This document shows positions 1 to 59,299 of a stretch of DNA of 59,299 nucleotides, in pieces. Under the pieces are notes generated by a model. The model had not been told where the DNA came from and made no database searches. It was given only the letters and a program-made list of their open reading frames with translations. How positions within the stretch are numbered: position 1 is the first letter of the stretch; each line of letters begins with the position of its first letter. The DNA is taken from the NCBI GenBank assembly GCA_003344405.1, contig NOWV01000153.1, positions 124,001 to 183,299 of the forward strand, written 5' to 3'. The DNA is from Trichoplax sp. H2. Taxonomy: Eukaryota. The position numbers were made by a program, and so were the translations under genes.

Positions 1-1844
1 GTGACAAAGATATGAAATAAAGATACGTGACAGAGACAGATATGTAAACAAATTCAGTGCATAATTAAGAGTTATCTGTGTTATCGTTAATGATGTCAAT
101 ATGAACATCGATTTTCTATCATGACTAATTCATAATGAGATAAAGTCATAGAATCTACGAACTGATTTTATAGAAAGACGGGCAATAACCAAAGTAATTG
201 AAAGTAGCTCTGCATTTACTCAGGATACTTTAATGGCTACTTAAGCGGATACCTTGCTAACGTTAATGTATCTAACTGACTTAACGAAAGTCAATCTCGT
301 GCAACGAAATTATTTGCTTCCTGTGAATTAAATCATCAATTTGCATTAACTCACTAGAAAATAGAGTATTTTGGAATCACTAGTTGGCTTAACTTCGACT
401 ATAAACGGTCACATACGATTATGATTAAGTACCATCTCTAATTTTACAACTTTTTGATGCAGTTAGTAGTCGAGTAGTAAAAAAATAAGAAATATCCATC
501 TGCATTTCATTCTCATTTTGATAGCCATAGTCGTACCTTGGCCATATTTCGTCTATTGGATAAAGTAGAATGTTTAAGAGGCTAAAATTTTGTCTCTGCC
601 TTATCCATTAATTTACTAACCATTGTGATTATCAAAAGTATGCTATTTGAACATAGATCAACAGAAATATTGCCATGACTATTTTCTCTATATAGCTACC
701 GAATTCATTCTATCTACGGATATAATTAACAATCCCCTATGAACAATAATGATCAAGCATGATATCATATCAATTACATTTTTCGTTGTTGTGAGTCTTT
801 ACCTAATTCATTAAAAGTGTTTCTCCTGATCTTACTGAGTATAACTTATTATCATTGAAAATATGGCTTCAACTATGTAGCAGCTATTATAGTTCGAGTT
901 TTAACAAAAGGGATTTGTATAAAATTAAGACACTATACAATAAAGGAATATCTGAATAATCGATACTAAAGGCTTCGTTCCTCAAAATCTAATAAGATAA
1001 TAATTCGAATTAATACATCTGAAATAAGTTCTAGAGCAAGCGTGGCGGAACGAACGAGACAAACATATCAGCAAAGCATAAAACTTTATTGATACTTATA
1101 AGCGCGAACTAATGTATTACGACAGCAACGCTCATATATATATGATCTATCATGGAATATTATAGAACTTATTCGTAGTTATTATTATATACATCGAATG
1201 AGTATTCTACAAGATTCTACATGCATATGAGGTTTGAATACATATGCATTTAAGACTGACCCATAAGAAGTCACTTTACTAATATTATGGCAAGATCGAG
1301 ATAATTTTTAAATCTCACGTCAGTGAAGATGAACCATAGATTAATCTTAGATTAGGGTTCAAGAAGCACGATCAAATTTGTACAATAATGAATGCAATGA
1401 CTCTAACTGATAGTCTATACTGACTGGAGTTAAATCGCGTTAATAATAAATAAGATCAAGCGTAAAATCGTAAGTAAATAATATCCATTCAGTTTGACTA
1501 GTTGCATCACGTAGTTTGACTTGTGATCTTTGATTGTAATTGATCAGGAATTTTTAAACATATTTCGTCTATTGAAATTATTTACAGTCTGGACCTTAAA
1601 TTGAATAAAAGCTATCTTTTTGTGACATTACTGAAGGTCTAAAATGTCGTCTATTTATTTTAAGACTTCATAAGATGTTAAACTGATATATCAAATTATT
1701 AGTAAAGGTGCCTATTAGGATAGATGCAGTAAATGTGGATAGATACTTATTTTTACATACGATTATTAAAATCGACCTTCAACACTTTAAAACAATATTT
1801 TTTGTTTTTACAACATGTCAAAATGGATTTTTATAACATCAACG

Positions 1845-2536
1845 ATATCATATACTACTTCTGACATCTGATAGAAGTTGGGCAGCCAGTTAAAAAGTTC
1901 CAAGAACTCAGTTGGAATCAAATTCAGCTGATCTAATTCACACAACCCGTATAATAAGCAGTAAGCTGATTGTTTACATTGGCCAAGAAACTCTGAGGCT
2001 TTTTACGTTATCGGAACTAGGTGAAATAAAATCATGCATCTTTAAAAGTTAATATTTTATTTCATTAGAGAACGATAGCTGATGAGTAAACCTGCCGTCC
2101 AGTACATTATCTGGTTGTTTTAAATGATACCATATCCAATCTTAATTCTTACAAATAAAGTGACTAAATCAATCGTTCTTCTATATTCGTTATTTTGATT
2201 GCGGTAATTAGGTCGGTTATTATTTTTATTTTCACTTACANNNNNNNNNNNNNNNNNNNNATATCATATACTACTTCTGACATCTGATAGAAGTTGGGCA
2301 GCCAGTTAAAAAGTTCCAAGAACTCAGTTGGAATCAAATTCAGCTGATCTAATTCACACAACCCGTATAATAAGCAGTAAGCTGATTGTTTACATTAGTA
2401 CATTATCTGGTTGTTTTAAATGATACCATATCCAATCTTAATTCTTACAAATAAAGTGACTAAATCAATCGTTCTTCTATATTCGTTATTTTGATTACGG
2501 TAATTAGGTCGGTTATTATTTTTATTTTCACTTACA
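1845..2536. repeat. Gap-flanking duplication (1845-2240 vs 2261-2536), probably two haplotypes of one locus; the left copy has an extra 120 bp (1981-2100)
   Basis: Near-identical sequence on both sides of the 20-N gap at 2241-2260, differing by a 120-bp indel and at least one SNP (gattgcgg/gattacgg). Confidence 0.85.
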
Positions 2537-5500
2537 ATAATGATCAAGAATATCTTAAAAAAAAATAAATAAGGGTAACGGTATAGTAAATGACAGTTTC
2601 TTATAATCATTTAACGAAGTATCACAATCCTGTAGGTATTCTAAGCCTGCTTCAATAACTTTAGAATCGTTTATTAAGGAAAGATATGATATAAATTCTT
2701 GAAGAAAGTCTCAATGTATGTTGATAAGATACATATAAACTCCACAGAATGTTCTCGATCTTCATTTTGTACGTAGCAATCAGAATTTTATGATAATTGA
2801 AAGTAATAAATCGATATTGACGTCTTTGATGATAATAACCCTTATTATTAGTATAAAATCCTGTACTAAAATCACTAAGTTTATGATTTAGCTTCTAATT
2901 AAGAAAGAATAAGCTAGATCAGGTGCAGGAGAAATATGTGGACCATTTGAATTGATATTGTTGAAGTTAATGTTTCTTCGATAAAGAAACAGTAGGTGAT
3001 TAATCGAACTGTAATTACATAGTATCAGCAACGTACTTTTAAATTCATTTTTACTATTAATATAATTATCCGTGCTTTCGATTCTGTAATTAGTTTAAAA
3101 CTTATTCATGCTACACCGATTAAAGACTAGGCTAACAAATTAATTTCAACAAAAAATATGTAATCAATATAAATTGAGGCTTATAATATGAAATTAAAGT
3201 TACCAGACTAAAGCTGTACCTATCCTCCTTGACATCCATTTACAATGCAACTCAAATCTTGAAGATTCTTATCATTAAAATATAAAAGTAACCTTATGTC
3301 TCTTCTAGCTTAAAAGGGAGCAACAAAATCTTCTAAGAAATCAACTAATTCAGTTTCGCTACGTCAATATCGATCAGATTTACTCAGCCAATAATATAAA
3401 AATAGGCTGCTCCCTATGAAAATAAGCCTAACATCATTATTAATAATATTCTGATAGCGTTTCTAATGATCACTAGATTAAAATTACCATATTAAAGCCG
3501 CCTTGTAACAACGATTGTAAGATTAGATTAGTTATCATTCTTTGCTATTTAAGTTAATAAGATTAGGTAAAATTGTATTTTGTGTTAACGGTAACCAGAA
3601 TTCCATATTTTAAGTCTTTGTTTAGCCTTAATAGACTATAATTTAGAATAGTCTGCGAGGTTATACCCACTCTTAACAGTAAGATACATTTATACGCTAG
3701 AAGTACGGCAATTTTTGCTTTCTTCCCAGGACATAAGCAATAGAGTAAAATTATGCCAACAAGTAGAAGTGTACCGGTAGTTAAGTAAGCATTTGAGGTC
3801 TCCTGCTAATATATCACATTTACGATACTGAGTAAATGATTTGTCTATTAATATAATGATATGAACAAATCTTAAATAGATTCACTACTTCGAGTGATAA
3901 AATTTTACACTGATATCTTCAACATAGAGAAAACGATTTTGTTCACTGAAATTGTTGCCAAAATTTGCCTTCATAATGTTATTTACCTATACTTAGCTAA
4001 TTGCAATTTCCCTATGTATGCGATGTTGTAGTTAGGAGTTTTTATTCGTTTTGCAAAAAATTCTACATCTATGATACATTTCTTGGCCTTTAAAATTGTT
4101 GTAGTGACGATTGTAAGGTTCGCCAATTGTATCGTCAAAGCTAATAATGAGTGCATTTAGTTTTTGAAGAATCAACAACTATATTACCGGAGGACTATAA
4201 TTGTTATTAGTTTAAATCCCCATGAGACTGTTTTTTATTGACACTCAAATTATATTGGATAATAAATATGTAATGATCTTTATTATGAAAATCTCTTCGA
4301 CCATCCTGCCGAGCAAGCCATTTGTATAGAATTATACTGTATTAATTTTATCTTAGATTTTAAAATCAATCGCTACCTTTGGATTGTTTCTGATTATAAT
4401 TATTGCCTTATTTATTCTAGAGATACTAGTAAAAGACTTACCAAGTACAGATTATTGAGGATTGAACTCGAATTCGTCCGCCGATATCAACGAGGTTACC
4501 TTTCAATCAGGTAAGAATAACAATTTTGGATTATTTTTCACGTGTTTTGCATTCCTGGAAATACGAGCGTATATGATACTTATTATTCATATCCATCTTC
4601 GATTTGATGCCAGTTTCACATGCCCTTCTTAGTTAGTTATGTCATCAATAAAACTGATTAATGAACTTAATTTAAGTTAGTGACTTCAACGTAGATACGA
4701 ATATATATTTATTTCGTTGAATGAGTTAGTTGTAGTATTTTACGAAGACATCATTTTATATTGTCTGCTGTGGTAGTGTTTAAAGTTTACTTTATTTTAC
4801 TAAAAGCACTTCTATAACGACTTGACTAATAATCTAAGTAAAATTCGTCGTTCTTTTTGAATCTCACTTCATCTGCACTTGAGCAAATCCTATATTTTCA
4901 ATAGTACTACAGTTTTTTTACTAATAATTTCTTGATAATTCATCCTTTATCATGAAAATCTTGTCGTTGGAGTTAGTAGAAACTTAAAATTAATTTCACC
5001 GTTTAATAGTCGTTTGTAAATTGTTTCAGTGGCATTGCAACTTTATAGAGATCAACTAATTTCTTTCTCTGATGACTTTAGCTTTAAACTCATTTAAGTG
5101 CTTACGATATCTATTATACCTTTGTCTATCATACTATTCATTATTAATCGTAAGAATTTTCTAGGATAAAAATTTCTTTCCATCATAGCCCCAAGCAATT
5201 TCAGTCATCGCTTTTGATTTTGTAAAGAGAAAGATTTTATTACTAGAATGCATTCCAAGCAATATCTAGATTACAAGGTCTTATAAATAAAAGATACTAG
5301 TGAAATTATCTTTCAAAATATTTTTTGTTATTACCACAACAAAATTTAGGCTTATCTTTATAAATTATATAATTTTACTTCCGTAATATGAATAAACAAT
5401 TATTTACTTGAAGCAGGTGAAAAGCCTAGATATTCGGTTTCAAGTTAAATACTATAGGTAGTTACTTTGATATTCATTCTGAACTAAATTTGATATTGCT

Positions 5501-6404
5501 ACCAACATTCTTTTAATATATTCAGCCACAACATCTTATAGCTAGTTATATATAATTTGATAATTACTAGAACTACTCGTCTGGTGATCTAATTAATGGA
5601 TGGTAGCCCTCAGCTATCATCGTATTTATACCATCAATTGTTATCCTCTATCTAAAATTGAAGTCCACGTAATGGATCAATTTCTTAACGTGATTCAACA
5701 TAGTTCATAATTTACACCAACTAATAATTTTATAAATCTATGACATACTTGTACTTCAACGCTGAAAAAAATCATATTCCTAATATGTATATTATAATTA
5801 ACACATTTCTAAAGCATCATAAAAACGCGATTTAATACCCATCCGCGATAAAACAGTGTGATATATACCAATCACGAATTCCAAATTTTAGAAAAATAAG
5901 GGCTTTTATTGAATCTTATACAAAGATTAACTACACAGCTCTACTATAGCCGAATACTACTACTAAAGACTTCTAGAACAAACTAACAGAATAATCTAAA
6001 GTTGCATGCTTTTATACTTTCCGTAGCATTCGCAGCTACAATCCGCATGGCAACCTTTTACCTTATTTTACACATAGTTAAATTATTCTTAGTAAGACTA
6101 TTCTACTGCGGACCATCATTAATCCAATAGGGATACGACTACAGTACTTACGTAGACATTATTCACACCAGCCAAAGTACAATGAATTAACCATATCCTA
6201 ATATATGATTTACAGTTCTATTTTTACCTATAGCCATATTAGTAACTCAACAGCTTACTGTATATAGTCATCTGTACGCTAGCATAGAGTCTCTACCACT
6301 ACAGTCTATATTTACAGCTACCAAATATCTCTTAGGATAAATATCTACCGTACATTATACTACACATGTCTAACAGTCTATAATCACAATACTAAGTTAC
6401 ATTA

Positions 6405-6417
6405 CAAACAGGTAAGA
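6405..6417 (+). promoter_or_regulatory. Candidate splice donor of a non-coding 5' exon of the globin gene (a second candidate at 4508-4516)
   Basis: Strong CAG|GTAAGA donors at 4511 and 6412. The first globin coding exon starts with an acceptor (ttcag, ending 8504) only 4 nt before the ATG, which implies an upstream UTR exon. Confidence 0.35.
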
Positions 6418-8508
6418 AACTCAATCTCGCATATCTTAAACTAGCACTTGATACTTTTCTTAGTACTTAGCTAAAGCTATGTAAACCGGAAAGTCACAAG
6501 ATACAGCTATAAAGTAATCTTTTAGTGTACTTATTTTGCAAAGGCTGATAGCTACGTATAAGATGTGATCGAACTCATTGAGACGAGTTAAATAATTAAT
6601 AAGCAACGCATTTTATTTAATCGCCAATCAATATTGCATCTGATACAATACATATAGATGGCTAAAGTTCTGTAACTTTGTCGACATACACTTGTAACCT
6701 ATATTATTAGCTATCATCACAATTTCAGTTAAAGTAACTGCGCTTTATCTTCTTTCACATCTCCTTTGCGTGTATATAAAGTTATAGCAATTTAGTCAAT
6801 CATCGATAATTACGTTTAGCGATGCCTTTAACTGATAGGCTAAATAGATGTATTGCTATTGTTCATTTTGGGAATTACTCTAATTCAGGAACTTTATTAT
6901 CATTATTAATAAATTTTAAGTATATTATCTGGCACATAGCTATTATGATATTTTGGAAGATTTGGAGTTCATCATGACAACACGATATTGGAAAAGAATA
7001 CTATAAGAAATGATATTATTAATAGCAATAGGTATTTAAAGAAACCTGTATTGGGTTACAGGGCAGGATCAAAAATGTGATCTAGTCAAATAGATACGAT
7101 GAAGTGGAGATAAATGGTTTAAATTGACCATGTTTGGTTACTAGAACTCAATAAATAAATAGATAGTTACGAATTACTTTTATAATAATATGAAACGTAC
7201 AGCTAAATAGAATTGTTTACATACTATAGGTGATGAAAGTACCGTAATTCTTAGTTAGGGTATGACTATGGTGCAATTAAACCCGATTACAAATAAAATT
7301 ACGCAAGGTAGATTGTTAGATATAGAATACATCTATTGGAATAGCGTAGCAGGTCGTAATTATAATTGGCAAAGTCGTATATAGACACGAAATATTTCAA
7401 GGCAGCGTTCCTAAAATTCATGTTTGATATCTGTAAACCAGATGTATAGCAATGAAATTCTTATTTATACTATTGATCTACTGTAATCTAAGAGTAATAT
7501 GATCTAAATCTTAAATTAAAGTCTATAGCCAGTGATACAATGTTAGCAACTATGAATTTTAACGGTTTACAATGAATCAGCAAAGCGACGGGAGTTTGCA
7601 CTAGTAATATATAATATATTCAAAGAATATTTAAATTTTTTAACCCTTTTCGGCCATTGATTGATTACGGTAATTGTCCATATGCCAACTTTAACGCTGA
7701 TTGCATTAAAAAACCTATAAATAACACATTTAAAGATAATTCACATTTGGAATCCCATTTAAGCCATTGGCTAATTAATTTCCCGTGAGCTAAATTTGAT
7801 GCAGATTGAAATAAATAGCCTAAAAATAACGTATTTTCTAGCCTTCGTGCATTACCATAGTAAATGCAAGGAAATACGTATGATAATGTATCTGCATCTA
7901 TTTTCTATTAATAAGGAGTCGTATGTATTTAGTTTGTTTACGCCATTTCTGGCAATAATCTCAATCGAAATTAATGGACTAAGAAGAGAGGAAAACTGTT
8001 ATCATAAAAGCTAACATCAATCTATGTTACTATAATAGGAATATTCGGTACTCTACCTAGCAAGTTGATTTATCGTTTAATTCAAAATTGCGTTGTATTA
8101 GCGCCCGGCCTATCTTAAAAGTAAAAAATACGTAAAAATAAATTATTCGTAGAGTTATATATTACCTATAACTTACGGTATAAAAAGAAAGTGTCATGCC
8201 TATGATAATTTGTTATCGGTCACCTTAGCATTTTCTTATTCGCATTATTTGTGTATCCAACTGTATTACGTAGCTTTTAGCTGTGTTAATATTCTATTAA
8301 ATTATTGATAAATCCTTGAGCGCATTTTAAATTTTGATTATTGATACTGGGCATCAGTGCTCTAAGTAAACTAGGATTTCATCTTTGCTTAATCTGTGAT
8401 CTTACTTATCAGTCCTGGTTTCAAAATCAAAGGCTGACAATAATTTAGAACTTGTAGAGGCAGTTTATAAATTTTTCCATAACTATGATTACTATTGTAT
8501 TCAGATCA

Positions 8509-9672
8509 ATGGGGACAAATATGACTAAAATCGATAGTGAGAACCATGTCAAAGGTAAAAATGTTGTAACTGGCAATGATATCAAATCTTACTTAAATTA
8601 TCAAGAACGCCAAGCAATTATTGATTCCTGGAATGCAATCTCTACAGAAAAGCAAAAATATGGAACTATCTTATTCTTAAAGTAAGTACAATTGAAATCC
8701 TATCTTATTCCACGTCTTTGTTATCCAATTAGAATTTAATTTATAAGAGAGAAAATACAAATTCCTTGTAGATATCTTTAACCGTTTTTAATAAATTGAA
8801 TTTGATGATTGATGTTACAGTTTATAAAACTAATAAAATTTTGTAATGCCTTTTGTTGAGCATTCTATTAGTATTAATACGATACAATATTAGATTTAAT
8901 CCGCTTGAAAACTCTTCTTCTTTCCATAATAGTTAGATGTTACTTATACTAGGCCTTTTAATGAATCTTATTACTGCTATTAATAGTTATTATTACTTTA
9001 AAGCCATGACTCAATATTGCAAAAAGAGAGACAGATATTTTAGTAACTTATTTGAAAATTTTAATTATGATTTTACCGCTACCTGTACAAGTATTTTATG
9101 CGATATCTTATTATTTCCAACTTTTAAATTGTTCTTTATATCCTGTCATTTTTCCACGTCTAACATTATAATAATTAATTTTGGATTTAGACTATTTGAA
9201 TTAGAACCTAGAGTTAAAAGCCTCTTTACCATCTTCGATTTCAATGAACCGCTGGAAGATATTATACAATCGCCTCATTTCCGTAGCCATGCCATGCGAT
9301 TTATGCAATCCTTGGAAACTGGAGTTTTAATGGGCTTTGATAAAGAAAGTTGTGACTTTTTATTTAAGTCTCTAGGAAGTCGCCATCACTTTTACGATCT
9401 TAAAAGTGAATTTCTAGATGTAAGCTAGTTATCATCATTTTAATGAGCTAATTAATCCCGAAAGTTTTATTATCAAATTGCGGATCGAAATGATACGAAA
9501 AATTCAATTATTTTTATGACTTCGTCAGGTTATTCCCGAGTGTATCTTGCACACAATAAAGAAAGGTTGCGGTAATAACTGGAGTAACGAAACTGCTGAT
9601 GCATGGAAAATTGCAACTAAAGTTTTATGCGAGCTATTTCGGGAAGGACTAGAAACTAAGCCTAAGAAATAG
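8509..9672 (+). CDS. Globin (neuroglobin/globin X-like), 181 aa; coding exons 8509-8681, 9191-9419, 9529-9672
   Basis: GT-AG splicing gives one open frame: MGTNMTK...QAIIDSWNAI...GTILFLK/LFELEPRVKSLF (CD1 Phe)...FRSHAMRFMQSL (E7 His)...LGSRHHFY (F8 His)...EFLD/VIPECILHTIKKGCGNNWSNETADAWKIATKVL...PKK*. Introns are phase 2 (B12.2) and phase 0 (G7.0), the ancestral globin positions. Confidence 0.93.
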
Positions 9673-10149
9673 ATTGAATAAATAATTTGTTGAAGCTTGT
9701 TCATGTGAATATATTCCAGCTAAATAGACTCCATAAGCTGCGGAAAATTTTCTACTTGCGATCCAATGTTTGTGGTATTGAATCTCTAAGGTTTGGTTTG
9801 TAATAAATCGATATTTTCCAACAATTCATAGTCATTATACATTCCATGTCATAATTACGTTGTTGTAGTAATTATTTTTATTAATTGTAATGATTAGATA
9901 AAATTAGAAATATCATAAGTTACATTTAATAATATCGCCAATAAAACAGAACATTATATAATAAGATTGTAACTGGGATATAATAAAAGTAATAAAATTG
10001 ACAATAACGTAATTTATTTCGGAAAGCATATAGAACAAGAAAAATGAAGTGGCTTAAGAATCAGCCATGGAATGTAAATTTTATATCACTCATAATTTAA
10101 CACTGCAAGTCTATACTCGAACGATGTCAGTAATCTAAATCACTAAAGA

Positions 10150-11560
10150 AATTAGCAAGGAGATAACATTGGATATTTTAGCAATTTGGTCAATTTTTAT
10201 TAGAACTTAATTTTACTAGATAAAGATATTATCCTGTAGATTGTACTGATCTATTTAAATGTAGAACATTTAGCTATCAAATTAAGCTAGATAGATGATA
10301 CTAATCCCATCAAATAAGGCGATATTTGAAGGAAACATTAATCCTTGTTTAAATCTACGCATGTAATATTGCCAACAATTCAAAATATTGAAAGTGGTGT
10401 TAAGGGAACAACAAAAGTCAGTTAATAATGGTAGTTCATGATTTCTAAATGTTCAGATAGATTACATCCAGAATCAATTGAATTAATTAAGAACATATCT
10501 ACCTCCTATATACCATAATCAAACTTATCAGAGCATATCTAGAGAAATAATGGAGTAATAACTGGCTAACAATATCTATTAATTACAAGGCGTTACCTAC
10601 TTATTATTAGCGTTAATTCACGAAATCAGAATTCATTTAGAAACAAATTAAGAATAACAAGTGGCTTAATTTGCCAATAAAAAAATTTTATCCATTTAAA
10701 ATAGTCTGAAATCTTAAGGAATTAATAATGCTATATAGAATGTAATAGATTATACGGGAATCTCGCTGTTAATCACTATGGCCTAACTTTCTTAGAATCC
10801 CGTATATTACATAGTATGCTGAGATTTTATTCAACTAATTCCTGGAAATGTTGAAGTAATACTTGTAAATAATCCAAAAATTTAAAGGAATCGATTTGAG
10901 AAGCCAGATGTATTAATCTTTTCTTGCAAACTTATGCCAATACTCTCATCTCATGTAGACTAGCTTCTCCTTTACAAAGATATTGCAATCTTGCCATGCT
11001 GATGTTCGGATAAGCTAAATTTTGGTGAGATTCTTTAAAGTCCATTTCAATTTGAGATTTTTCGGCTATAATAACTGCCTGTAGGAAACATAATAATTAT
11101 TTCCGAATAGATTCAGACAAGTAAACATTATAATAGCTGGTTGCATCTTCTTTTACCTACTATGATTAGCTGAAATTACCAGACAATTTTGCAATCTATG
11201 AATAACGATAAGGATTGGAGCCATTTCATCTGATAGCTTTCACGAATAGAAGCAGTATAAAGCTGTTCAGTTTTCTTGGTTATAACGTGTATATTTAGAG
11301 TTGTAAAAAAAAATTAAGCAATTATTACTAAAGAACAACGTAATAGCAATTACAGATCCATTACTGCTCTTTTGCTAAGATTAATGCCAAAATGAAAGCT
11401 ATTTATATTAACCATTCCATTTTCTCTGGATCTTGTAACTTTATTGTTGTTGATTCTACTTGTTACTTGCTACAAATTAAACGTATATATATATTATAAA
11501 ATGGGACTTTTTACCTTAAATTGGAAATAGGAAAATGTTTGATCAATTTGCTTATCCTAG
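10150..11560 (-). pseudogene. Possible decayed multi-exon gene of unknown family
   Basis: Minus-strand segments bounded by plausible AG/GT sites translate to protein-like runs broken by stops, e.g. after cctacag near 11079: AVIIAEKSQIEMDFKESHQNLAYPNISMARLQYLCKGEASLHEMRVLA*VCKKRLIHLASQIDSFKFLDYLQVLLQHFQELVE*. No family recognised. Confidence 0.3.
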
Positions 11561-12298
11561 TTACGAGGATATGATTGATAGTAAAAGTTTAAAAATTTTT
11601 AGCTTTACAGCAAAGATCAGATCTGTAGTGAGAAGAAATCGCCTCGGTCGGATACTTTAAGAATACTTTAAACTGATGCTGGTATACAGATCAAATCTTA
11701 CATAACGTTAAGTGTGCATTTCGCTAAAGAAAGCGAGTAATCGCTGACTTTTATAACATTATTTGAATTTGGCCGTTGAATATTGAATGAATTTTAAGGA
11801 TACCATTAAATGGCATTGAGATATCGGGATAATTTAAACAGAGTAAGATTTAAATTGGATGTATAACTAGTTTTTATATTCATCTTGTCCATAAGTGCTT
11901 TGAATGTCTTACTTCAAACAGGGAATTTTCTTCGAATACTTTATAATAGTAATATCCATCCATGCAGAAGGGGAGGGCAATATCAATTTATGAAATAGGG
12001 ATTACGGTATTGACTGAGCCAAAATCGGAAGTAAAACTGAATGAATTCTTCTTTCGAAATTACAAAATCAATAGCCTATTAAATATTAAATCTTTTAATT
12101 AGAATGAGAAGCACCAGCATATTCTAGGTAGTTCCTATCATACCTGTTTAATATTAATTTGCAGTGACAAGCTCTTAGAAGGGAAGTAATGGGGCTGTCA
12201 GATATTTTACGGGATAAATAATAGCTTACAAATTGGATTGGATTGAAAGATTTTGCAATAGCGAGGATTCAAATTAAAGCTAATTCAAATGCAAAGAG

Positions 12299-13417
12299 TT
12301 AGAATCGATAGCTTTCAGTTTCAGCAGCATTTGAGTTGGTTTCGACAAGACTTGAATTATTAGGTCCTAATTTAATGTGTGTTGTGCTAAAGCTGTTGTT
12401 TTGCCTAGTGTACTGTTGGACGCGTTTGCAGCAGCAAATTTTCTTGACCACACATTTAATGTCACGCTTAAAGACAACATATAATATTGGATTGATGGCT
12501 GAATTTCCCATTACGACCATTGCTGTGAAAGCGTTTATAACTAAAGGAGTTCTGCCTAACCAGCGATTCACTAGCATAACTATCGTGAAAGGCAGCCAGC
12601 ATAGAACAAATGCTCCAACGATGATAGCAGTTGCTTTAGCTGCTTTCGATTCTCGTTGTTCGCTATTACAACGAGATTTTTTCATGGATTTCCGACTACT
12701 GATGGAGCTTGCTCGGCTGTCTCGTCGTATTTTCTTAGCATGAGCAGCTGCAATGCTGAAGATGGTGCCGTAAATGTAAATAAATAAAAGAATGGGGATA
12801 AAACAAACAATACATAGTGCTACAGTCATGTAGATTTTATCATGCAACAAACCAGTGCCGTAAGCGAGTTTATCGCAAAATAATATCGGATTTGTGGTCC
12901 ATGTAAATTGTGTTGAAGCGCATATACCAGCAATTGTCCATGAAAGAATTTCTCCGATAACTGCTCGTTGTTTAGTCACTATTTGGCGATAGAAGTACGG
13001 ATTTGTGATGGCGAAAAATCGATCTAAACTCACGCAGCAAAGTGATAGACTGGATGCTGAAGGTAGAAAGGCTGATAGAAACCATTCAACGATACACCAG
13101 CGAGAATCCGTCAAGCGATGAACACTTGTAATAACAGCATAAATGGTAAATGGCATTACTAATGCTCCGACAAGAATATCGGCTGCGGCCACGTTGATGA
13201 TGAAAAAATTAGTAATAGTTCGTAACTGATGATGCTTGATAATGACGATGACAACAAATAAATTACCGAAAACGGAAACTACCATAACAGTGAAGAAGTA
13301 CAACAGTAAAATTAATTGCTCATATATGGTATAAATTTTGACATTGCCAGGGGTTGTAGGTAAAATAGAAGTGGAATTCACACTATCATTGCTGACTACT
13401 AGGCTTAGATTGTCCAT
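12299..13417 (-). CDS. Rhodopsin-family (class A) GPCR, aminergic/adenosine-receptor-like, single coding exon, 372 aa
   Basis: Seven hydrophobic segments with GN (TM1), AAAD (TM2), C3.25, SLDRF (TM3), W4.50, basic ICL3 ending RESKAAK, FVLCWLPF (TM6), NSAINPILY (TM7), C-terminal CCC and N-terminal N-glycosylation sequons. Confidence 0.95.
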   Translation of the reverse strand: MDNLSLVVSNDSVNSTSILPTTPGNVKIYTIYEQLILLLYFFTVMVVSVFGNLFVVIVIIKHHQLRTITNFFIINVAAADILVGALVMPFTIYAVITSVHRLTDSRWCIVEWFLSAFLPSASSLSLCCVSLDRFFAITNPYFYRQIVTKQRAVIGEILSWTIAGICASTQFTWTTNPILFCDKLAYGTGLLHDKIYMTVALCIVCFIPILLFIYIYGTIFSIAAAHAKKIRRDSRASSISSRKSMKKSRCNSEQRESKAAKATAIIVGAFVLCWLPFTIVMLVNRWLGRTPLVINAFTAMVVMGNSAINPILYVVFKRDIKCVVKKICCCKRVQQYTRQNNSFSTTHIKLGPNNSSLVETNSNAAETESYRF

Positions 13418-13581
13418 AGTGGGATAGGATGAAGTTTATTTGGATAAGATGAAAAATTTTCTATTTGCAGTTGATTGATTTCTAGTTCAATTGCGATCTT
13501 CAAGCAGTTGTTGAAATGATCAATTTGACTTAGTTTTAATTTACAAATTTAGATAATTTTCAGCGAAGGGAACTATCGAAT

Positions 13582-13605
13582 CTAGAATTTAAAAATAAAA
13601 GAATT
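13582..13605 (-). promoter_or_regulatory. Probable splice acceptor in the GPCR 5' UTR
   Basis: Minus strand reads aattcttttatttttaaattctag| about 165 nt upstream of the ATG. Confidence 0.45.
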
Positions 13606-16600
13606 TAAAGGAGATTAAGTTTTATACGTCGATATTAGCAATATAAGAAGACGTCATGCTGTATGGTTACAGTAAATTCATTTAAGCGTCAAGAATTGAT
13701 TCTAGCGAGCAAGCCTAACACAGAATCAGGAATAATTTTAATAGCTAAATTGATCGCAATAAATCGAGGAAAGTTTCACTATAAGTCCCGATAGACTTTG
13801 CATTTAATTGCTAAATCACAGCATTGTCATATCTTTGATAATATGTATACGTTGGAAATTACTTTGGAAAATATAGATTTAATATAACGCTTTAGTAGAA
13901 ATTATCCCCGAAATAGAGAATATCGTTACTTTATAGGTATTATTGTAGTAAGGTACAAATTATTTGAATAAGATGGCCAGGCAAAATCGGGTTCTACTAA
14001 ATTAGCGAACTTATTTATCGTTCATAAAATAATGTTAAAGCATATCGGATAATGGTGAAAATCTTACTAGACCGTACAATCTACTGTAAATCGGAAGTAG
14101 CTCACTTGTACATCTTATACATTTCGATATAGAAAGTCTTCAGAAAAAATTGTTTATTAAAAATTGAGTGTAAATTTCAAATCAGAAATAGTTTACCTAT
14201 ACGTAGACAACGGTTACGAAGAATTCGGAGAACGGATTGCATTTTAGATTTGAAGGATTTGATTATATCAAATTGACATCAAAAATTTATATATAACTGC
14301 TGGAACATTTGTAAAACAATACATAGGGGTATTTAATTTATTAATAATTAATTTATTATTCTTATCCATTGTACAAAGAAAGTAACGATGATATTGCACG
14401 TAACTAAGAATTGATAAATTAAATTATGATATTAATAAATTTGTCAGAAAATAGCGAATGAAATAGGTTTGATACTGTTATTATTGATTGATTGATACAT
14501 AAATAACTAAATTAGCTACATCTTGTCATTAATAGAACAAAATAATTAAACTATCATAAACAAGATGTTCACTATTGCCGTCAATACTAAAGCAAATGAC
14601 GTAAATTTTCAATGTCATCATGGATATCTGAGTTGTCACTGGATCAAATTGAAATAGAAATGAAGATATGTTTTGAAAATAATTTTGCTCTGCATATTGA
14701 CTCTATTCTTCCTTTAGTCTTAATGTTACCCTGTTCATTTGAGTAACTATGTACAGTAAGAAATAACAGGCAGGCATGAATTCAAGAAATATTTTCGGAA
14801 TAGCATCATTATTATTTCACTTTCTTCACAAAGCTAGTTATGAAACTAATTGAAAGGGTTCAATTTTAAGTGGCTCCTATATATTTAATTTAGCCGTAAG
14901 AATTAATTGGTTCAGTCCAAATGCTTATATTCAGATTATTATCGATTAGATGATTGATTATTCCTGACCATATTAGAGAGATCCAGCTACATATGCTTCG
15001 GATAGAATTTATGGCGAATACAGGAAATTATGATATGATTTAAAATTCTCGTCTTCTATATTTAACAATATTGTACGATTTTTGACGTAAAAACTGAAAT
15101 CAGTGCCGGATGTATAATGTCTGAAACGCTGATAATCAGAATCAACAATTCAATAAAAGATATCCTGACTGTGTCAAGGGCTAATTTAGATATTGATCGT
15201 AGACAATCTTGAGAAGAACCCTGATTTTCAATGCTAGTACATGTTATTGTTATTGTTGCATTATTGTAACTAAGGACTACCTATAAAAATATTACCAATA
15301 TGATGGTTGCATACGTATGTCATGACATCATGCAGATTGCTAAAATTAGTGAATGAAATCAAACTTATTTCTTACGTATTCGTCAAATTACCAGTACTGT
15401 AAATAAAAATACTTGTGGGTTTACCGTACTTTTAATTATTTTTAGTACTTAGTTTGCTAGCCATTGGCAGATAGATAATATGATATGAAATAAATCTTCT
15501 TGAACAATTGGCCTTATAATGTTCAACAGCAGACTAAGGATGTGAATTTTAATAGCGACACTTACAAATTGAATTAACATACTGTGGCCTAAGCCATAGG
15601 ATGAGTAAGAACTTATCAATAGAGTGTGATAAACCTATATACAAGCAGATTATGGCATTGAACTTGCATCGATACTCCTGGTACTAAAACATTTAGTGTA
15701 TTATATAAGTGAAATAGCTAATAAAGTCTAATTCATGCTATTCTCCCAGTGATCAATATTTCACAACTTACTCTCTCGCTCATTTAAAAACAATAAAACT
15801 CTATCGCTTTAAATAGAAATTATAATCTAGTTTGAGATGTAAAAGTATAAAATTAATCTCCAAACATCATTAACGACTCCTGTCTTAATATGTAAAAACA
15901 TGGCGCGATTGATTCTGTCTGAGTAAGAAATACACAATCAACTATAAGCTAAATAAGGGTAAATAGGCATTTTTGAAAGGTCTGTACAATAGTAGTATTA
16001 ATATATATCATTAATAGGTCTTCAATATTTGTACTCTGGTAATAAAGGTCATTAGATAGGAGTAAATGAAATGAATAGCTTATTATAAACAAGACTAGAA
16101 AAGTAACAAAAACGATCAAGGATGGATAAATATAGCAAATGTAGCTGTGTGTAATATGAGAGACAAGATTCTTTAATTGAGAATATGTCAATAGCATTAG
16201 CTGGTAGTGAACAAGAGAGCATTCCTTATTCTAAATCCATGGAAAGTGTAATAATTATTGCACTCTACATACTAAAGGAAGTTCTGTCTTAAGGTCTGTC
16301 AATAGAAATCTAGTGAGATGCTACGGACAAATATTAAGGCGAAAATAAATCTGTCCTATGGAAAGTTCAAATTTCCTAACAGGCTTATTCACTTTAATGC
16401 TAATTATCACCTTTAGCTTGACCGTAGAAGGGATAAGAATAATCTTCATGAGAGAAGAAGCATTGATGATAATTTAATCAATGTTCATGTAACTTGAAAA
16501 TCCGTTTCATTGGAGCTGTCGCACTGCCTAAGTCTTACGCTAGTGCTAAGTGTTAAGTAGTGGTTCCGAAAGAATTGGTGATTATATAGACATGGTTAGA

Positions 16601-19600
16601 CATGACGATTTGATGACTCAAAGCAAAAACATCAATTCAAATTCATGTCTATTCATGCATATTAAACAATAGTTCTGCCGTGTTCTTCCTTTCAATAAGA
16701 TTGAATTAATTGAATAAAAATATATTTAATACAAACGATGAATGCATAAAAAGACAGAAAATCAACAAAAATAAGCTTCAGTAGGACTTTCAGTCAACTT
16801 CCAATGGCTGTAATGACGTCTTATTTAATCAATTTCAAGTAAATGAGAAACCAAATCAACATCAATAAGCAAAGGAATGATTTTACGTCTTATTTTATCA
16901 TCATCCCCACAATATGAATAGAAATGGACAGTTCGTAGGCTGAATAAGAGGATAAATGAACATAAGTGAAGTGACAGTTGATAAATTGAAATACTAAACA
17001 TTTGATCTGTTTACTTGTATCGAAATGTTGTTCATCATGTAATATTTTCGATGATGAAATGAATAAAATCAATAAAAATAACTATTGTAGGGACGGAATG
17101 GAATGTCATTTGATAGAATAGACCAGTTATTGCGAAGTTACATTGGACTTTAGGCATTTTTAATTTATAGACTACATGTGCCAATGTTGATCTACTCGTT
17201 CCCATAATTGACCACTCGACATCAAAATCTTACAACAATCCTATACATTGATAATAGTCCCAACGTTACAGTATCCATCTTTGTATCTTTCATGTTGTTT
17301 AAAATAATAAAGTCTAGTCATGTCGGCTAAGACTAGCTTTGCTTTGCATAGCAAATGCAGTGATTTCTCCTTAATAAAAAAATAACAATTGCAACTGCAT
17401 TGAATCGCAAGGAGCAGACACGCAAATACATACCATTGATTAAGCTAGTATTATTCCCCGTACATAAATGGGTTATTTTCCTATCCAATATTAATTGCGT
17501 AAATAACAAATGTCTTCTCATTAATCGGATGGTCTAATTGATGAGAATATTTTCAATACCAGGCTATTCGTTACGGTAGCTGTGAATTTGACTCATCAAC
17601 AATAATTATTATTGGAATGAATGGCAGAATACTTTATCATCGATTGCACCTAACGGAAGTTAATTACAGCTAATAAACTGTTAAAATAATAGAGACAGCG
17701 GATAAATAATTTTGAAATCAAACTTATTAAATTATTAAATTCACTGATTTTCAGCCTCATTAAGAGCTGTCTCGTAAAAGAAAAACTAGATTAAAGATAT
17801 AGTTACCTTTTTTCTTGCAATCCAGAATATCAGAAATTTTTCATTTTAGTCGGTTGTGATATACTCATAAGATGAAATAGAAGTGGAGATAATTCAATTT
17901 TCGTCTTTTAATCGAAAACTCTATTAATAGATACGTGGGCTAAGTATTAGTACTATCCTGATTATTAAACGAATTGTAATGATATATATCAGAATCAGTA
18001 GCGATAATATTGAAATTCTCATTATGTCTGGGATCCTGTAGTGCTCATATATGACGAAAACACATTAGCCACTTGCTTGACAATCTGTCTCCTGGTCTAA
18101 TTCCCGTAATTGAGGTCTATCAGAGGAAATTGTATTACTTTTATCAAGTATACACTACAAAGCGCTTCAGTGAAAATTTTTGATTTTAGCTTTGATCGAG
18201 TGTTTACGTTATCTCATTCATAGGCTTCAAAGTAGAGAAGAAAGTATTCCACATGGCGTCGTATAATTTTAAATTTTTTGCATGGTCTATCCATTTTCTA
18301 TATTCACTTAGATTATGGTAGTAACTATAAATCCTAAAATAATATACAATAAATTAAATTCGCGAAAACTTTCGATAAGAATTGATACATGGTAATGGGG
18401 CGTTTAATAGCTAAATTTAAACTCTTTCAAGTAGTCTGCGCTTAAGTTTGTTACCATTGCCGTACTAAACTTAAGCTTAACTTTCTTAAAATCCGTAATA
18501 AGTGAAAAAATTAAACCGGAAGTAGCTAACCTTATATTAATTTAATTTACTGGATGTTAAAAAGCTCAAATTTTTAAGTCAGCGATAGTTTTTAATTTTA
18601 GGAGATAAAACTGACTGATGAACCGGTTTAAGATTGATTTTTTACGAGCAATACTGATGCATTTTTTACTAGGACAGAAAGCAAATTAGTTTTTGCAGTA
18701 ATCGTAAACAATGCTATAATCAATAACAGATTAAATAATGAATAGCAACTTTCTTCTACTGTACTTCAATGATAATTTCTCTCTTTGTACAAAGAAAGAA
18801 AAACCTCCCTGATAATTATTCTGTCGTCAATAATATAAGTCGTATTTTAGATGTTGTTTCAACTAGGTACTGGTGATTCAATTAATTTCATTTAATCATT
18901 AATCGATGAATGTTTAAGGTGCGAGATTAATATTGGAAATAAATTATATTACTATCATCTTTAAAAGGAAAAAAGGAAGTTGGATAAAGAGATATCAATA
19001 GTATACTCATAAATATTTTCTCTTTCGACCTTTTGAATGTGATCGAAAGATATGATCATCTCGATATAATTGCTAAGACTGCTGAATATGCACAATCCTA
19101 GCTTTATTCTATCACATAATAGAGGTTGTTGACTTCCTTGACTATGTGATGTTATGGCATAGTTCCGAAACCGTACGTCTGCAATAAACACAAATAGCAT
19201 ATAAAATCTATAAATTAAACTCAAGAGAGGTGAGCAGGGTTAACAGGATTAATGTTGTTTCTTAATTATATACGTAAACACGGGCTAATAGTTTCCATTT
19301 CTAAAGAGACGGACTGAAACATAATAGAATGGCTTATTTTTATATAATTAAAAGCAATTCCTCTACTGCTTTTCATTTAGATACCCAATACACCTATTCA
19401 AGTTTGCTAATAAATCTGATAAAAAATTATTTATGTAATGCAGTAATTATTATTTTTGATCGTTTCTTTTAGTATATTGTAGTATAAAAGCATGCATCTA
19501 AATTTAATGAATGACGTCAACTGTCTCAAGTTTAACCAAAAAATTATTGAAAGAGTTGATTTTCCTTGCAGTGTGAATTGGAAACGAGATTTATCGAGCC

Positions 19601-22600
19601 TAAGTGGTTTAATATCTCCAATAGATAATCTGTAATGTCATTCTGGTTAGCATGTCTTCATTATACAAGTAATTTGCTACTGTGATGTAGGAAAAATGAG
19701 TTATAGTTAGAGAGGGATAAATTTCCCACTCGTTTTTGATGCGACGATAAATTAATAACTATCCTTACCAATATATCGCATCTTTATTTAGAACTATGAT
19801 CAAATCGTCTCATTCTTAATTAAAACTGATTTAAAATCTTATGCATAAGCAAACAGTTAATAAATTTGAGTAGAAAGTATATTTTCATGTCAATTAGGCA
19901 ATAAATGATCAATAATTCGATTTTCTAAGGCAAAGACATATGTAGTTAAAAGTAGAGGCAATATTATTGATGCCTTAAAGTTATAAGCCCTTCCATACTC
20001 TTATTGTCAAAGATAATTTATCTTGTGCGATGGTTTGCGTACAACTTGATTAACTACCGGCTTATCAAAAACAACGATTGTTCTTTGCTGTCAAATTCAT
20101 CAGCTTTTAATAATTTTTAAACTATTGAAACAATAAATCTAACAAACGTCAATGTAATTTAAGTGATGGAGATATGATAGCTTAGCACACTGACCAAAAA
20201 AACATCTTGAATGATGTTGATGGTTCTTGACCCCTAGGAATGCCCCCCTACATGATTATAAAATATGACGTGAAATAAGAAAAGAAAGAGTCCATGCTGA
20301 TTACAGTGCGTTTTTTCTATTCTCATAATTAAATCGAGATACCAATAGGAACTACAAAGCATCATAAACAGTGACGATTACTCCTATTTCAGTCCGGATA
20401 ATTTAAAGTGATACTTTCCTACATTGCGATCGTTGATGTAAAATCGATCAAAACACCCTGTTTACTTGTGATACGCTGTAGGTCTCATGATAATAGATGT
20501 ATTGATGTATTAAATCTGATCCTATTGGTCTGAACTATTATCAAGCACAAAAATGTAAATGGAGAATGTTTAGAATAGATAAGAATTTTATCTCTATTTA
20601 ACCTGCATTCAAAACAACAACTCTAACAATAATATCGTTCTAAATAGGCATCGAATTACATACAAGTGAACAAGATACAACTGATTTATTGTTAAACCTT
20701 GTCATCACGTGATACTTATCAACTTCTAGTGCAAGAAACAAGTTCCTTCTTTGACTTGTTATTGCTTTTAATTTTTGCTTAACTTAATTTGTTTGCTCTT
20801 GTTGTTATAAACTATAAAACTGCTTCAAGAGTTGTTTTCTCTTCTTCAAAATCGTGCATTTTAATGTTTTAGAGCTGCATTTGCTAGAATATAATTTACA
20901 TAAGTATTTCTATGCTTAGGCGATAGGTGGATAACATGACGGAGATGACTCATAATGTTTGCATAACTACAGTTAATTAATCACCTTTGACTTTTCCTGT
21001 AATCACACATACTAAGTATTATAATCAAGAGGATTGATAATATTACCCGTTCAGCTACAGATTTATGATTAGCATCGTTAACGATATACGTGTAAGGAGG
21101 ATTTACATATCAAAAATGGCGTCAATTGAGGATTACGTCTAGTCGATAGTGTTTAATTAATCAGATCGTATATTCGTAATTCCATAATATCTGTTAATTC
21201 AAGATTAGAATCATTAGCTATATGCGAGCAGGGAGGATTTGCACATCCAAGATAGCGTCAAATATGGATTGTATCTGATCGCAAGTGTTACATCATAATT
21301 GAAATTCTAATTTCTTTAATATCTGCTTAAATTGCTCTAACAAATCAATATTTATAAAAATAACATTTATAACATGTTTAAACTATAAGTCTACAGGAAT
21401 TTTCCTCTTCAATTAATCCTGCTGCTAAAGCTTTTATTCGGACTAATGATGTAAAATTTATTAATAAAGCAGCTTGGCGATTTTCGAACTAGCCTTATGA
21501 TACACATCGTAAATTTATTTAATGCTATTGGACTTGAAATCGACTTTCAATATCATTAAAGCTAAGTAATAGCTTTTTCGCCAGTATTAATAGCTATATA
21601 AAATCTTACTGTAGGTAAAATACCCTTTGATGATGATAATGTTGATTAAAGGAAGATTCCCTTTATTGAGTCTTTGATGGATTGTGTTCACAGAAATTTA
21701 CAAAATCATTATAGACGTAACGATTGTATCATGCGTTATCGACTGGAAAGAGCTATTGTTAGTGTATTTTCTAGTGCTCATATTTCTTAACTCCACTTTT
21801 TTTGCGAGCATAAAATTTGTTGAAAGATTTATAATAGTACTGACTTGCTACTTAATGAGGAAAATTACACATATCGATGCTTTTAACTTAATTTACTCTT
21901 CCAATCTAAGATCAAATTTAAAGTAGCTATCTTTCCTTTCAAATATCGTGGAAATCCTTCGAGATAATTTGTAACTGCATTTCAACAAGTCTTGTGATCT
22001 ATCTTTCTTACAATAGAAAGTGGGAGAAAATGTGTATGTTTAAAATGTATTTTCTTCAGCAGCAGCTCTTCAGCCGTAAACTGAATTGCATTTTTAATTC
22101 CATGAAGACTTCCCTTGGGTTACCAATCATTCTTTGTAAGTTACCATTAGCATAATTTTGTTCCTGAATAAGATAATAAAATACTGTAATGGTAAGATCT
22201 GCATCATAAAACAGCGACTATTTGATTTATTTGACAAACTTCAAAATATCTGTGAATTATTTTATAAAGTCAATATTACAAATCTAATTTATTAAGTACT
22301 TGATTTCAAATTTAAAAACTAATATCACATCAGGTTATGCAACAAGTTCTTCACTGTATATTCTCAACTCTCAAACTCAGTAGTAGCACACACTATAACT
22401 GGTTTAATTAATAGACATGATTTATAATTGCTTTATAGTTAGTAGCGTATTTCGTACAGTATCAGTCTTAATTATATTTATTTTCGCATAGGACTGATTA
22501 ATTTTAATTTTAATCTGTCGAATTATTAGTTTCCGGGATTAATTTCCAGCATCATATAAGATAAATTGAAGTATCCCACAACAAGCTTTCCAAATAAAAT

Positions 22601-25600
22601 CACTTTTGAATGATGATAGATGATTCAGAAATATCGATTTACGTACTTTTTATCTAAATAAGTTAGAGTAAACAATTATCACTACATCTAATTCATTAAT
22701 TTTGTAAATGTTAGTAAGAGTACGAATTCAATCATTAATCGGATATATGTATCTAAAATATGCATCAATACTGCAATTTAGTAACGTCAGCTGCCTGATT
22801 GCGTTATAAGTTATAAAAGTATTGCATGTAAGTCGTTTAATCATAAGACTAGACTGCCAAAGTAAATGTTGTTAATTTGTGATAATGGATATATTAAAAA
22901 CTCCCTGTCAAAAATATGTTGGAGGGTTAAAAATTTACTTGCCATCAAGTGGATCATCTCATTTCAATACAAAGAAAGAACTGGAAACATATTATTTTCT
23001 TCTTTGAACAATAAGTATTTTAATTACTGTATTGATCCATTTTGATTAATTGGATATGGCCTGAAAGGATATATGGGTACATGTGCATTCGGTTAATTAT
23101 TGTAGGCATCTGACTAAGATTAATATTTATCTTTTTCTTGAGGCATAGAAAACGTCTTTTCAGATCAATAATATAATTTTACGATTAAGGAGCGACCGAT
23201 CTACGTAGTAAAAGAGATAATTCTTCATAAACAAGCATTATCTGACTAACGTTCAGTCAAACATCTTGGTAAGAAAGCGATGTTCATTATAGGTGATATA
23301 CAAATAGGATTAATCATGATTTTCTAAATACTAGACCAATATCTAAATGACATAAGTATTTTCGAAATATTCTTTGCAAGCAACCTCAACAAGCAATCTT
23401 TCCCTTCAGTAAAAAGTATAGTTGAGCAATTATGGCTGCGCAATATATGAATTTGCATTATTGCAATTCAAAATCGATGATAAAAAATATTTATTCTCTT
23501 CCTCTTATCCTTTATTGATATATGCAGCGATATCCAGAAAAATAAAGTTCAAAAACACTTTGCGTGATCAACTTTGCAATTAAAAATTAGCAGACAATGC
23601 AAATCAAAATAGACAGGAATAACAATTTTATTTATTAATTACGAGTAGCATCCATGCATTTGCTGATAATATAAAATTTTTGTTTGTTGTTACCGGTCAA
23701 TGTCATTTATAGATTTCTTGTATATTTTATCATTATAATTTGATCAATAATTTTTTCATTTTCACCTTAAACTTTCCTATCGAGTAAACTACTTTTCGAT
23801 TTCTGAGATATAAACAAATGCTTCAGCATTGAATTAATTCCTTATTTTAACATGTTAGTAAATTTAGTAAATGATACTGTTAGTATCTCTGGGTGAAATT
23901 CTTTATCATTTTTTATCGTTACTGTACCTAATAATTTTGCCTAAGGATATATTAGTCAAATTGACAGTAAATTTTAAGTGGTAAATCTTTAGGGCAGGTC
24001 AGAGTAATACTTTGGGGTCAATATTGGTTGATTGCATTAAAAATGAAAGTTTAATAGATTCATTTAATCAATTTTAGCGCCGCCACATAAACCATATCAT
24101 AATAAAATAATATTTATATTTTGATGATTATGGAAAAATAAGTGAAATAATGATTCAAATTTTATTTAAAAAATAACTAATATTTGAGGTTAAAAGGAAC
24201 TATGAAACTGTAACTATTTGGATGCTCTCATTTCTAAGCAACAAAAATAATTAATTTGAATAATTAAGATTACACATGTGTAGCTGATACAATAAACTAA
24301 AACCTTGTAAAGGAAACGAAGATATCAAAAATTACTGAATGGATTATGCTTTTTATGGTGCTTATCTGAAACTACAAAATACATCGAGCGAAATCCTCTT
24401 TTTAATATACGCGTGCATAATGACGTTGCTACGCTTAATGCATTAACCAATTTTTTGCGTATATCAAACATTATAATCGTATGCCTTTTTCCTAATTAAA
24501 ACCAGATTAAACTACTGTAGAAGGGTTTGCTTATTTTGAAATAGAAAATATGAATAAACTAGCGTTGCTGTAAATTGCAGGCCTAAATTATTTTTAGTAT
24601 TCCTTAATATTGCCGAAGGAATCAGTAAATAAATTACCAGTATCTTGGAATATAATCTTGCAATTTAAGCCTATATTTATACTCTAGCATAGTAGCATAA
24701 TAAAGAGCATTTTTACTTATAATTGTCAACACTAAAAATTTTCTCATTATTTTCATTCCTTTCCCTACTATTAGTCTCAGGAACTGAACAGGCTTATAGC
24801 TCAAATCTAATGTTCAGTATAAATTCCTCACTACTAAGTGGATTTTCTGTTACCTATATCCGTTTCATTATGCAAATCGTACAAGATTAGGAGAAAATAT
24901 ACAACGTGTGCAGTAGCAATCATAAAATGCAAGACACCTTATTCATTTTATCAGTATCTATCCTTGATGTTTAAAGAGCGTTTATGTAACGCTAAATTGA
25001 TCTCATTAGTAAACAACTAGATTTCTGAAAATTAGTGAATACGTATCTTAGAAGCAAGAACATATTATCATTTCATTGTATTATTTCCGCCAAACTGAGC
25101 TCATATAAAATTGATTGGTTCTATACGGATAAAAAACTTTGTTGCCTATGGTTACTACAAAGATATAGTAGTAGTTAGTATTAGAATCGAATGTCCTTCA
25201 AATTCGTGTCCTTATTAAGGGAATTCAAAATTGAAAAATCCACCTCTAAGCAATTAATGAAATTTACTTATTGAGAACCTTAGTGAATATACGACTCCAA
25301 CGTATAGTATGAATATTTAAATAGAAGAAATCCTATATACTATGGTTTGCACTGCGCTACTATTTTGAAATTTATAGCTACATAATTGTATCTGTAAGAA
25401 CGTCTTTAATTAAAATTGATTCAGTAAATAATAATTTTATTTGCGAAATATTATCGGGTGTGCAAGCTAAAATGTTAGCTTACTCGTATTGGTAGCATTC
25501 AGTCTCCTAATACCAAACTCAAATATTAGATTTAGCAAAGGAAATATTAACTATGAAATGCATTTAATAGTATTTATATGTAAGAGCGTTAGCTATGAAG

Positions 25601-28600
25601 GATTCTTTGAGTTATAAATCAAACTTTACAGTTATTTTAAGATCATGTTTATCGATCTAAAATCTTAAAACAATATTATAGGATAGCCATAAAATTGATG
25701 AAAAATAGATTTTCTTTTGTTAAGTATGCCAAATATTATGTAAAGCTTAAAATGTCTCTAAATATTAGTTTGAACTCAAATCAGGTGCTCAAGGTGCAAA
25801 GATAGAGCGAATGATAGTTGAGAAAGCGTATTTAATGCATATCCTGCTGATCAGGATGCACGCGAGTATCTGTTTTGTTATTTAAATTTGAACGTTCGTA
25901 GTCGGATTTAGGCTTACCTCGTATTTATTTTGATACACTATATTGCTAATTGATTCAAAGATATCCAATTAATTGTAATTTTAATGTAAGCTCAGTTTTG
26001 TGGGGGGCTGAAGCAATTTTTTAATTGATTAAAAAATATCACTAATCTTTCGATGTACGTTAAAAAAATACTAAAACAGTAAAGTCAAGAAACTAAAATT
26101 GGAAGTAACTTTTTCTTAATTTCCATTATAGTGCACGATTAAAAGTATGAGAATTTTTTCTATAAAGGTTCCTTAACCCTTGATTATTATTTAGCAAAGA
26201 TAATGCAATTTATAGTGGATTATTTAATCGTGGAGGACTGATAAGAATTAATAAAGCAAAGTCTATGATCATACTATGACTTTGCTAATTTTTAAAAATG
26301 GATTCCTAGAGTTACGCATTAGTTTAGTCAAAATTGTTGCTTAAGATTGGAATTCTGCTCCATTCGATTTGATATATTGAAATTATTTCTAGAATGTAGT
26401 TAATAAACCTAGTGAACGCTGATATTGTAGGCAATCTTTAAAAGTGTAAACTACTGTAATTTTCGTTAAAGTTGATTTCATTTAACAGATTTAATATAAA
26501 GTAAATCGTTATCTAACAATGGTGATATTAATAATAATTTATACGTAGTGTTGCAATAGTTTCTAATAAATAGGCTTTCAGTTCCGGTAAATTCACACGT
26601 CATACTGCCATAGTCTACGATGCAGTAAATCAGAATTATAAAACAAGCTAGTCAAGAAATAATGCAATTTTAGTGCTATACTAGTGTGGAAATTTCAGTC
26701 AAATTTATTAGTGATTAGAAATTTATCGTAAGCGGCGATACATTTTTTTCAAAAATATATTTATGGTATTTCTCTAAATATAATAAATTTACTCCTTTCA
26801 TTCTCACATGGAATATACGAGTATTATAACATCAACCGTTTCTGAGCTTTATGAAAAATCAGCATCTCAAACTCTATTCATAAATTACCTACATCTGGCG
26901 TGGATATACTGTATTTGTTATTCAACAGATTTATCGACAGTTTTCAGTAGGCTATTTATTGCTGCTAACTTAATTTAAACAATCCTAGCTAGTAGCAATA
27001 GCATAGTTCGAACAAAATCTTTCATACTGCAACAACAATTACAGTTTAGATCTCACATCTCCCGAAACACGTAATTTAGTTTCAGATTCGCATAAATGTC
27101 ACTAATCTAACATGTAACAATTCTTATTTTGAATCATTTAACCCAGTATAAAAATTTAAAATATCATGGATTAAATTTCCAAAATTTATTTCAGCCAATA
27201 ACAGCAGCTAAAAAAGTTGATACAATTATCTGCTCTTAAATTTAGCTATTCAGTAATTTAAAGGGTAAGTGCAAAATCTTGAGCAACGTTATTATTAATA
27301 GTAAATATTCAAATTTAAAGTGTCTCAAATTTAGCGATAAAAAAACAATATGTTAGCCGATTTTTTGATGATATACTCGCATGTTACATTTATTGAAATT
27401 AATAAAATTGTGTGCAGCGTGCTGTGGTATCATTAATAATTTCTTAGTAATACTTAAATGCAAACATATATTCTTGATGCAAAAGTATCATTTCAGTTAG
27501 CTTACCTTTGAGAAATGAAAATTTGACCGCTACCAAAGATTATGATCACCGCAACATTATAAATGATGTGAATTAATACCAAAGATCATCCCTGCTTATA
27601 TTATATAAATAAAGAGAGTACAAACACTATTACTGACGCTGGAATTTTTTATCGCGTCTAATTAATAGATTATTACATAATATAGACTGGGTCTATTCTA
27701 ATCTGGTTTGACTTCCTACTATATAATTAATGATTTGTCAAGCAATAACGGAACAAAATATTAATTCAAACATTAAATGAAATAATTATAGCTATTGAAA
27801 TTTCACTGTATTGATCGACTTATTGTTATAATGATCGATTTCCAAATATTCACCTATTCAAATCATCCCAATAGTAAATAAAGTAAACATACTAAATGAG
27901 ATAGAGTCAGATTTTCAACTCTTAGCAATGGCATTAACAAATATTTCCAATAGTTAAGAATCATTATAACTATGATATAATCATCACGGTCCAAATAATA
28001 AATTGTTAATAGATAGTAGTTCTTCATTTCTTATCATTTATCACATTTATTTCACTTGCATAGAAAGGTCGTAATATTTAGTTTACATCTAAACTTTCAT
28101 ATTTTTCTGTTCATCGTACTTCACTATAAAAATAAGATGGTTAAATATTCTGATAAAATTTATGCACCTCCGCTATAATGTAATGTAGCATTTATCTAAT
28201 AATTAATGTGGCTTTTATACGGGCACGAAGGATGTTATCAAATATTACATATCGTTCGCAACATATAATAGTTGCTATAGTCTGAACATAAATAGGCAGT
28301 ACGTTAAGACTTGTGATAGGTATGCGTATTTCAGCATCATTAAATTATTTAAAGGCATAAAAAAAATGGTCAATATTTTATGGATAGCTCAATAAGATGC
28401 TAATCAAGTAAGAGCTATCAAATACTCTGCAGAATATAATACAGAGTAATACTTTCAATGATTTTCAAAATAATCGCTAGACTTTATAATTATTTACGAC
28501 ATCCATCAGCAATATGCTGGCCTATCAATTATCGCTCAAGCGTTTCATATCTGAAAGCAAAGAGGAAGTTAAGGTTATAGGATCAACATTATAAATATTA

Positions 28601-31600
28601 TTGAAAAGTAAATGTAAAGTTAAATACTAAATAACCAAGTTGTCTTTGTGCTACACTCGAGTAAGTAAATTTCAATTTGTTCCTGAAAGTACTCGAAAAG
28701 GTTTGTATTTACAATGATCAGCCACGATCGTATGGATTTAATAAAAAATCCAATCATGTCAATTTCAGAAAGAAAAATTGACTTACTACAATCATAGTTA
28801 TGTAAATACCATTGGGCTATTAACGATATCACGAATTTTTATTTGCATTTGTAATGTAAGCCCATTCAAAGTTATTTGAGATGCTTTAGCTAGAATTTAA
28901 ACAATAGTGGAATGATTACAAAATTTTTATGGGCGATTGTCGCACATATAATTCGATAATACTCAATATAATTCGAAATTTGATGCAATTTACCCTATAT
29001 TATTCGCTGCTGAAGCCTAAGTTGCTAATAATTTATTAAGATTATCGTACATATATTTGCATCAATACTCGTATCGATATTCTTCTACTATTATGATTAC
29101 TTGACACAAATGAATAAGCTTGCTTCTAGTATCAGTCAAAATATTAGATATGCTGCTCAATTAGTCTAAGACATAAATATCTATTAGACCTTAAATTGTT
29201 ACAAATTTCAAATAAAAGGAGGAAGTTAAACAATAATCGAAGAATCTTTAATAACATTGTTAGGTAAAAATTACATGGCGAAAATGAAAAAAATATCTAC
29301 GAAATAAAGATACGGATAATTAGCAACGATAATGGGATATCATGGATAATCAATAGCATCAAATTGTTGTTGATAATTAGTAATATGAAAAATTTATATT
29401 CTCATGCTTATGCTATCAGTATTAAGTTAACATTATGACTTTGACATATAAAAGATGACGCATACTAAAAATTGTCTATTGAAATAGATTTTGGGTATAG
29501 TTGGAATTTCTTTGTGATCGATCAATGTTACATTTTGAAATGGAGCCATAATCTGGCGGGCGCCATTGACGTCAATAACTTAATTGAGTTATCCACCTGA
29601 CGAAATAATTGTGGAGAAAAGTTCTTTTGCGAATACGTTACTAGTGACGATCTTTAATCAATTTTATCATTTATATGTCATCATTTTATAACAGAGTATG
29701 CGTTACGATCATCGAAAAATTTGCGAATCCTAGCAATTTAAATTACTAAACTGGCAGACTCTCGAATACTCAGAAGATAGAAATAAGACGAAATTGAAAT
29801 TTATTATAGTCAGCTATCAACGATAAAATCAATTATATGGAATAATTAATCAGAATTAGAAACAATGGTATTAAATATCCGAAATCTAAGATAGTTTGTC
29901 ATTATTAGTCACAAGAGTACCAAAAAATATGTGAAAACTTGAATTAAAAGCTGGCACGTCATTAAAATATTAATATAGCCATTAAAGATTCCAATACCTA
30001 TCTTTCTAGCAATCGAAATTAAGTCAAAATCTCAATCTACCATGACTTATTACTACAACCTTCTAATAGATACTTAAACGAGTGCAAACAGCTAATCTTA
30101 GTCATGTTACAAGTAACCGCTTATATGGGATATTAAGTATTGCAGTATATTCCAAGCTTTAGTTATCCACTTCAGTTTTCTTATTTCCTGAAAATTATAA
30201 TTATATCCTACGAAATATCAAATTTAAGGTCTGCCCATATACAGTAAATTATGCTTTATTCGTATGCTATATAGAGATCAACATCGATTTCCTTTGTAGA
30301 TATGTTATCTAGACGTTGCTCATGGTTACAGCAATTCTCTATTGGCTGATATCTAATTGAAGAATTTAAAACAATTTCTGTATTCCTTTCATATTTTATT
30401 CTGGCATAAAACAACATTTGACGATCTTAATACTTGTTTCGATCCACCCATCCACCCACCTTGAAAGAAAAAATAATTATATGTAGGATTTGTAACGTTA
30501 TGGTTTACCGGTAGATTACGAAGATATTTACTGTGTTCTCATTGTTTCATTTCCAATAGGAATAATGATATTTTATTTGCTAGAACTTGTTACAAGACAG
30601 CGAGATGATAAAAATTTGTATGAACAAAATGATAGTCCGCTATTGTTGAAGATAACTTTTAATGTAAGGCCATATATTTTTCCTATACACTTTTACAATG
30701 CGTAAACAATCCATATTAAAGCGGTAATAAATTTATTACCCGATAGCGGGGTCATTAATTTTTTAAGCCTTTTCTTTTCCTAGAAAACTGTTTTAAATTC
30801 ATAATTTATTAACTAACACTTACGTTACGTAATATAGGCGTATAGAATATAATCTTGTACATGATGAATATGTCTATTCAGGATTTGACTGATTACGTGA
30901 TAAAAATGAAAGACTTCTATCTGCTTAAATCACCTATCTTATAATTTTTCATGTGTTTACTAGTTGGCCATGTAAGATTAGTTTTATATTGAAGTATTTT
31001 TAATCGAAAGATATTTATTCATAGACGATGAAGCTTTATTACTTAAAAATTCATGTTTTGTTTTATACTAAAATTAGATATCTTGCTTTCTTTCTACCTT
31101 CTCTCTTAAACATTCATGTCCTATTGGCAATGTATTTATCATAGATATCTGCCAATATGTAATATGCAAAGGAGCAAAAGCTCTTTTTTAAAGATGCATT
31201 ACTTGAATCCCTATGGTGGAATACATTATATCAAAACCTACATTTTACTTTGCATGGCTTTGAAACATTCAATTTTATTTCATGCCTTAAACTAAAATTA
31301 TTTATAATAGCATTCAAAAAAGTTACAGTACTTTAAACTGGATTTTAACGCTCTAAATCGACACTATAAATTTAAAATCACCATCCTCACATAAACAAAA
31401 TTCTCTAGAAGACGAATTCTATTCTTTTTAAAGGTGGATTTCGATTTCATAATAAGCAGTTTGTTTTCATTTTTAATTATTTCTAGAAGTAATTAAATGA
31501 TCAATTCTATCCATAGTTAAGCATAATAACTAATAAAGCGATTAAAATTTAAATTTATATGAAAAATACAGGCTCAACTTTCTTAATTAGATTTATTGGT

Positions 31601-34600
31601 TATATGATGTAATACAGATTTTCTAGTAAATTCGTCTGTTTTTAATGTTAAACATTTGGCTTACGTTCACTCGCACTGATTAATTTAGTCTTTTTTCAAG
31701 AAATGCATGTATGATAATAGTAAAATGACTATCTGATGCTTCACTAAAATAAAATTAATCAACTTTAGTTCTAATATATAGTTTTGATAAATGAGATTGT
31801 AAATCTTTCATGTATGACTTATTAATATAACTGTAAGTAAGGCAAGCTGTTTCAATTAAGCATTTCTGTTTTATAATTTTCCGTAGTTATTCCACAACTG
31901 CAATATAATATTACATTCGTATAATTTCAAAGATTGACAATGTCAGTTTGAATGAAATTCTAATAATACATCATTCCAATTTAGTATGAATATAAAATAT
32001 ACCAGGTTCTACGCTTCAGATGTTAACCATAATTGCTGACTGTGATAACTTCAGTAAGAAAGCTGTTATTTTGGTCAAGGGTATACTGCAATCAATAATT
32101 CCTGAGTAAAGCTTGCCTCGAAGCTGTTGTTAATGTATATTTTTGACCAATTCTGATAGCATAACATAACTTTGTTTGTAATACTGAATCCTGGGTGTAA
32201 GACCTTAAAATTACATTATTGATTCAATCAATTATAAATCATTCCATCTCAAATTCCATACTTTATATTTGCGCGTAAAGAGACATGTATAAAAATTATC
32301 TATTAACTTAGTATTGTACCGTAAATTTAGTATCGAGGTTAAATTCTCATACAGTATTAGAATTAGTAGTACTCGTATACGCTATAGCAGAATAGGAAGC
32401 TCATATAGATGGATATGATTGTTTGCAAGTACTCTGGTAGGATAAGGTACTTTACTTTCCGTAGTTAAGGAAATGGGAGCATAGATGCATGTATTAGACA
32501 TTATGACAAAGCTACTACCGTTACTTAATCGATTATGCATTTGAGTATGTAAACGAGTAGATTGAGTAAATGGAGAATTCTTCTTATCGATAGCTTGTTA
32601 TAGATACAGTTACAGATCAGATTTCATTGTAGTAAAGCTTAATTCAGTTTTATACATGTAAATTCAGATAATCTGACTTATTGGGAACCATAAGAATTAA
32701 CTTTTCTATAATATGTTAGCAGGTTTGTCATATTTGATGTCAAGACTTAAATTGCCATCAGATCTAAAGACTGAATATACGAGGTAGTAATGATCCCAAT
32801 TATTTTTAATTAGCTATTTTATTGCGTTTTAACTTACATTAGCGACAAATTTTGTAACTCTTGCCATAGCGCGATTTAATGGTTTTAGTAAATCTTTCTA
32901 AGGATTAATAATAAAATCTAATATGAACTAATTTAATCGATCAGTAAATTAATTATTTTGATTTGCCCTAGCAGTGCTATTATCATTCAACTCCTAGATC
33001 TAAAGGTAACTTTGCCAAAATGCTTTAATTATGTTGCAAATGGTATTTTAAGTAATAGCTAATAGTACTTTATTGCTCATAGTAAGTCAAACAGTCTGAT
33101 CCGGCAAAATATTTGCGCTTTTAGACATTACGTTCATATCTCCTTAGTTATATTTATTCGGTATTTTACATTCAGGTAATCCAACATAATTTTAAGATTA
33201 CCGTGAAGCTACAGGCATTCCTCATCATTAACTGATTTTAAGTCGTCACGAGCAATATAATGATTCATTATTTCATGTATTTATGTGCATACATTCATTG
33301 AATCTAGTAATTAAAAATTGATCATACTAAGAGCTGTATTTAGAGAGAAAATTGCTATTTAGCATTTTAATTCAATACTTAATACTTCTATTTCAAGACG
33401 AACTACTGTAAGATAAGTTTCTCATTCGTCACTAAAATTATACCGAAATTTGCATAATTCAAAAGTAAGATTCCTAATTTTATGGCTGTGTATTAAAATG
33501 GTCTCACAATAGGCTTTTATTACAAAATTTTAAGAATAATAGAGCAATAATTAATTACTAAAAGAATCTAATCTAAAATCTAAAGTGCTTCGAGCTCAAA
33601 GCGAAATAAAATCTCTTCTCTCCATCAGCTCATCTCTGCAGGTTTCTTAAATACATTTCGCTAAATCCAATTATGACCACTAAATTAATCTACAATCAGA
33701 CTTAAGCCATCTAACGGTATACTTTTTTCTCCAATAAAAAAACATCATTATTTTCTACAATCTGTATCATTCTACTTAAGATATTATTACCCTTCCATTA
33801 ATGTCCAGCATCTTTCGGTGTTGGCCATCTTCTCAATTACAGTGTTTCTAATCACATTAATCTTATACCATAATTAGTCAACTGGCTGATAAAATTCATC
33901 AACAATTTCTAATATAGTAGCTATCAATCATCTAATATTAGCTTCACTATCGTATCTATTCTTAGTAATCTTACAGTATCAAATAAAGCCATTTACAATA
34001 TCAAATATAGCTATCCTTATGATCAAATATGGGATGCATCACTATAGGTTGATTGCTATATAACAATATACATTGACCGATCTCGCAATGTATGTATAGT
34101 AATATATGTGTTATGAACTCTTAAGAAACGCCGTTTCACTCTCTTAACATGCGCTGCTGTCGTAATGGTGGATCACGTACTGTAGACTTGTATTTATTTA
34201 CTTTACCCCGTTATTATGTTAAAGCTTTTGCAATTTGAAAGTGTGCAATGTAATGTGCGCTAGAGAGAGATAGAGCAGTTCTACCGATCCGCTGGCAAAA
34301 AAAAATAGCAAATTAACTTCATTTTCAAGGATAGAAGCGCGAGAGAGAACGTCGAACCAGATGATCAAGTCAGCAGTATATATGAATCAATCAAAAATGG
34401 ACCATCAACGCAGTGTTCCTAATCTTTATGCTTTCAAAGTGCTGAGTCGAACTCATTCAATTTCAGTCTATAACACATGTAACACTTTGATCTTATATAT
34501 ATATTCTAGGATCGAGGCCCTATAAGCCACCCTATCATAGACTCGATAGACTAAGGTTAAATACGAGTGCAGGAAGTAGAAAGTCTCATCACTCAATCGC

Positions 34601-34609
34601 TACAGTATT

Positions 34610-35980
34610 GTTTAAATTGGCTCTTTCTATGTCGGACAAGTCACTGCAAATTCGATTGTCAGTCCTTGGTCATAATTATCCCGATATTGCTCGATCATTT
34701 AGCCACATGGGAGCTTTCTATTATAACCAAGGCAAGTATGACTTACTATTTGTATGTATGATAAATCACTACAAATTCGATTGTTAGGCCTTGGTCACAA
34801 TCATCCCGATGTTGCTCTGTCATATAACCACTAGTCCGACATAGAAAGAGCAAATTTAAACTTGCTGTGAAGATATCCGATTTCCCCAATTTGATGATGA
34901 CTATCGGCAAGACGAGCATCATTTTCGTCTAACCATTAGTTTCATTTCCAACGATTCCTAACAGTCTTACAGTGCTCCGTTCCATTCCCCTTGGCATCTC
35001 TTAATCTCGCGTTGTCTGTGTAAAAACATTCCGCCATTCTTATTTCATCTTGTAGTTCAGTAGCCAAAGATTGTCCCTTTTCACTCCTTTCAATAGCTTT
35101 CATCAATTCATATTGTAAAGTATAAATGTCATAAATGCCAAGATCAATATCGCATCAAAGTTGATCAATATCCTCACTAGAATTATACAATACAACGATG
35201 CAATCTCATCTACAGCTTGTATATAACAAGATAGTTTCTTCGCCAACTTGAAGGCAATCTTGCATTTCTTGCCCTTTTTGTACAGTGATTGTATATGGGT
35301 ATGATTAGGATGTAAACTCTTAGAACAGACAGATTCATTATCAGCCGTCTTCATTCACTAAATTAAATGACATCAACTTCGAGTTAGCCCCTGATTCCAG
35401 CGACAAGTGAGGAGAAATAAAGTTCATATCAAGCTTCGTTACAACGTTCAATTAGTAAGCACTGTTATTGTCATCAGATTGATATTATCTCTATACATAA
35501 ATGATGTTGCAATGATTGTGCTTAAGTGCGAGTCGTATTTCAACACAAAACTAGAAATAATTCGACTATCAACAATTTTCGACAATTAATAAAACTACGT
35601 CTATAATCTCATCTATCAATTCTGATTGGAAGATTATCCTGTAATCATTCAATCAATCATTGTAGATGATAGCTGAAGATAACGCTACCAGTCAATTGTG
35701 TGCATCAATCAATGCCAAATTGAATCCAACTAGTAGATTACTTTACGCGTTTATTAACAAAATGCACTCCAGCTTACGCAAAGATTATAATAATAATTAT
35801 AATTACAGTAACCATCAAACGACAATCTTTTTGTTCTAATAGACAACAGTAAATGAATGCTAACCATATCAATGATGTTTTAAACAAGACTGATTGCTTA
35901 CAGCATAGTTTTAGATGACGTCGTTTAGATGTCTTCAATTTATAACGTGATGATTATCAAAATAGAATGGGTCACTTACC
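34610..35980 (-). pseudogene. Truncated pseudogene of the TPR-Roco family (N-terminal/TPR part only), with an internally inverted TPR fragment at 34641-34830
   Basis: 35354-34835 (-) resembles the N-terminus at 45874 (ADNESV...HTHIQSLYKKG...DARLADSHHQIG) but has stops and frameshifts. 34611-34830 reads DKSLQIRLSVLGHNYPDIARS on the + strand. The upstream intron and 5' exon donor (35980) match 45880-46560. Confidence 0.85.
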
Positions 35981-36029
35981 AATGGATGTTTTAAAAATAG
36001 GCTAATAAGAATATGACGATTTTGCTGAG

Positions 36030-36179
36030 TGTTACGATGCGTAAGCTCGTCCTAATTATTTTGGGTGCCAAGATTCCTTCAGTAATAAATGATAGTAAAT
36101 CTCTGACTATCTCGTCTACATCATCTGTGACGCTATAATTATACCATAGTATTCGGTTGTTGGAACTGAATTATTTGGT
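36030..36179 (-). mobile_element. Partial solo-LTR-like insertion (runs into the gap), same family as 39333-39664 in opposite orientation
   Basis: Begins TGTTACG exactly where the pre-gap copy departs from the post-gap empty copy (ctgag|tgttac vs ctgag|atgtaa at ~36347). 36061-36179 is the exact reverse complement of 39426-39544. Confidence 0.7.
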
Positions 36180-37179
36180 NNNNNNNNNNNNNNNNNNNNA
36201 AACAAGACTGATTGCTTACAGCATAGTTTTAGATGACGTCGTTTAGATGTCTTCAATTTATAACGTGATGATTATCAAAATAGAATGGGTCACTTACCAA
36301 TGGATGTTTTAAAAATAGGCTAATAAGAATATGACGATTTTGCTGAGATGTAAATCTAATTTTATCAATCCGACTGTATGCTACTGTAACGGTGTAATAT
36401 TAAATTGTCTCTAGTTGTGTGGAATATGTTGTCAGTTCCTCCTCTATTAGCGCAATATATGCTATTGATTATCAATTGGTGGGAATCGGAAAGACGTAAC
36501 AGTGTTAATAGGCCTCTTGGTGAGAAGCGCAGGTGGAAGTCCTAGAAGATTGATTACAATTCGCTAACTTTTGCCTTAATTTTACTCATAACATGTTACA
36601 ATTTTAAAGTATACTGTATTCATATTACCTACTCTTATAAAATTCAATTTATGTCATCAGTATAACTATAAGTCGAAGTATCAAAAAAATACTCAAAGCT
36701 TATCCCATGATCTCTCTAGTTAACGTTATGATTAAGGCCCCGAAATAGTTTCGTGACTAATGAACAGCAATCATCAGTATGATTCTTTTCTAAACAGATT
36801 TGAAACTTTATATCGACTGTAAGCTATACTGTAGTTTCACTTAACAGCACTATAAAAATGAATGCAAAGTCTTACTCATTTAATTTTCATTTTATGGCGT
36901 AGCCTAGTTACGTAATAGTGTCCTGAAGTTTTTAATTACCATGTAACGCCTTGACGTATAACAATTTAAATTTTCGTGCGTGCCGCTTTGGTTAACTTAA
37001 ATGAGATTGCTGGTGAGCGTGCTTATAAGCATGAATTCAGATTACGTTAGTGATCTAATTAGGAGCGATAAAACTAGATGTGACGTTAAGTACTACAGAG
37101 GCTATGGTTGCAGATTGAAAACATGATTACAGATCAGTACTGATTATTAAATATTAAGTGAGCAAAAGAAATGCACGAT

Positions 37180-37932
37180 TAATAAAAGTGTAGTATCAGT
37201 CTAATCCGATACGTATATAATAAATTAAATGATTTCGATGATAAAATGTTACCGCACAACGTATTTTCTAATCAAATTTGAAAGCTGGATTTAGTCTTGA
37301 CTGCTACTTTTGCAATTACTGCTGTTATTTTGCTGCCACTAATTGAGCAAGTGGATAAGATTCAACAAATAATTTTATTTTACCTATAGTGTAGTAGGAA
37401 AGTATATTCGAGCTATTAATCATAAGTAGTAAAAGCAATGACAAGTTGTTACAAGTCTAGCCAATAAATTCATGGCTTATAGTAACCTGGAGAGACATGA
37501 TGCATTCTTAATTTACGATCAGATTGACAATGCTTAGGCCGAAGCCAAGTTATTACTTGTTATTACTTTTATTGAGCCAAGATAGAAGCACAACAAACGC
37601 TCTATTAATAAAAGTGCTATGCTAATCTAATTCAATACCTATATAATAGAGTACGCGTAGGTGTTTCGATAAAACTACCGCACAGCGTATCCTAATCAAA
37701 TTTGAAAGCTGGTTTTAGCCTTGTCTGCTAACGTTGCTAATGAGCCAACAAGTGGATAATAATACAAGCAATATTATTGCCAACAAATAATACTATTGTT
37801 CCTTTAGCATAAGGGGAAAGTATTTTCGGATTATAAACTATAAGATGTAGACGTAATCCCAAGTCATCAGAAGTCCAATGGAAAAAATCAAGGCGTTATG
37901 ATATCCTGGAGATACATAATGCATTCCTAATC
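37180..37932. repeat. Diverged direct tandem duplication of ~330 bp non-coding sequence (about 37180-37512 and 37607-37932)
   Basis: Shared blocks in the same order: aataaaagtg...taccgcac...ctaatcaaatttgaaagctgg...gtggataa...ggaaagtat...cctggaga...tgcattc.taat. Confidence 0.75.
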
Positions 37933-38780
37933 CAATGTATCCATCAACATCAAGTAGTTATCTGACACTTTGACGTGCATACGAGTCGTATTGCAAGTTG
38001 ACTCAATTCAATCAGACAGTGAACTGCAGTAGTATAGAGTATTTCCCGAAGTCAAGTTTATAATTGGGTAAATATCAAGTTACAACTCAAATGTCACGTT
38101 AAGGTTTAACACGTTGGATTGTAAGAGCTATTATATATTTACTAGCTATGACAGCCTAAATCGATAGATCAATGTATACTTTTACACGTTACTGCGCTTA
38201 AGTCGCTGACACAACTGCATACAAGTACGCTAATGCTAGACTATCCAATATTCAAGTTAAAAGATACACTTCAAAACTAAACAAATACTACTACAGTAAA
38301 GTGTACATCGAAGCACCATGACTTCTATTAATTTGTTATTACGCAGAAATTACGGACATAAGGCAAATGAATCATATTTTTAAATTACAATAGCTGTTTC
38401 TGCTTCTTAGTTAGCGGTTTTATACAATACTATGCCATTCTTGTTATAAAAAATCAAATGAAGTTAAATTTCGATCTATTTATACATCATGTAATACTTC
38501 AATATTTCACGTCTAATGGCGATAAAACTACAACATAGAAAATATAGCCATTCTAGTTTATTGATTATTGTAAGCAAGCCAACAAGAAATTAAATTAGGA
38601 CCATCGATAAATTAAAAATTTTAAAATTTTTAGTATTTAATTGACATTTTTAATACTATAGTATAACGCTGTGTAAAACTGACAACCATCTATAAAATTA
38701 AGAATGTTAATCCAAATTACTATTAGTTTGCTGGGAAGTTTAAAGTTTACTTGTAAAATCATCGTAAGCTGAAAAGTAAC

Positions 38781-39153
38781 TAAGCTTGTATTGTATTCCC
38801 TGTTTTTGAAGGGTTATCTGTTAGGATAGTTAAATTAATTTAGAAGAGTAATTTAAGAAGGTAAAGGCATTCTATAATAATTTTGTCTTGGCGCATATTT
38901 TATAAGTTCAATTTAAATGTACGATAAATTATAAGCTGTATTGAAGATGGCTTTGAGAATAGGCTGTTTGCATTCTAGAAATTTTGTTCGTTGTTCTTTG
39001 ACAGAATGATGTCATTCCTACCAATAGTTTGCAAAGCCCGCTGCAATCGGCTAATGCTAACATTGGGATGTGCCTTTTGGTACCAGTAATTGAGCAATTC
39101 CATTGCCTGGTTAAAGACTTGGTCGCGATTTTGTTCCATTATAACCTTAACAC
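38781..39153 (-). repeat. Gap-flanking duplicate (probable second haplotype) of the death-domain exon 3' part and 3' UTR, lacking the LTR insertion
   Basis: Matches 39174-39332 plus 39670-39883 with three substitutions; adjacent to the gap at 39154-39173; stop codon at 38975-38977. Confidence 0.85.
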
Positions 39154-39332
39154 NNNNNNNNNNNNNNNNNNNNTAAGCTTGTATTGTATTCCCTGTTTTT
39201 GAAGGGTTATCTGTTAGGATAGTTAAATTAATTTAGAAGAGTAATTTAAGAAGGTAAAGGCATTCTATAATAATTTTGTCTTGGCGCATATTTTATAAGT
39301 TCAATTTAAATGTACGATAAATTATAAGCTGT

Positions 39333-39664
39333 TGTCACACACCACTAGTGACAAAGTAGTCTACACACGCCAATCCTTGCGGAGAACGCCACTTACTAAT
39401 TTAAAGAGGCGAGATTAGCTATATCACCAAATAATTCAGTTCCAACAACCGAATACTATGGTATAATTATAGCGTCACAGATGATGTAGACGAGATAGTC
39501 AGAGATTTACTATCATTTATTACTGAAGGAATCTTGGCACCCAAGATTATAGTCTTCACAATTAAATATCAATTGAAAACTAGTTGACTATCTAACCGAC
39601 TAACGAACTAAAAAGGAATCTTCAGGCATCAGCCTTTTATAGTCTCGTCAGAAACTCCTTAACA
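39333..39664 (+). mobile_element. 332-bp solo-LTR-like element with 5-bp target-site duplication (orientation arbitrary)
   Basis: Termini TGTCAC...TTAACA. GCTGT is duplicated at 39328-39332 and 39665-39669. The empty site with a single GCTGT is visible at 38935-38939. Confidence 0.85.
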
Positions 39665-39704
39665 GCTGTATTGAAGATGGCTTTGAGGATAGGCTGTTTG
39701 CATT

Positions 39705-39967
39705 CTAGAAATTTTGTTCTTTGTTCTTTGACAGAATGATGTCATTCCTACCAATAGTTTGCAAAGCCCGCTGCAATCGGCTAATGCTAACATTGGGATG
39801 TGCCTTTTGGTACCAGTAATTGAGCAATTCCATTGCCTGGTTAAAGACATGGTCGCGATTTTGTTCCATTATAACCTTAACACAAATCGTTGGATCTAGG
39901 ATGGCCGCTAACTGTGGCCAGTCTGTGCCAATAGAGCTTGCAATAGGGTGAAAATACTTCCTAGGAT
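39705..39967 (-). CDS. Terminal exon encoding a death domain (paralog 1)
   Basis: DPRKYFHPIASSIGTDWPQLAAILD...NQAMELLNYWYQKAHPNVSISRLQRALQTIGRNDII follows the ankyrin/RIP/FADD-type death-domain pattern; phase-1 acceptor at 39968-39969. Confidence 0.88.
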
Positions 39968-42900
39968 CTATATAGTACAAGTAGAAACTTTACTATGAAG
40001 TACTATACGAGTATGTTGTAACAATTTCAATTGCAAATAAATTACTTGATTTTACATGATATAAAGTACAATATTTACATAATGAGCTCTTATGTCGCAA
40101 TTAGAGTTGAATAATCATCTGGTTCGCTATAATTATTTATGTAATGGTAATAATGGCATTAGCGACAGCACAGGTGGAACTGTACTTCTATTGTAAGACT
40201 AATAGAAATAAATGGCTCTAATTCGAATTTGAATAACTCTGTAAACGAACTACTTACTGGACAAACAATGTACAAATAAATTAAGATTGAATATTTTTAA
40301 TTCATAAATCATTATTTATTATGTTCAGTAGCTTACTAGTAGCAAGAATATTTTAATGACGATCTTAAAAATTCGTCAGTGATATCATTATCTAGTAAAA
40401 CTGTATGCGATCATATCATCAGTGGCAAACGTAGCTTAAAGAATTACATCCATTGACGAGGTAAGGTATTCCTATGTTAGAATTTACACGAAGTAATTGC
40501 TCTTAATCATATTTGAATCGATCTACAATTGGATTACTAAATGCAATTGAGAATGATTGATAGATATCAATTCAATAGAGGTTTACCTTCATCTTTGGTA
40601 TCTGTCCATCGGTCTAAAGTAGTGGAATAAAAATAGTAATAATCGATTAATAGTTCTATCGTTTAAGTAATCAATGCAGTAGATTAGTGCCCATAATTTT
40701 TGATAATAATCAACTATTGTTTACGCTATTACAAAATCACCTTATATTAAATAGTAAAATAGCTATGATACAGTACATTTATGTCTCTTTGCTTGCTCTA
40801 TCGTATGAATTTAGTTTATGATATCATAAAAAGTGATAATATAAGAATGAAGCTGCTGTTTATTCTCACATGCTTACCTATCCAGAATTTTTCATTATAA
40901 ATCACCCAATCGTTTAAAGATTGACTGGCAAATTCCATCTTACAATGCTTACATCGAATCCAATATTGATCTCCTTCCTTGTATTCTTCAGTTATACTTG
41001 TTGGTGTATTACATTCACTACATTTGACGAAATATCGACAATCAGCCCCTTTAAACTTAACCATCCTATCATTGACAGTGGAGATGAGTTTATTCTTGAC
41101 AATTTCGTGTGGCCGTTTGACAAATACAGAATTTTTAACTTTATCGATAATCGATTGACTCCTCTCGGGCTCATTTATTTTCTGATAGGAATATTGTAAA
41201 CCGATATGAGATTCCTCTTTCTTGACTACAAGATAGTGATTGTCATTTGCTAAATAATATTTGGCACATTGATAGTATAATTCTACGTCCGTATTATTCC
41301 ATTCCTTTAAACATGAAGATAACAAGCAATAATAAATTCCATCTGGAAGATATGCAATATCTGTATGCTCGTATCCAATGTAGAGCCAATCTGATTGATG
41401 ATATTTTGGTAAATCAAATGGCTTAACATCATATCGTAACAAGTATGGAACAAAGTATTGACATTCTTCGCCGTTGTCGTTCTTCTCATTTGTAATTGAA
41501 CATAGAATATCATAAGTATGCATGAGTGCCAATATAGTTTGCTTACTATTGTCATCTAAATTAAATTTATAAATAGCATGATCAATGTATGATCTTGATA
41601 ATTTTCCTGTTTGGCTGGCTATATCATAGTCACGTTTTATCTGTGCACTTCCTTGTACAAAATCTTGTAATTGAATAATAGAACGAAATATACTTAATAA
41701 CCAATCGACATTAGTTATAATAATTCCGTCGTCGCCTACTTTATCACAGTAGATGACTTCTCCTAAATCGTGTAGATACATTAGCATAGCGATTAATTCA
41801 TCATGGTTTTCATATAATCCGTATTGTTGAGACAAGGTTACTATTTGTTGCATTGTCATAATATTATGCACTTGAGAATGTCTAATTTGATTCATAATAG
41901 AAGATGCGGGTTGATTGTTAGTAGGGAGCGATTTATTTAATATTGTAGCCATGATATACCATCGAATAGGTATAGGATTCGTAATAAATGGCAGTGATTG
42001 TACAAATGCCTTAATGATACCATGTAAACGAAGACAACATTGTTGACGCAGCTTCTGTGTCGACGGAGTACTATCAAGAGGATTGCAATCAAAAATAATA
42101 CCAGAAGAATAGATATGACTGGCATAAGAAGGCATGTGAGACGTCAATGTAGACACAAATTGATTAAATCGAGTACGTCCATCTTCTTCATTGGTAATAC
42201 AATCGCCATGAGAAGCTACTAAAATAATAATAGGTAATGAATGCTGTGAAGGTGGTAAATCCTGTCCGTCTTCACTTTTAATGCTCACATCGATGGTACT
42301 TTGGCTTGTATGGCCAGCTATGATTGATGTAAGCCATTCTTGCATAGCTTGTAAATACGTCGTTTTGAGTGATTGGTTGTTCCTTGTTGTTACCTTGTCG
42401 TTAATGTCTTGCTTAATATTAAATACTAAAATATAAATACTATTGACGGAGATAAAGGGATAATGAGTAAGATGATAGACGGCATGACCTGCGAAATCCC
42501 ATATTTTAACATACTGATTTTTATCGTCTTTTTCTGTATTTTGATTTTCCATGGACGAACAGTAATATTGATCTAAGTCTCGTTTAGACTGTGGTTCTAT
42601 TGCAATCTCTGTCCTTGCTATCGCTGCATCTTGCGTAACGATATTCGTTGCAGAAGAATCGACACTGTGTTGTTGCCCATTTGACACAGATGGATTATTG
42701 GTTATAATGGGTTGATCTATTGGATCCATGTCGGTTACTTGCTGAATGATGTTATCTCGACTATCGATACTTGTTAGGGCTATGTCTTGTATGACTGTCG
42801 TGACTGTATCGTCTAGTATTTCAGTCCAATCACAACCCTCTAAGTTCATAATATTATAATATTCAGTCTCTACCATAATATCCGAATTCTCAGCCACTTG

Positions 42901-45874
42901 TGTTGGAGATGGACTGTTGAGTGGTTGCTTGGTAAATATTTTTCGAACAGAAGTTTTGCCCACATTGCGAGGGCCAATAAACATGCCTCGTATTAAACGA
43001 TTAAAGCAATGGCCATGTTTTAATGCTTTGCTATATGCATTGTAATATTTCTTTTCTTGCAAAGCTGTAGAACAACAAAATGCAGAATAGGGTTACGGTT
43101 ATCCATCGCTCTCTCGTCTACTACTGTATTAAAACTCTACTTACGTTTCTCTTGTACGTGTTGGTTGTTATGGCTGCCGTCGATCGTATTTGCTGGCGCT
43201 ATATCGTTGTTGGTTTGATTCAGTTGAAACCGTTCAAGGATACTTTTGATCCAATTTCTCGCTATTGATGTCGGCGATTTCTGCTGCCGGAGAGCGATTT
43301 CGATATTCTTTTTGGTCATTGTAACTAGGCCATCATTTCCGCTTAAGGTTGCGATATACAGTGACTTGTTAAAGTTATCCAGAGCCTGATCGATCTTGCC
43401 TTGGTCATGATAGACACATCCTATGTTGTGATATGAGTTGGCAACATCAGGATGATTGTGACCAAGGACTGACAATCGAATTTGCAGTGACTTGTTATGC
43501 ATCTCCACAGCCTGATCGATCTTGCCTTGGTCATGATAGACACATCCTATGTTGTTATATGACCACGCAACATGGGGATGATTGTGACCAAGGACTGACA
43601 ATCGAATTTGCAGTGACTTGTTATGCATATCCATAGCCTGATCGTACTTGCGTTGGTCATGATAGACACATCCTATGCTGTTATATGACCACGCAACATC
43701 AGGATGATTGTGACCAAGGACTGACAATCCAATTTGCAGTGACTTGTTATGCATATCCATAGCCTGATCGTACTTGCCTTGGTTATGATAGACAATTCCT
43801 ATGTTGTGATATGACCACGCAACATTGGGATGATTGTGACCAAGGACTGACAATCCAATTTGCAGTGACTTGTTAAACATCTCCACAGCCTGATCGATCT
43901 TGCCTTGGCTTCTATAGACAACTCCTATGTTATTGTATGACCACGCAACATCAGGATGATTGTGACCAAGGACTGCCAATCGAATTTGCAGTGACTTGTT
44001 ATGCATATCCACAGCCTGATCGTACTTGCACAAGTCCCAGTAGAGGCGCCCAATTTGATGATAACTATCGGCAAGACGAGCANNNNNNNNNNNNNNNNNN
44101 NNATACTTTTGATCCAATTTCTCGCTATTGATGTCGGCGATTTCTGCTGCCGGAGAGCGATTTCGATATTCTTTTTGGTCCATTTAACTAGGCGATCATT
44201 TCCGCTTAAGGTTGCGATATACAGTGACTTCTTAAAGTTATCCAGAGCCTGATCGATCTTGCCTTGGTGACTATAGACAACTCCTATGTTGTTATATGAG
44301 TTGGCAACATCAGGGTGATTGTGACCAAGGACTGACAATCGAATTTGCAGTGACTTGTCATGCATCTCCATAGCCTGATCGATCTTGGCTTGGTCAAGAT
44401 AGACACATCCTATGCTGTGATATGACCACGCAACATGGGGGTGATTGTGACCAAAAACTGCCAATCGAATTTGCAGTGACTTGTTATGCATCTCCACAGC
44501 CTGATCGTACTTGCGTTGGTCATGATAGACACATCCTATGCTGTTATATGACCGCGCAACATCAGGATGATTGTGACCAAGGACTGCCAATCGAATTTGC
44601 AGTGACTTGTTATGCATGTCCATAGCCTGATCGTACTTGCGTTGGTCATGATAGACATATCCTATGCTGTTATATGACCGCGCAACATCAGGATGATTGT
44701 GACCAAGGACTGACAATCGAATTTGCAGTGACTTGTTATGCATCTCCACAGCCTGATCGTACTTGCCTTGGTCATGATAGACACATCCTATGCTGTGATA
44801 TGACCACGCAACATCAGGATGATTGTGACCATCGACTGACAATCGAATTTGCAGTGACTTGTCATGCATATCCATAGCCTGATCGTACTTGCCTTGGTGA
44901 TGATAGACAAGTCCTATGTTGTTATATGACAGCGCAACATCGGGATGATTGTGACCAAGGACTGACAATCCAATTTGCAGTGACTTGTCATACATCTCCA
45001 TAGCTTGATCGTACTTGCGTTGGTCAAGATAGATAACTCCTATGCTGTTATATGACCGCGCAACATCAGGATGATTGTGACCAAGGACTGACAATCGAAT
45101 TTGCAGTGACTTGTCATGCATATCCATAGCCTGATCGTACTTGCCTTGGCTTCTATAGACAGCTCCTATGTTGTTATATGACAGCGCAACATCGGGATGA
45201 TTGTGACCAAGGACTGACAATCCAATTTGCAGTGACTTGTGCAACATCTCCATAGCCTGATCGTACTTGCCTTGGTCATGATAGACACATCCTATGCTGT
45301 GATATGACTGCGCAACATGGGGATGATTGTGACCAAGGACTGACAATCGAATTTGCAGTGACTTGTCATGCATATCCATAGCCTGATCGTACTGGCACAA
45401 GTTCCAGTAGAGTCGCCCAATTTGATGATAACTATCGGCAAGACGAGTATCCTTTTCGTCTAACCATTTTAATTTCATTTCCAACGATTTCTTACCGTCT
45501 TCCAATGCTCCGTTGAAATCTTCTTGGCATCTCTTAATCTCGCTTTTTCTTTGTAAACATTGAGCCATGCTCACTTCATCTTGCAGTTTAGTAGCCACAG
45601 TTTGTCCCTTTTCACTCCAATCAACAGCTTCCTTGAATTGATATTGTAAAGTGTAAATGTCACAAAGACCAAGATAAATATCGCATGCAAGTCGATCAAT
45701 ATCCACACTAGGATTCGACAACGAAGCAATCGCATCGACAGCTTGTGTATAACAAGATAGTCCGTCCACCAACTGGAAGGCAGTCTTGCATGAGTTGCCC
45801 TTGTCGTACAGTGATTGTATACGGGTATGGTGAGGAAGCCCACTCGTGGAAGAGACAGATTCATCATCAGCCAT
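39705..45874 (-). CDS. Roco protein: TPR array - Roc GTPase - COR - death domain; exons 45874-43145 (contains gap/duplicated array), 43064-40878, 40613-40587, 39967-39705
   Basis: All three introns are GT-AG, phase 1 and keep the frame: GAGAAAC|gtaagt...ctacag|CTTTGCAA; TGGATAG|gtaagc...ctttag|ACCGATGG...GAAG|gtaaac...atatag|ATCCTAGG. Roc motifs are GPRNVGKTS, WDFAGH and SHGD. The C-terminal death fold reads IASSIGTDWPQLAAIL...QAMELLNYW...LQRALQTIGRNDI. Confidence 0.85.
40587..40613 (-). CDS. 27-nt symmetric (phase 1-1) linker microexon, DRWTDTKDE
   Basis: Flanked by ctactttag| and |gtaaac; a same-length exon with its own splice sites sits at the equivalent place in the paralog (57492-57518). 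Confidence 0.7.
40878..43064 (-). CDS. Roc-COR exon (~729 codons)
   Basis: ORF 40816..43062: P-loop MFIGPRNVGKTS, G3 KIWDFAGH, YILVFN, IILVASHGD, COR-type PIPIRW and LMYLHDLGEVIY, YFVPYLL, terminal CSEC...CKHC. Confidence 0.92.
43330..44080 (-). repeat. TPR tandem array version B: 6 units of 126 bp/42 aa (kinesin-light-chain/nephrocystin-3-type TPR)
   Basis: RLADSYHQIG unit followed by five xVAxSYxxIGxVYxxQ units in ORF 43137..44183. Confidence 0.9.
44190..45445 (-). repeat. TPR tandem array version A: 10 units of 126 bp/42 aa
   Basis: RLADSYHQIG unit followed by nine xVAxSYxxIGxxYxxQ...KSLQIxLxVxGHNHP-type units in ORF 43925..45886. Confidence 0.92.
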
Positions 45875-46504
45875 CTTTTCCTGCACTCAATTCAATAGTA
45901 TGTGAGTTAAAGACTTGAACGACAGGTTAGAGACAAATAAGATTTAAATTAAGCTTCGTTACAACCATGAATGACTAATCATCGGATCGATATTATCTCT
46001 GCGTATTCATGAGGTTATGTCGGAATGGTTGTACTTGCGTGCTAGTCGTAGTTCAACAGAACAACATTAATTATTCCATTATACACAATTTTCAAGTATC
46101 AATAAATCAACTTCTACAATGTCGTCTATCAATTCCGCATGGAAGATTATCCGAAAATCATTCAATCAATCTCTGTCAATGATTACTGAAGACAACGCTA
46201 TCGGACAATCGTGTGCTGACATCAATCAATACCAAACTAAATCCAAGGAGTAGACTAATTTACGTGTACATTAATAAAATGCACTCCAGCTTACAAATAC
46301 ATTATACTCATAATCATAATAACCGTCAAACAACAATCGTTTTATCCTGATAGACAACAGCAAATGAATGCTAGCCACATCAATGATAGTGCAAAATAAG
46401 AAAGGATGCTTGTAATACAGTTTCGTTGGAGTCGTTTACCTATCTATAATTTCTATTTTTACTTGAAATACAATGTATAATGATGGATACCTAAACGGAA
46501 TAGG

Positions 46505-46600
46505 TCACTTACCAATGGATGTTTTAAAAATCGGCTAATAGAACAACTTGATGATTTTGCTGTGATGTAGATTTAATCCTATCAATCCGACTGCGCACTG
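46505..46600 (-). promoter_or_regulatory. Probable non-coding first exon and donor of the Roco gene
   Basis: aaaacatccattg|gtaagtgac (donor at 46512) is conserved in the pseudogene copy at 35979; acceptor gtgcag|gaaaagATG at 45881. Confidence 0.6.
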
Positions 46601-46904
46601 CTTATTGCAAACAGGAGCTAGTGGATAAAAGAGGAGGACAGGTGAAATAAAACTCTACTCGGCTAAACAGCTCTATCCAAGTGCATATACACTAAATACA
46701 CGCACTTATCAGCGATTACAGACTACTAATTCATTGGTTATTTCATACCTATAAGTACTCCTTGCAAAAGTCCTGCATGAGGAAGGGCGCTATTGATAAC
46801 CATGAAGCTTGCTTGGCTAAAAATCCCAGTTGACGCCTGTGGCTATGTCGCGCTTTACTCTTTAGTAGTCCATATGCGACACTGACAACTATTGGTCCCT
46901 ATGT

Positions 46905-48805
46905 GACCCGATACAAATTGATTAAATGGAGTTTTTCAATCTTCTTGTTTTGTAATACAATCGCTATAAGAAGCTACTAGAAATAATAATAAGTAATGAA
47001 TACTGTTCATCTTCGCTATTAAAGTTTACATTTATTGTACTTTGCCTTCTATGGCTACCTATGGTCGGCGTAAGCCATTCTTGCATAGCTTGTAAATAAG
47101 TCATGTTCAGTGATTCGTTCTGTCTTGTTCATACCTTGTCATTAATGTCTTGATTCATATTAAAGACTACAATATAAATACTATTAGCAGAGATCAATGG
47201 AGAATGATTAACATGATAGATGGCATGACCACCGAAATTCCATATTTTAACATATTGATTATTATTACGTTTATTGGTTCTTTGATCGATGATAGACGAA
47301 CAGTAATATTGAGTTAAGGCGAGTTTAGACGCTGATTTGATTTCAATCTCTTTCAATGGTATGGCTACTTCTTTTGTAGCATTACCAACTATAGGAGATT
47401 GCACATTGTCTTTTTTGTAAATTTGGCAATGGTAGGTTATCTGTTAAAACGGGTCGATGTATTGGATGCACACGGGTAATTTACTGATTGATATTCTCTT
47501 GACTATCGATGCTTGTTTTGACTTTATCGTCTACTACCTCAGTCCAGTCACAACTCTTTCAATTATGAATACCATACTATTCAGTCTCCACCATGAAATC
47601 AGAATTCTCAACCACTTGTGTAGGAGATTGATTAATGATTAATACTTGTTGAATAAATACTTTTCTAACAGAAGATTTACCCACATTGGGAGGGCCAATA
47701 AACATGCCTCATATTAAATTATGATAGCAATGACCTTGATTTAATGCCTTGGTATACGCATAGTCATATTCCTTTTCTTGTAAATCTGTAGGATAAAAAG
47801 TACAGAATATTGTTGTTATGATATAGGACTGTATTTATGGTAGTCTTGAATACTAGTGCATTAAAATGCTGTTGTCGATCGACGAAGCTATATCTTGGAC
47901 GTGTTGATTAACATCATGATTATCTTTCCCTCTTTTCGCCATTGACGTTGACTGATTATACTGTGATCGTTGCACCAGGGGAGTAATGGCCATATTGTCT
48001 TTCGTTTTTTTTCCAACTTCGGGATGATTTACGCCTAAGGCTGGTAGTATAATACTGAGTGACTTATTATACATATCCAGAGCCTCATGGTGCCTTCCTT
48101 GTCTAGAATAGATACTCCAATGTTGTTCTATAAGAGCCCAATATCATGATGACTGTGACCAAGAAGTAATAATCGAATCTTGAGTGGCTTGTTATATGTA
48201 GAAAGAGCCAAATTATACTCGCCTCGTTTCTCATAGACAACTCCAATATTGTTATATAACATCGGGATGATTGTGACCAAGAACTAATAATCCAACTTTA
48301 AGGGATTTGTCATACTTAGAAAGCGCCTTTGTAGACTTGCCCTGATGACTGTAGATGCGCCCAATCTGCGGATAACTATCAGCAAGGCGTGGATCATTTT
48401 TAATGGAAACATTTTAATTTCAAGTTCAGCTATTTATAACAGCCTTCCAGTGTTTCTTTCCAATCCCATTACCATCCCTTAATCTTACTTTGTCTGTCTA
48501 ACTATTCAGCCATTTTCACTTTATCTTGCAGTTAAGTAGGCAGAGATGTCCCTTTTCTTTCCATTCTTTGCTTTCTTCCGTTCTTTTTGTAAAATATAAA
48601 TATCGCACATATCAAGACATATATCGCATCGAAGTCGATTAATCTTGACACAAGGATTGCAAAACACTTGAATCTCATCTAGAGCTTGCGTAGAATAAGA
48701 TAATCCTTGGGTTCAATTGTAGGTAGTCTTGTACTTTTCACCATTTTCATACAATGATTGTATATGAGGAGGAATTATAGAGTGGATGGATTTATTATCG
48801 GCCAT
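46905..48805 (-). pseudogene. Decayed TPR-Roc paralog, truncated within Roc (no COR or death exon)
   Basis: ATG at 48805 in the same aagATGGC context, PRLADSYPQIG, degenerate TPRs (LGHNHPDV, LGVNHPEV), homologous acceptor at 47786, MFIGPPNVGKSS, KIWNFGGH, YLQAMQEWLT; multiple stops and frameshifts. Confidence 0.88.
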
Positions 48806-49399
48806 CTTTTCTTTGACTATTTTTAGAAAGAATCGATCAATGGAAAATGTTGAGTCGATTTGATAACTTCAATTTAAAAAAACGACAAGTTAGTGCCAAT
48901 TTGAATAAAGTCTTGTTGCAATAATCGATTACGGTACTTGTCAGCGAATTGATATTATGCTTATGTAATTAATGGAATAGTAGGGCGATGCCGGGTACAA
49001 ATTTATATGCATACGATTCGTATTCCAACACAGAAATACAAACAATTCGGTTATTTAAAAGGTTGAACAATAATTCAAGATGCTCCTACAAACTCATATA
49101 TAAATGTAACTAGAAATTTATCTTGAAAATGCAACCATCCATGTTGCAAAGACCGAGGCTGGACTGTCACTGAATAATGAAATCTAATTGTACAGTAGAT
49201 GATAACTTTAGACACAGCGCTAGTGAAGAATCTTTTGCATCAATTTATGAAAAATTAATGTTAATGACATTTATAATTGAATAAGATTCTTAAGATAGCA
49301 TGTACAGTAAGATGGCTTTTGTCCACGTCTTTTGGAAACCTTCAATTTCTATTTTTAGTTCAAAAGTAAGGAATAATGTGATAGAAATTCAAGCAAATG

Positions 49400-52300
49400 T
49401 CAAACTTACCAATTTAATTTTTTCATTACTGGCTAATGATAGTTTGATGTTATTTTGGGGCCGAAATGTAGGTATAATTCTATCAATTGCACTGTATGCT
49501 GCTTATTCTAACGATGAGCAAAGTCAGCAAATAGAACCAAATAGAATTGAAGATGGCATACGAGTAAACTTCTACCCACTAAAAATCCTATTACATTAGG
49601 CAAAAAATGTTCCCTACAACGTAGCCAGTTCAAAGGTAATCGATTTTCAACCTTCAATATGCGCGTACAAATATAATGGTAGTGAAATGATATTCTGTCA
49701 TGTGCATGTTGTTGGATATGTCCAAATTCATGATTCTTCAAGGTGCCATTTTCAGCCCAAGTGTCCTATGAGATACTATTGAAACTATGCAGCAATGGCT
49801 GTGCCAGGCTTGTACGGGTTCAGAGCAAATGTCATTTCTTCGCTTGCCTTCAAGGCTTCGTTGTGGTTAAAGTTGGGCAATTGGTTATTTTGTTGACCGT
49901 AGTTTGTTATTTCAGGGCGCAGCAGGCACGACTGTTGACCGATGGCCCATAATCTACAGCATTAACTTTACTTCATCATCCAGTTCAAAAACTTTATATA
50001 CTGTACTCTACTCGATACAAGTAGCAAGAACTACTAAATTTGAAGAGAGAGGACATATCATAATGTCCAACAAAATGGTCAATATGATACTGTTAAAGGC
50101 GTAGTCAATATTTGCCATTGAAATCATCCTTTATTAAAAGCATTTTATTGAGTAACAACACCGCACTCAATAGTGTTAGGTAGGGCATACCAAGTAACCA
50201 AATATAATCATCACTTCTTTGGATTGTGTAGCCATTTTTTGATCGTCATTTTAGACAACTTTATAGACGAGCAGATTTCCAATTGTAAAGTATTTGCTGA
50301 CACAGCTCTAAACTAGCTATCCAATCAAGTCACCATCAGTCAGTCATGTTGGTCATTAACGAATTTACAAGAGAACTGATTTTACGTTGCATAAGAATGC
50401 ATTTCACAACTTTCACCAAGGTACATTTTCTACATGCAGTGAGGAATCCTTTCAACTGGTATATGGCCATAGCCATTTTTAACGATTTACTATTAGATGG
50501 TCATTAACATTGAATTCACTGCTGTTTATATACCAAAGACACAAAGTTTGCAATCTACTTTGAAAAACGAATGGATAAAATAGTCATAGAGTTATCGGTG
50601 ATGGTGGCATGATTTAGTACGGCGATTTAGTCATCAGACTCCTTCCACATCGATGATGATTGCACCAACACGACGACTGCAAAATATTCAAGTCGAGGCT
50701 GATATCAGAAAGGATTAACACTAGTTTTATAGCCAAGAAATGCGTGGAGGAGTTTGCAGTACGCTGCAGGACTCGCTTTCACTCACCATTACCTCTAAAC
50801 ATGCTGAAAATTACGGAATCGACTACAGAATTGGAACGGTCTCCATGCTGGCATATGCCATTCAATACCTTACTGGATAAAACTTCTTAAACTGTTTCTA
50901 CATCAACTTGAGGCCAATGCAATAAGCAACATTAAAATGGTTGATCGATTGAACCAAGTCTAATTGCATTGGCTTGCCATTGCACGCGTAGACCATAGCG
51001 TGGACAACTGGGCATGCAAAAATGGAGACGAGGAGGCATTAATAAGTACACTGCCATTAAGGGATTCAATATATTATATACTGCGCTATAAGCGATTCAA
51101 ACTAGGATTTAGGGCATTATGCTAACTCTGCTGNNNNNNNNNNNNNNNNNNNNGCAGGACTCGCTTTCACTCACCATTACCTCTAAACATGCTGAAAATT
51201 ACGGAATCGACTACAGAATTGGAACGGTCTCCATGCTGGCATATGCCATTCAATACCTTACTGGATAAAACTTCTTAAACTGTTTCTACATCAACTTGAG
51301 GCCAATTGCGTTGGCTTGCCATTGCACGCGTAGACCATAGCGTGGACAACTGGGCATGCAAAAATGGAGACGAGGAGGCATTAATAAGTACACTGCCATT
51401 AAGGGATTCAATATATTATATACTGCGCTATAAGCGATTCAAACTAGGATTTAGGGCATTATGCTAACTCTGCTGTCTGCTTACTCGATATTTTACAAGA
51501 GTCTAATTTGATCACAAAGATTAAGTTAGAATATGGACTACTACATGAATTTATCATCTATAGATGACTGTGCAATGGTGAATTTGGACACACTACTATA
51601 CTGTAGTAGCAAGATACACTAATTCTGCATTAAAAACTGCACTGAGTAATCATGCACATCCATAGCTGCAAATTGCAATTCCTGTCTGTTAGGATTACGA
51701 TTGATTTGTTGGCATTCCATGGGCTAAAACTTGATTCTATCCAGTTTTTCTTCTACTGTAGTGAGCTACAAATACTTTCTGCCAGTCTTGGCTAACCTTG
51801 TCTTGATCGAAGCGATAGAATGCGATGAAATTGGGCAGAAAACCTGACTGAATGATCAAATACACCAGTTGCAATAGATGCCAATACCATGTCCATACTG
51901 TAATTTTCCAAGCTATGGCTACACAAACTAAATCGCTACATTGTTGGTTATAAAGTTGGATCAATCTTTTAACCATAGAGGTATTTTTTCACTTGTATCG
52001 TTTTAATTGATTTTAACGTTGGCTCATGGACGAAATTGTTTCCAACGCCTTTTCTACTCATGCAAGTTCTCAATCTATCGTAACTTGCAGTATATTGGCT
52101 GTGAAACTGGCGAAAAATAGCGACTTCTGTGGCTGTTGATACTATGGCGGGACCTACTAATGTAAGAACTGTGTAGAAAGTATGAGACTTGATCATTGCA
52201 GATCTACAAATACTCCTATTGCAAAAAAAGCGGTAAAGCTAAGCCAATTTACCTCACTTACATTACTATTACTTGCCTAGCGATTGTGCCTTCCACAGTC

Positions 52301-53620
52301 CTCGTATCTTAATAGAACTCATTTTTAGCATGGAAAAGAAAACATGGAATGCGTGACTGGGTGTTTTACTACGTTAGTCAACAGTGCCTTTATTCATCGA
52401 TCTAATGGTTAGATTGCCTAACGATGCTTACTAACTACTCAAGAGAAATCCGATTCAACTTAATGAAGAGAGAGAAATCTTGACTAACCATGATCGGTCC
52501 AATGAAACTTGACGCTTTCTTCCTTCCTTCCTTCTTCAAGCCATGTGGTGAAATTCCATTGACTTGCTAAATTGTAAGTAAATTACTTTATTAAATGAAT
52601 ATGAATCAGAAGCAAGACTCACTGAGTTGATATCTCGATCAATTTGTCTTACAGATTCTTGGATTTAATTCGCCGAAAGATTCTTTTGAAAATACTAACT
52701 AACATCGTCGTAAATGTTAGCATAACAAGCCAGGAGGAAGATTATAGTGACATGTTAGTAATGAAGCTTTAGGGCTAAACTACCTCTCACTAAAGGAACT
52801 TCTGAAAGGCAAAGTATCCCTTTTCAATAGGTAAGTGTTTATTTAAATATCACAGCAGTAGATAGCAGCGTAGAGAGAGTAGACATTTCTGTTAATGCGG
52901 TACTATCATCATCATTGACACAGTAGAAAATTCCCTCATGAAATGATTGACACAGGTCCATTCGTTTAGAGTAAGTAAGACAAGTTTGAACTTGATAGTC
53001 AATCTACTGTCTTGGCATCATCTTGCAGTGTAATGCAAGATGATTTTCGACATCATTCACAGTACAGTACATCTGTCTACAGTTAACTAAGACCTCATTA
53101 GGCCATCAATCGATTATAATTCGTCTCCATTTGACCAATAGCAACATAATCAATGACAAGCAATGATTGCTTTCATGAATGATGCCGATGCGAATTCACT
53201 TTTAAGTTAATTGCGTTGGTAACTTTGTTTCACGGTTCAACTGGAAAATGAATTTACCTACGTTCAAGTATGTTATAAGCCAGCTGATGAATGGCCAAGA
53301 TTTGCGCCAAGCATGATTTACAGGCTTAATTGGGTTATATATACAGTATATCCATCATAAGGTAAATGCAAGTTAACAAATGGACGTACAATTTCCATGA
53401 CATGTACATCTCCATTTCCATCTACAGTTTCCATGACTTCAATTTTGACTTCAATTTTGAATTTTTTGTTAACTTTAATTATCATCGATTCCTAATTTTG
53501 TTCAAGCTGTATTACACATTCTAATGTCTGCAACTGTATGCTGCAATGCCCATCATTGCTATCCAAATTACCTTGATTTTGAAAAGTATGGTTGATGCTC
53601 TCCATGATACGATACATTCT
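49400..53620 (-). pseudogene. Possible remnants of one or more decayed multi-exon genes of unknown family
   Basis: Locally higher GC, protein-like minus-strand fragments broken by stops (e.g. RIMNLDISNNMHMTE; ORFs at 49508-49741, 51737-51976, 51969-52196) and donor-like sites (e.g. attg|gtaagt at ~49409). No family could be assigned. Confidence 0.25.
50766..51475. repeat. Gap-flanking duplication (50766-51133 vs 51154-51475), probable haplotype overlap with a 46-bp indel
   Basis: Near-identical sequence on both sides of the gap at 51134-51153. Confidence 0.85.
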
Positions 53621-56600
53621 GTATCCTACAAAGGCATCATTTTTTTGTTTTGCTACTATGATCCACGTAGATCTTTATTCAGTTATGACTTGTAAATTGA
53701 TGGTGACGACCATGGACGTCAAAACAAGTCCTTGCATTTGTATTGTAAGATTAAAGAGAACATAGCAGCTAAAATGGTATTGCAAAAGTTAGCAAAAATA
53801 TCTCATTCATGGTATTAGTATAGGTTATAAGAGCATTTCCATACCAAATGGTTACAGTCAATGAAGCGAAATTCCTTGAAATAAGGAAGCAGAAATAGAA
53901 GCAAACACTATCACCTTTTAAGTAGTAATCAAGAAAGACATTGGTAATCAGGCGTAACTTATATCTAAAAAAATTTCTACAATATCGTAGAATGAACCGA
54001 GAAATAATGCACCTTCAATATTTTTAATTTAAGGGGGGGCACTAAACGGCTCCTTTCTGTCGTTCACTTTTAGGAGTCTGGTGCAGAATACTTTTTTTGA
54101 TTTTAATATACTGTAAGTGTAAATATGTCGAAATTATCCAGGCTATATCTCAGTCTTCACCATAATCACGCAGTCACTTATGGAATCAGATGTTGTAGAC
54201 TATCAACTTCGTTAAAAAATTACGGCAATGGTTAACACGTTGTCAGCAATCATAGTTAAGTGTAAAGTATAAACCAAACGCAAGTGAGACGAGACTTTAC
54301 TTTATTGTGAATTGTTGTGAGACTAGGGATCTCAACATGGCCTACTAGTAAAAAATCTTGATTTTTATTATTTAATTAGCTCATACTGCTGAACTCACAC
54401 ACCAGCTACTGTCACAATTGGTTATCATAACTTATACAGTAGTTCCATGGCTTCAACTCTTAATCAAGACTATTTGATTAATTTTTGCTAACTTTAGTCT
54501 TCAGGAAATGACATGAAGCCAGTAAAGCAAATTTAAAATCAGATGGTAAGGTCAATTATTATTAATGGATGTGAAAATCGTGCCTTGCTAGCTACCTCTA
54601 ACTTACAGTATAAGTTTGATATCTTGTTAATGTTAGTAGTTCCGTGGATTCAATTCCTGATCAAAACTGCTAGCAAATCTTGGCTAACATAGTTGTCAAG
54701 AAAATTTAGTGAAGTTGGTATACCAAACTTGAAGGAAGATGGAAAGATTAACTAGTTTGAATGGATATGAAAATCCTGCCTTGAATACGATCTTTAGCTT
54801 ATGGCATTGCCTTAGCGATGTTGTAAGAGTATTGGTCTATATTTTTTTCTTTTGACAACAATTATTCCTACACAAAGATTAAATCTTTAAAAAGAAATAA
54901 TCACTCTCATAGCACATTTATTCTTAGCCTTTGAATGACTTTTCTATACCCTTTGAAACTTTCAATTTGAATTATTTTTTCTTATAACTAATCACTACTT
55001 CCAGTGAAGATTAGTTTCCAAAGTATGACGTTGTTTTAGTTACTTGCCAACCGGATAGAAAAGGTTATTTTTATCATTTTACACCATCCAGTATTTATAT
55101 TTTCTAGCTTGACTACTCGAGCATTTGATGAAGAGTTTACTACATTTTTAATGTCAATAGAGTACAATATTGAGCTATAAGAGCTCAATTAAGCAATTAT
55201 AGGCTCAGAAATTAAGTCTCTTGATTTATGATAATTGCTTATGATTTTATTTATTTAAGTAATTTTATTATGTTGCTATTGATGATAATACAGTATGACA
55301 GAATACGAGAAGTATTTTTTTCAGTAGAAAAAGTAAGTCATGGATATTGCAACCAAACTTAGCTAACTAATGCTATCGGTAATAAACAATGAAATTTTTA
55401 TATTGCTTTTATCAAAGTTAGGAGTAGCAGTAGCATAATTAATACGTGTGTTACAATTCAGAATAGTAATATCACTAGAAGTAAAATAGAGTAGATAAGA
55501 TTTTATAAATTTACGGTACGTTTATACTTCAAAATGAGCGATCTTGTAGGCACAACTTAACGCTATCAATAACAACATAAATATCTTCCAACTACCGTAA
55601 GCGTGTTGATCTAATGGCTTAAAACTGAATCTAAAGCCGAAATGATTCTCTTAGTCTATTCGCATGCATTATAAATTACGGGTATAGTGTAATATCGTTC
55701 TAATGTACAATGGTAGCTATCGATTTTAAGTCACCGAAATTTCCATATTAAAAATTAGTGCTATCTATATATGTGCTTATGGTGATTTCAGTATGCTACA
55801 GTAGTAGCAAGTTGACGGAGTCGTTACGATAGCTTCTGCCTCACATAGTTATTGAAAGGTATTCTTGATTAGGTTATTTGTGAGAACTTATTAAAAAATT
55901 ACCATTGCAAGGGATCAACTCTATTAACAGCTATGGTCTTGCTATAGCTACAACTAATTTTTGTTTATCTGCATATTGAATAATGATTTAATCTTTCCTT
56001 TATTAAAATTATACATGGCTACACCACTGTGTAGTTATAGAAAGTCATAATTCTTAGTTTGTTGTTTTAAGTTAATGCATTACTCAATTTTTTTGCAATT
56101 AACGTTACATTATCGACAGCTATAGAGAGCGAATAATAAATTGTTGCTGTTCGTTATATTTATTAATGTATAGTAATTGATCCACTATAGAGCCTTTTAC
56201 AACGTTAAATTACACAACAGAGGACTTAAGATGCAACAGAAAAAAACTACTTGAGTCAGCAGTAAAAGCTAGAGGGATAATCATTCACAATGAAACGAAA
56301 GTACCTACTGCGCTAAACTACTGTAAAACTAGATTACGGTAAAACGTTTTTATGTAAAAAATATAAACATAAATATTACTAGATTTTGAATATCTTGATA
56401 AAAGTTTATTTACTACTGTCACGACCGAGGTTATGAAGCATAGAGATTATATAAAATTGGAATACTGGACGTTCGTTGATCCGGTATAACTACCGTACCT
56501 CATAAATTAACATTGACTAGAATTGCTCTTGAAATATTAGTCTCTGTGCTGATATATATCTTAAGAATTACGATTTGTCTAGTTTAAATACTATGGAAGA

Positions 56601-56658
56601 AATTTATAAAATTAACCATAATATGACCTCTAGCAGCTATGATATTTATCTCTCCTAT

Positions 56659-59299
56659 TCATTCGGTCATTTTTTGTTCGACTTCGTCAGCTAAAGCATT
56701 TATTTCCATCTTACGTAAAGCTTCAACCACTGCAGAGATTTTAGCATTCATCCCAGCTTTATCTTTCCACGATTTTAGAATATTGTGCACTTTATCGTAA
56801 CGTCCTTCATTCTGGCTTGATTTAATTTCATTAATCTTTGTGTCCGTTAACTTTAATAACACTCCAAAACGAACTATATGGGTTCCATTAAGTTTTGCTG
56901 CTATTAAATCGAAGCATGCTCTCTCTATTTTTATGTAAAAGCAAAGGAAAAATTCATGAAACAAAATTGGCAATATTAGCATCGTTTCAAGTCATCAGTA
57001 ATGTATCTGATCTAGAACACAGGCCTAAGAATGATATTAAGCAATTTTCCTTCACAATAACTATAAATTTATTCCCATGATCTTAACATGCAATCCACTG
57101 TTAATATTAAATGATATTATTGATTCTCAGTCACCATATTTTGCTGATTCAATTTCTTAATAGTTATGAGTACTTATTAAAGCTTGCTGGACGAGCTCTT
57201 TTAAAATTAAATTAAATCGGAATGGTAATTTATCAATGACCGTTTACTATATTGAGTGATTTTGGTAGTTAATATACCATATTGTAATTACAATCCCAAA
57301 ATGTTCATTATGCAATATAATAAGCTAGCAAAATTTTATGCGCTCACATAATCAGCGACAAAAATATTATAACTATTTAAGGCAGGATCTGTTGTAATAT
57401 TTGCTCTAATTCGTACTTATATCAATCTATAAATTAATTGCTATATGCATTTTTGAAATGACTGGTAGATATCAATTCAGTCGAGGCTCACCTTTATCTT
57501 CTGCATATATCTTTCTTTCTAAAGAAATGAGGTGAAAATAGGAATAATCAATTAGTAGCCCTATCATAACTTTTTTAAAACAGATGATAGAGTTGCAGGC
57601 ATGCAAATGAAATGTATGATTCTCTAAAGAGTTTACGAAGATAGTTTTCTCCCTTTATCTTTCTAGGTGCTTTTACAAGCAGGAAATGCTATCTATGGTA
57701 ATTTCTATACGTTGCATAAAACGACGAAACTAATTGGCTATTAAACAATTCAATATTAATGACTTATCATGCACTAACGTTAAAAAACAAAATACTATAG
57801 GGAACAGCGATAAATAAAATCCAGCCGTTTCTATTTACTACACAAATGAAATGCAGTAGATGAAGTACTCATTTTGAATTATTACAATCCATAATACATT
57901 TTCAGTAATAAGAAATATACTAAAATCAGAAAATATTATTGCAGTTAAATAGTAAAATAGCTATGATACAGTACATTTATGCCTCTTTGCTTGCTCTAGC
58001 GTATGGCTTCAGTTTATTATATCATGAAAAGTGATAATATAAGAATGAAGCTGCTGTTTATTCTCACATGCTTACCTATCCAGAAATTTTCATTATAAAT
58101 CATCCAATCGTTCAAAGATTGACTGGCAAATTCCATCTTACAATGCTTACATTGAATCCAATTTTGATCTCCTTCCTTGTATTCTTCGGTTATACTTGTT
58201 GGTGTATTACATTCACTACATTTGACGAAATATCGACAAGCAGCCCCTTTAAACTTGACCATCCTTTCATTGACAGTGGAGATGAGTTTGTTCTTGACAA
58301 TTTCGTGTGGCCGTTTGACAAATATAGAATTTGTAACTTTATCGATAATCGATTGACTCCTCTTGGTCTCATTTATTTTCTGATAGCAATATTGTAAACC
58401 GATATGAGATTCCTCTTTCTTAACTACAAGGTAATGATTGTCATTTGCTAAATAATATTTGGCACATTGATAGTATAATTCTACGTCCGTATTATTCCAT
58501 TCCTTTAAACAAGAAGATAACAAGCAATAATAAATTCCATCTGGAAGATATGCAATATCTGTACGCTCGTATCCGATGTAGAGCCAATCTGATTGATGAT
58601 AGTTTGGTAAATCAAATGGCTTAACATCATCTCGTAACAAGTATGGAACAAAGTATTGACATTCTTCTCCGTTGTCGTTCTTCTCATTTGTAATTGAACA
58701 TAGAATATCATAAGCATCCATGAGTGCCAATATAGTTTGCTTACTATTGTCGTCTAAATTAAATTTATAAATAGCATGATCAATGTAGGATCTTGATAAT
58801 TTTCCTGTTTTGCTGGCTATCTCATAGTCGCGTTGTATCTGTGCACCTCCTTGTACAAAATCTTGTAATTGAATAATAGAACGAAATATATTTAATAACC
58901 AATTGACATTAGTTATAATAATTCCGTCGTCGCCTACTTTATCACAGTAGATGACTTCTCCTAAATCGTGTAGATACATTAGCATAGCGATTAATTCATC
59001 ATGGTTTTCATATAATCCGTATTGTTGAGACAAGGTTACTATTTGTTGCATTGTCATAATATTATGCACTTGAGAATGTCTAATTTGATTGATAATAGAA
59101 GATGCGGGTTGATTGTTACTGTTAGTAGGGAGCGATTTATTTAATATTCTAGCCATGATATACCATCGAATAGGTATAGGATTCGTAATAAATGGCAGCG
59201 ATTGTACAAATGCCTTAATGATACCATGTAAACGAAGACAACATTGTCGACGCTGCTGCAGTGTCGACGGAGTACTATCAAGAGGATTGCAATCAAAAA
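56659..59299 (-). CDS. Second Roco paralog, 3' part (5' end beyond window): Roc end/COR exon >59299-58076, microexon 57518-57492, death-domain exon 56924-56659
   Basis: COR region is ~93% identical by eye to paralog 1, with the same TGGATAG|gtaagc donor. Phase-1 microexon ERKIYAEDK. Terminal exon ERACFDLIAAKL...RFGVLLKLTDTKINEIK...VHNILKSWKDKAGMNAKISAVVEALRKMEINALADEVE has a death-domain pattern. Confidence 0.87.

Follow-up and report, generated by a model that had tools for sequence, protein, structure and literature searches.

A spliced gene of the placozoan Trichoplax sp. H2 joins a TPR array, a Roco-type GTPase and a death domain

A locus on the minus strand of Trichoplax sp. H2 contig NOWV01000153.1, between positions 45874 and 39705 of the 59,299-nt stretch of DNA that we analysed (hereafter, the window), is a transcribed and spliced placozoan gene that combines a TPR array, a Roco-type GTPase and a death domain. 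The encoded layout is an N-terminal helical region, 42-residue kinesin-light-chain-type TPR units, Roc, COR-A/COR-B, a four-cysteine ribbon, a short linker exon, and a C-terminal death domain, and we regard this gene structure and the assignment of the locus to its family as close to certain. The reading of the locus as TPR array, Roc-COR and Death had been made in an original prediction from the DNA letters, and is borne out both by Pfam matches (TPR_12/TPR_10, Roc, COR-A, and Death) and by the fold matches of exon 2.

The first exon is represented by two copies that abut a scaffold gap of 20 N (44083..44102) lying within the TPR exon, with a different TPR array on each side. On the 5′ side, copy A (44103..45874) starts at an ATG (45874) with a helical N-terminal region of about 140 aa that has a weak TPR_12 match and matches the annotated starts of the relatives P0001, P0003, and P0162 by sequence comparison; it continues through 10 TPR units of 42 aa and stops at the gap within the start of a post-array tail. 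On the 3′ side, copy B (43145..44082) begins again in TPR unit 1, comprises six units, a cap, and a linker, and ends in phase 1 at a GT donor (43144-43143). Intron 1 (43065..43144, 80 nt) is followed by exon 2 (40878..43064, 728 full codons), which encodes the Roc GTPase, COR-A, COR-B, and a four-cysteine zinc-ribbon-like tail according to Pfam, AF2, and Foldseek. Intron 2 (40614..40877, 264 nt) leads to a 27-nt mini-exon of phase 1-1 (40587..40613), the COR-to-Death linker, and intron 3 (39968..40586, 619 nt) to a type-1 Death exon with an ankyrin-like death domain (39705..39967) that closes with a TAG stop (39707-39705). All three introns are GT-AG and of phase 1, and once they are removed, 1,137 codons can be read without interruption from 44081 to 39705, up to one terminal stop. 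The expectation of one module per exon thus held, with the addition of the mini-exon, which is conserved in P0001, P0004, P0007, and P0162 as well as in a neighbouring copy in the window, gene D.

RNA contigs carry joints at all three of the predicted GT-AG phase-1 junctions (43145/43064, 40878/40613, and 40587/39967) at the exact coordinates, in agreement with the sequence and in two of four runs, with joint sides of 27-30 nt that lie below the 31-nt guideline and a mini-exon that is itself only 27 nt long. The RNA library X14 contains the joints 39967/40587 and 40613/40878, and run X9 contains 43064/43145, for which X14 has the same 80-nt skip displaced by one base; X9 also holds an alternative joint at intron 3 (39967/40337). 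In X1 and X3 the introns are covered and there are zero joints, so that these two runs are probably DNA or unspliced and thus uninformative on splicing. As contigs were accepted from 95% identity, the RNA contigs could derive from the closest paralogs.

The original prediction had described a single protein of about 1,450 aa with a 10-unit array, and this part of it was not confirmed, because that model spans the 20-N gap between two array copies. Compared in register over 790 nt, the arrays show 92.7% identity, from which we conclude that the gap abuts two different copies; the 1,450-aa protein is therefore not established, and the contiguous model is limited to the 1,137 codons from 44081 to 39705. 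Joining arrays A and B into one array of 16 units is ruled out, since the post-array tail is already under way on the 5′ side of the gap and the 3′ side starts over in unit 1. An interpretation as plain alleles is disfavoured by the high nucleotide divergence of 7.3%, an argument that weakens at a hypervariable locus. The predicted variability of repeat number is evident in the same comparison, with 10 units against six in the abutting arrays.

Within exon 2, a Roc G domain (residues ~18-325; 42088..43011) was recognised by Pfam (E 1.4e-10, 41.9 bits against a cutoff of 27), AF2, and sequence motifs, placing the protein among the Roco GTPases. The G1 (G30-T37, GxxxxGKT), G3 (D189-G192, DxxG), and G4 (S284-D287, SHxD) motifs are all kept, and D287 is at least 90% conserved in an alignment of 41 of the 161 homologs, which consists of the best-scoring and mostly long matches together with P0001, P0015, and P0020. 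The G3 motif has a His at the position of the Ras catalytic Gln, and a long disordered insert separates G1 from G3 (AF2 pLDDT below 50 at residues 51-61 and 101-156); in view of these two features, switch behaviour of this Roc domain is an assumption. COR follows directly after Roc, as COR-A (residues ~333-545) and COR-B (residues ~546-670; together 41053..42066), with a Pfam COR-A match at residues 389-542 (E 1.5e-10, 41.6 bits against a cutoff of 35.3).

Sequence comparison of exon 2 to solved structures matched only the Roco switch II region (best E 2e-4) and a profile search was dominated by TPR columns, making a fold search necessary. The AF2 model of exon 2 (pLDDT 80.1, pTM 0.83) had best Foldseek matches that were all Roco proteins, including LRRK1 (8e05, 3.1e-14) and LRRK2, the RocCOR of C. 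tepidum (3dpu_A, 4.2e-12, TMt 0.57), the COR structure 3dpt_A (3.1e-6, TMt 0.57), and MbRoco2 of M. barkeri (4wnr, TMt 0.73). The Roc-COR-A-COR-B fold is thus common to the studied protein and to LRRK1, LRRK2, MFHAS1, and the C. tepidum and M. barkeri Roco proteins (Foldseek E 3e-14 to 1e-8), and its G4 motif has the [ST]HxD form found in the LRRK/MFHAS1/bacterial-archaeal Roco group; compared with these proteins, the studied gene has TPR in place of LRR, lacks the kinase and WD40 domains, and carries the long disordered insert in its G domain. Pfam scans of the four exon translations (the 8-codon mini-exon left out) found no protein kinase domain at E <= 0.01. The middle exon showed only Roc, Ras, and COR-A in Pfam, with no NACHT or NB-ARC, and the fold search with exon 2 returned Roco proteins and small GTPases and no STAND proteins; lacking NACHT and NB-ARC, the protein is not an NLR.

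Beyond COR-B lies a four-cysteine (CxxC...CxxC) β-ribbon (40927..41037), recognised from conservation and AF2 strands (residues 676-712), whose cysteines C681, C684, C704, and C707 each reach at least 90% conservation across the 41 sequences; a paralog gives a weak IBR_1 match here (E 0.0052). This module was absent from the original description. A complex prediction for two copies of residues 540-728, covering COR-B and the cysteine module, scored 0.00, with the fold uncertain and the custom alignment unused, and has no bearing on dimerisation in either direction.

The TPR array was evident from minus-strand open reading frames matching TPR_12 at E 1.5e-149 and 4.1e-83 (Pfam) and from TPR_10 (PF13374) matches to 10 stretches in copy A and six in copy B, every one of them spanning the full profile (positions 1-42 of 42). 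With a period of 42 aa and tandem units matching both PF13374 and PF13424, the repeats are of the kinesin-light-chain (KLC) TPR_10/TPR_12 type, and a profile search placed them closest to kinesin light chain TPRs. Array A is 79-82% identical to itself in amino acids at shifts of 42-168 aa, so that neither array shows the "high internal conservation" of Dyrka 2014 (>85% aa over >=100 aa) that was tested on arrays A and B; the one value reaching 85% comes from a 42-aa stretch of array B, which is under the length required. A single-sequence AF2 model of copy B (pLDDT 50.3) placed strands where helices belong and was not used, and to assign helices and faces we relied on the Pfam register together with a published analysis of TPRs.

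Variation among the repeats is biased towards replacement. The 12 internal units of both arrays have mean identities of 90% in nucleotides and 80% in amino acids, with a pN/pS of 1.45 across all 42 codons. Variability is highest at unit positions 1, 4, 11, 14, 15, 17, 26, and 27, and these positions also vary in P0001, P0003, and P0162. In the Pfam TPR_1 register, unit positions 4, 7, 11, 14, and 15 correspond to canonical TPR positions 2, 5, 9, 12, and 13, which are concave and ligand-contacting according to Magliery & Regan (PMC1261162). A pN/pS of 3.5 for the hypervariable set is circular, as those positions were picked by their variability. Comparing arrays A and B in register gave a dN/dS of 1.79, whereas COR compared with its neighbour gave 0.47, indicating that COR is under constraint; the contrast is significant (Fisher p = 0.028), and an excess over 1 in the TPR array alone is not (binomial p = 0.13). 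Repeat units are non-independent samples and gene conversion can distort both the pN/pS and dN/dS counts, and on their own the selection statistics are weak.

The type-1 Death exon matches PF00531 (E 1.8e-10, 41.3 bits against a cutoff of 22.6) over profile positions 1-79 of 86, marking it as a death domain by sequence; its nearest solved relative is the ankyrin-1 death domain (E 8.6e-5), and it is 95% identical to the death domain of P0162. Gene D, which runs off the window with its COR part (58076..59297, minus strand; 92.6% aa identity to the studied gene and 98.9% to P0007), has the same 27-nt phase 1-1 mini-exon (57492..57518, minus strand, read from sequence), followed by a type-2 Death exon with a FADD-like death domain (56659..56924, minus strand; Pfam E 3.2e-11, FADD death domain E 3.3e-6, splice site read from sequence). 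Although the COR exons of the two genes are 92.6% identical, their Death exons have no BLASTP similarity (E 4.3), and both types sit after the same mini-exon. In a COR tree the type-1 genes are nested within a type-2 clade (supports 96/94 and 100/99), a pattern suggestive of exon swapping that could instead reflect old paralogs whose COR exons were homogenised. Among the 41 family members we counted COR-A in 38, Roc in 27, TPR_12 in 16, Death in 10, and CARD in two.

Paralogs, fragments, and a pseudogene are arranged head-to-tail in this Trichoplax sp. H2 window, as the original prediction of tandem clustering with pseudogenes implied. The pseudogene (46909..48805, minus strand) retains the N-terminal region, TPR, and Roc, lacks COR and Death, and is broken by many stops and frameshifts. 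A partial second type-1 Death copy (38978..39151, minus strand; 98.6% nucleotide identity over 220 nt) comes directly after a second N gap (39154-39173). A further fragment, with the N-terminal region and first TPR and a frame break (34834..35345, minus strand), was found by sequence comparison, as was an inverted TPR fragment on the plus strand (34578..34852); the 690 nt upstream of the former resemble the region upstream of 45874. Pfam scans of 23 further open reading frames elsewhere in the window yielded nothing but one weak TPR_12 match.

The architecture is already annotated in Trichoplax sp. H2 and catalogued by Civiero et al. 2014 (PMC4104024), which also upholds the earlier statement that kinase-less Roco expansions are known in placozoans. 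The annotated full-length paralogs P0162 (1,477 aa, misnamed "Nephrocystin-3") and P0004 (1,247 aa), both of Trichoplax sp. H2, have the same domain order and junction residues as the studied gene; P0001 is about 1,246 aa long, and T. adhaerens has the paralogs TRIADDRAFT_61714 and _63591. Trichoplax Roco paralogs share the order N-terminal region, TPR, Roc-COR, mini linker, Death. The RocCOR part of the studied gene is 85-89% identical to those of P0162 and P0001, and the protein databases, on which our paralog counts are based, yielded no exact full-length match (best full-length 89% for RocCOR and 75% for TPR). Unit number varies among relatives, from six or 10 in the studied locus to three in P0001, six in P0003, and eight in P0162, by a motif count that may miss units. 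Automatic annotation names these relatives "Kinesin light chain" or "Nephrocystin-3"; the TPR part alone matches such proteins (TPR_NPHP3, KLC TPR), with neither the KLC heptad-repeat kinesin-binding region nor the NPHP3 architecture found, and since the remainder is Roc-COR-Death we take the names to be carried over from TPR similarity. A literature search found no proposal that placozoan TPR-Roc-COR-Death proteins are immune receptors, though the Kamm 2019 supplementary tables and Civiero 2014 Figure 1 may list the genes; the Kamm 2019 text does not use the word "Roc". To earlier catalogues we add an evolutionary signature and a correction of the gene model; the kind of gene is not new.

Given its layout, we put an NLR-like intracellular sensor function for this protein at slightly under an even chance. 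The concave face of the TPR superhelix would bind a protein or peptide ligand, binding would be coupled both to the nucleotide state of Roc-COR and to its self-association, and the death domain would thereby be exposed or clustered to engage death-fold adaptors and lead to cell-death or NF-κB-type outputs, an NLR-like sensor-switch-effector logic with a GTPase in place of the STAND ATPase. The splice joints place a TPR array and a death domain in one chain, a functional likeness to the repeat sensor and death-fold effector of NLRs rather than membership among them. The analogy, originally drawn from layout, is plausible and gains from the concave-face TPR variation and the swapping of death exons. 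The replacement-biased variation at TPR contact positions, varying unit number, swapped death exons, and tandem copies that arise and decay lead us to favour a role in recognition or conflict, involving microbes, symbionts, or non-self, over housekeeping. The broader proposal, that placozoan non-self, symbiont, or allorecognition may be built within the cell on Roco GTPases in place of STAND ATPases, is tentative. Its TPR-Roc-COR-death/CARD receptors would diversify their ligand specificity by gaining and losing units and by replacements on the concave TPR face, and would change their output through in-phase exchange of death-fold exons.

The human Roco protein DAPK1 has the layout ANK-Roc-COR-DD, and it likewise carries a repeat array N-terminal to a Roc-COR of the same fold family and a death domain at its C-terminus. 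The studied protein could be a DAPK1-type scaffold for regulated cell death or stress, triggered by endogenous cues (development, damage, or tissue turnover, for example) rather than by non-self, its TPR binding host partners and its death domain feeding apoptosis; this we consider doubtful. The shared order of repeats, Roc-COR, and Death and the kinship of the death domains to those of ankyrin and FADD are consistent with it, but the kinase and ankyrin domains are absent by Pfam, TPR replaces the ankyrin repeats, there is no calmodulin-binding segment, and the studied family adds the four-cysteine module. Sensors of endogenous cues are usually few and conserved, whereas this family is multi-copy and fast-changing: its paralogs are many, one copy is a pseudogene, unit number varies, and change at contact positions is biased towards replacement. 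The expansion of Apaf-1-like genes in placozoans, reported in Kamm 2019, fits such a scaffold.

It is quite unlikely that the protein is a trafficking or cytoskeletal Roco of LRRK-like or kinesin-light-chain-like kind, with TPR as a cargo adaptor and a death domain serving oligomerisation only. LRRK1 and LRRK2 are its best structural matches, kinesin light chain TPRs the closest repeats, and "Kinesin light chain" or "Nephrocystin-3" its relatives' automatic names, and Civiero 2014 (PMC4104024) speculates on chemotaxis and phagocytosis for the placozoan expansion; yet Pfam finds neither the kinesin-binding heptad region nor a kinase, the KLC-like matches reflect a generic 42-residue TPR class that also occurs in fungal and bacterial NLR-type proteins, and fast turnover with swapped death/CARD effectors would be unexpected of cargo adaptors. 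That the locus is an assembly chimera or a decaying, functionless copy, in which collapsed near-identical paralogs were scaffolded and transcripts come from intact paralogs elsewhere, is improbable: the N gaps at 44083-44102 and 39154-39173 with paralogous sequence flanking both, the public contigs that exit the window at 39664 and then carry the 3′ flank of the second Death copy, the many sites at which contigs differ from the window, the first junction codon (CCT, Pro, against Ala in all four paralogs inspected), and the adjoining true pseudogene would suit it, but the 1,137 codons from gap to stop stay open over three introns with canonical splice sites, the COR dN/dS reflects constraint, the COR part shares 98-100% identity (by counting method) with P0002, a partial protein of Trichoplax sp. 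H2, and contigs at least 99% identical to the window exist (128 of 227 in X1).

The NLR-like reading can be set beside other receptor families. NLR/STAND proteins with TPR sensors (placozoan and Hydra NB-ARC-TPR, and fungal) have in common with the studied family a three-part logic that combines a repeat sensor with an NTPase switch and a death-fold effector, near-identical TPR_10-class units of 42 residues with concave-face variation, combinatorial effector domains, and tandem gene turnover; they differ in that the NTPase here is a Ras-like GTPase with COR rather than NACHT/NB-ARC and the domains run the other way round, from an N-terminal sensor to a C-terminal effector. Fungal NLR TPR arrays have conserved repeats with positive selection on the concave side (PMC4986451), and the 80% internal identity of the studied TPR is under their 85% threshold. 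LRR-ROCO genes of brown algae, candidate immune receptors (Zambounis 2012; PMC11378527), similarly pair Roc-COR with a repeat sensor that varies, lie at clustered loci, and have been proposed to act as immune receptors; unlike the studied gene they have no death domain, and each of their LRRs is its own exon, shuffled or alternatively spliced, while the placozoan TPR array is one exon in which unit number varies. Bacterial conflict systems also include GTPase-plus-COR proteins (PMC7159879).

According to Kamm 2019, placozoans lack LRR-type NLRs, RIG-I-like receptors, and cGAS-STING. By combining a diversifying array, a GTPase switch, and interchangeable death-fold outputs, the family described here is a concrete candidate for the sensing of intracellular danger in these animals. 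If this is true, NLR logic would have been invented independently in this lineage, and the family would provide a clue to the ancestral role of Roc-COR. Roc-COR is the module mutated in LRRK2 and, to our knowledge, the least understood part of that protein. The placozoan family may thus offer a natural system in which to study Roc-COR as a kinase-free signalling switch.

On the minus strand, the locus at about 45874-39705 carries four long open frames (45886-43925, 44183-43137, 43092-40816, and 39989-39705), and Pfam matched all of the TPR, Roc-COR, and Death modules that the original prediction had assigned to separate ORFs. The first two frames matched TPR_12 (E = 1.5e-149 and 4.1e-83) together with TPR_10, the third matched Roc (E = 1.4e-10) and COR-A (E = 1.5e-10), and the last matched Death (E = 1.8e-10). 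The three predicted introns are canonical GT-AG and all in phase 1: donor GTAAGT follows 43145 and an acceptor AG precedes 43064, GTAAGC follows 40878 with AG before 40613, and GTAAAC follows 40587 with AG before 39967, splitting the codons CCT (Pro), GAC (Asp), and GAT (Asp), respectively. The spliced frame is open from 44081 to a TAG at 39705 (1,137 codons) and includes a 27-nt mini-exon (40613-40587, minus strand) between the COR and Death exons. At junction 1 (43145/43064), the Pro codon occupies a place where P0001, P0003, P0004, and P0162, four homologous proteins, have Ala, and the final base of the upstream exon is C, where G is usual.

Transcript data bear out these junctions. Part of 39650-43250 was present in 20 of the 23 public sequencing runs listed, with two runs recorded as RNA, and splice joints were examined in four of them (X1, X3, X9, and X14). 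The RNA library X14 has zero depth within introns 2 and 3 and yields a single contig with both the 39967/40587 and 40613/40878 joints; the 43064/43145 joint was found in X9, and X14 has the same 80-nt skip displaced by one base. Each joint is supported by one contig, with flanking sides of 27-30 nt (the mini-exon itself being 27 nt), and as contigs were accepted from 95% identity the nearest paralogs are a possible source. X1 and X3 are uninformative on splicing, since no joints were seen in them and their contigs cover the introns. Independent support comes from the annotated H2 proteins P0004 and P0162, which have identical residues across the COR, mini-exon, and Death junctions. One further contig in X9 links 40337 to the Death exon at 39967 by a GT-AG joint that skips 369 nt, and also goes back 863 nt; the segment 40337-40521 (minus strand) has stop codons throughout, and may be a cryptic exon within intron 3 or part of a repeated intron-plus-Death unit.

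The N-terminal half of the gene is interrupted by scaffolding. With a GC content of about 0.28-0.43, the window is AT-rich, and it contains five runs of N, each of 20 N, one of which (44083-44102) lies inside the TPR exon and another (39154-39173) adjoins the Death end of the gene. On the 5′ side of the first gap (45874-44103), an ATG leads into a helical region of 140 aa and then ten units of 42 residues each, which run into a post-array tail; on the 3′ side (44082-43145), the sequence restarts in unit 1 and continues through six units, the same tail, and a linker up to the donor. The scaffold abuts two different copies of the TPR exon here, because the flanks hold separate arrays (A and B) that are 92.7% identical in register across 790 nt. 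The copies would be either two tandem genes, the gap concealing one gene's 3′ part and the other's 5′ part, or two divergent haplotypes. The single 10-unit product of roughly 1,450 aa originally predicted is thus not established at this locus, although such a product is possible, given that the paralog P0162 has 1,477 aa. Gap 39154-39173 shows the same pattern, with a partial second Death exon beyond it (98.6% identity over 220 nt). At this end, contigs of X1, X3, and X14 depart from the window at 39664 and continue into the sequence of 38904-38933, which flanks the second Death copy, so that public contigs match that copy's 3′ flank and not 39174-39663; these 490 nt ahead of the gap may be misplaced or part of another paralog. 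A further N gap (51134-51153) lies between direct repeats (50766-51133 and 51154-51475) that share 87% identity, with duplicated flanks as at the other gaps. Outside the N-terminal half, which crosses the scaffold gap, we regard the gene structure and family assignment as secure with very little doubt.

The Roc-COR assignment of the middle exon (43064-40878) is also recovered at the level of structure. An AlphaFold2 model built from 41 sequences (mean pLDDT 80.1, pTM 0.83) had 35 Foldseek matches at E ≤ 0.001, which comprised LRRK1, LRRK2, C. tepidum Roco (3dpu_A, E = 4.2e-12, TMt 0.57, with the COR-only structure 3dpt_A also matched), and M. barkeri Roco2 (4wnr, TMt 0.73); sequence searches with the exon reach these structures only around switch II. 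The G1 (GxxxxGKT), G3 (DxxG, then His), and G4 (SHxD) motifs are all present and conserved in close relatives, and the G1-G3 interval contains disordered segments (pLDDT < 50 at residues 51-61 and 101-156). After COR-B, the alignment and model reveal a small CxxC...CxxC beta-ribbon module (40927-41037, minus strand) in which C681, C684, C704, and C707 are each at least 90% conserved. This module, an addition to the original prediction, has no Pfam family of its own, gave a weak IBR_1 match on a paralog, and goes unmentioned in the passages of the Roco literature consulted. No kinase, NACHT, or NB-ARC domain was found with Pfam, and the protein is not an NLR.

Every named relative of the middle exon belongs to Trichoplax sp. 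H2 or T. adhaerens, and P0002, a partial H2 protein, matches the COR part at 100% identity in its best local alignment and at 98% across all matched stretches; the window is accordingly placozoan and H2-like. Across the whole family there are 828 matching cluster representatives at E ≤ 0.001, of which 50 reach E ≤ 1e-30. COR-A was detected in 38 of 41 close members, Roc in 27, TPR_12 in 16, Death in 10, and CARD in 2. The family is already catalogued: Civiero et al. 2014 (PMC4104024) describe a minimum of 17 T. adhaerens ROCO genes, among which CARD, death, TPR, LRR, and AAA domains occur. Four of the Roc-COR-Death proteins (P0001, P0004, P0005, and P0162) are publicly named "Kinesin light chain" or "Nephrocystin-3", names carried over from TPR similarity only.

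The tandem clustering originally proposed is evident in the window, as is one pseudogene, and all cluster elements lie on the minus strand apart from one inverted fragment. They include gene D, a neighbouring paralog with its COR exon at 59297-58076, its mini-exon at 57518-57492, and its Death exon at 56924-56659, a pseudogene disrupted by many stops and frameshifts (48805-46909), the two copies abutted at gap 44083-44102, the partial Death exon beyond the gap (39151-38978), and an N-terminal/TPR fragment with a duplicated upstream region (35345-34834). Two copies share 75.6% identity over about 690 nt 5′ of the start codon (45875-46562 versus 35346-36027), so that the 5′ flank and putative promoter form part of the duplicated unit. 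At its right end, the window has two exons to which the H2 protein P0007 is 100% and 98.9% identical. A single-exon 378-aa ORF of the rhodopsin GPCR family (12299-13435, minus strand; 7tm_1, E = 3.3e-46) has no relation to the Roco genes. Another ORF, at 8937-9428 (plus strand), matches Globin weakly (E = 8.8e-5, 23.4 bits versus a cutoff of 22) and could represent a single exon of a globin gene.

Gene D and this gene share 92.6% protein identity in COR, whereas BLASTP detected no similarity between their Death exons (E = 4.3). The nearest death domain is that of ankyrin for the exon of this gene (type 1; 8.6e-5) and that of FADD for gene D (type 2; 3.3e-6), and both exons are preceded by a 27-nt phase 1-1 mini-exon. 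In a COR tree of 14 sequences, type-1 members (this gene and P0162) share a crown clade (support 100/99) with type-2 members (P0001, gene D, and P0007); this clade is nested among type-2 lineages (96/94 and 81/84), and the outgroups are type 1 or have no death domain. The topology requires two or more effector switches, unless COR exons have been homogenised between older paralogs.

Variation in the TPR array is concentrated at particular positions. The 12 internal units of both arrays have mean identities of 90% in DNA versus 80% in protein, many conserved codons being unchanged in 12 of 12. Replacements concentrate at unit positions 1, 4, 11, 14, 15, 17, 26, and 27, with milder clustering at 7, 8, 19, 23, 24, and 33; the same positions are variable in P0001, P0003, and P0162. 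In the Pfam TPR_1 register, unit position 3 is canonical position 1, and unit positions 4, 7, 11, 14, and 15 thus correspond to canonical 2, 5, 9, 12, and 13, described by Magliery & Regan (PMC1261162) as variable, concave, and ligand-contacting. Across all 42 unit codons pN/pS was 1.45. Between arrays A and B in register, dN was 0.086 and dS 0.048 (ratio 1.79; 50.5 replacement and 7.5 silent differences), versus a ratio of 0.47 for the COR region and its neighbour (28 and 14); the contrast between the two gave Fisher p = 0.028, and the test of a ratio above 1 for the TPR array by itself gave p = 0.13. The pattern is the same as that described for fungal NLR TPR arrays (PMC4986451), but the array falls below the criterion of 85% internal amino-acid identity given there.

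In brown algae, ROCO proteins have been put forward as immune receptors (PMC11378527), and bacterial conflict systems include a GTPase with COR (PMC7159879). For placozoans, the available text of Kamm et al. 2019 (PMC6321704) surveys immunity genes, listing 42 NACHT/NB-ARC genes, all without LRRs, and does not mention Roc; Civiero et al. 2014 speculate on chemotaxis and phagocytosis for the T. adhaerens ROCO genes. Our literature search, which covered main texts, found no paper proposing a receptor role for the placozoan TPR-Roc-COR-Death genes. A sensor-switch-effector arrangement is the best supported of the possible mechanisms, given that variation is densest on the ligand face, that effectors appear to have been exchanged in phase, and that copies arise and are lost in tandem. 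The statistics are weak, and we tentatively suggest, at somewhat under even odds, that these proteins may act in this way.

What the first reader, a model, noticed from the sequence alone, without database searches (positions are those of the whole stretch)
43330..45445. TPR units are near-identical except at a hypervariable stripe on one helix face
Numbering the 42-aa unit from xVAxSY, diversity is concentrated at positions 4 (Q/L/R/W/N), 7 (H/N), 8 (S/N), 11 (C/A/V/L/Y/I), 14 (H/R/L/S) and 15 (D/S/H/N). The scaffold KSLQIxLxVxGHNHP is almost invariant even at DNA level. The i/i+3/i+4/i+7 spacing puts these residues on one face of helix A, the expected ligand groove of a TPR superhelix. Variants recur in different combinations (WSYHS, WSYNN, WSYNS, RSYNS, NSYNN, NSYHN), as expected from shuffling between units. 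This parallels the high-internal-conservation repeats of fungal NLRs and suggests a combinatorial recognition code.
Basis: partly seen in the sequence, partly recalled or inferred. Interest (0 to 1): 0.8.

Follow-up and report, generated by a model that had tools for sequence, protein, structure and literature searches.

The report
Hypervariable TPR repeats, placozoan ROCO genes
Near-identical 42-residue TPR repeats in a Trichoplax-type gene for a TPR–GTPase–death-domain protein differ mainly at the residues that touch the bound peptide in related solved proteins, the pattern seen in fast-evolving recognition receptors of fungi and brown algae.

Summary
The core observation holds, with two corrections. 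First, 43330-45445 is not one array. A 20-N assembly gap (44083-44102) separates array A (start codon, 10 units, tail) from array B (6 units, tail, intron, Roc-COR exon, Death exon). A and B are either two tandem paralogs or two versions of one gene. Second, 17 of 42 positions vary, not six. Through the Pfam register they equal canonical TPR positions 2, 5, 6, 9, 12 and 13, the ligand contacts in HOP. They also match cargo-contact positions in the solved KLC1-JIP1 complex; 9 of 9 KLC1 contact positions vary here. Omega at the six codons exceeds 1 (LRT p=6e-4); 25 codons never change residue. Unit shuffling is unresolved, and a "recognition code" is untested. The host is a placozoan TPR-Roc-COR-Death (ROCO) family in a tandem cluster. 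That architecture is published; I found no report of the hypervariable, internally conserved TPRs. Best reading: a fast-diversifying ligand sensor, convergent with fungal NLR repeats. The order and number of units need long reads.

The parts
45446..45874 (-). Copy A, N-terminal region (ATG at 45874; 143 aa of degenerate TPR-like helices before the first regular unit)
   Evidence: Open frame from the ATG. AF2 gives six helices at residues 14-137. The stretch is 83% identical to the N-terminus and first units of Trichoplax sp. H2 protein P0001. Contigs of RNA-labelled run X16 lie on 45472-45949; this is weak, because DNA can be present in that library.
44186..45445 (-). TPR array A: 10 units of 126 bp (A0 cap, A1-A8 internal, A9 C-terminal cap)
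   Evidence: Units in register. TRF period 126. Pfam TPR_12 486.9 bits and TPR_10 382.8 bits. AF2 helix-turn-helix repeats at pLDDT above 95.
44103..44185 (-). Tail of copy A, cut by the gap
   Evidence: 83 nt with 3 differences from the tail of copy B, all within the first 5 nt; the 78 nt next to the gap are identical.
44083..44102 (.). Run of 20 N (assembly gap) that splits the reported interval
   Evidence: five runs of exactly 20 N in the window. The flanks duplicate each other (43240-44029 vs 44103-44892, 92.7%; 43359-44080 vs 44726-45447, 89.8%).
43323..44082 (-). TPR array B: 6 units (B0 cap begins just after the gap, B1-B4 internal, B5 C-terminal cap)
   Evidence: Pfam TPR_12 273.9 bits. 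B0 differs from A0 by 7 nt and B5 from A9 by 8 nt.
43145..43322 (-). Tail/linker of copy B up to the splice donor
   Evidence: Open frame. GTAAGT starts at 43144.
43065..43144 (-). Inferred 80-nt intron (GT...AG)
   Evidence: The sequence shows GTAAGT at 43144 and a pyrimidine tract plus CAG ending at 43065. The frame is kept across the join. Paralog P0001 reads straight through the same junction. No spliced read or contig was seen.
40873..43064 (-). Roc-COR exon of copy B's gene
   Evidence: Pfam Roc 41.9 bits (cut-off 27) and COR-A 41.6 bits (cut-off 35.3). 88.8% identical to P0001 residues 413-1145. A P-loop of G-x4-GK[ST] type and a DxxG motif are visible in the translation.
39708..39989 (-). 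Death-domain exon downstream of copy B
   Evidence: Pfam Death 40.8 bits (cut-off 22.6). ORF listed.

Best explanation
The interval encodes the N-terminal TPR sensor arrays of a placozoan (Trichoplax-lineage) family of TPR-Roc-COR-Death-domain proteins (ROCO proteins) that sits in a tandem cluster.

The arrays are built from recently amplified 126-bp units of the kinesin-light-chain type (Pfam TPR_12/TPR_10). Units are gained and lost; counts of 5 to 12 are seen among close relatives. Residue changes accumulate faster than synonymous changes at the helix-A positions that line the concave groove and contact the bound peptide in solved relatives. A 25-codon scaffold is held constant.

Inferred mechanism. 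The groove of the TPR superhelix binds a variable ligand, most likely an extended peptide or protein surface. Each unit contributes its own contact signature. Binding is passed to the Roc-COR GTPase/dimerisation module. The C-terminal Death domain then recruits downstream death-fold partners. In function this would be an NLR analogue, with Roc-COR in the place of the NOD module.

Shown here: the repeat anatomy, the domain order, the position-specific excess of non-synonymous change, and the match of variable positions to known contact positions.

Inferred: ligand binding, signalling, and any immune or allorecognition role.

Unresolved: whether arrays A and B belong to two tandem paralogs (about 45%), are two haplotype or assembly versions of one gene differing by four units (about 45%), or reflect a wrong scaffold join (about 10%).
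For: ORGANISM AND FAMILY. Of 26 proteins found with the Roc-COR exon (E<=1e-3, 4786 candidates), every one that carries a name is from Trichoplax sp. H2 or T. adhaerens. The best full-length hit, P0001, is 89% identical. Pfam on P0001 and P0147 gives TPR, Roc, COR-A and Death. The window itself holds TPR_12/TPR_10, Roc, COR-A and Death.

CLUSTER. Further copies or remnants lie at 57945-59299 (+ Death exon 56668-56931), 46909-48805 and 34584-36027.

SELECTION (12 internal units).
- 32 non-synonymous against 7 synonymous minimal events.
- The six a-priori contact codons carry 15 events on 15.3 N sites. All codons together carry 7 synonymous events on 25.9 S sites. The rate ratio is 3.6, P=0.003.
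- Nei-Gojobori dN at the six codons over all-codon dS is 5.5. For the other 36 codons it is 0.91. The 25 residue-invariant codons have pN 0 with pS 0.083.
- GY94 ML omega is 50 (the upper bound) for the six codons. LRT against omega=1: 2dlnL 11.7, p=6e-4.

REPLICATION. In 19 internal units (of 25 units) from P0001, P0003 and P0147, the six highest-entropy positions are exactly 14, 15, 11, 4, 8 and 7. Spearman rho with the window profile is 0.81.

STRUCTURE REGISTER.
- Pfam TPR_1 profile position 1 aligns to unit position 3. The six positions are therefore TPR 2, 5, 6, 9, 12 and 13, the HOP ligand contacts (PMC1261162, passages).
- KLC1 residues named as JIP1/TorsinA contacts (PMC6214655, passages) fall at unit positions 4, 7, 8, 11, 12, 14, 15, 19 and 33. 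All 9 of 9 vary here (hypergeometric P=5.5e-5).
- The KLC1-N343/KLC2-S328 specificity switch is unit position 7. The neighbouring unit position 8 is N/S polymorphic here.
- AF2 gives pLDDT 93.8 and pTM 0.89. Foldseek hits include peptide-bound TPR solenoids: APPBP2 with degron, and KLC1 and KLC2 with cargo peptides.

DIVERSITY AND TURNOVER. All 16 of 16 units carry different six-residue contact signatures. Unit numbers are 10 and 6 in the window and 5, 8 and 12 in paralogs. Identity within arrays (0.898, 0.901) equals identity between arrays (0.898).

PRECEDENT. The same pattern is read as diversifying recognition in fungal NLR TPR/ANK/WD repeats (PMC4986451, passages). [quoted passage not shown]
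Against: - The sample is small: 12 internal units and about 26 synonymous sites.
- Over all 42 codons, pN/pS is 1.45 with bootstrap 95% range 0.67-3.92; 17.6% of bootstraps are at or below 1.
- The other 36 codons give omega 1.27, not different from 1 (p=0.54). Taken as a whole, the non-contact part is therefore not a uniformly constrained scaffold.
- 8 variable positions (1, 17, 23, 24, 26, 27, 35, 37) are not among the KLC1 or HOP contact positions.
- The ML tests assume one tree, which recombination between units would violate.
- Across TPR proteins in general, the same positions are the most variable (PMC1261162). The 40-sequence alignment consensus also has no majority residue at 4, 11, 14 and 15. 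The location of the variation alone therefore does not show adaptation.
- Mean aa identity of units is 0.80. [quoted passage not shown]
- The order and number of units cannot be checked. Public-run contigs inside the arrays are shorter than about 130 bp and bridge nothing. Short-read assemblies of such repeats are known to omit or create units (PMC12222747, passages).
- I have no coordinates of the AF2 model. Exposure was inferred from register, not measured.
- There is no splice or expression proof and no functional data.
- Kamm et al. [quoted passage not shown]
Confidence: 0.6

Rival explanations
1. Neutral drift on a young repeat. The units were amplified recently. The groove-facing and other exposed positions are simply the least constrained, so they drift, with no adaptive diversification and no special ligand variability.
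For: The same TPR positions are the most variable across 6,887 TPRs of all kinds (PMC1261162, passages). The consensus of the 40-sequence alignment has no majority residue at 4, 11, 14 and 15. Omega for the 36 non-contact codons is 1.27, not different from 1. Overall pN/pS is 1.45 with a bootstrap range that includes 1.
Against: Omega at the six a-priori contact codons is significantly above 1 (LRT p=6e-4; event-rate ratio 3.6, P=0.003). Drift would give about 1 at most. 25 codons show synonymous change but no residue change (pS 0.083, pN 0). All 16 of 16 units have different contact signatures.
Confidence: 0.15
2. Housekeeping adaptor arrays. The TPR groove binds the animal's own conserved partners, as kinesin light chains bind cargo adaptors. 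The differences between units and paralogs reflect sub-functionalisation to different endogenous motifs, not recognition of non-self.
For: The closest solved relatives by sequence are kinesin light chain TPR domains (5oj8, E=2e-71 for a 3-unit query). In these, single N/S changes at the equivalent position tune the choice of endogenous cargo (PMC6214655, passages). ROCO proteins such as DAPK1 and LRRK2 act in endogenous signalling (PMC4104024, passages).
Against: Units within one protein differ with omega above 1. Unit number changes between close paralogs, from 5 to 12. The cluster holds degenerate and rearranged copies, which points to birth-and-death turnover. These are traits of recognition families rather than conserved adaptors. 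The architecture ends in a Death domain.
Confidence: 0.15
3. Assembly artefact. The mosaic of unit variants, or part of it, was created by mis-assembly of near-identical 126-bp repeats. The A/B duplication around the gap is a false duplication.
For: Three of the five 20-N gaps (39154, 44083, 51134) have flanks that duplicate each other. Short-read assemblers omit or create units in such repeats (PMC12222747, passages). No contig of four public runs bridges any unit boundary region longer than about 130 bp inside the arrays.
Against: The same six positions top the entropy ranking in 19 units from three separately annotated Trichoplax sp. H2 proteins. Contig pieces of public runs match array and tail segments without a difference, for example 44107-44192, 44972-45064 and 45132-45213 in X1 and 44215-44287 in X5. 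X1 may, however, be the sample the window was assembled from. Both arrays keep an open frame. An artefact could change unit order and number, but would not by itself place changes on contact codons.
Confidence: 0.05

Closest known systems
Highly internally conserved TPR/ANK/WD repeats of fungal NLRs (Podospora anserina; Dyrka et al. 2014, PMC4986451; solved 42-residue repeat protein PDB 4y6c/4y6w)
   Same: The repeats are 42-residue KLC-like TPR units with high internal conservation. Repeat number varies. Positive selection falls on positions on the concave side (passages). A 3-unit query from the window hits 4y6c/4y6w by sequence at E about 1e-14.
   Different: The chassis is Roc-COR plus a C-terminal Death domain, not NACHT or NB-ARC. 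The repeats are N-terminal, not C-terminal. The host is an animal. Mean aa identity of units is 0.80 here. Allelic repeat-number polymorphism was not shown here, only differences between paralogs or arrays.
Brown-alga LRR-ROCO and NB-ARC-TPR candidate receptors (Ectocarpus, Saccharina; PMC3341825, PMC11378527)
   Same: These are ROCO GTPases, or 126-nt/42-aa TPR modules, in clustered birth-and-death families. [quoted passage not shown]
   Different: In the algae each repeat is its own exon, and diversity is ascribed to exon shuffling and alternative splicing. Their ROCOs carry LRRs, and their TPRs sit on NB-ARC. Here the whole TPR array is one exon, sits on a ROCO, and is followed by a Death domain.
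Kinesin light chain TPR domain (KLC1/KLC2; PDB 5oj8, 6fuz, 6swu, 3zfw)
   Same: It is the closest solved relative by sequence (E=2e-71) and among the Foldseek hits. It has the same 42-residue register. Cargo peptides contact unit positions 4, 7, 8, 11, 12, 14, 15, 19 and 33, and an N/S switch at unit position 7 sets specificity (PMC6214655, passages).
   Different: KLC has six diverged repeats and no Roc, COR or Death domain. The database names 'Kinesin light chain' and 'Nephrocystin-3' on the Trichoplax proteins reflect TPR similarity only.
Trichoplax ROCO repertoire (Civiero et al. 2014, PMC4104024) and DAPK1-type ROCO proteins
   Same: At least 17 ROCO genes with CARD, death, TPR and LRR domains were listed for T. 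adhaerens (passages). The order repeats-Roc-COR-Death is that of DAPK1.
   Different: No kinase domain was found in P0001 or P0147. TPR stands in place of ankyrin repeats. In the passages I read, that paper does not mention internal repeat conservation or hypervariable positions.

Membership tests
TPR repeat, KLC-like 42-residue type (Pfam TPR_12 / TPR_10) | Profile match above the curated cut-off | tested here: met
   Array A: TPR_12 486.9 bits (cut-off 30.1) and TPR_10 382.8 bits (cut-off 27.5). Array B: 273.9 and 218.3 bits.
TPR repeat, KLC-like 42-residue type (Pfam TPR_12 / TPR_10) | Helix-turn-helix units stacked into a solenoid | tested here: met
   The AF2 model has pLDDT 93.8, with paired helices of 16 and 19 residues every 42 residues. 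Foldseek hits are TPR solenoids at E down to 7e-15.
ROCO proteins | Roc GTPase domain directly followed by a COR domain | tested here: met
   Exon 43064-40873: Roc 41.9 bits (cut-off 27) at residues 170-221, COR-A 41.6 bits (cut-off 35.3) at residues 389-542. This is met for the gene that carries array B. For array A the downstream part is lost in the gap.
ROCO proteins | GTP binding and hydrolysis, COR-mediated dimerisation | not testable with these tools
   Only a P-loop-like G-x4-GK[ST] motif and a DxxG motif are visible in the translation.
NOD-like receptors / STAND (NACHT or NB-ARC + repeats) | Central NACHT or NB-ARC nucleotide-binding oligomerisation domain | tested here: not met
   Pfam found no NACHT or NB-ARC match in the window exons or in P0001. 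For P0147 only the best 25 of 31 matched families were shown, and none of those is NACHT or NB-ARC. Roc-COR takes that place. The protein therefore works like an NLR at most; it is not one.
Highly internally conserved (HIC) repeat sensors as defined for fungal NLRs | High identity between the repeats of one protein | tested here: inconclusive
   Mean nt identity is 0.899 and aa identity 0.799 among the 12 internal units. TRF gives 89-90% matches. [quoted passage not shown]
Highly internally conserved (HIC) repeat sensors as defined for fungal NLRs | Repeat-number polymorphism between alleles or strains | not tested
   Only differences between arrays and paralogs were seen (10, 6, 5, 8, 12 units). 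Whether A and B are alleles is open.
Highly internally conserved (HIC) repeat sensors as defined for fungal NLRs | Positive diversifying selection at positions on the binding surface | tested here: met
   Omega at the six contact codons is above 1 (LRT p=6e-4). Variable positions include 9 of 9 KLC1 contact positions. Caveats: 12 units, a single-tree model, and no model coordinates.
DAPK1-type ROCO | N-terminal protein kinase domain and ankyrin repeats | tested here: not met
   No kinase or ankyrin family appears in the full Pfam list for P0001, nor among the 25 of 31 families shown for P0147.
Kinesin light chain (the name some sources give to the paralogs) | KLC architecture: heavy-chain-binding N-terminal coiled coil plus six TPRs and nothing else | tested here: not met
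   The full-length relatives carry Roc, COR-A and Death domains after the TPRs. In the AF2 model the N-terminal 143 residues are TPR-like helix pairs.

The most novel reading that the evidence does not exclude
Arrays A and B are two alleles of one TPR-Roc-COR-Death gene in a single clonal animal. They differ by four whole units and in the contact signature of every unit. On that reading, placozoans carry a hyperpolymorphic ROCO-based intracellular receptor family. It would diversify by unit gain, loss and exchange plus selection at groove residues. This would be an animal counterpart of fungal het/NLR loci, built on a GTPase instead of a NOD. It would also be a candidate for placozoan non-self or microbe recognition.
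Probability: 0.25. Interest if true: 0.8.

Novelty: new variant of a known kind. Interest (0 to 1): 0.6.

Why it matters
Rapidly diversifying, internally conserved repeat sensors are well documented in fungal NLRs and in brown-alga ROCO and NB-ARC genes. They are rare in animals: 0.8% of metazoan ANK/TPR/WD repeats in the Dyrka et al. survey.

Placozoans lack LRR-bearing NLRs. [quoted passage not shown]

A TPR-Roc-COR-Death family whose groove residues evolve faster than silent sites would offer a concrete candidate for intracellular recognition in one of the simplest animals. It would show a third chassis, a ROCO GTPase with a Death domain, arriving at the same design. It would also make the question testable, because the contact positions to mutate are named.

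Practically, the result warns that this locus is not reliably assembled. Gene models there, named 'kinesin light chain' or 'nephrocystin-3', are misnamed.

Tried and rejected
- Own-genome search: no genome is held for this window.
- Laying contigs of four public runs on 42800-45950 at 97% likeness. No joints and no contig bridging the gap or the intron. Pieces inside the arrays are under about 130 bp. Run X16 (RNA-labelled) had no cover on 42800-43435. Run X4 had none on three bins inside the arrays. None of this says anything about absence, copy number, splicing or expression.
- Nucleotide-level neighbour-compatibility (PHI-like) test. It gave P<=4e-4. I reject it as evidence for shuffling, because sites within one codon are linked by multi-base codon changes. 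The codon-level repeat is significant only at k=2.
- Measuring burial or exposure on the AF2 model. Coordinates are not passed to the script machine, so only the DSSP register and a helical wheel could be used.
- The 'near'-length homologue search with array A returned mostly TPR-only proteins of bacteria, rotifers and others. It served only as alignment depth for AF2.
- First Nei-Gojobori script stopped on a division by zero; redone.
- Considered and dropped: a second AF2 job on paralog P0003 to look for a self-ligand in the groove. Without coordinates or PAE it could not be read.
- CpG mutation bias at codon 4 (CGG/TGG/CAG/CTG) could inflate changes there. Not tested.
Full report
**1. What is at the coordinates**

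The minus strand of 43137-45886 carries open frames full of 42-residue repeats. TRF finds a 126-bp period at 43359-44029 (5.3 copies, 90% matches) and at 44241-45393 (9.2 copies, 89% matches). The window holds five runs of exactly 20 N. One of them, 44083-44102, lies inside the reported interval.

Read 5' to 3' on the minus strand, the interval contains:
- an ATG at 45874 and 143 residues of degenerate helices;
- ten units, A0-A9 (45445-44186), of which A0 and A9 are diverged caps;
- an 83-nt non-repeat tail;
- the gap;
- a second array that starts again with a first-unit-type cap, B0-B5 (44082-43323);
- the same tail;
- a GTAAGT donor at 43144 and a CAG acceptor ending at 43065;
- a 748-residue frame.

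So the finding covers two arrays, not one.

**2. What the gene is**

Pfam gives TPR_12 and TPR_10 for both arrays. It gives Roc (41.9 bits, cut-off 27) and COR-A (41.6 bits, cut-off 35.3) for the exon 43064-40873. It gives Death (40.8 bits, cut-off 22.6) for an exon at 39708-39989.

With the Roc-COR exon as query, 26 proteins passed E<=1e-3 among 4786 candidates. Every named one is from Trichoplax sp. H2 or T. adhaerens. P0001 (1246 aa, 89% identical) and P0147 (1477 aa) have the order TPR, Roc, COR-A, Death. P0001 reads through the junction that I infer as an 80-nt intron. No genome is held for the window, which fits a eukaryote.

More copies or remnants of the family lie in the window:
- 57945-59299, 95.9% identical to 40747-42095, with its Death exon at 56668-56931;
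- a degenerate copy at 46909-48805;
- a rearranged remnant at 34584-36027.

This is a tandem cluster of placozoan ROCO genes. Civiero et al. 2014 (passages read) listed at least 17 ROCO genes with CARD, death, TPR and LRR domains in T. adhaerens, so the architecture is known.

**3. Check of the observation**

I used the 12 internal units and dropped the four caps, which differ from internal units by 29-62 nt.

Residues vary at 17 of 42 positions. The highest entropies are at 11 (2.13), 4 (1.73), 15, 17, 27, 14, 26 and 1.

Only 7 synonymous events occur, at codons 6, 7, 21, 24, 36, 41 and 42. Twenty-five codons never change residue although they do show silent change (pS 0.083). Mean nt identity is 0.899. 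It is 0.696 inside the six codons and 0.932 outside.

**4. Is it selection?**

| Codon set | NG86 result | GY94 omega | LRT vs omega=1 |
|---|---|---|---|
| All 42 | pN/pS 1.45 (bootstrap 95% 0.67-3.92; 17.6% of bootstraps <=1) | 2.2 | p=0.02 |
| Six flagged | dN over all-codon dS 5.5 | 50 (the bound) | 2dlnL 11.7, p=6e-4 |
| Other 36 | dN over all-codon dS 0.91 | 1.27 | p=0.54 |

The six codons can be defined a priori (section 5). Their non-synonymous event rate is then 3.6 times the synonymous rate of the whole unit (P=0.003).

Caveats: few sites, one tree assumed, and possible recombination.

**5. Where the variable positions sit**

AF2 on a 40-sequence alignment gave pLDDT 93.8 and pTM 0.89. 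Helix A spans unit positions 42/1-15 and helix B spans 19-37. On a helical wheel, positions 1, 4, 7, 8, 11, 14 and 15 fill a 140-degree arc opposite the invariant positions.

Pfam TPR_1 profile position 1 aligns to unit position 3. The six positions are therefore canonical TPR positions 2, 5, 6, 9, 12 and 13. Magliery and Regan 2005 (passages) give exactly these as the HOP ligand contacts. They give 2, 5, 9, 12, 13, 33 and 34 as the most variable positions, all on the concave face. Unit position 1 is TPR 33.

A 3-unit query hits kinesin light chain 1 at E=2e-71. Pernigo et al. 2018 (passages) name the KLC1 residues that contact JIP1/TorsinA. I checked the register residue by residue against the alignment. 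These contacts are unit positions 4, 7, 8, 11, 12, 14, 15, 19 and 33, and all nine vary here (P=5.5e-5). The KLC1-N343/KLC2-S328 specificity switch is unit position 7, and unit position 8 here toggles N/S.

**6. Independent replication**

From P0001, P0003 and P0147 I took 25 units, 19 of them internal. The entropy profile correlates with the window's at rho 0.81. Unit numbers are 5, 8 and 12. More distant paralogs (P0004, P0005, P0192 and others) have diverged scaffolds.

**7. Shuffling**

All 16 units carry different contact signatures, and 73 of 120 informative codon-site pairs are incompatible. But adjacent codons 7 and 8 already show all four combinations. The codon-level neighbour test is significant only at the shortest range (P=0.004, 0.17 and 0.47). 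The stronger nucleotide-level result is inflated by linkage within codons.

Exchange or turnover of whole units is supported indirectly. Unit number varies. Identity within arrays equals identity between arrays (0.898/0.901 against 0.898). Recurrent mutation at a few allowed states is not excluded.

**8. One gene or two?**

The flanks of the gap duplicate each other: 43240-44082 corresponds to 44103-45447 with a 504-bp (four-unit) difference. Two other gaps show the same pattern:
- at 39154, the flanks match at 100% and 98.6%, which duplicates part of the Death exon;
- at 51134, the flanks match at 87%.

This fits contig ends of two haplotypes left unmerged. It also fits real tandem paralogs with the middle missing. 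Cap-unit divergence (5.6-6.3%) is close to that between neighbouring paralogs' Roc-COR exons (4.1%).

Public-run contigs are too short to decide. Short-read assemblies of such repeats are unreliable (PMC12222747, passages). Some array pieces are reproduced without a difference in public runs, though the best holder may be the source sample.

**9. Mechanism and comparison**

The best reading is a diversifying ligand-binding groove on a ROCO-Death signalling body.
- Shown: anatomy, domain order, position-specific omega above 1, and the match to known contact positions.
- Inferred: ligand binding, GTPase-coupled switching, Death-domain signalling, and any immune role.

The protein is not an NLR, because no NACHT or NB-ARC was found among the Pfam families shown. 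It is not a kinesin light chain, and it is not DAPK1-like in having a kinase.

[quoted passage not shown] The differences are the chassis, the single-exon array and the animal host.

Three searches of the paper library returned no paper describing hypervariable or internally conserved TPRs in placozoan ROCO genes. Kamm et al. 2019 (passages) does not mention Roc. Supplements and figures were not seen.

**10. Verdict**

This is a new variant of a known kind. Interest is 0.6.

Noticed in passing
window 38781-39989: The Death-domain exon (39708-39989) is partly repeated at 38975-39153, right after the 20-N gap 39154-39173. The flanks of the gap duplicate each other (38781-38939 = 39174-39332 at 100%; 38934-39153 vs 39664-39883 at 98.6%). 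This is likely an unmerged contig overlap with a 337-bp indel.
   Followed up: partly
window 50766-51475: The flanks of the 20-N gap 51134-51153 also duplicate each other (50766-51133 vs 51154-51475, 87%), the same pattern as at the TPR gap.
   Followed up: no
window 34584-36027: This is a remnant of another family member. An N-terminal exon plus upstream DNA (34885-36027) is 75.6% identical to 45416-46562. A TPR piece at 34629-34831 lies in the inverted orientation next to it, which suggests a rearranged pseudogene.
   Followed up: no
window 46909-48805: A degenerate paralog lies just upstream of copy A. Its TPR, Roc and COR pieces are 35-60% identical to P0001 and are spread over several frames and HSPs. 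It is probably a pseudogene.
   Followed up: no
window 56668-59299: The next family member is cut by the window end. Its Roc-COR exon is 95.9% identical at DNA level to that of copy B. Its Death exon at 56668-56931 scores Pfam Death 43.7 bits.
   Followed up: partly
P0002 (Trichoplax sp. H2 partial protein, 488 aa): This is the 99%-identical relative of copy B's COR region, from a 2,252-bp contig. It repeats its own C-terminal ~100 residues in tandem. The orthologous locus therefore seems to be troubled in that assembly too.
   Followed up: no
window 12302-13435 (-) and 8937-9425 (+): These are unrelated neighbours: a single-exon rhodopsin-family GPCR (7tm_1, 158 bits) and a weak globin match (23.4 bits, cut-off 22).
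   Followed up: no
units A1-A4, window 44816-45319: Units alternate in pairs. A2 is closest to A4 (9 nt differences) and A1 to A3 (12), while neighbours differ by 14-18. This hints at duplication of a two-unit (252-bp) block. An even-number preference was noted for fungal TPR arrays.
   Followed up: no

Follow-up and report, generated by a model that had tools for sequence, protein, structure and literature searches.

Civiero et al. (2014, Chem Biol, PMC4104024) reported at least 17 genes of Trichoplax adhaerens in which TPR, LRR, CARD and death domains surround Roc-COR. The two genes described here, A and B, belong to the same family, and their public matches are Trichoplax proteins of that architecture. 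The ROCO family itself is already described; in its accessible text the paper lists architectures, and there is no description of near-identical paralogs that differ in their death domains, of breakpoints in introns, of the 27-nt linker microexon or of tree incongruence.

In brown algae, clustered ROCO genes that have been proposed as immune receptors diversify via in-phase exon cassettes (Teng et al. 2024, PMC11378527). According to the accessible text of that study, shuffling there affects the sensor side and acts on LRR exons of 72 bp and phase 2, whereas in Trichoplax the unit is a C-terminal death-fold output exon bounded by phase-1 introns.

The order of Roc-COR and then a death domain in one chain is shared with DAPK1, and the Pfam Roc model that matches gene A is named "Roc, domain of DAPkinase". 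Human DAPK1 is a ROCO protein with kinase, calmodulin-binding and ankyrin parts and a C-terminal death domain. Orthology to DAPK1 was considered and rejected, as the upstream exon of gene A encodes TPR only, with no N-terminal Ser/Thr kinase or ankyrin repeats. The names Nephrocystin-3 and kinesin light chain, given to ROCO genes in the source annotation, are misleading; the likeness to gene A is confined to the TPR (TPR_12-type repeats), and to our knowledge neither NPHP3 nor KLC contains Roc-COR or a death domain.

Chimeric paralogs that arise from unequal crossing-over or conversion are known from plant NLR clusters, from domain re-assortment in fungal NLRs and from haemoglobin Lepore, and the process is well known in tandem receptor clusters of other families. 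The present locus shares with these chimeras a sharp switch of ancestry and an effector re-paired with a conserved nucleotide-binding core. It differs in the core, where a Roc-COR GTPase takes the place of a NACHT or NB-ARC ATPase, in the placozoan host, and in the joints, which are introns flanking a microexon.

Two neighbouring ROCO genes and their splicing

The window, by which we mean the whole 59,299-nucleotide stretch of Trichoplax sp. H2 DNA that was analysed, contains two neighbouring placozoan ROCO genes on the minus strand, both with the architecture TPR-Roc-COR-microexon-death domain (Table 1). Gene A spans 45879..39705, and gene B runs from beyond the end of the window to 56659. 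Splice joints were taken from the contig runs X1, X7, X19 and X20, where X1 is "RNA-like" and its RNA nature is a guess. The public protein or gene models P0001, P0010, P0011, P0012, P0013, P0015 and P0023 were used for comparison.

Table 1 Positions of the ROCO gene parts and related blocks in the window
Feature	Position	Strand	Evidence
Gene A terminal exon, ankyrin/PIDD-like death domain	39705..39967	-	Pfam Death 2.4e-10; CDS 39708-39967, stop 39705-39707
Gene A microexon, 27 nt, phase 1-1	40587..40613	-	Joint 40613>40878: X19 (2 contigs), X20 (1 contig); in-frame model
Gene A intron 1 start, common to gene B	40747..40877	-	blastn; 124/131 identical to B
Gene A Roc-COR exon	40878..43064	-	Pfam Roc 1.5e-10, COR-A 1.5e-10; joints 43064>43145 (X19), 40613>40878 (X19, X20)
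Gene A TPR exon	43145..45879	-	Pfam TPR_12 1.7e-147; joints 43064>43145, 45879>46512; N run inside at 44083-44102
Gene C, frame-broken TPR-Roc fragment, ROCO family	46909..48805	-	tblastn pieces in frames -1, -3, -1, -2, ending 46909
Gene B terminal exon, FADD-like death domain	56659..56924	-	Pfam Death 6.5e-11; CDS 56662-56924, stop 56659-56661
Older homology block round gene B microexon	57144..57565	-	60-75% to A 40218-40660; blastn 73% over 168 nt
Gene B microexon, 27 nt, phase 1-1	57492..57518	-	X1 joints 56924>57492, 57518>58076, CT..AC ends; in-frame model
Gene B intron 1 middle, without counterpart in A (86 nt there)	57566..57944	-	Local score 15 vs 10.9 ± 1.7 shuffled; gaps in global alignment
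Gene B intron 1, first 131 nt, high-identity block	57945..58075	-	124/131 identical to 40747-40877
Gene B COR part of Roc-COR exon, past window end	58076..59299	-	Pfam COR-A 1.3e-11; joint 57518>58076 (X1)

In gene A, Roc and COR are encoded in one exon, with COR directly C-terminal of Roc. Roc scores 41.8 bits against a Pfam cut-off of 27 and shows the GxxxxGKT and DxxG motifs in translation, COR-A of both A and B lies above the Pfam cut-off of 35.3, and the TPR exon is also matched by Pfam TPR_NPHP3. The COR exon of gene B contains a C-terminal CxxC...CxxC motif. Together with the flanking split codons, the microexons encode DRWTDTKDED in A and ERKIYAEDKE in B, the latter peptide being identical in P0010. 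The death exon of A starts at 39967, a small correction to the first-pass annotation, and the 3' UTR of B reaches at least 56235, with an X1 contig covering 56235-56924.

The spliced models of both genes are open, with GT..AG at 5/5 introns checked. All junctions checked are phase 1, as read from the coordinates of in-frame models, and so is the TPR|Roc intron, as judged from the reading frame and the joint 43064>43145. This bears out the earlier claim of phase-1 acceptors at both death exons: the COR exon of B ends at 58076, one base into a codon, and its death exon opens with the two bases that complete one. For these exons, contig backing covers only the junctions of B, plus the COR-microexon junction of A. 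The splicing of 56659-56924 to the COR exon, on which the earlier reading depended, is seen in a single transcript-like X1 contig that runs from 56924 via the microexon to 58076 (the run is only guessed to be RNA, and the short side is 27-29 letters). P0010 uses the same splices and is 100% identical to spliced B.

These contigs also bear on a possible assembler jump from one paralog to another within the near-identical COR, which would place the B COR and death exon on separate molecules. The assembly is imperfect, as there are five 20-N gaps in the window with duplicated flanks (fully or almost fully identical in four cases, ~87-93% in two), and one duplication is a false second copy of the end of the A death exon. 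However, such a jump would need to fall in unique intron, where an X1 contig (57805-58105) crosses 57945 with 0 differences. The spliced X1 contig links the DD-B exon and the microexon to a COR end placed on the B copy, not on A; run X7 covers 30/30 bins; and an independent public model on a 183-kb contig gives the same chimeric protein. We therefore regard an assembly or annotation artefact as very improbable.

Other family fragments are present in the window. Gene C is 74% identical in DNA to the Roc region of gene A, has weak Pfam Roc and TPR matches, and has no COR or death exon; TPR pieces occur on both strands at 34584-35345. These rearranged fragments indicate that the locus recombines. 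In a tblastn search with 14 family tails, the two known death exons and an artefactual partial copy at 38978-39151 were the only matches, and the direction of a swap can therefore not be read from a leftover exon. There was no Rfam match at the gathering threshold over 36000-59299, and no inverted repeats were found in 39300-39700. X1 depth is absent over the gene A COR (40728-42055) and gene C, where lack of cover does not mean silence. An X7 joint, 40665>47378 (side 22), and an X1 loose end at 40586, where microexon A runs on into other letters, match no assigned gene; the loose end hints that microexon A may at times be spliced to a different terminal exon.

Mosaic structure and two breakpoints

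The COR proteins of A and B are identical at 377 of 407 positions (93%), the level given by the first-pass annotation, and the DNA of 57945-59299 is 95.9% identical to 40747-42095 over 1355 columns (blastn). The near identity claimed for the first ~125 nt of the next intron extends over 131 nt. Per 50-column step, identity stays at 43/50 or above until A 40752 / B 57950, and then falls to 19/50 and 0/50. A recent recombination breakpoint thus lies at ~57945, where A-B identity collapses within 50 nt. The raised-identity block includes non-coding sequence and ends abruptly, as expected of a conversion tract, and its 5' end lies beyond the window. The Roc of gene B is likewise off-window, and an X1 contig runs from the B COR into sequence 97.8% like the A Roc region (11 differences in 489 nt).

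Past this point similarity is limited to patches round the microexon, again as described earlier. The blastn match (57398-57565 vs 40494-40660, 73% over 168 nt) belongs to a block that extends to A 40218 / B 57144, characterized by a local score of 49 vs 15.2 ± 2.0 (200 shuffles, z = 16.6). This older block spans the 27-nt microexon and ~230 nt of the next intron, and ends at an older breakpoint, ~57144. Between the death exons no DNA similarity was detected (local score 9 vs 10.0 ± 1.3 shuffled, z = -0.8), nor was any between the 3' UTRs (z = 0). Each intron next to the microexon contains one breakpoint, and the two differ in age. The 60-75% block could, however, owe its conservation to splicing constraint acting on the microexon flanks, and need not mark a separate older event. 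The B microexon peptide matches the P0011 model, and the 15 in-frame codons directly upstream do so residue for residue, unlike A.

Divergence between A and B is even along 405 codons. The COR dS of 0.062 matches the 7/131 differences (5.3%) in the shared intron, and the shared block thus has one neutral age. The COR dN/dS is 0.47.

Death-domain types and the COR tree

That the terminal exons encode very different death domains was confirmed: A and B share 19% identity over 84 aligned columns (BLASTP E 4.3), and both still match Pfam Death (PF00531; A 40.8 bits, B 42.7 bits, cut-off 22.6). The best solved relatives of the B death domain are FADD death domains (3.4e-6), and that of the A death domain is the ankyrin-1 death domain (8.6e-5). 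Among family members, the B death domain is 79% identical to P0011, and the A death domain is 95% identical to P0001 and 61% to P0015. From these similarities we assign the two to different old subtypes, ankyrin-like in A and FADD-like in B.

A search with DD-B of 1.84 billion representatives matched 22 at E <= 1e-3, of which 20 were scanned with Pfam; 19 were Death-positive and P0039 was without a match. Eleven of the 19 are short models (74-225 aa) with one Death stretch, one is a model of 394 aa with a C-terminal death domain, and seven have at least two Death stretches, with CARD also present in one of them and COR-A in one. The 20 scanned matches revealed neither partners nor other architectures.

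In a COR tree of 29 rows, A and B form one clade with P0013, P0001 and P0012 (support 100/99). P0011 lies outside this clade as its sister (96/92), on a long branch of 0.47. COR identity to B is 92.6% for A, 94.3% for P0001 and 62.5% for P0011. The comparison of COR and death-domain phylogenies proposed by the first-pass annotation gave incongruence in both directions. On the death-domain data, AU tests reject the COR clade as a single death-domain clade (delta lnL 135, p 7e-38) and the grouping of A with B (p 1.8e-10). On the COR data they reject B with P0011 (p 1.6e-4) and P0012 with P0023 (p 1.5e-9). Across the family, death-fold type (two death-domain types and CARD) is scattered over the COR tree, with 7 changes where the minimum is 3 and shuffled labels give a mean of 6.6.

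The annotation had offered two readings, that death exons are shuffled among family members, or that Roc-COR is homogenised while effectors diverge. The incongruent trees favor exchange, and divergence in place did not hold up, since the B death domain is P0011-like and the two domains are of different old subtypes. Divergence in place would mean a whole-gene duplication followed by very fast change of the death domain under positive selection on the effector, with no exon exchange. Death domains are short and quick to evolve, and the COR dN/dS shows relaxed or diversifying pressure. This account is nevertheless scarcely credible: non-coding similarity is also gone, both in the intron past 40218/57144 and in the 3' UTR; the B death domain is closest to a protein whose COR is only 62% identical; the two death domains match different solved subfamilies; and a common death-domain clade is rejected by the AU tests.

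Homogenisation could also take the form of continuing concerted evolution, in which repeated conversion of TPR-Roc-COR stops at a fixed boundary and the death exons are shielded by a dissimilarity that prevents pairing. In the A clade, at least five members whose Roc-COR is 87-97% identical bear three different 3' ends, and variable sites among them show mixed sharing patterns; both observations are in line with this process, as is the continuation of the high A-B identity into Roc. However, dS and intron divergence agree and are even along the COR, and no younger tracts are visible in the stepwise A-B identity, which looks like one event with one date. Furthermore, in P0012 the junction apparently lies after the microexon rather than before it, implying that the boundary is not fixed; this is read from a protein model, as are the breakpoints of P0011 and P0001, and models in tandem arrays can be mis-joined. 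We consider continuing homogenisation rather unlikely, and a single event is what the even divergence (dS 0.06; intron 5%) suggests instead.

Probable origin of gene B and re-pairing of death domains

Gene B is, in our judgment, probably a chimera of two family members made by ectopic recombination within an intron. The near-identical switch with unrelated death-domain types is accounted for if one gene is recombinant and was joined inside the intron. The 5' part of gene B would come from the young lineage of A; it comprises some or all of the Roc region, then COR, and ends with the first 131 nt of intron 1. The remainder of the gene would come from an older, different lineage, whose closest sampled member is P0011. 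To this lineage belong what is left of intron 1, intron 2 with the 27-nt microexon before it, the FADD-like death exon and the 3' UTR. One ectopic event between paralogs that broke within the intron, whether unequal crossing-over or non-allelic gene conversion, would have joined the two parts, and the older breakpoint in the next intron would mark an earlier exchange of the death exon. As to direction, two histories fit equally well: an A-type copy overwrote the 5' part of a P0011-like gene, or an A-type duplicate gained a foreign 3' end. It could also be A that is chimeric and B that is unrecombined, since P0011 is sister to the A clade in the COR tree, on a long branch.

By the criteria of Patthy, an exon-shuffled module has introns of one phase at its borders, and its exchange leaves the reading frame intact. 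Here the bordering introns share one phase (1-1), and the phylogeny of the death exon is incongruent with that of the rest of the gene. Family-wide, the Roc-COR core has probably been combined with a new death-fold type on many occasions, and every exchange would stay in frame because the flanking introns are all phase 1.

We infer that the protein acts as a GTP-dependent, dimerising Roc-COR switch with TPR input. The death domain would be presented to homotypic partners, and A and B would feed different putative death-fold partners downstream. The coupling of the same switch to different putative adaptors, as put forward earlier, is plausible.

Placozoans are among the simplest animals, and their death-fold and ROCO genes have undergone large expansions that have received little study. 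The locus provides a dated, base-level example of repertoire diversification, in which one intron recombination would re-pair an intact GTPase switch with another death-domain subtype. As a tentative extension, possible but short of an even chance, placozoan ROCO proteins may form a combinatorial receptor repertoire independent of NLRs. Phase-1 introns round a 27-nt linker microexon would then be preferred recombination joints that re-pair one TPR-Roc-COR switch with FADD-like or ankyrin/PIDD-like death domains or with CARDs. If so, near-identical sensors would be wired to different death or inflammatory outputs. A and B are two natural proteins that differ almost solely in the output domain. 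The pair is thus suited to comparing the adaptors recruited by either type of death domain in an early-branching animal, and to asking whether ROCO proteins fill the role of NLRs in placozoans.

Structure and splicing of genes A and B

The window is eukaryotic and AT-rich (GC ~30%), and the relatives of its encoded proteins are almost only placozoan (from Trichoplax sp. H2 or T. adhaerens), the related placozoan proteins being annotated at source as 'Nephrocystin-3' or 'Kinesin light chain'. The genes of interest, the ROCO paralogs A and B, lie on the minus strand. Their spliced models are open reading frames, with GT..AG at five of the five introns checked. Phase 1 holds at all junctions: the COR exon breaks off after the first base of a codon, the microexon preserves this phase, and the first two bases of the death exon fill up the split codon. 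Both death exons thus begin at phase-1 junctions, as the first-pass annotation had proposed.

Features of the ROCO genes and their surroundings in the window
Feature	Position	Strand	Match or remark
Gene A TPR exon	45879..43145	minus	Pfam TPR_12, 1.7e-147
Gene A Roc-COR exon	43064..40878	minus	Pfam Roc 1.5e-10, COR-A 1.5e-10
Gene A CxxC...CxxC motif	40910-41020	minus	COR exon end
Gene A microexon	40613..40587	minus	27 nt
Gene A death-domain exon	39967..39708	minus	Pfam Death 2.4e-10
Insert in gene A 3' UTR	39333-39660		high-copy element
Inverted partial copy of the insert	36055-36179		98.4%
Gene B Roc-COR exon, part inside window	59299..58076	minus	COR-A 1.3e-11
Gene B CxxC...CxxC motif	58110-58220	minus	COR exon end
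Gene B microexon	57518..57492	minus	27 nt
Gene B death exon	56924..56662	minus	Pfam Death 6.5e-11
Gene C, frame-broken TPR-Roc fragment	46909-48805	minus	tblastn pieces in frames -1/-3/-1/-2
N-terminal TPR piece	35345-34834	minus	adjoins the TPR repeat pieces
TPR repeat pieces	34584-34858	plus	
Neighbour ORF unrelated to the family	12302-13435	minus	intronless rhodopsin-family GPCR (7tm_1, 3.3e-46)
Neighbour ORF unrelated to the family	8937-9425	plus	weak globin match (8.8e-5)

Contigs from four public runs (X1, X7, X19 and X20) were aligned to 39400-59299. One contig from X1, a run with an exon-like depth profile whose RNA label is a guess, contains both gene B joints (56924>57492 and 57518>58076, bounded by CT..AC as read on the plus strand) and runs on through the gene B 3' UTR to 56235. 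P0010, a public gene model of 457 aa, is 100% identical to spliced gene B including the microexon. Splicing of the B death exon (56659-56924) to the COR exon is therefore seen in one contig and one independent model, and the lack of splicing that would speak against it was not found. The gene A joint 40613>40878 is present in X19 (two contigs) and X20 (one contig), both recorded as RNA libraries, and 43064>43145 was seen in X19. One X1 contig has a loose end at 40586, linking microexon A downstream to 26 letters other than the DD-A exon, which in phase reach a stop after two codons; this may be an isoform without a death domain or the transcript of an unsampled paralog.

A CxxC...CxxC motif lies between COR and the microexon in both genes, and cysteines occupy the same positions in distant family members, e.g. 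the placozoan protein models P0002 and P0007. The region gave only a weak Pfam match, to IBR_1, under the cut-off (E 0.0039); its cysteine pattern is probably that of a zinc ribbon.

Identity strata and breakpoints

Comparison of the two genes by blastn returned two blocks and no other matches: one pairs 57945-59299 with 40747-42095 (95.9% over 1355 columns), the other 57398-57565 with 40494-40660 (73% over 168). The COR proteins are identical at 377/407 positions, in agreement with the ~93% first noted, and near-identity does extend into intron 1, between the COR exon and the microexon, at whose shared start 124/131 positions agree. On global alignment, identity per 50 columns is 43-50/50 up to A 40752 / B 57950, then 19/50 and 0/50. 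The patchy similarity reported around the microexon was confirmed in a longer block, reaching A 40218 / B 57144 (local score 49 vs 15.2 +/- 2.0 in 200 shuffles), past which the intron shows likeness no higher than shuffled sequence. No excess similarity was found between the death exons (DNA score 9 vs 10.0 +/- 1.3 for shuffles) or the 3' UTRs (12 vs 12.0 +/- 1.7), and DD-A and DD-B, the death domains of the two genes, are indeed barely alignable (BLASTP E = 4.3; 19% identity, 84 aligned columns). The similarity thus falls into three strata (96%, 60-75% and none), so that two breakpoints are implied, in the introns on either side of the microexon.

Across 405 COR codons, dS between A and B is 0.062 and dN 0.029 (dN/dS 0.47), with the 42 changed codons dispersed along the exon. 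Since the shared intron diverges by 5.3%, the coding and non-coding parts have a single neutral age. No younger tracts are visible within the block, and this even divergence favours one event over ongoing homogenisation. The young block extends at least into Roc, because an X1 contig leaving the B COR at 59260 continues as sequence like A 42057-42545 (11 differences in 489 nt).

An assembly artefact is an improbable source of the composite structure of gene B. The window does contain such artefacts, in the form of duplicated gap flanks. However, an X1 contig (57805-58105) spans the breakpoint at 57945 without mismatch, X7 covers 30 of 30 bins, and the model from an independent assembly, on a 183-kb contig, gives the same chimeric protein. 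The five 20-N gaps (N runs 2241, 36180, 39154, 44083 and 51134) each carry duplicated sequence on their flanks, identical or nearly so at four gaps (e.g. 1845-1980 = 2261-2396, 35882-36029 = 36200-36347) and 87-93% identical at 44083 and 51134, a pattern that unresolved contig overlaps typically leave. The number of TPR repeats counted across 44083 is unreliable for this reason. The 3' end of the A death exon is present twice (38934-39153 vs 39664-39883, 98.6%, with the N run 39154-39173 between), and 38781-38939 recurs as 39174-39332 (100%). An insert of ~330 nt, with AGCTGT on both sides, is present in the right copy and missing from the one left of the gap, and an X20 (RNA) loose end before 39664 reads as 38904-38933. 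The stretch 38781-39883 looks like two haplotypes, with an empty and a filled site, assembled in tandem, and the 'second death exon' at 38934-39153 was rejected as an artefact of this apparent arrangement. The inserted element is a high-copy one, as X7 summed contig depth reaches 17,644 over 39400-40063 vs a few hundred elsewhere; it lacks terminal inverted repeats and matches nothing in Rfam.

Gene C, immediately upstream of gene A, shares 74% DNA identity with the A Roc and has neither COR nor death exon; a rearrangement probably left it behind. The TPR pieces at 34584-35345 are further debris of the ROCO family; the stretch 34885-36027 matches 45416-46562, which lies upstream of gene A, at 76% identity.

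Relationships of COR and death domains across the family

Searches with the A Roc-COR exon (E <= 0.001) gave 33 distinct proteins: the 'longer' search yielded 9 and the 'near' search 25, including P0010, which was already known; a search with the B death exon returned P0010 and P0011. C-termini were sorted by eye and by alignment into four groups: A-type death domains (gene A, P0001, P0015, P0016, P0025, P0003, P0004), B-type (gene B/P0010, P0011, P0007; P0012 and P0023 carry a subtype), CARD (P0002, P0008), and C-termini that lack a death fold or come from truncated models (the remaining family proteins). Among solved structures, DD-B is best matched by FADD death domains (3.4e-6) and DD-A by the ankyrin-1 death domain (8.6e-5), with weak matches to ankyrin-2, -3, PIDD and MyD88. 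By these matches, DD-A and DD-B are different, old death-domain subtypes.

The COR tree (IQ-TREE careful; 29 rows, 405 columns) was calculated without P0010, which is identical to gene B, and without P0014, P0030, P0031, P0033 and P0034, whose COR matches are short or poor. Genes A and B group with P0013, P0001 and P0012 (support 100/99), with P0011 as sister to this clade (96/92), followed by P0023 (91/84) and P0015 (100/99). COR identity to B is 94.3% for P0001, 92.6% for A, 92.4% for P0012, 71.8% for P0023, 65.8% for P0015 and 62.5% for P0011. Death-domain identity is 79% for B-P0011, 95% for A-P0001, 61% for A-P0015 and 68% for P0012-P0023. Death-fold type changes 7 times on the COR tree (minimum 3; mean for shuffled labels 6.6), so the output domain is wholly unclustered. 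AU tests reject congruence on both data sets, in line with the suspected conflict between the two phylogenies. On the death-domain data (14 rows, 92 columns), a single death-domain clade of the four COR-clade members is rejected (delta lnL 135, p 7e-38), as is A+B (p 1.8e-10), and the COR data reject B+P0011 (delta lnL 29.4, p 1.6e-4) and P0012+P0023 (delta lnL 69, p 1.5e-9); the groups were chosen after the pairwise identities had been seen, which somewhat weakens the formal p-values, and the margins are large.

The microexon peptide of B (ERKIYAEDK) is like that of P0011 (EKKIYREEK) and unlike that of A (DRWTDTKDE), and the P0011 model reads through 15 residues that are all identical to what the B intron encodes in frame just upstream of the microexon. 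The whole 3' part of B therefore belongs to the P0011 lineage. P0013, a public model on a 2.2-kb contig, is 99.7% identical to the A COR and re-enters the last ~95 COR residues after an A-type microexon peptide; it represents a collapsed repeat, or else a locus with a partial COR exon after the microexon.

Origin and possible role of the chimeric paralog

Taken together, the sequences argue that gene B is a chimera of an A-lineage 5' part and a P0011-lineage 3' part, joined in intron 1. Such a gene would arise equally from unequal crossing-over of tandem paralogs and from non-allelic gene conversion between them. The 60-75% block, beyond which the death exons are unrelated, points to an earlier exchange in intron 2, between microexon and death exon; the microexon flanks may also be conserved for splicing. 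The first-pass annotation had offered shuffled death exons or a homogenised Roc-COR with diverging effectors: recombination stands, and the data exclude that the death domain diverged in place. In the COR tree P0011 is placed on a long branch as sister to the A clade, so the recipient of a foreign 3' end could be A instead of B. Paralogs other than A and B are known here from protein models, which in tandem arrays can be mis-joined.

By analogy with established knowledge of ROCO proteins and death-fold signalling, the TPR repeats would receive input, Roc-COR would serve as a GTP-dependent dimerising switch, and the C-terminal death domain, on a short microexon-encoded linker, would recruit partners through homotypic binding. 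A and B would then link nearly the same switch to different partners.

Both the ROCO family and the formation of chimeric paralogs in receptor clusters are known. T. adhaerens has at least 17 ROCO genes, in which TPR, LRR, CARD and death domains flank Roc-COR (Civiero et al. 2014, PMC4104024), and shuffling of phase-2 LRR exons is described for brown-algal ROCOs in a paper that cites placozoan diversity (Teng et al. 2024, PMC11378527). Placozoan NLRs are treated in Kamm et al. 2019 (PMC6321704), where the word ROCO is absent. Full-text searches turned up no paper on exchange of death exons in placozoans or on placozoan ROCO paralogs that are chimeric, and the documented A/B instance with its intron joints appears not to be in print. 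As a case from an early-branching animal the A/B pair is clean and testable, although neither family nor mechanism is new.
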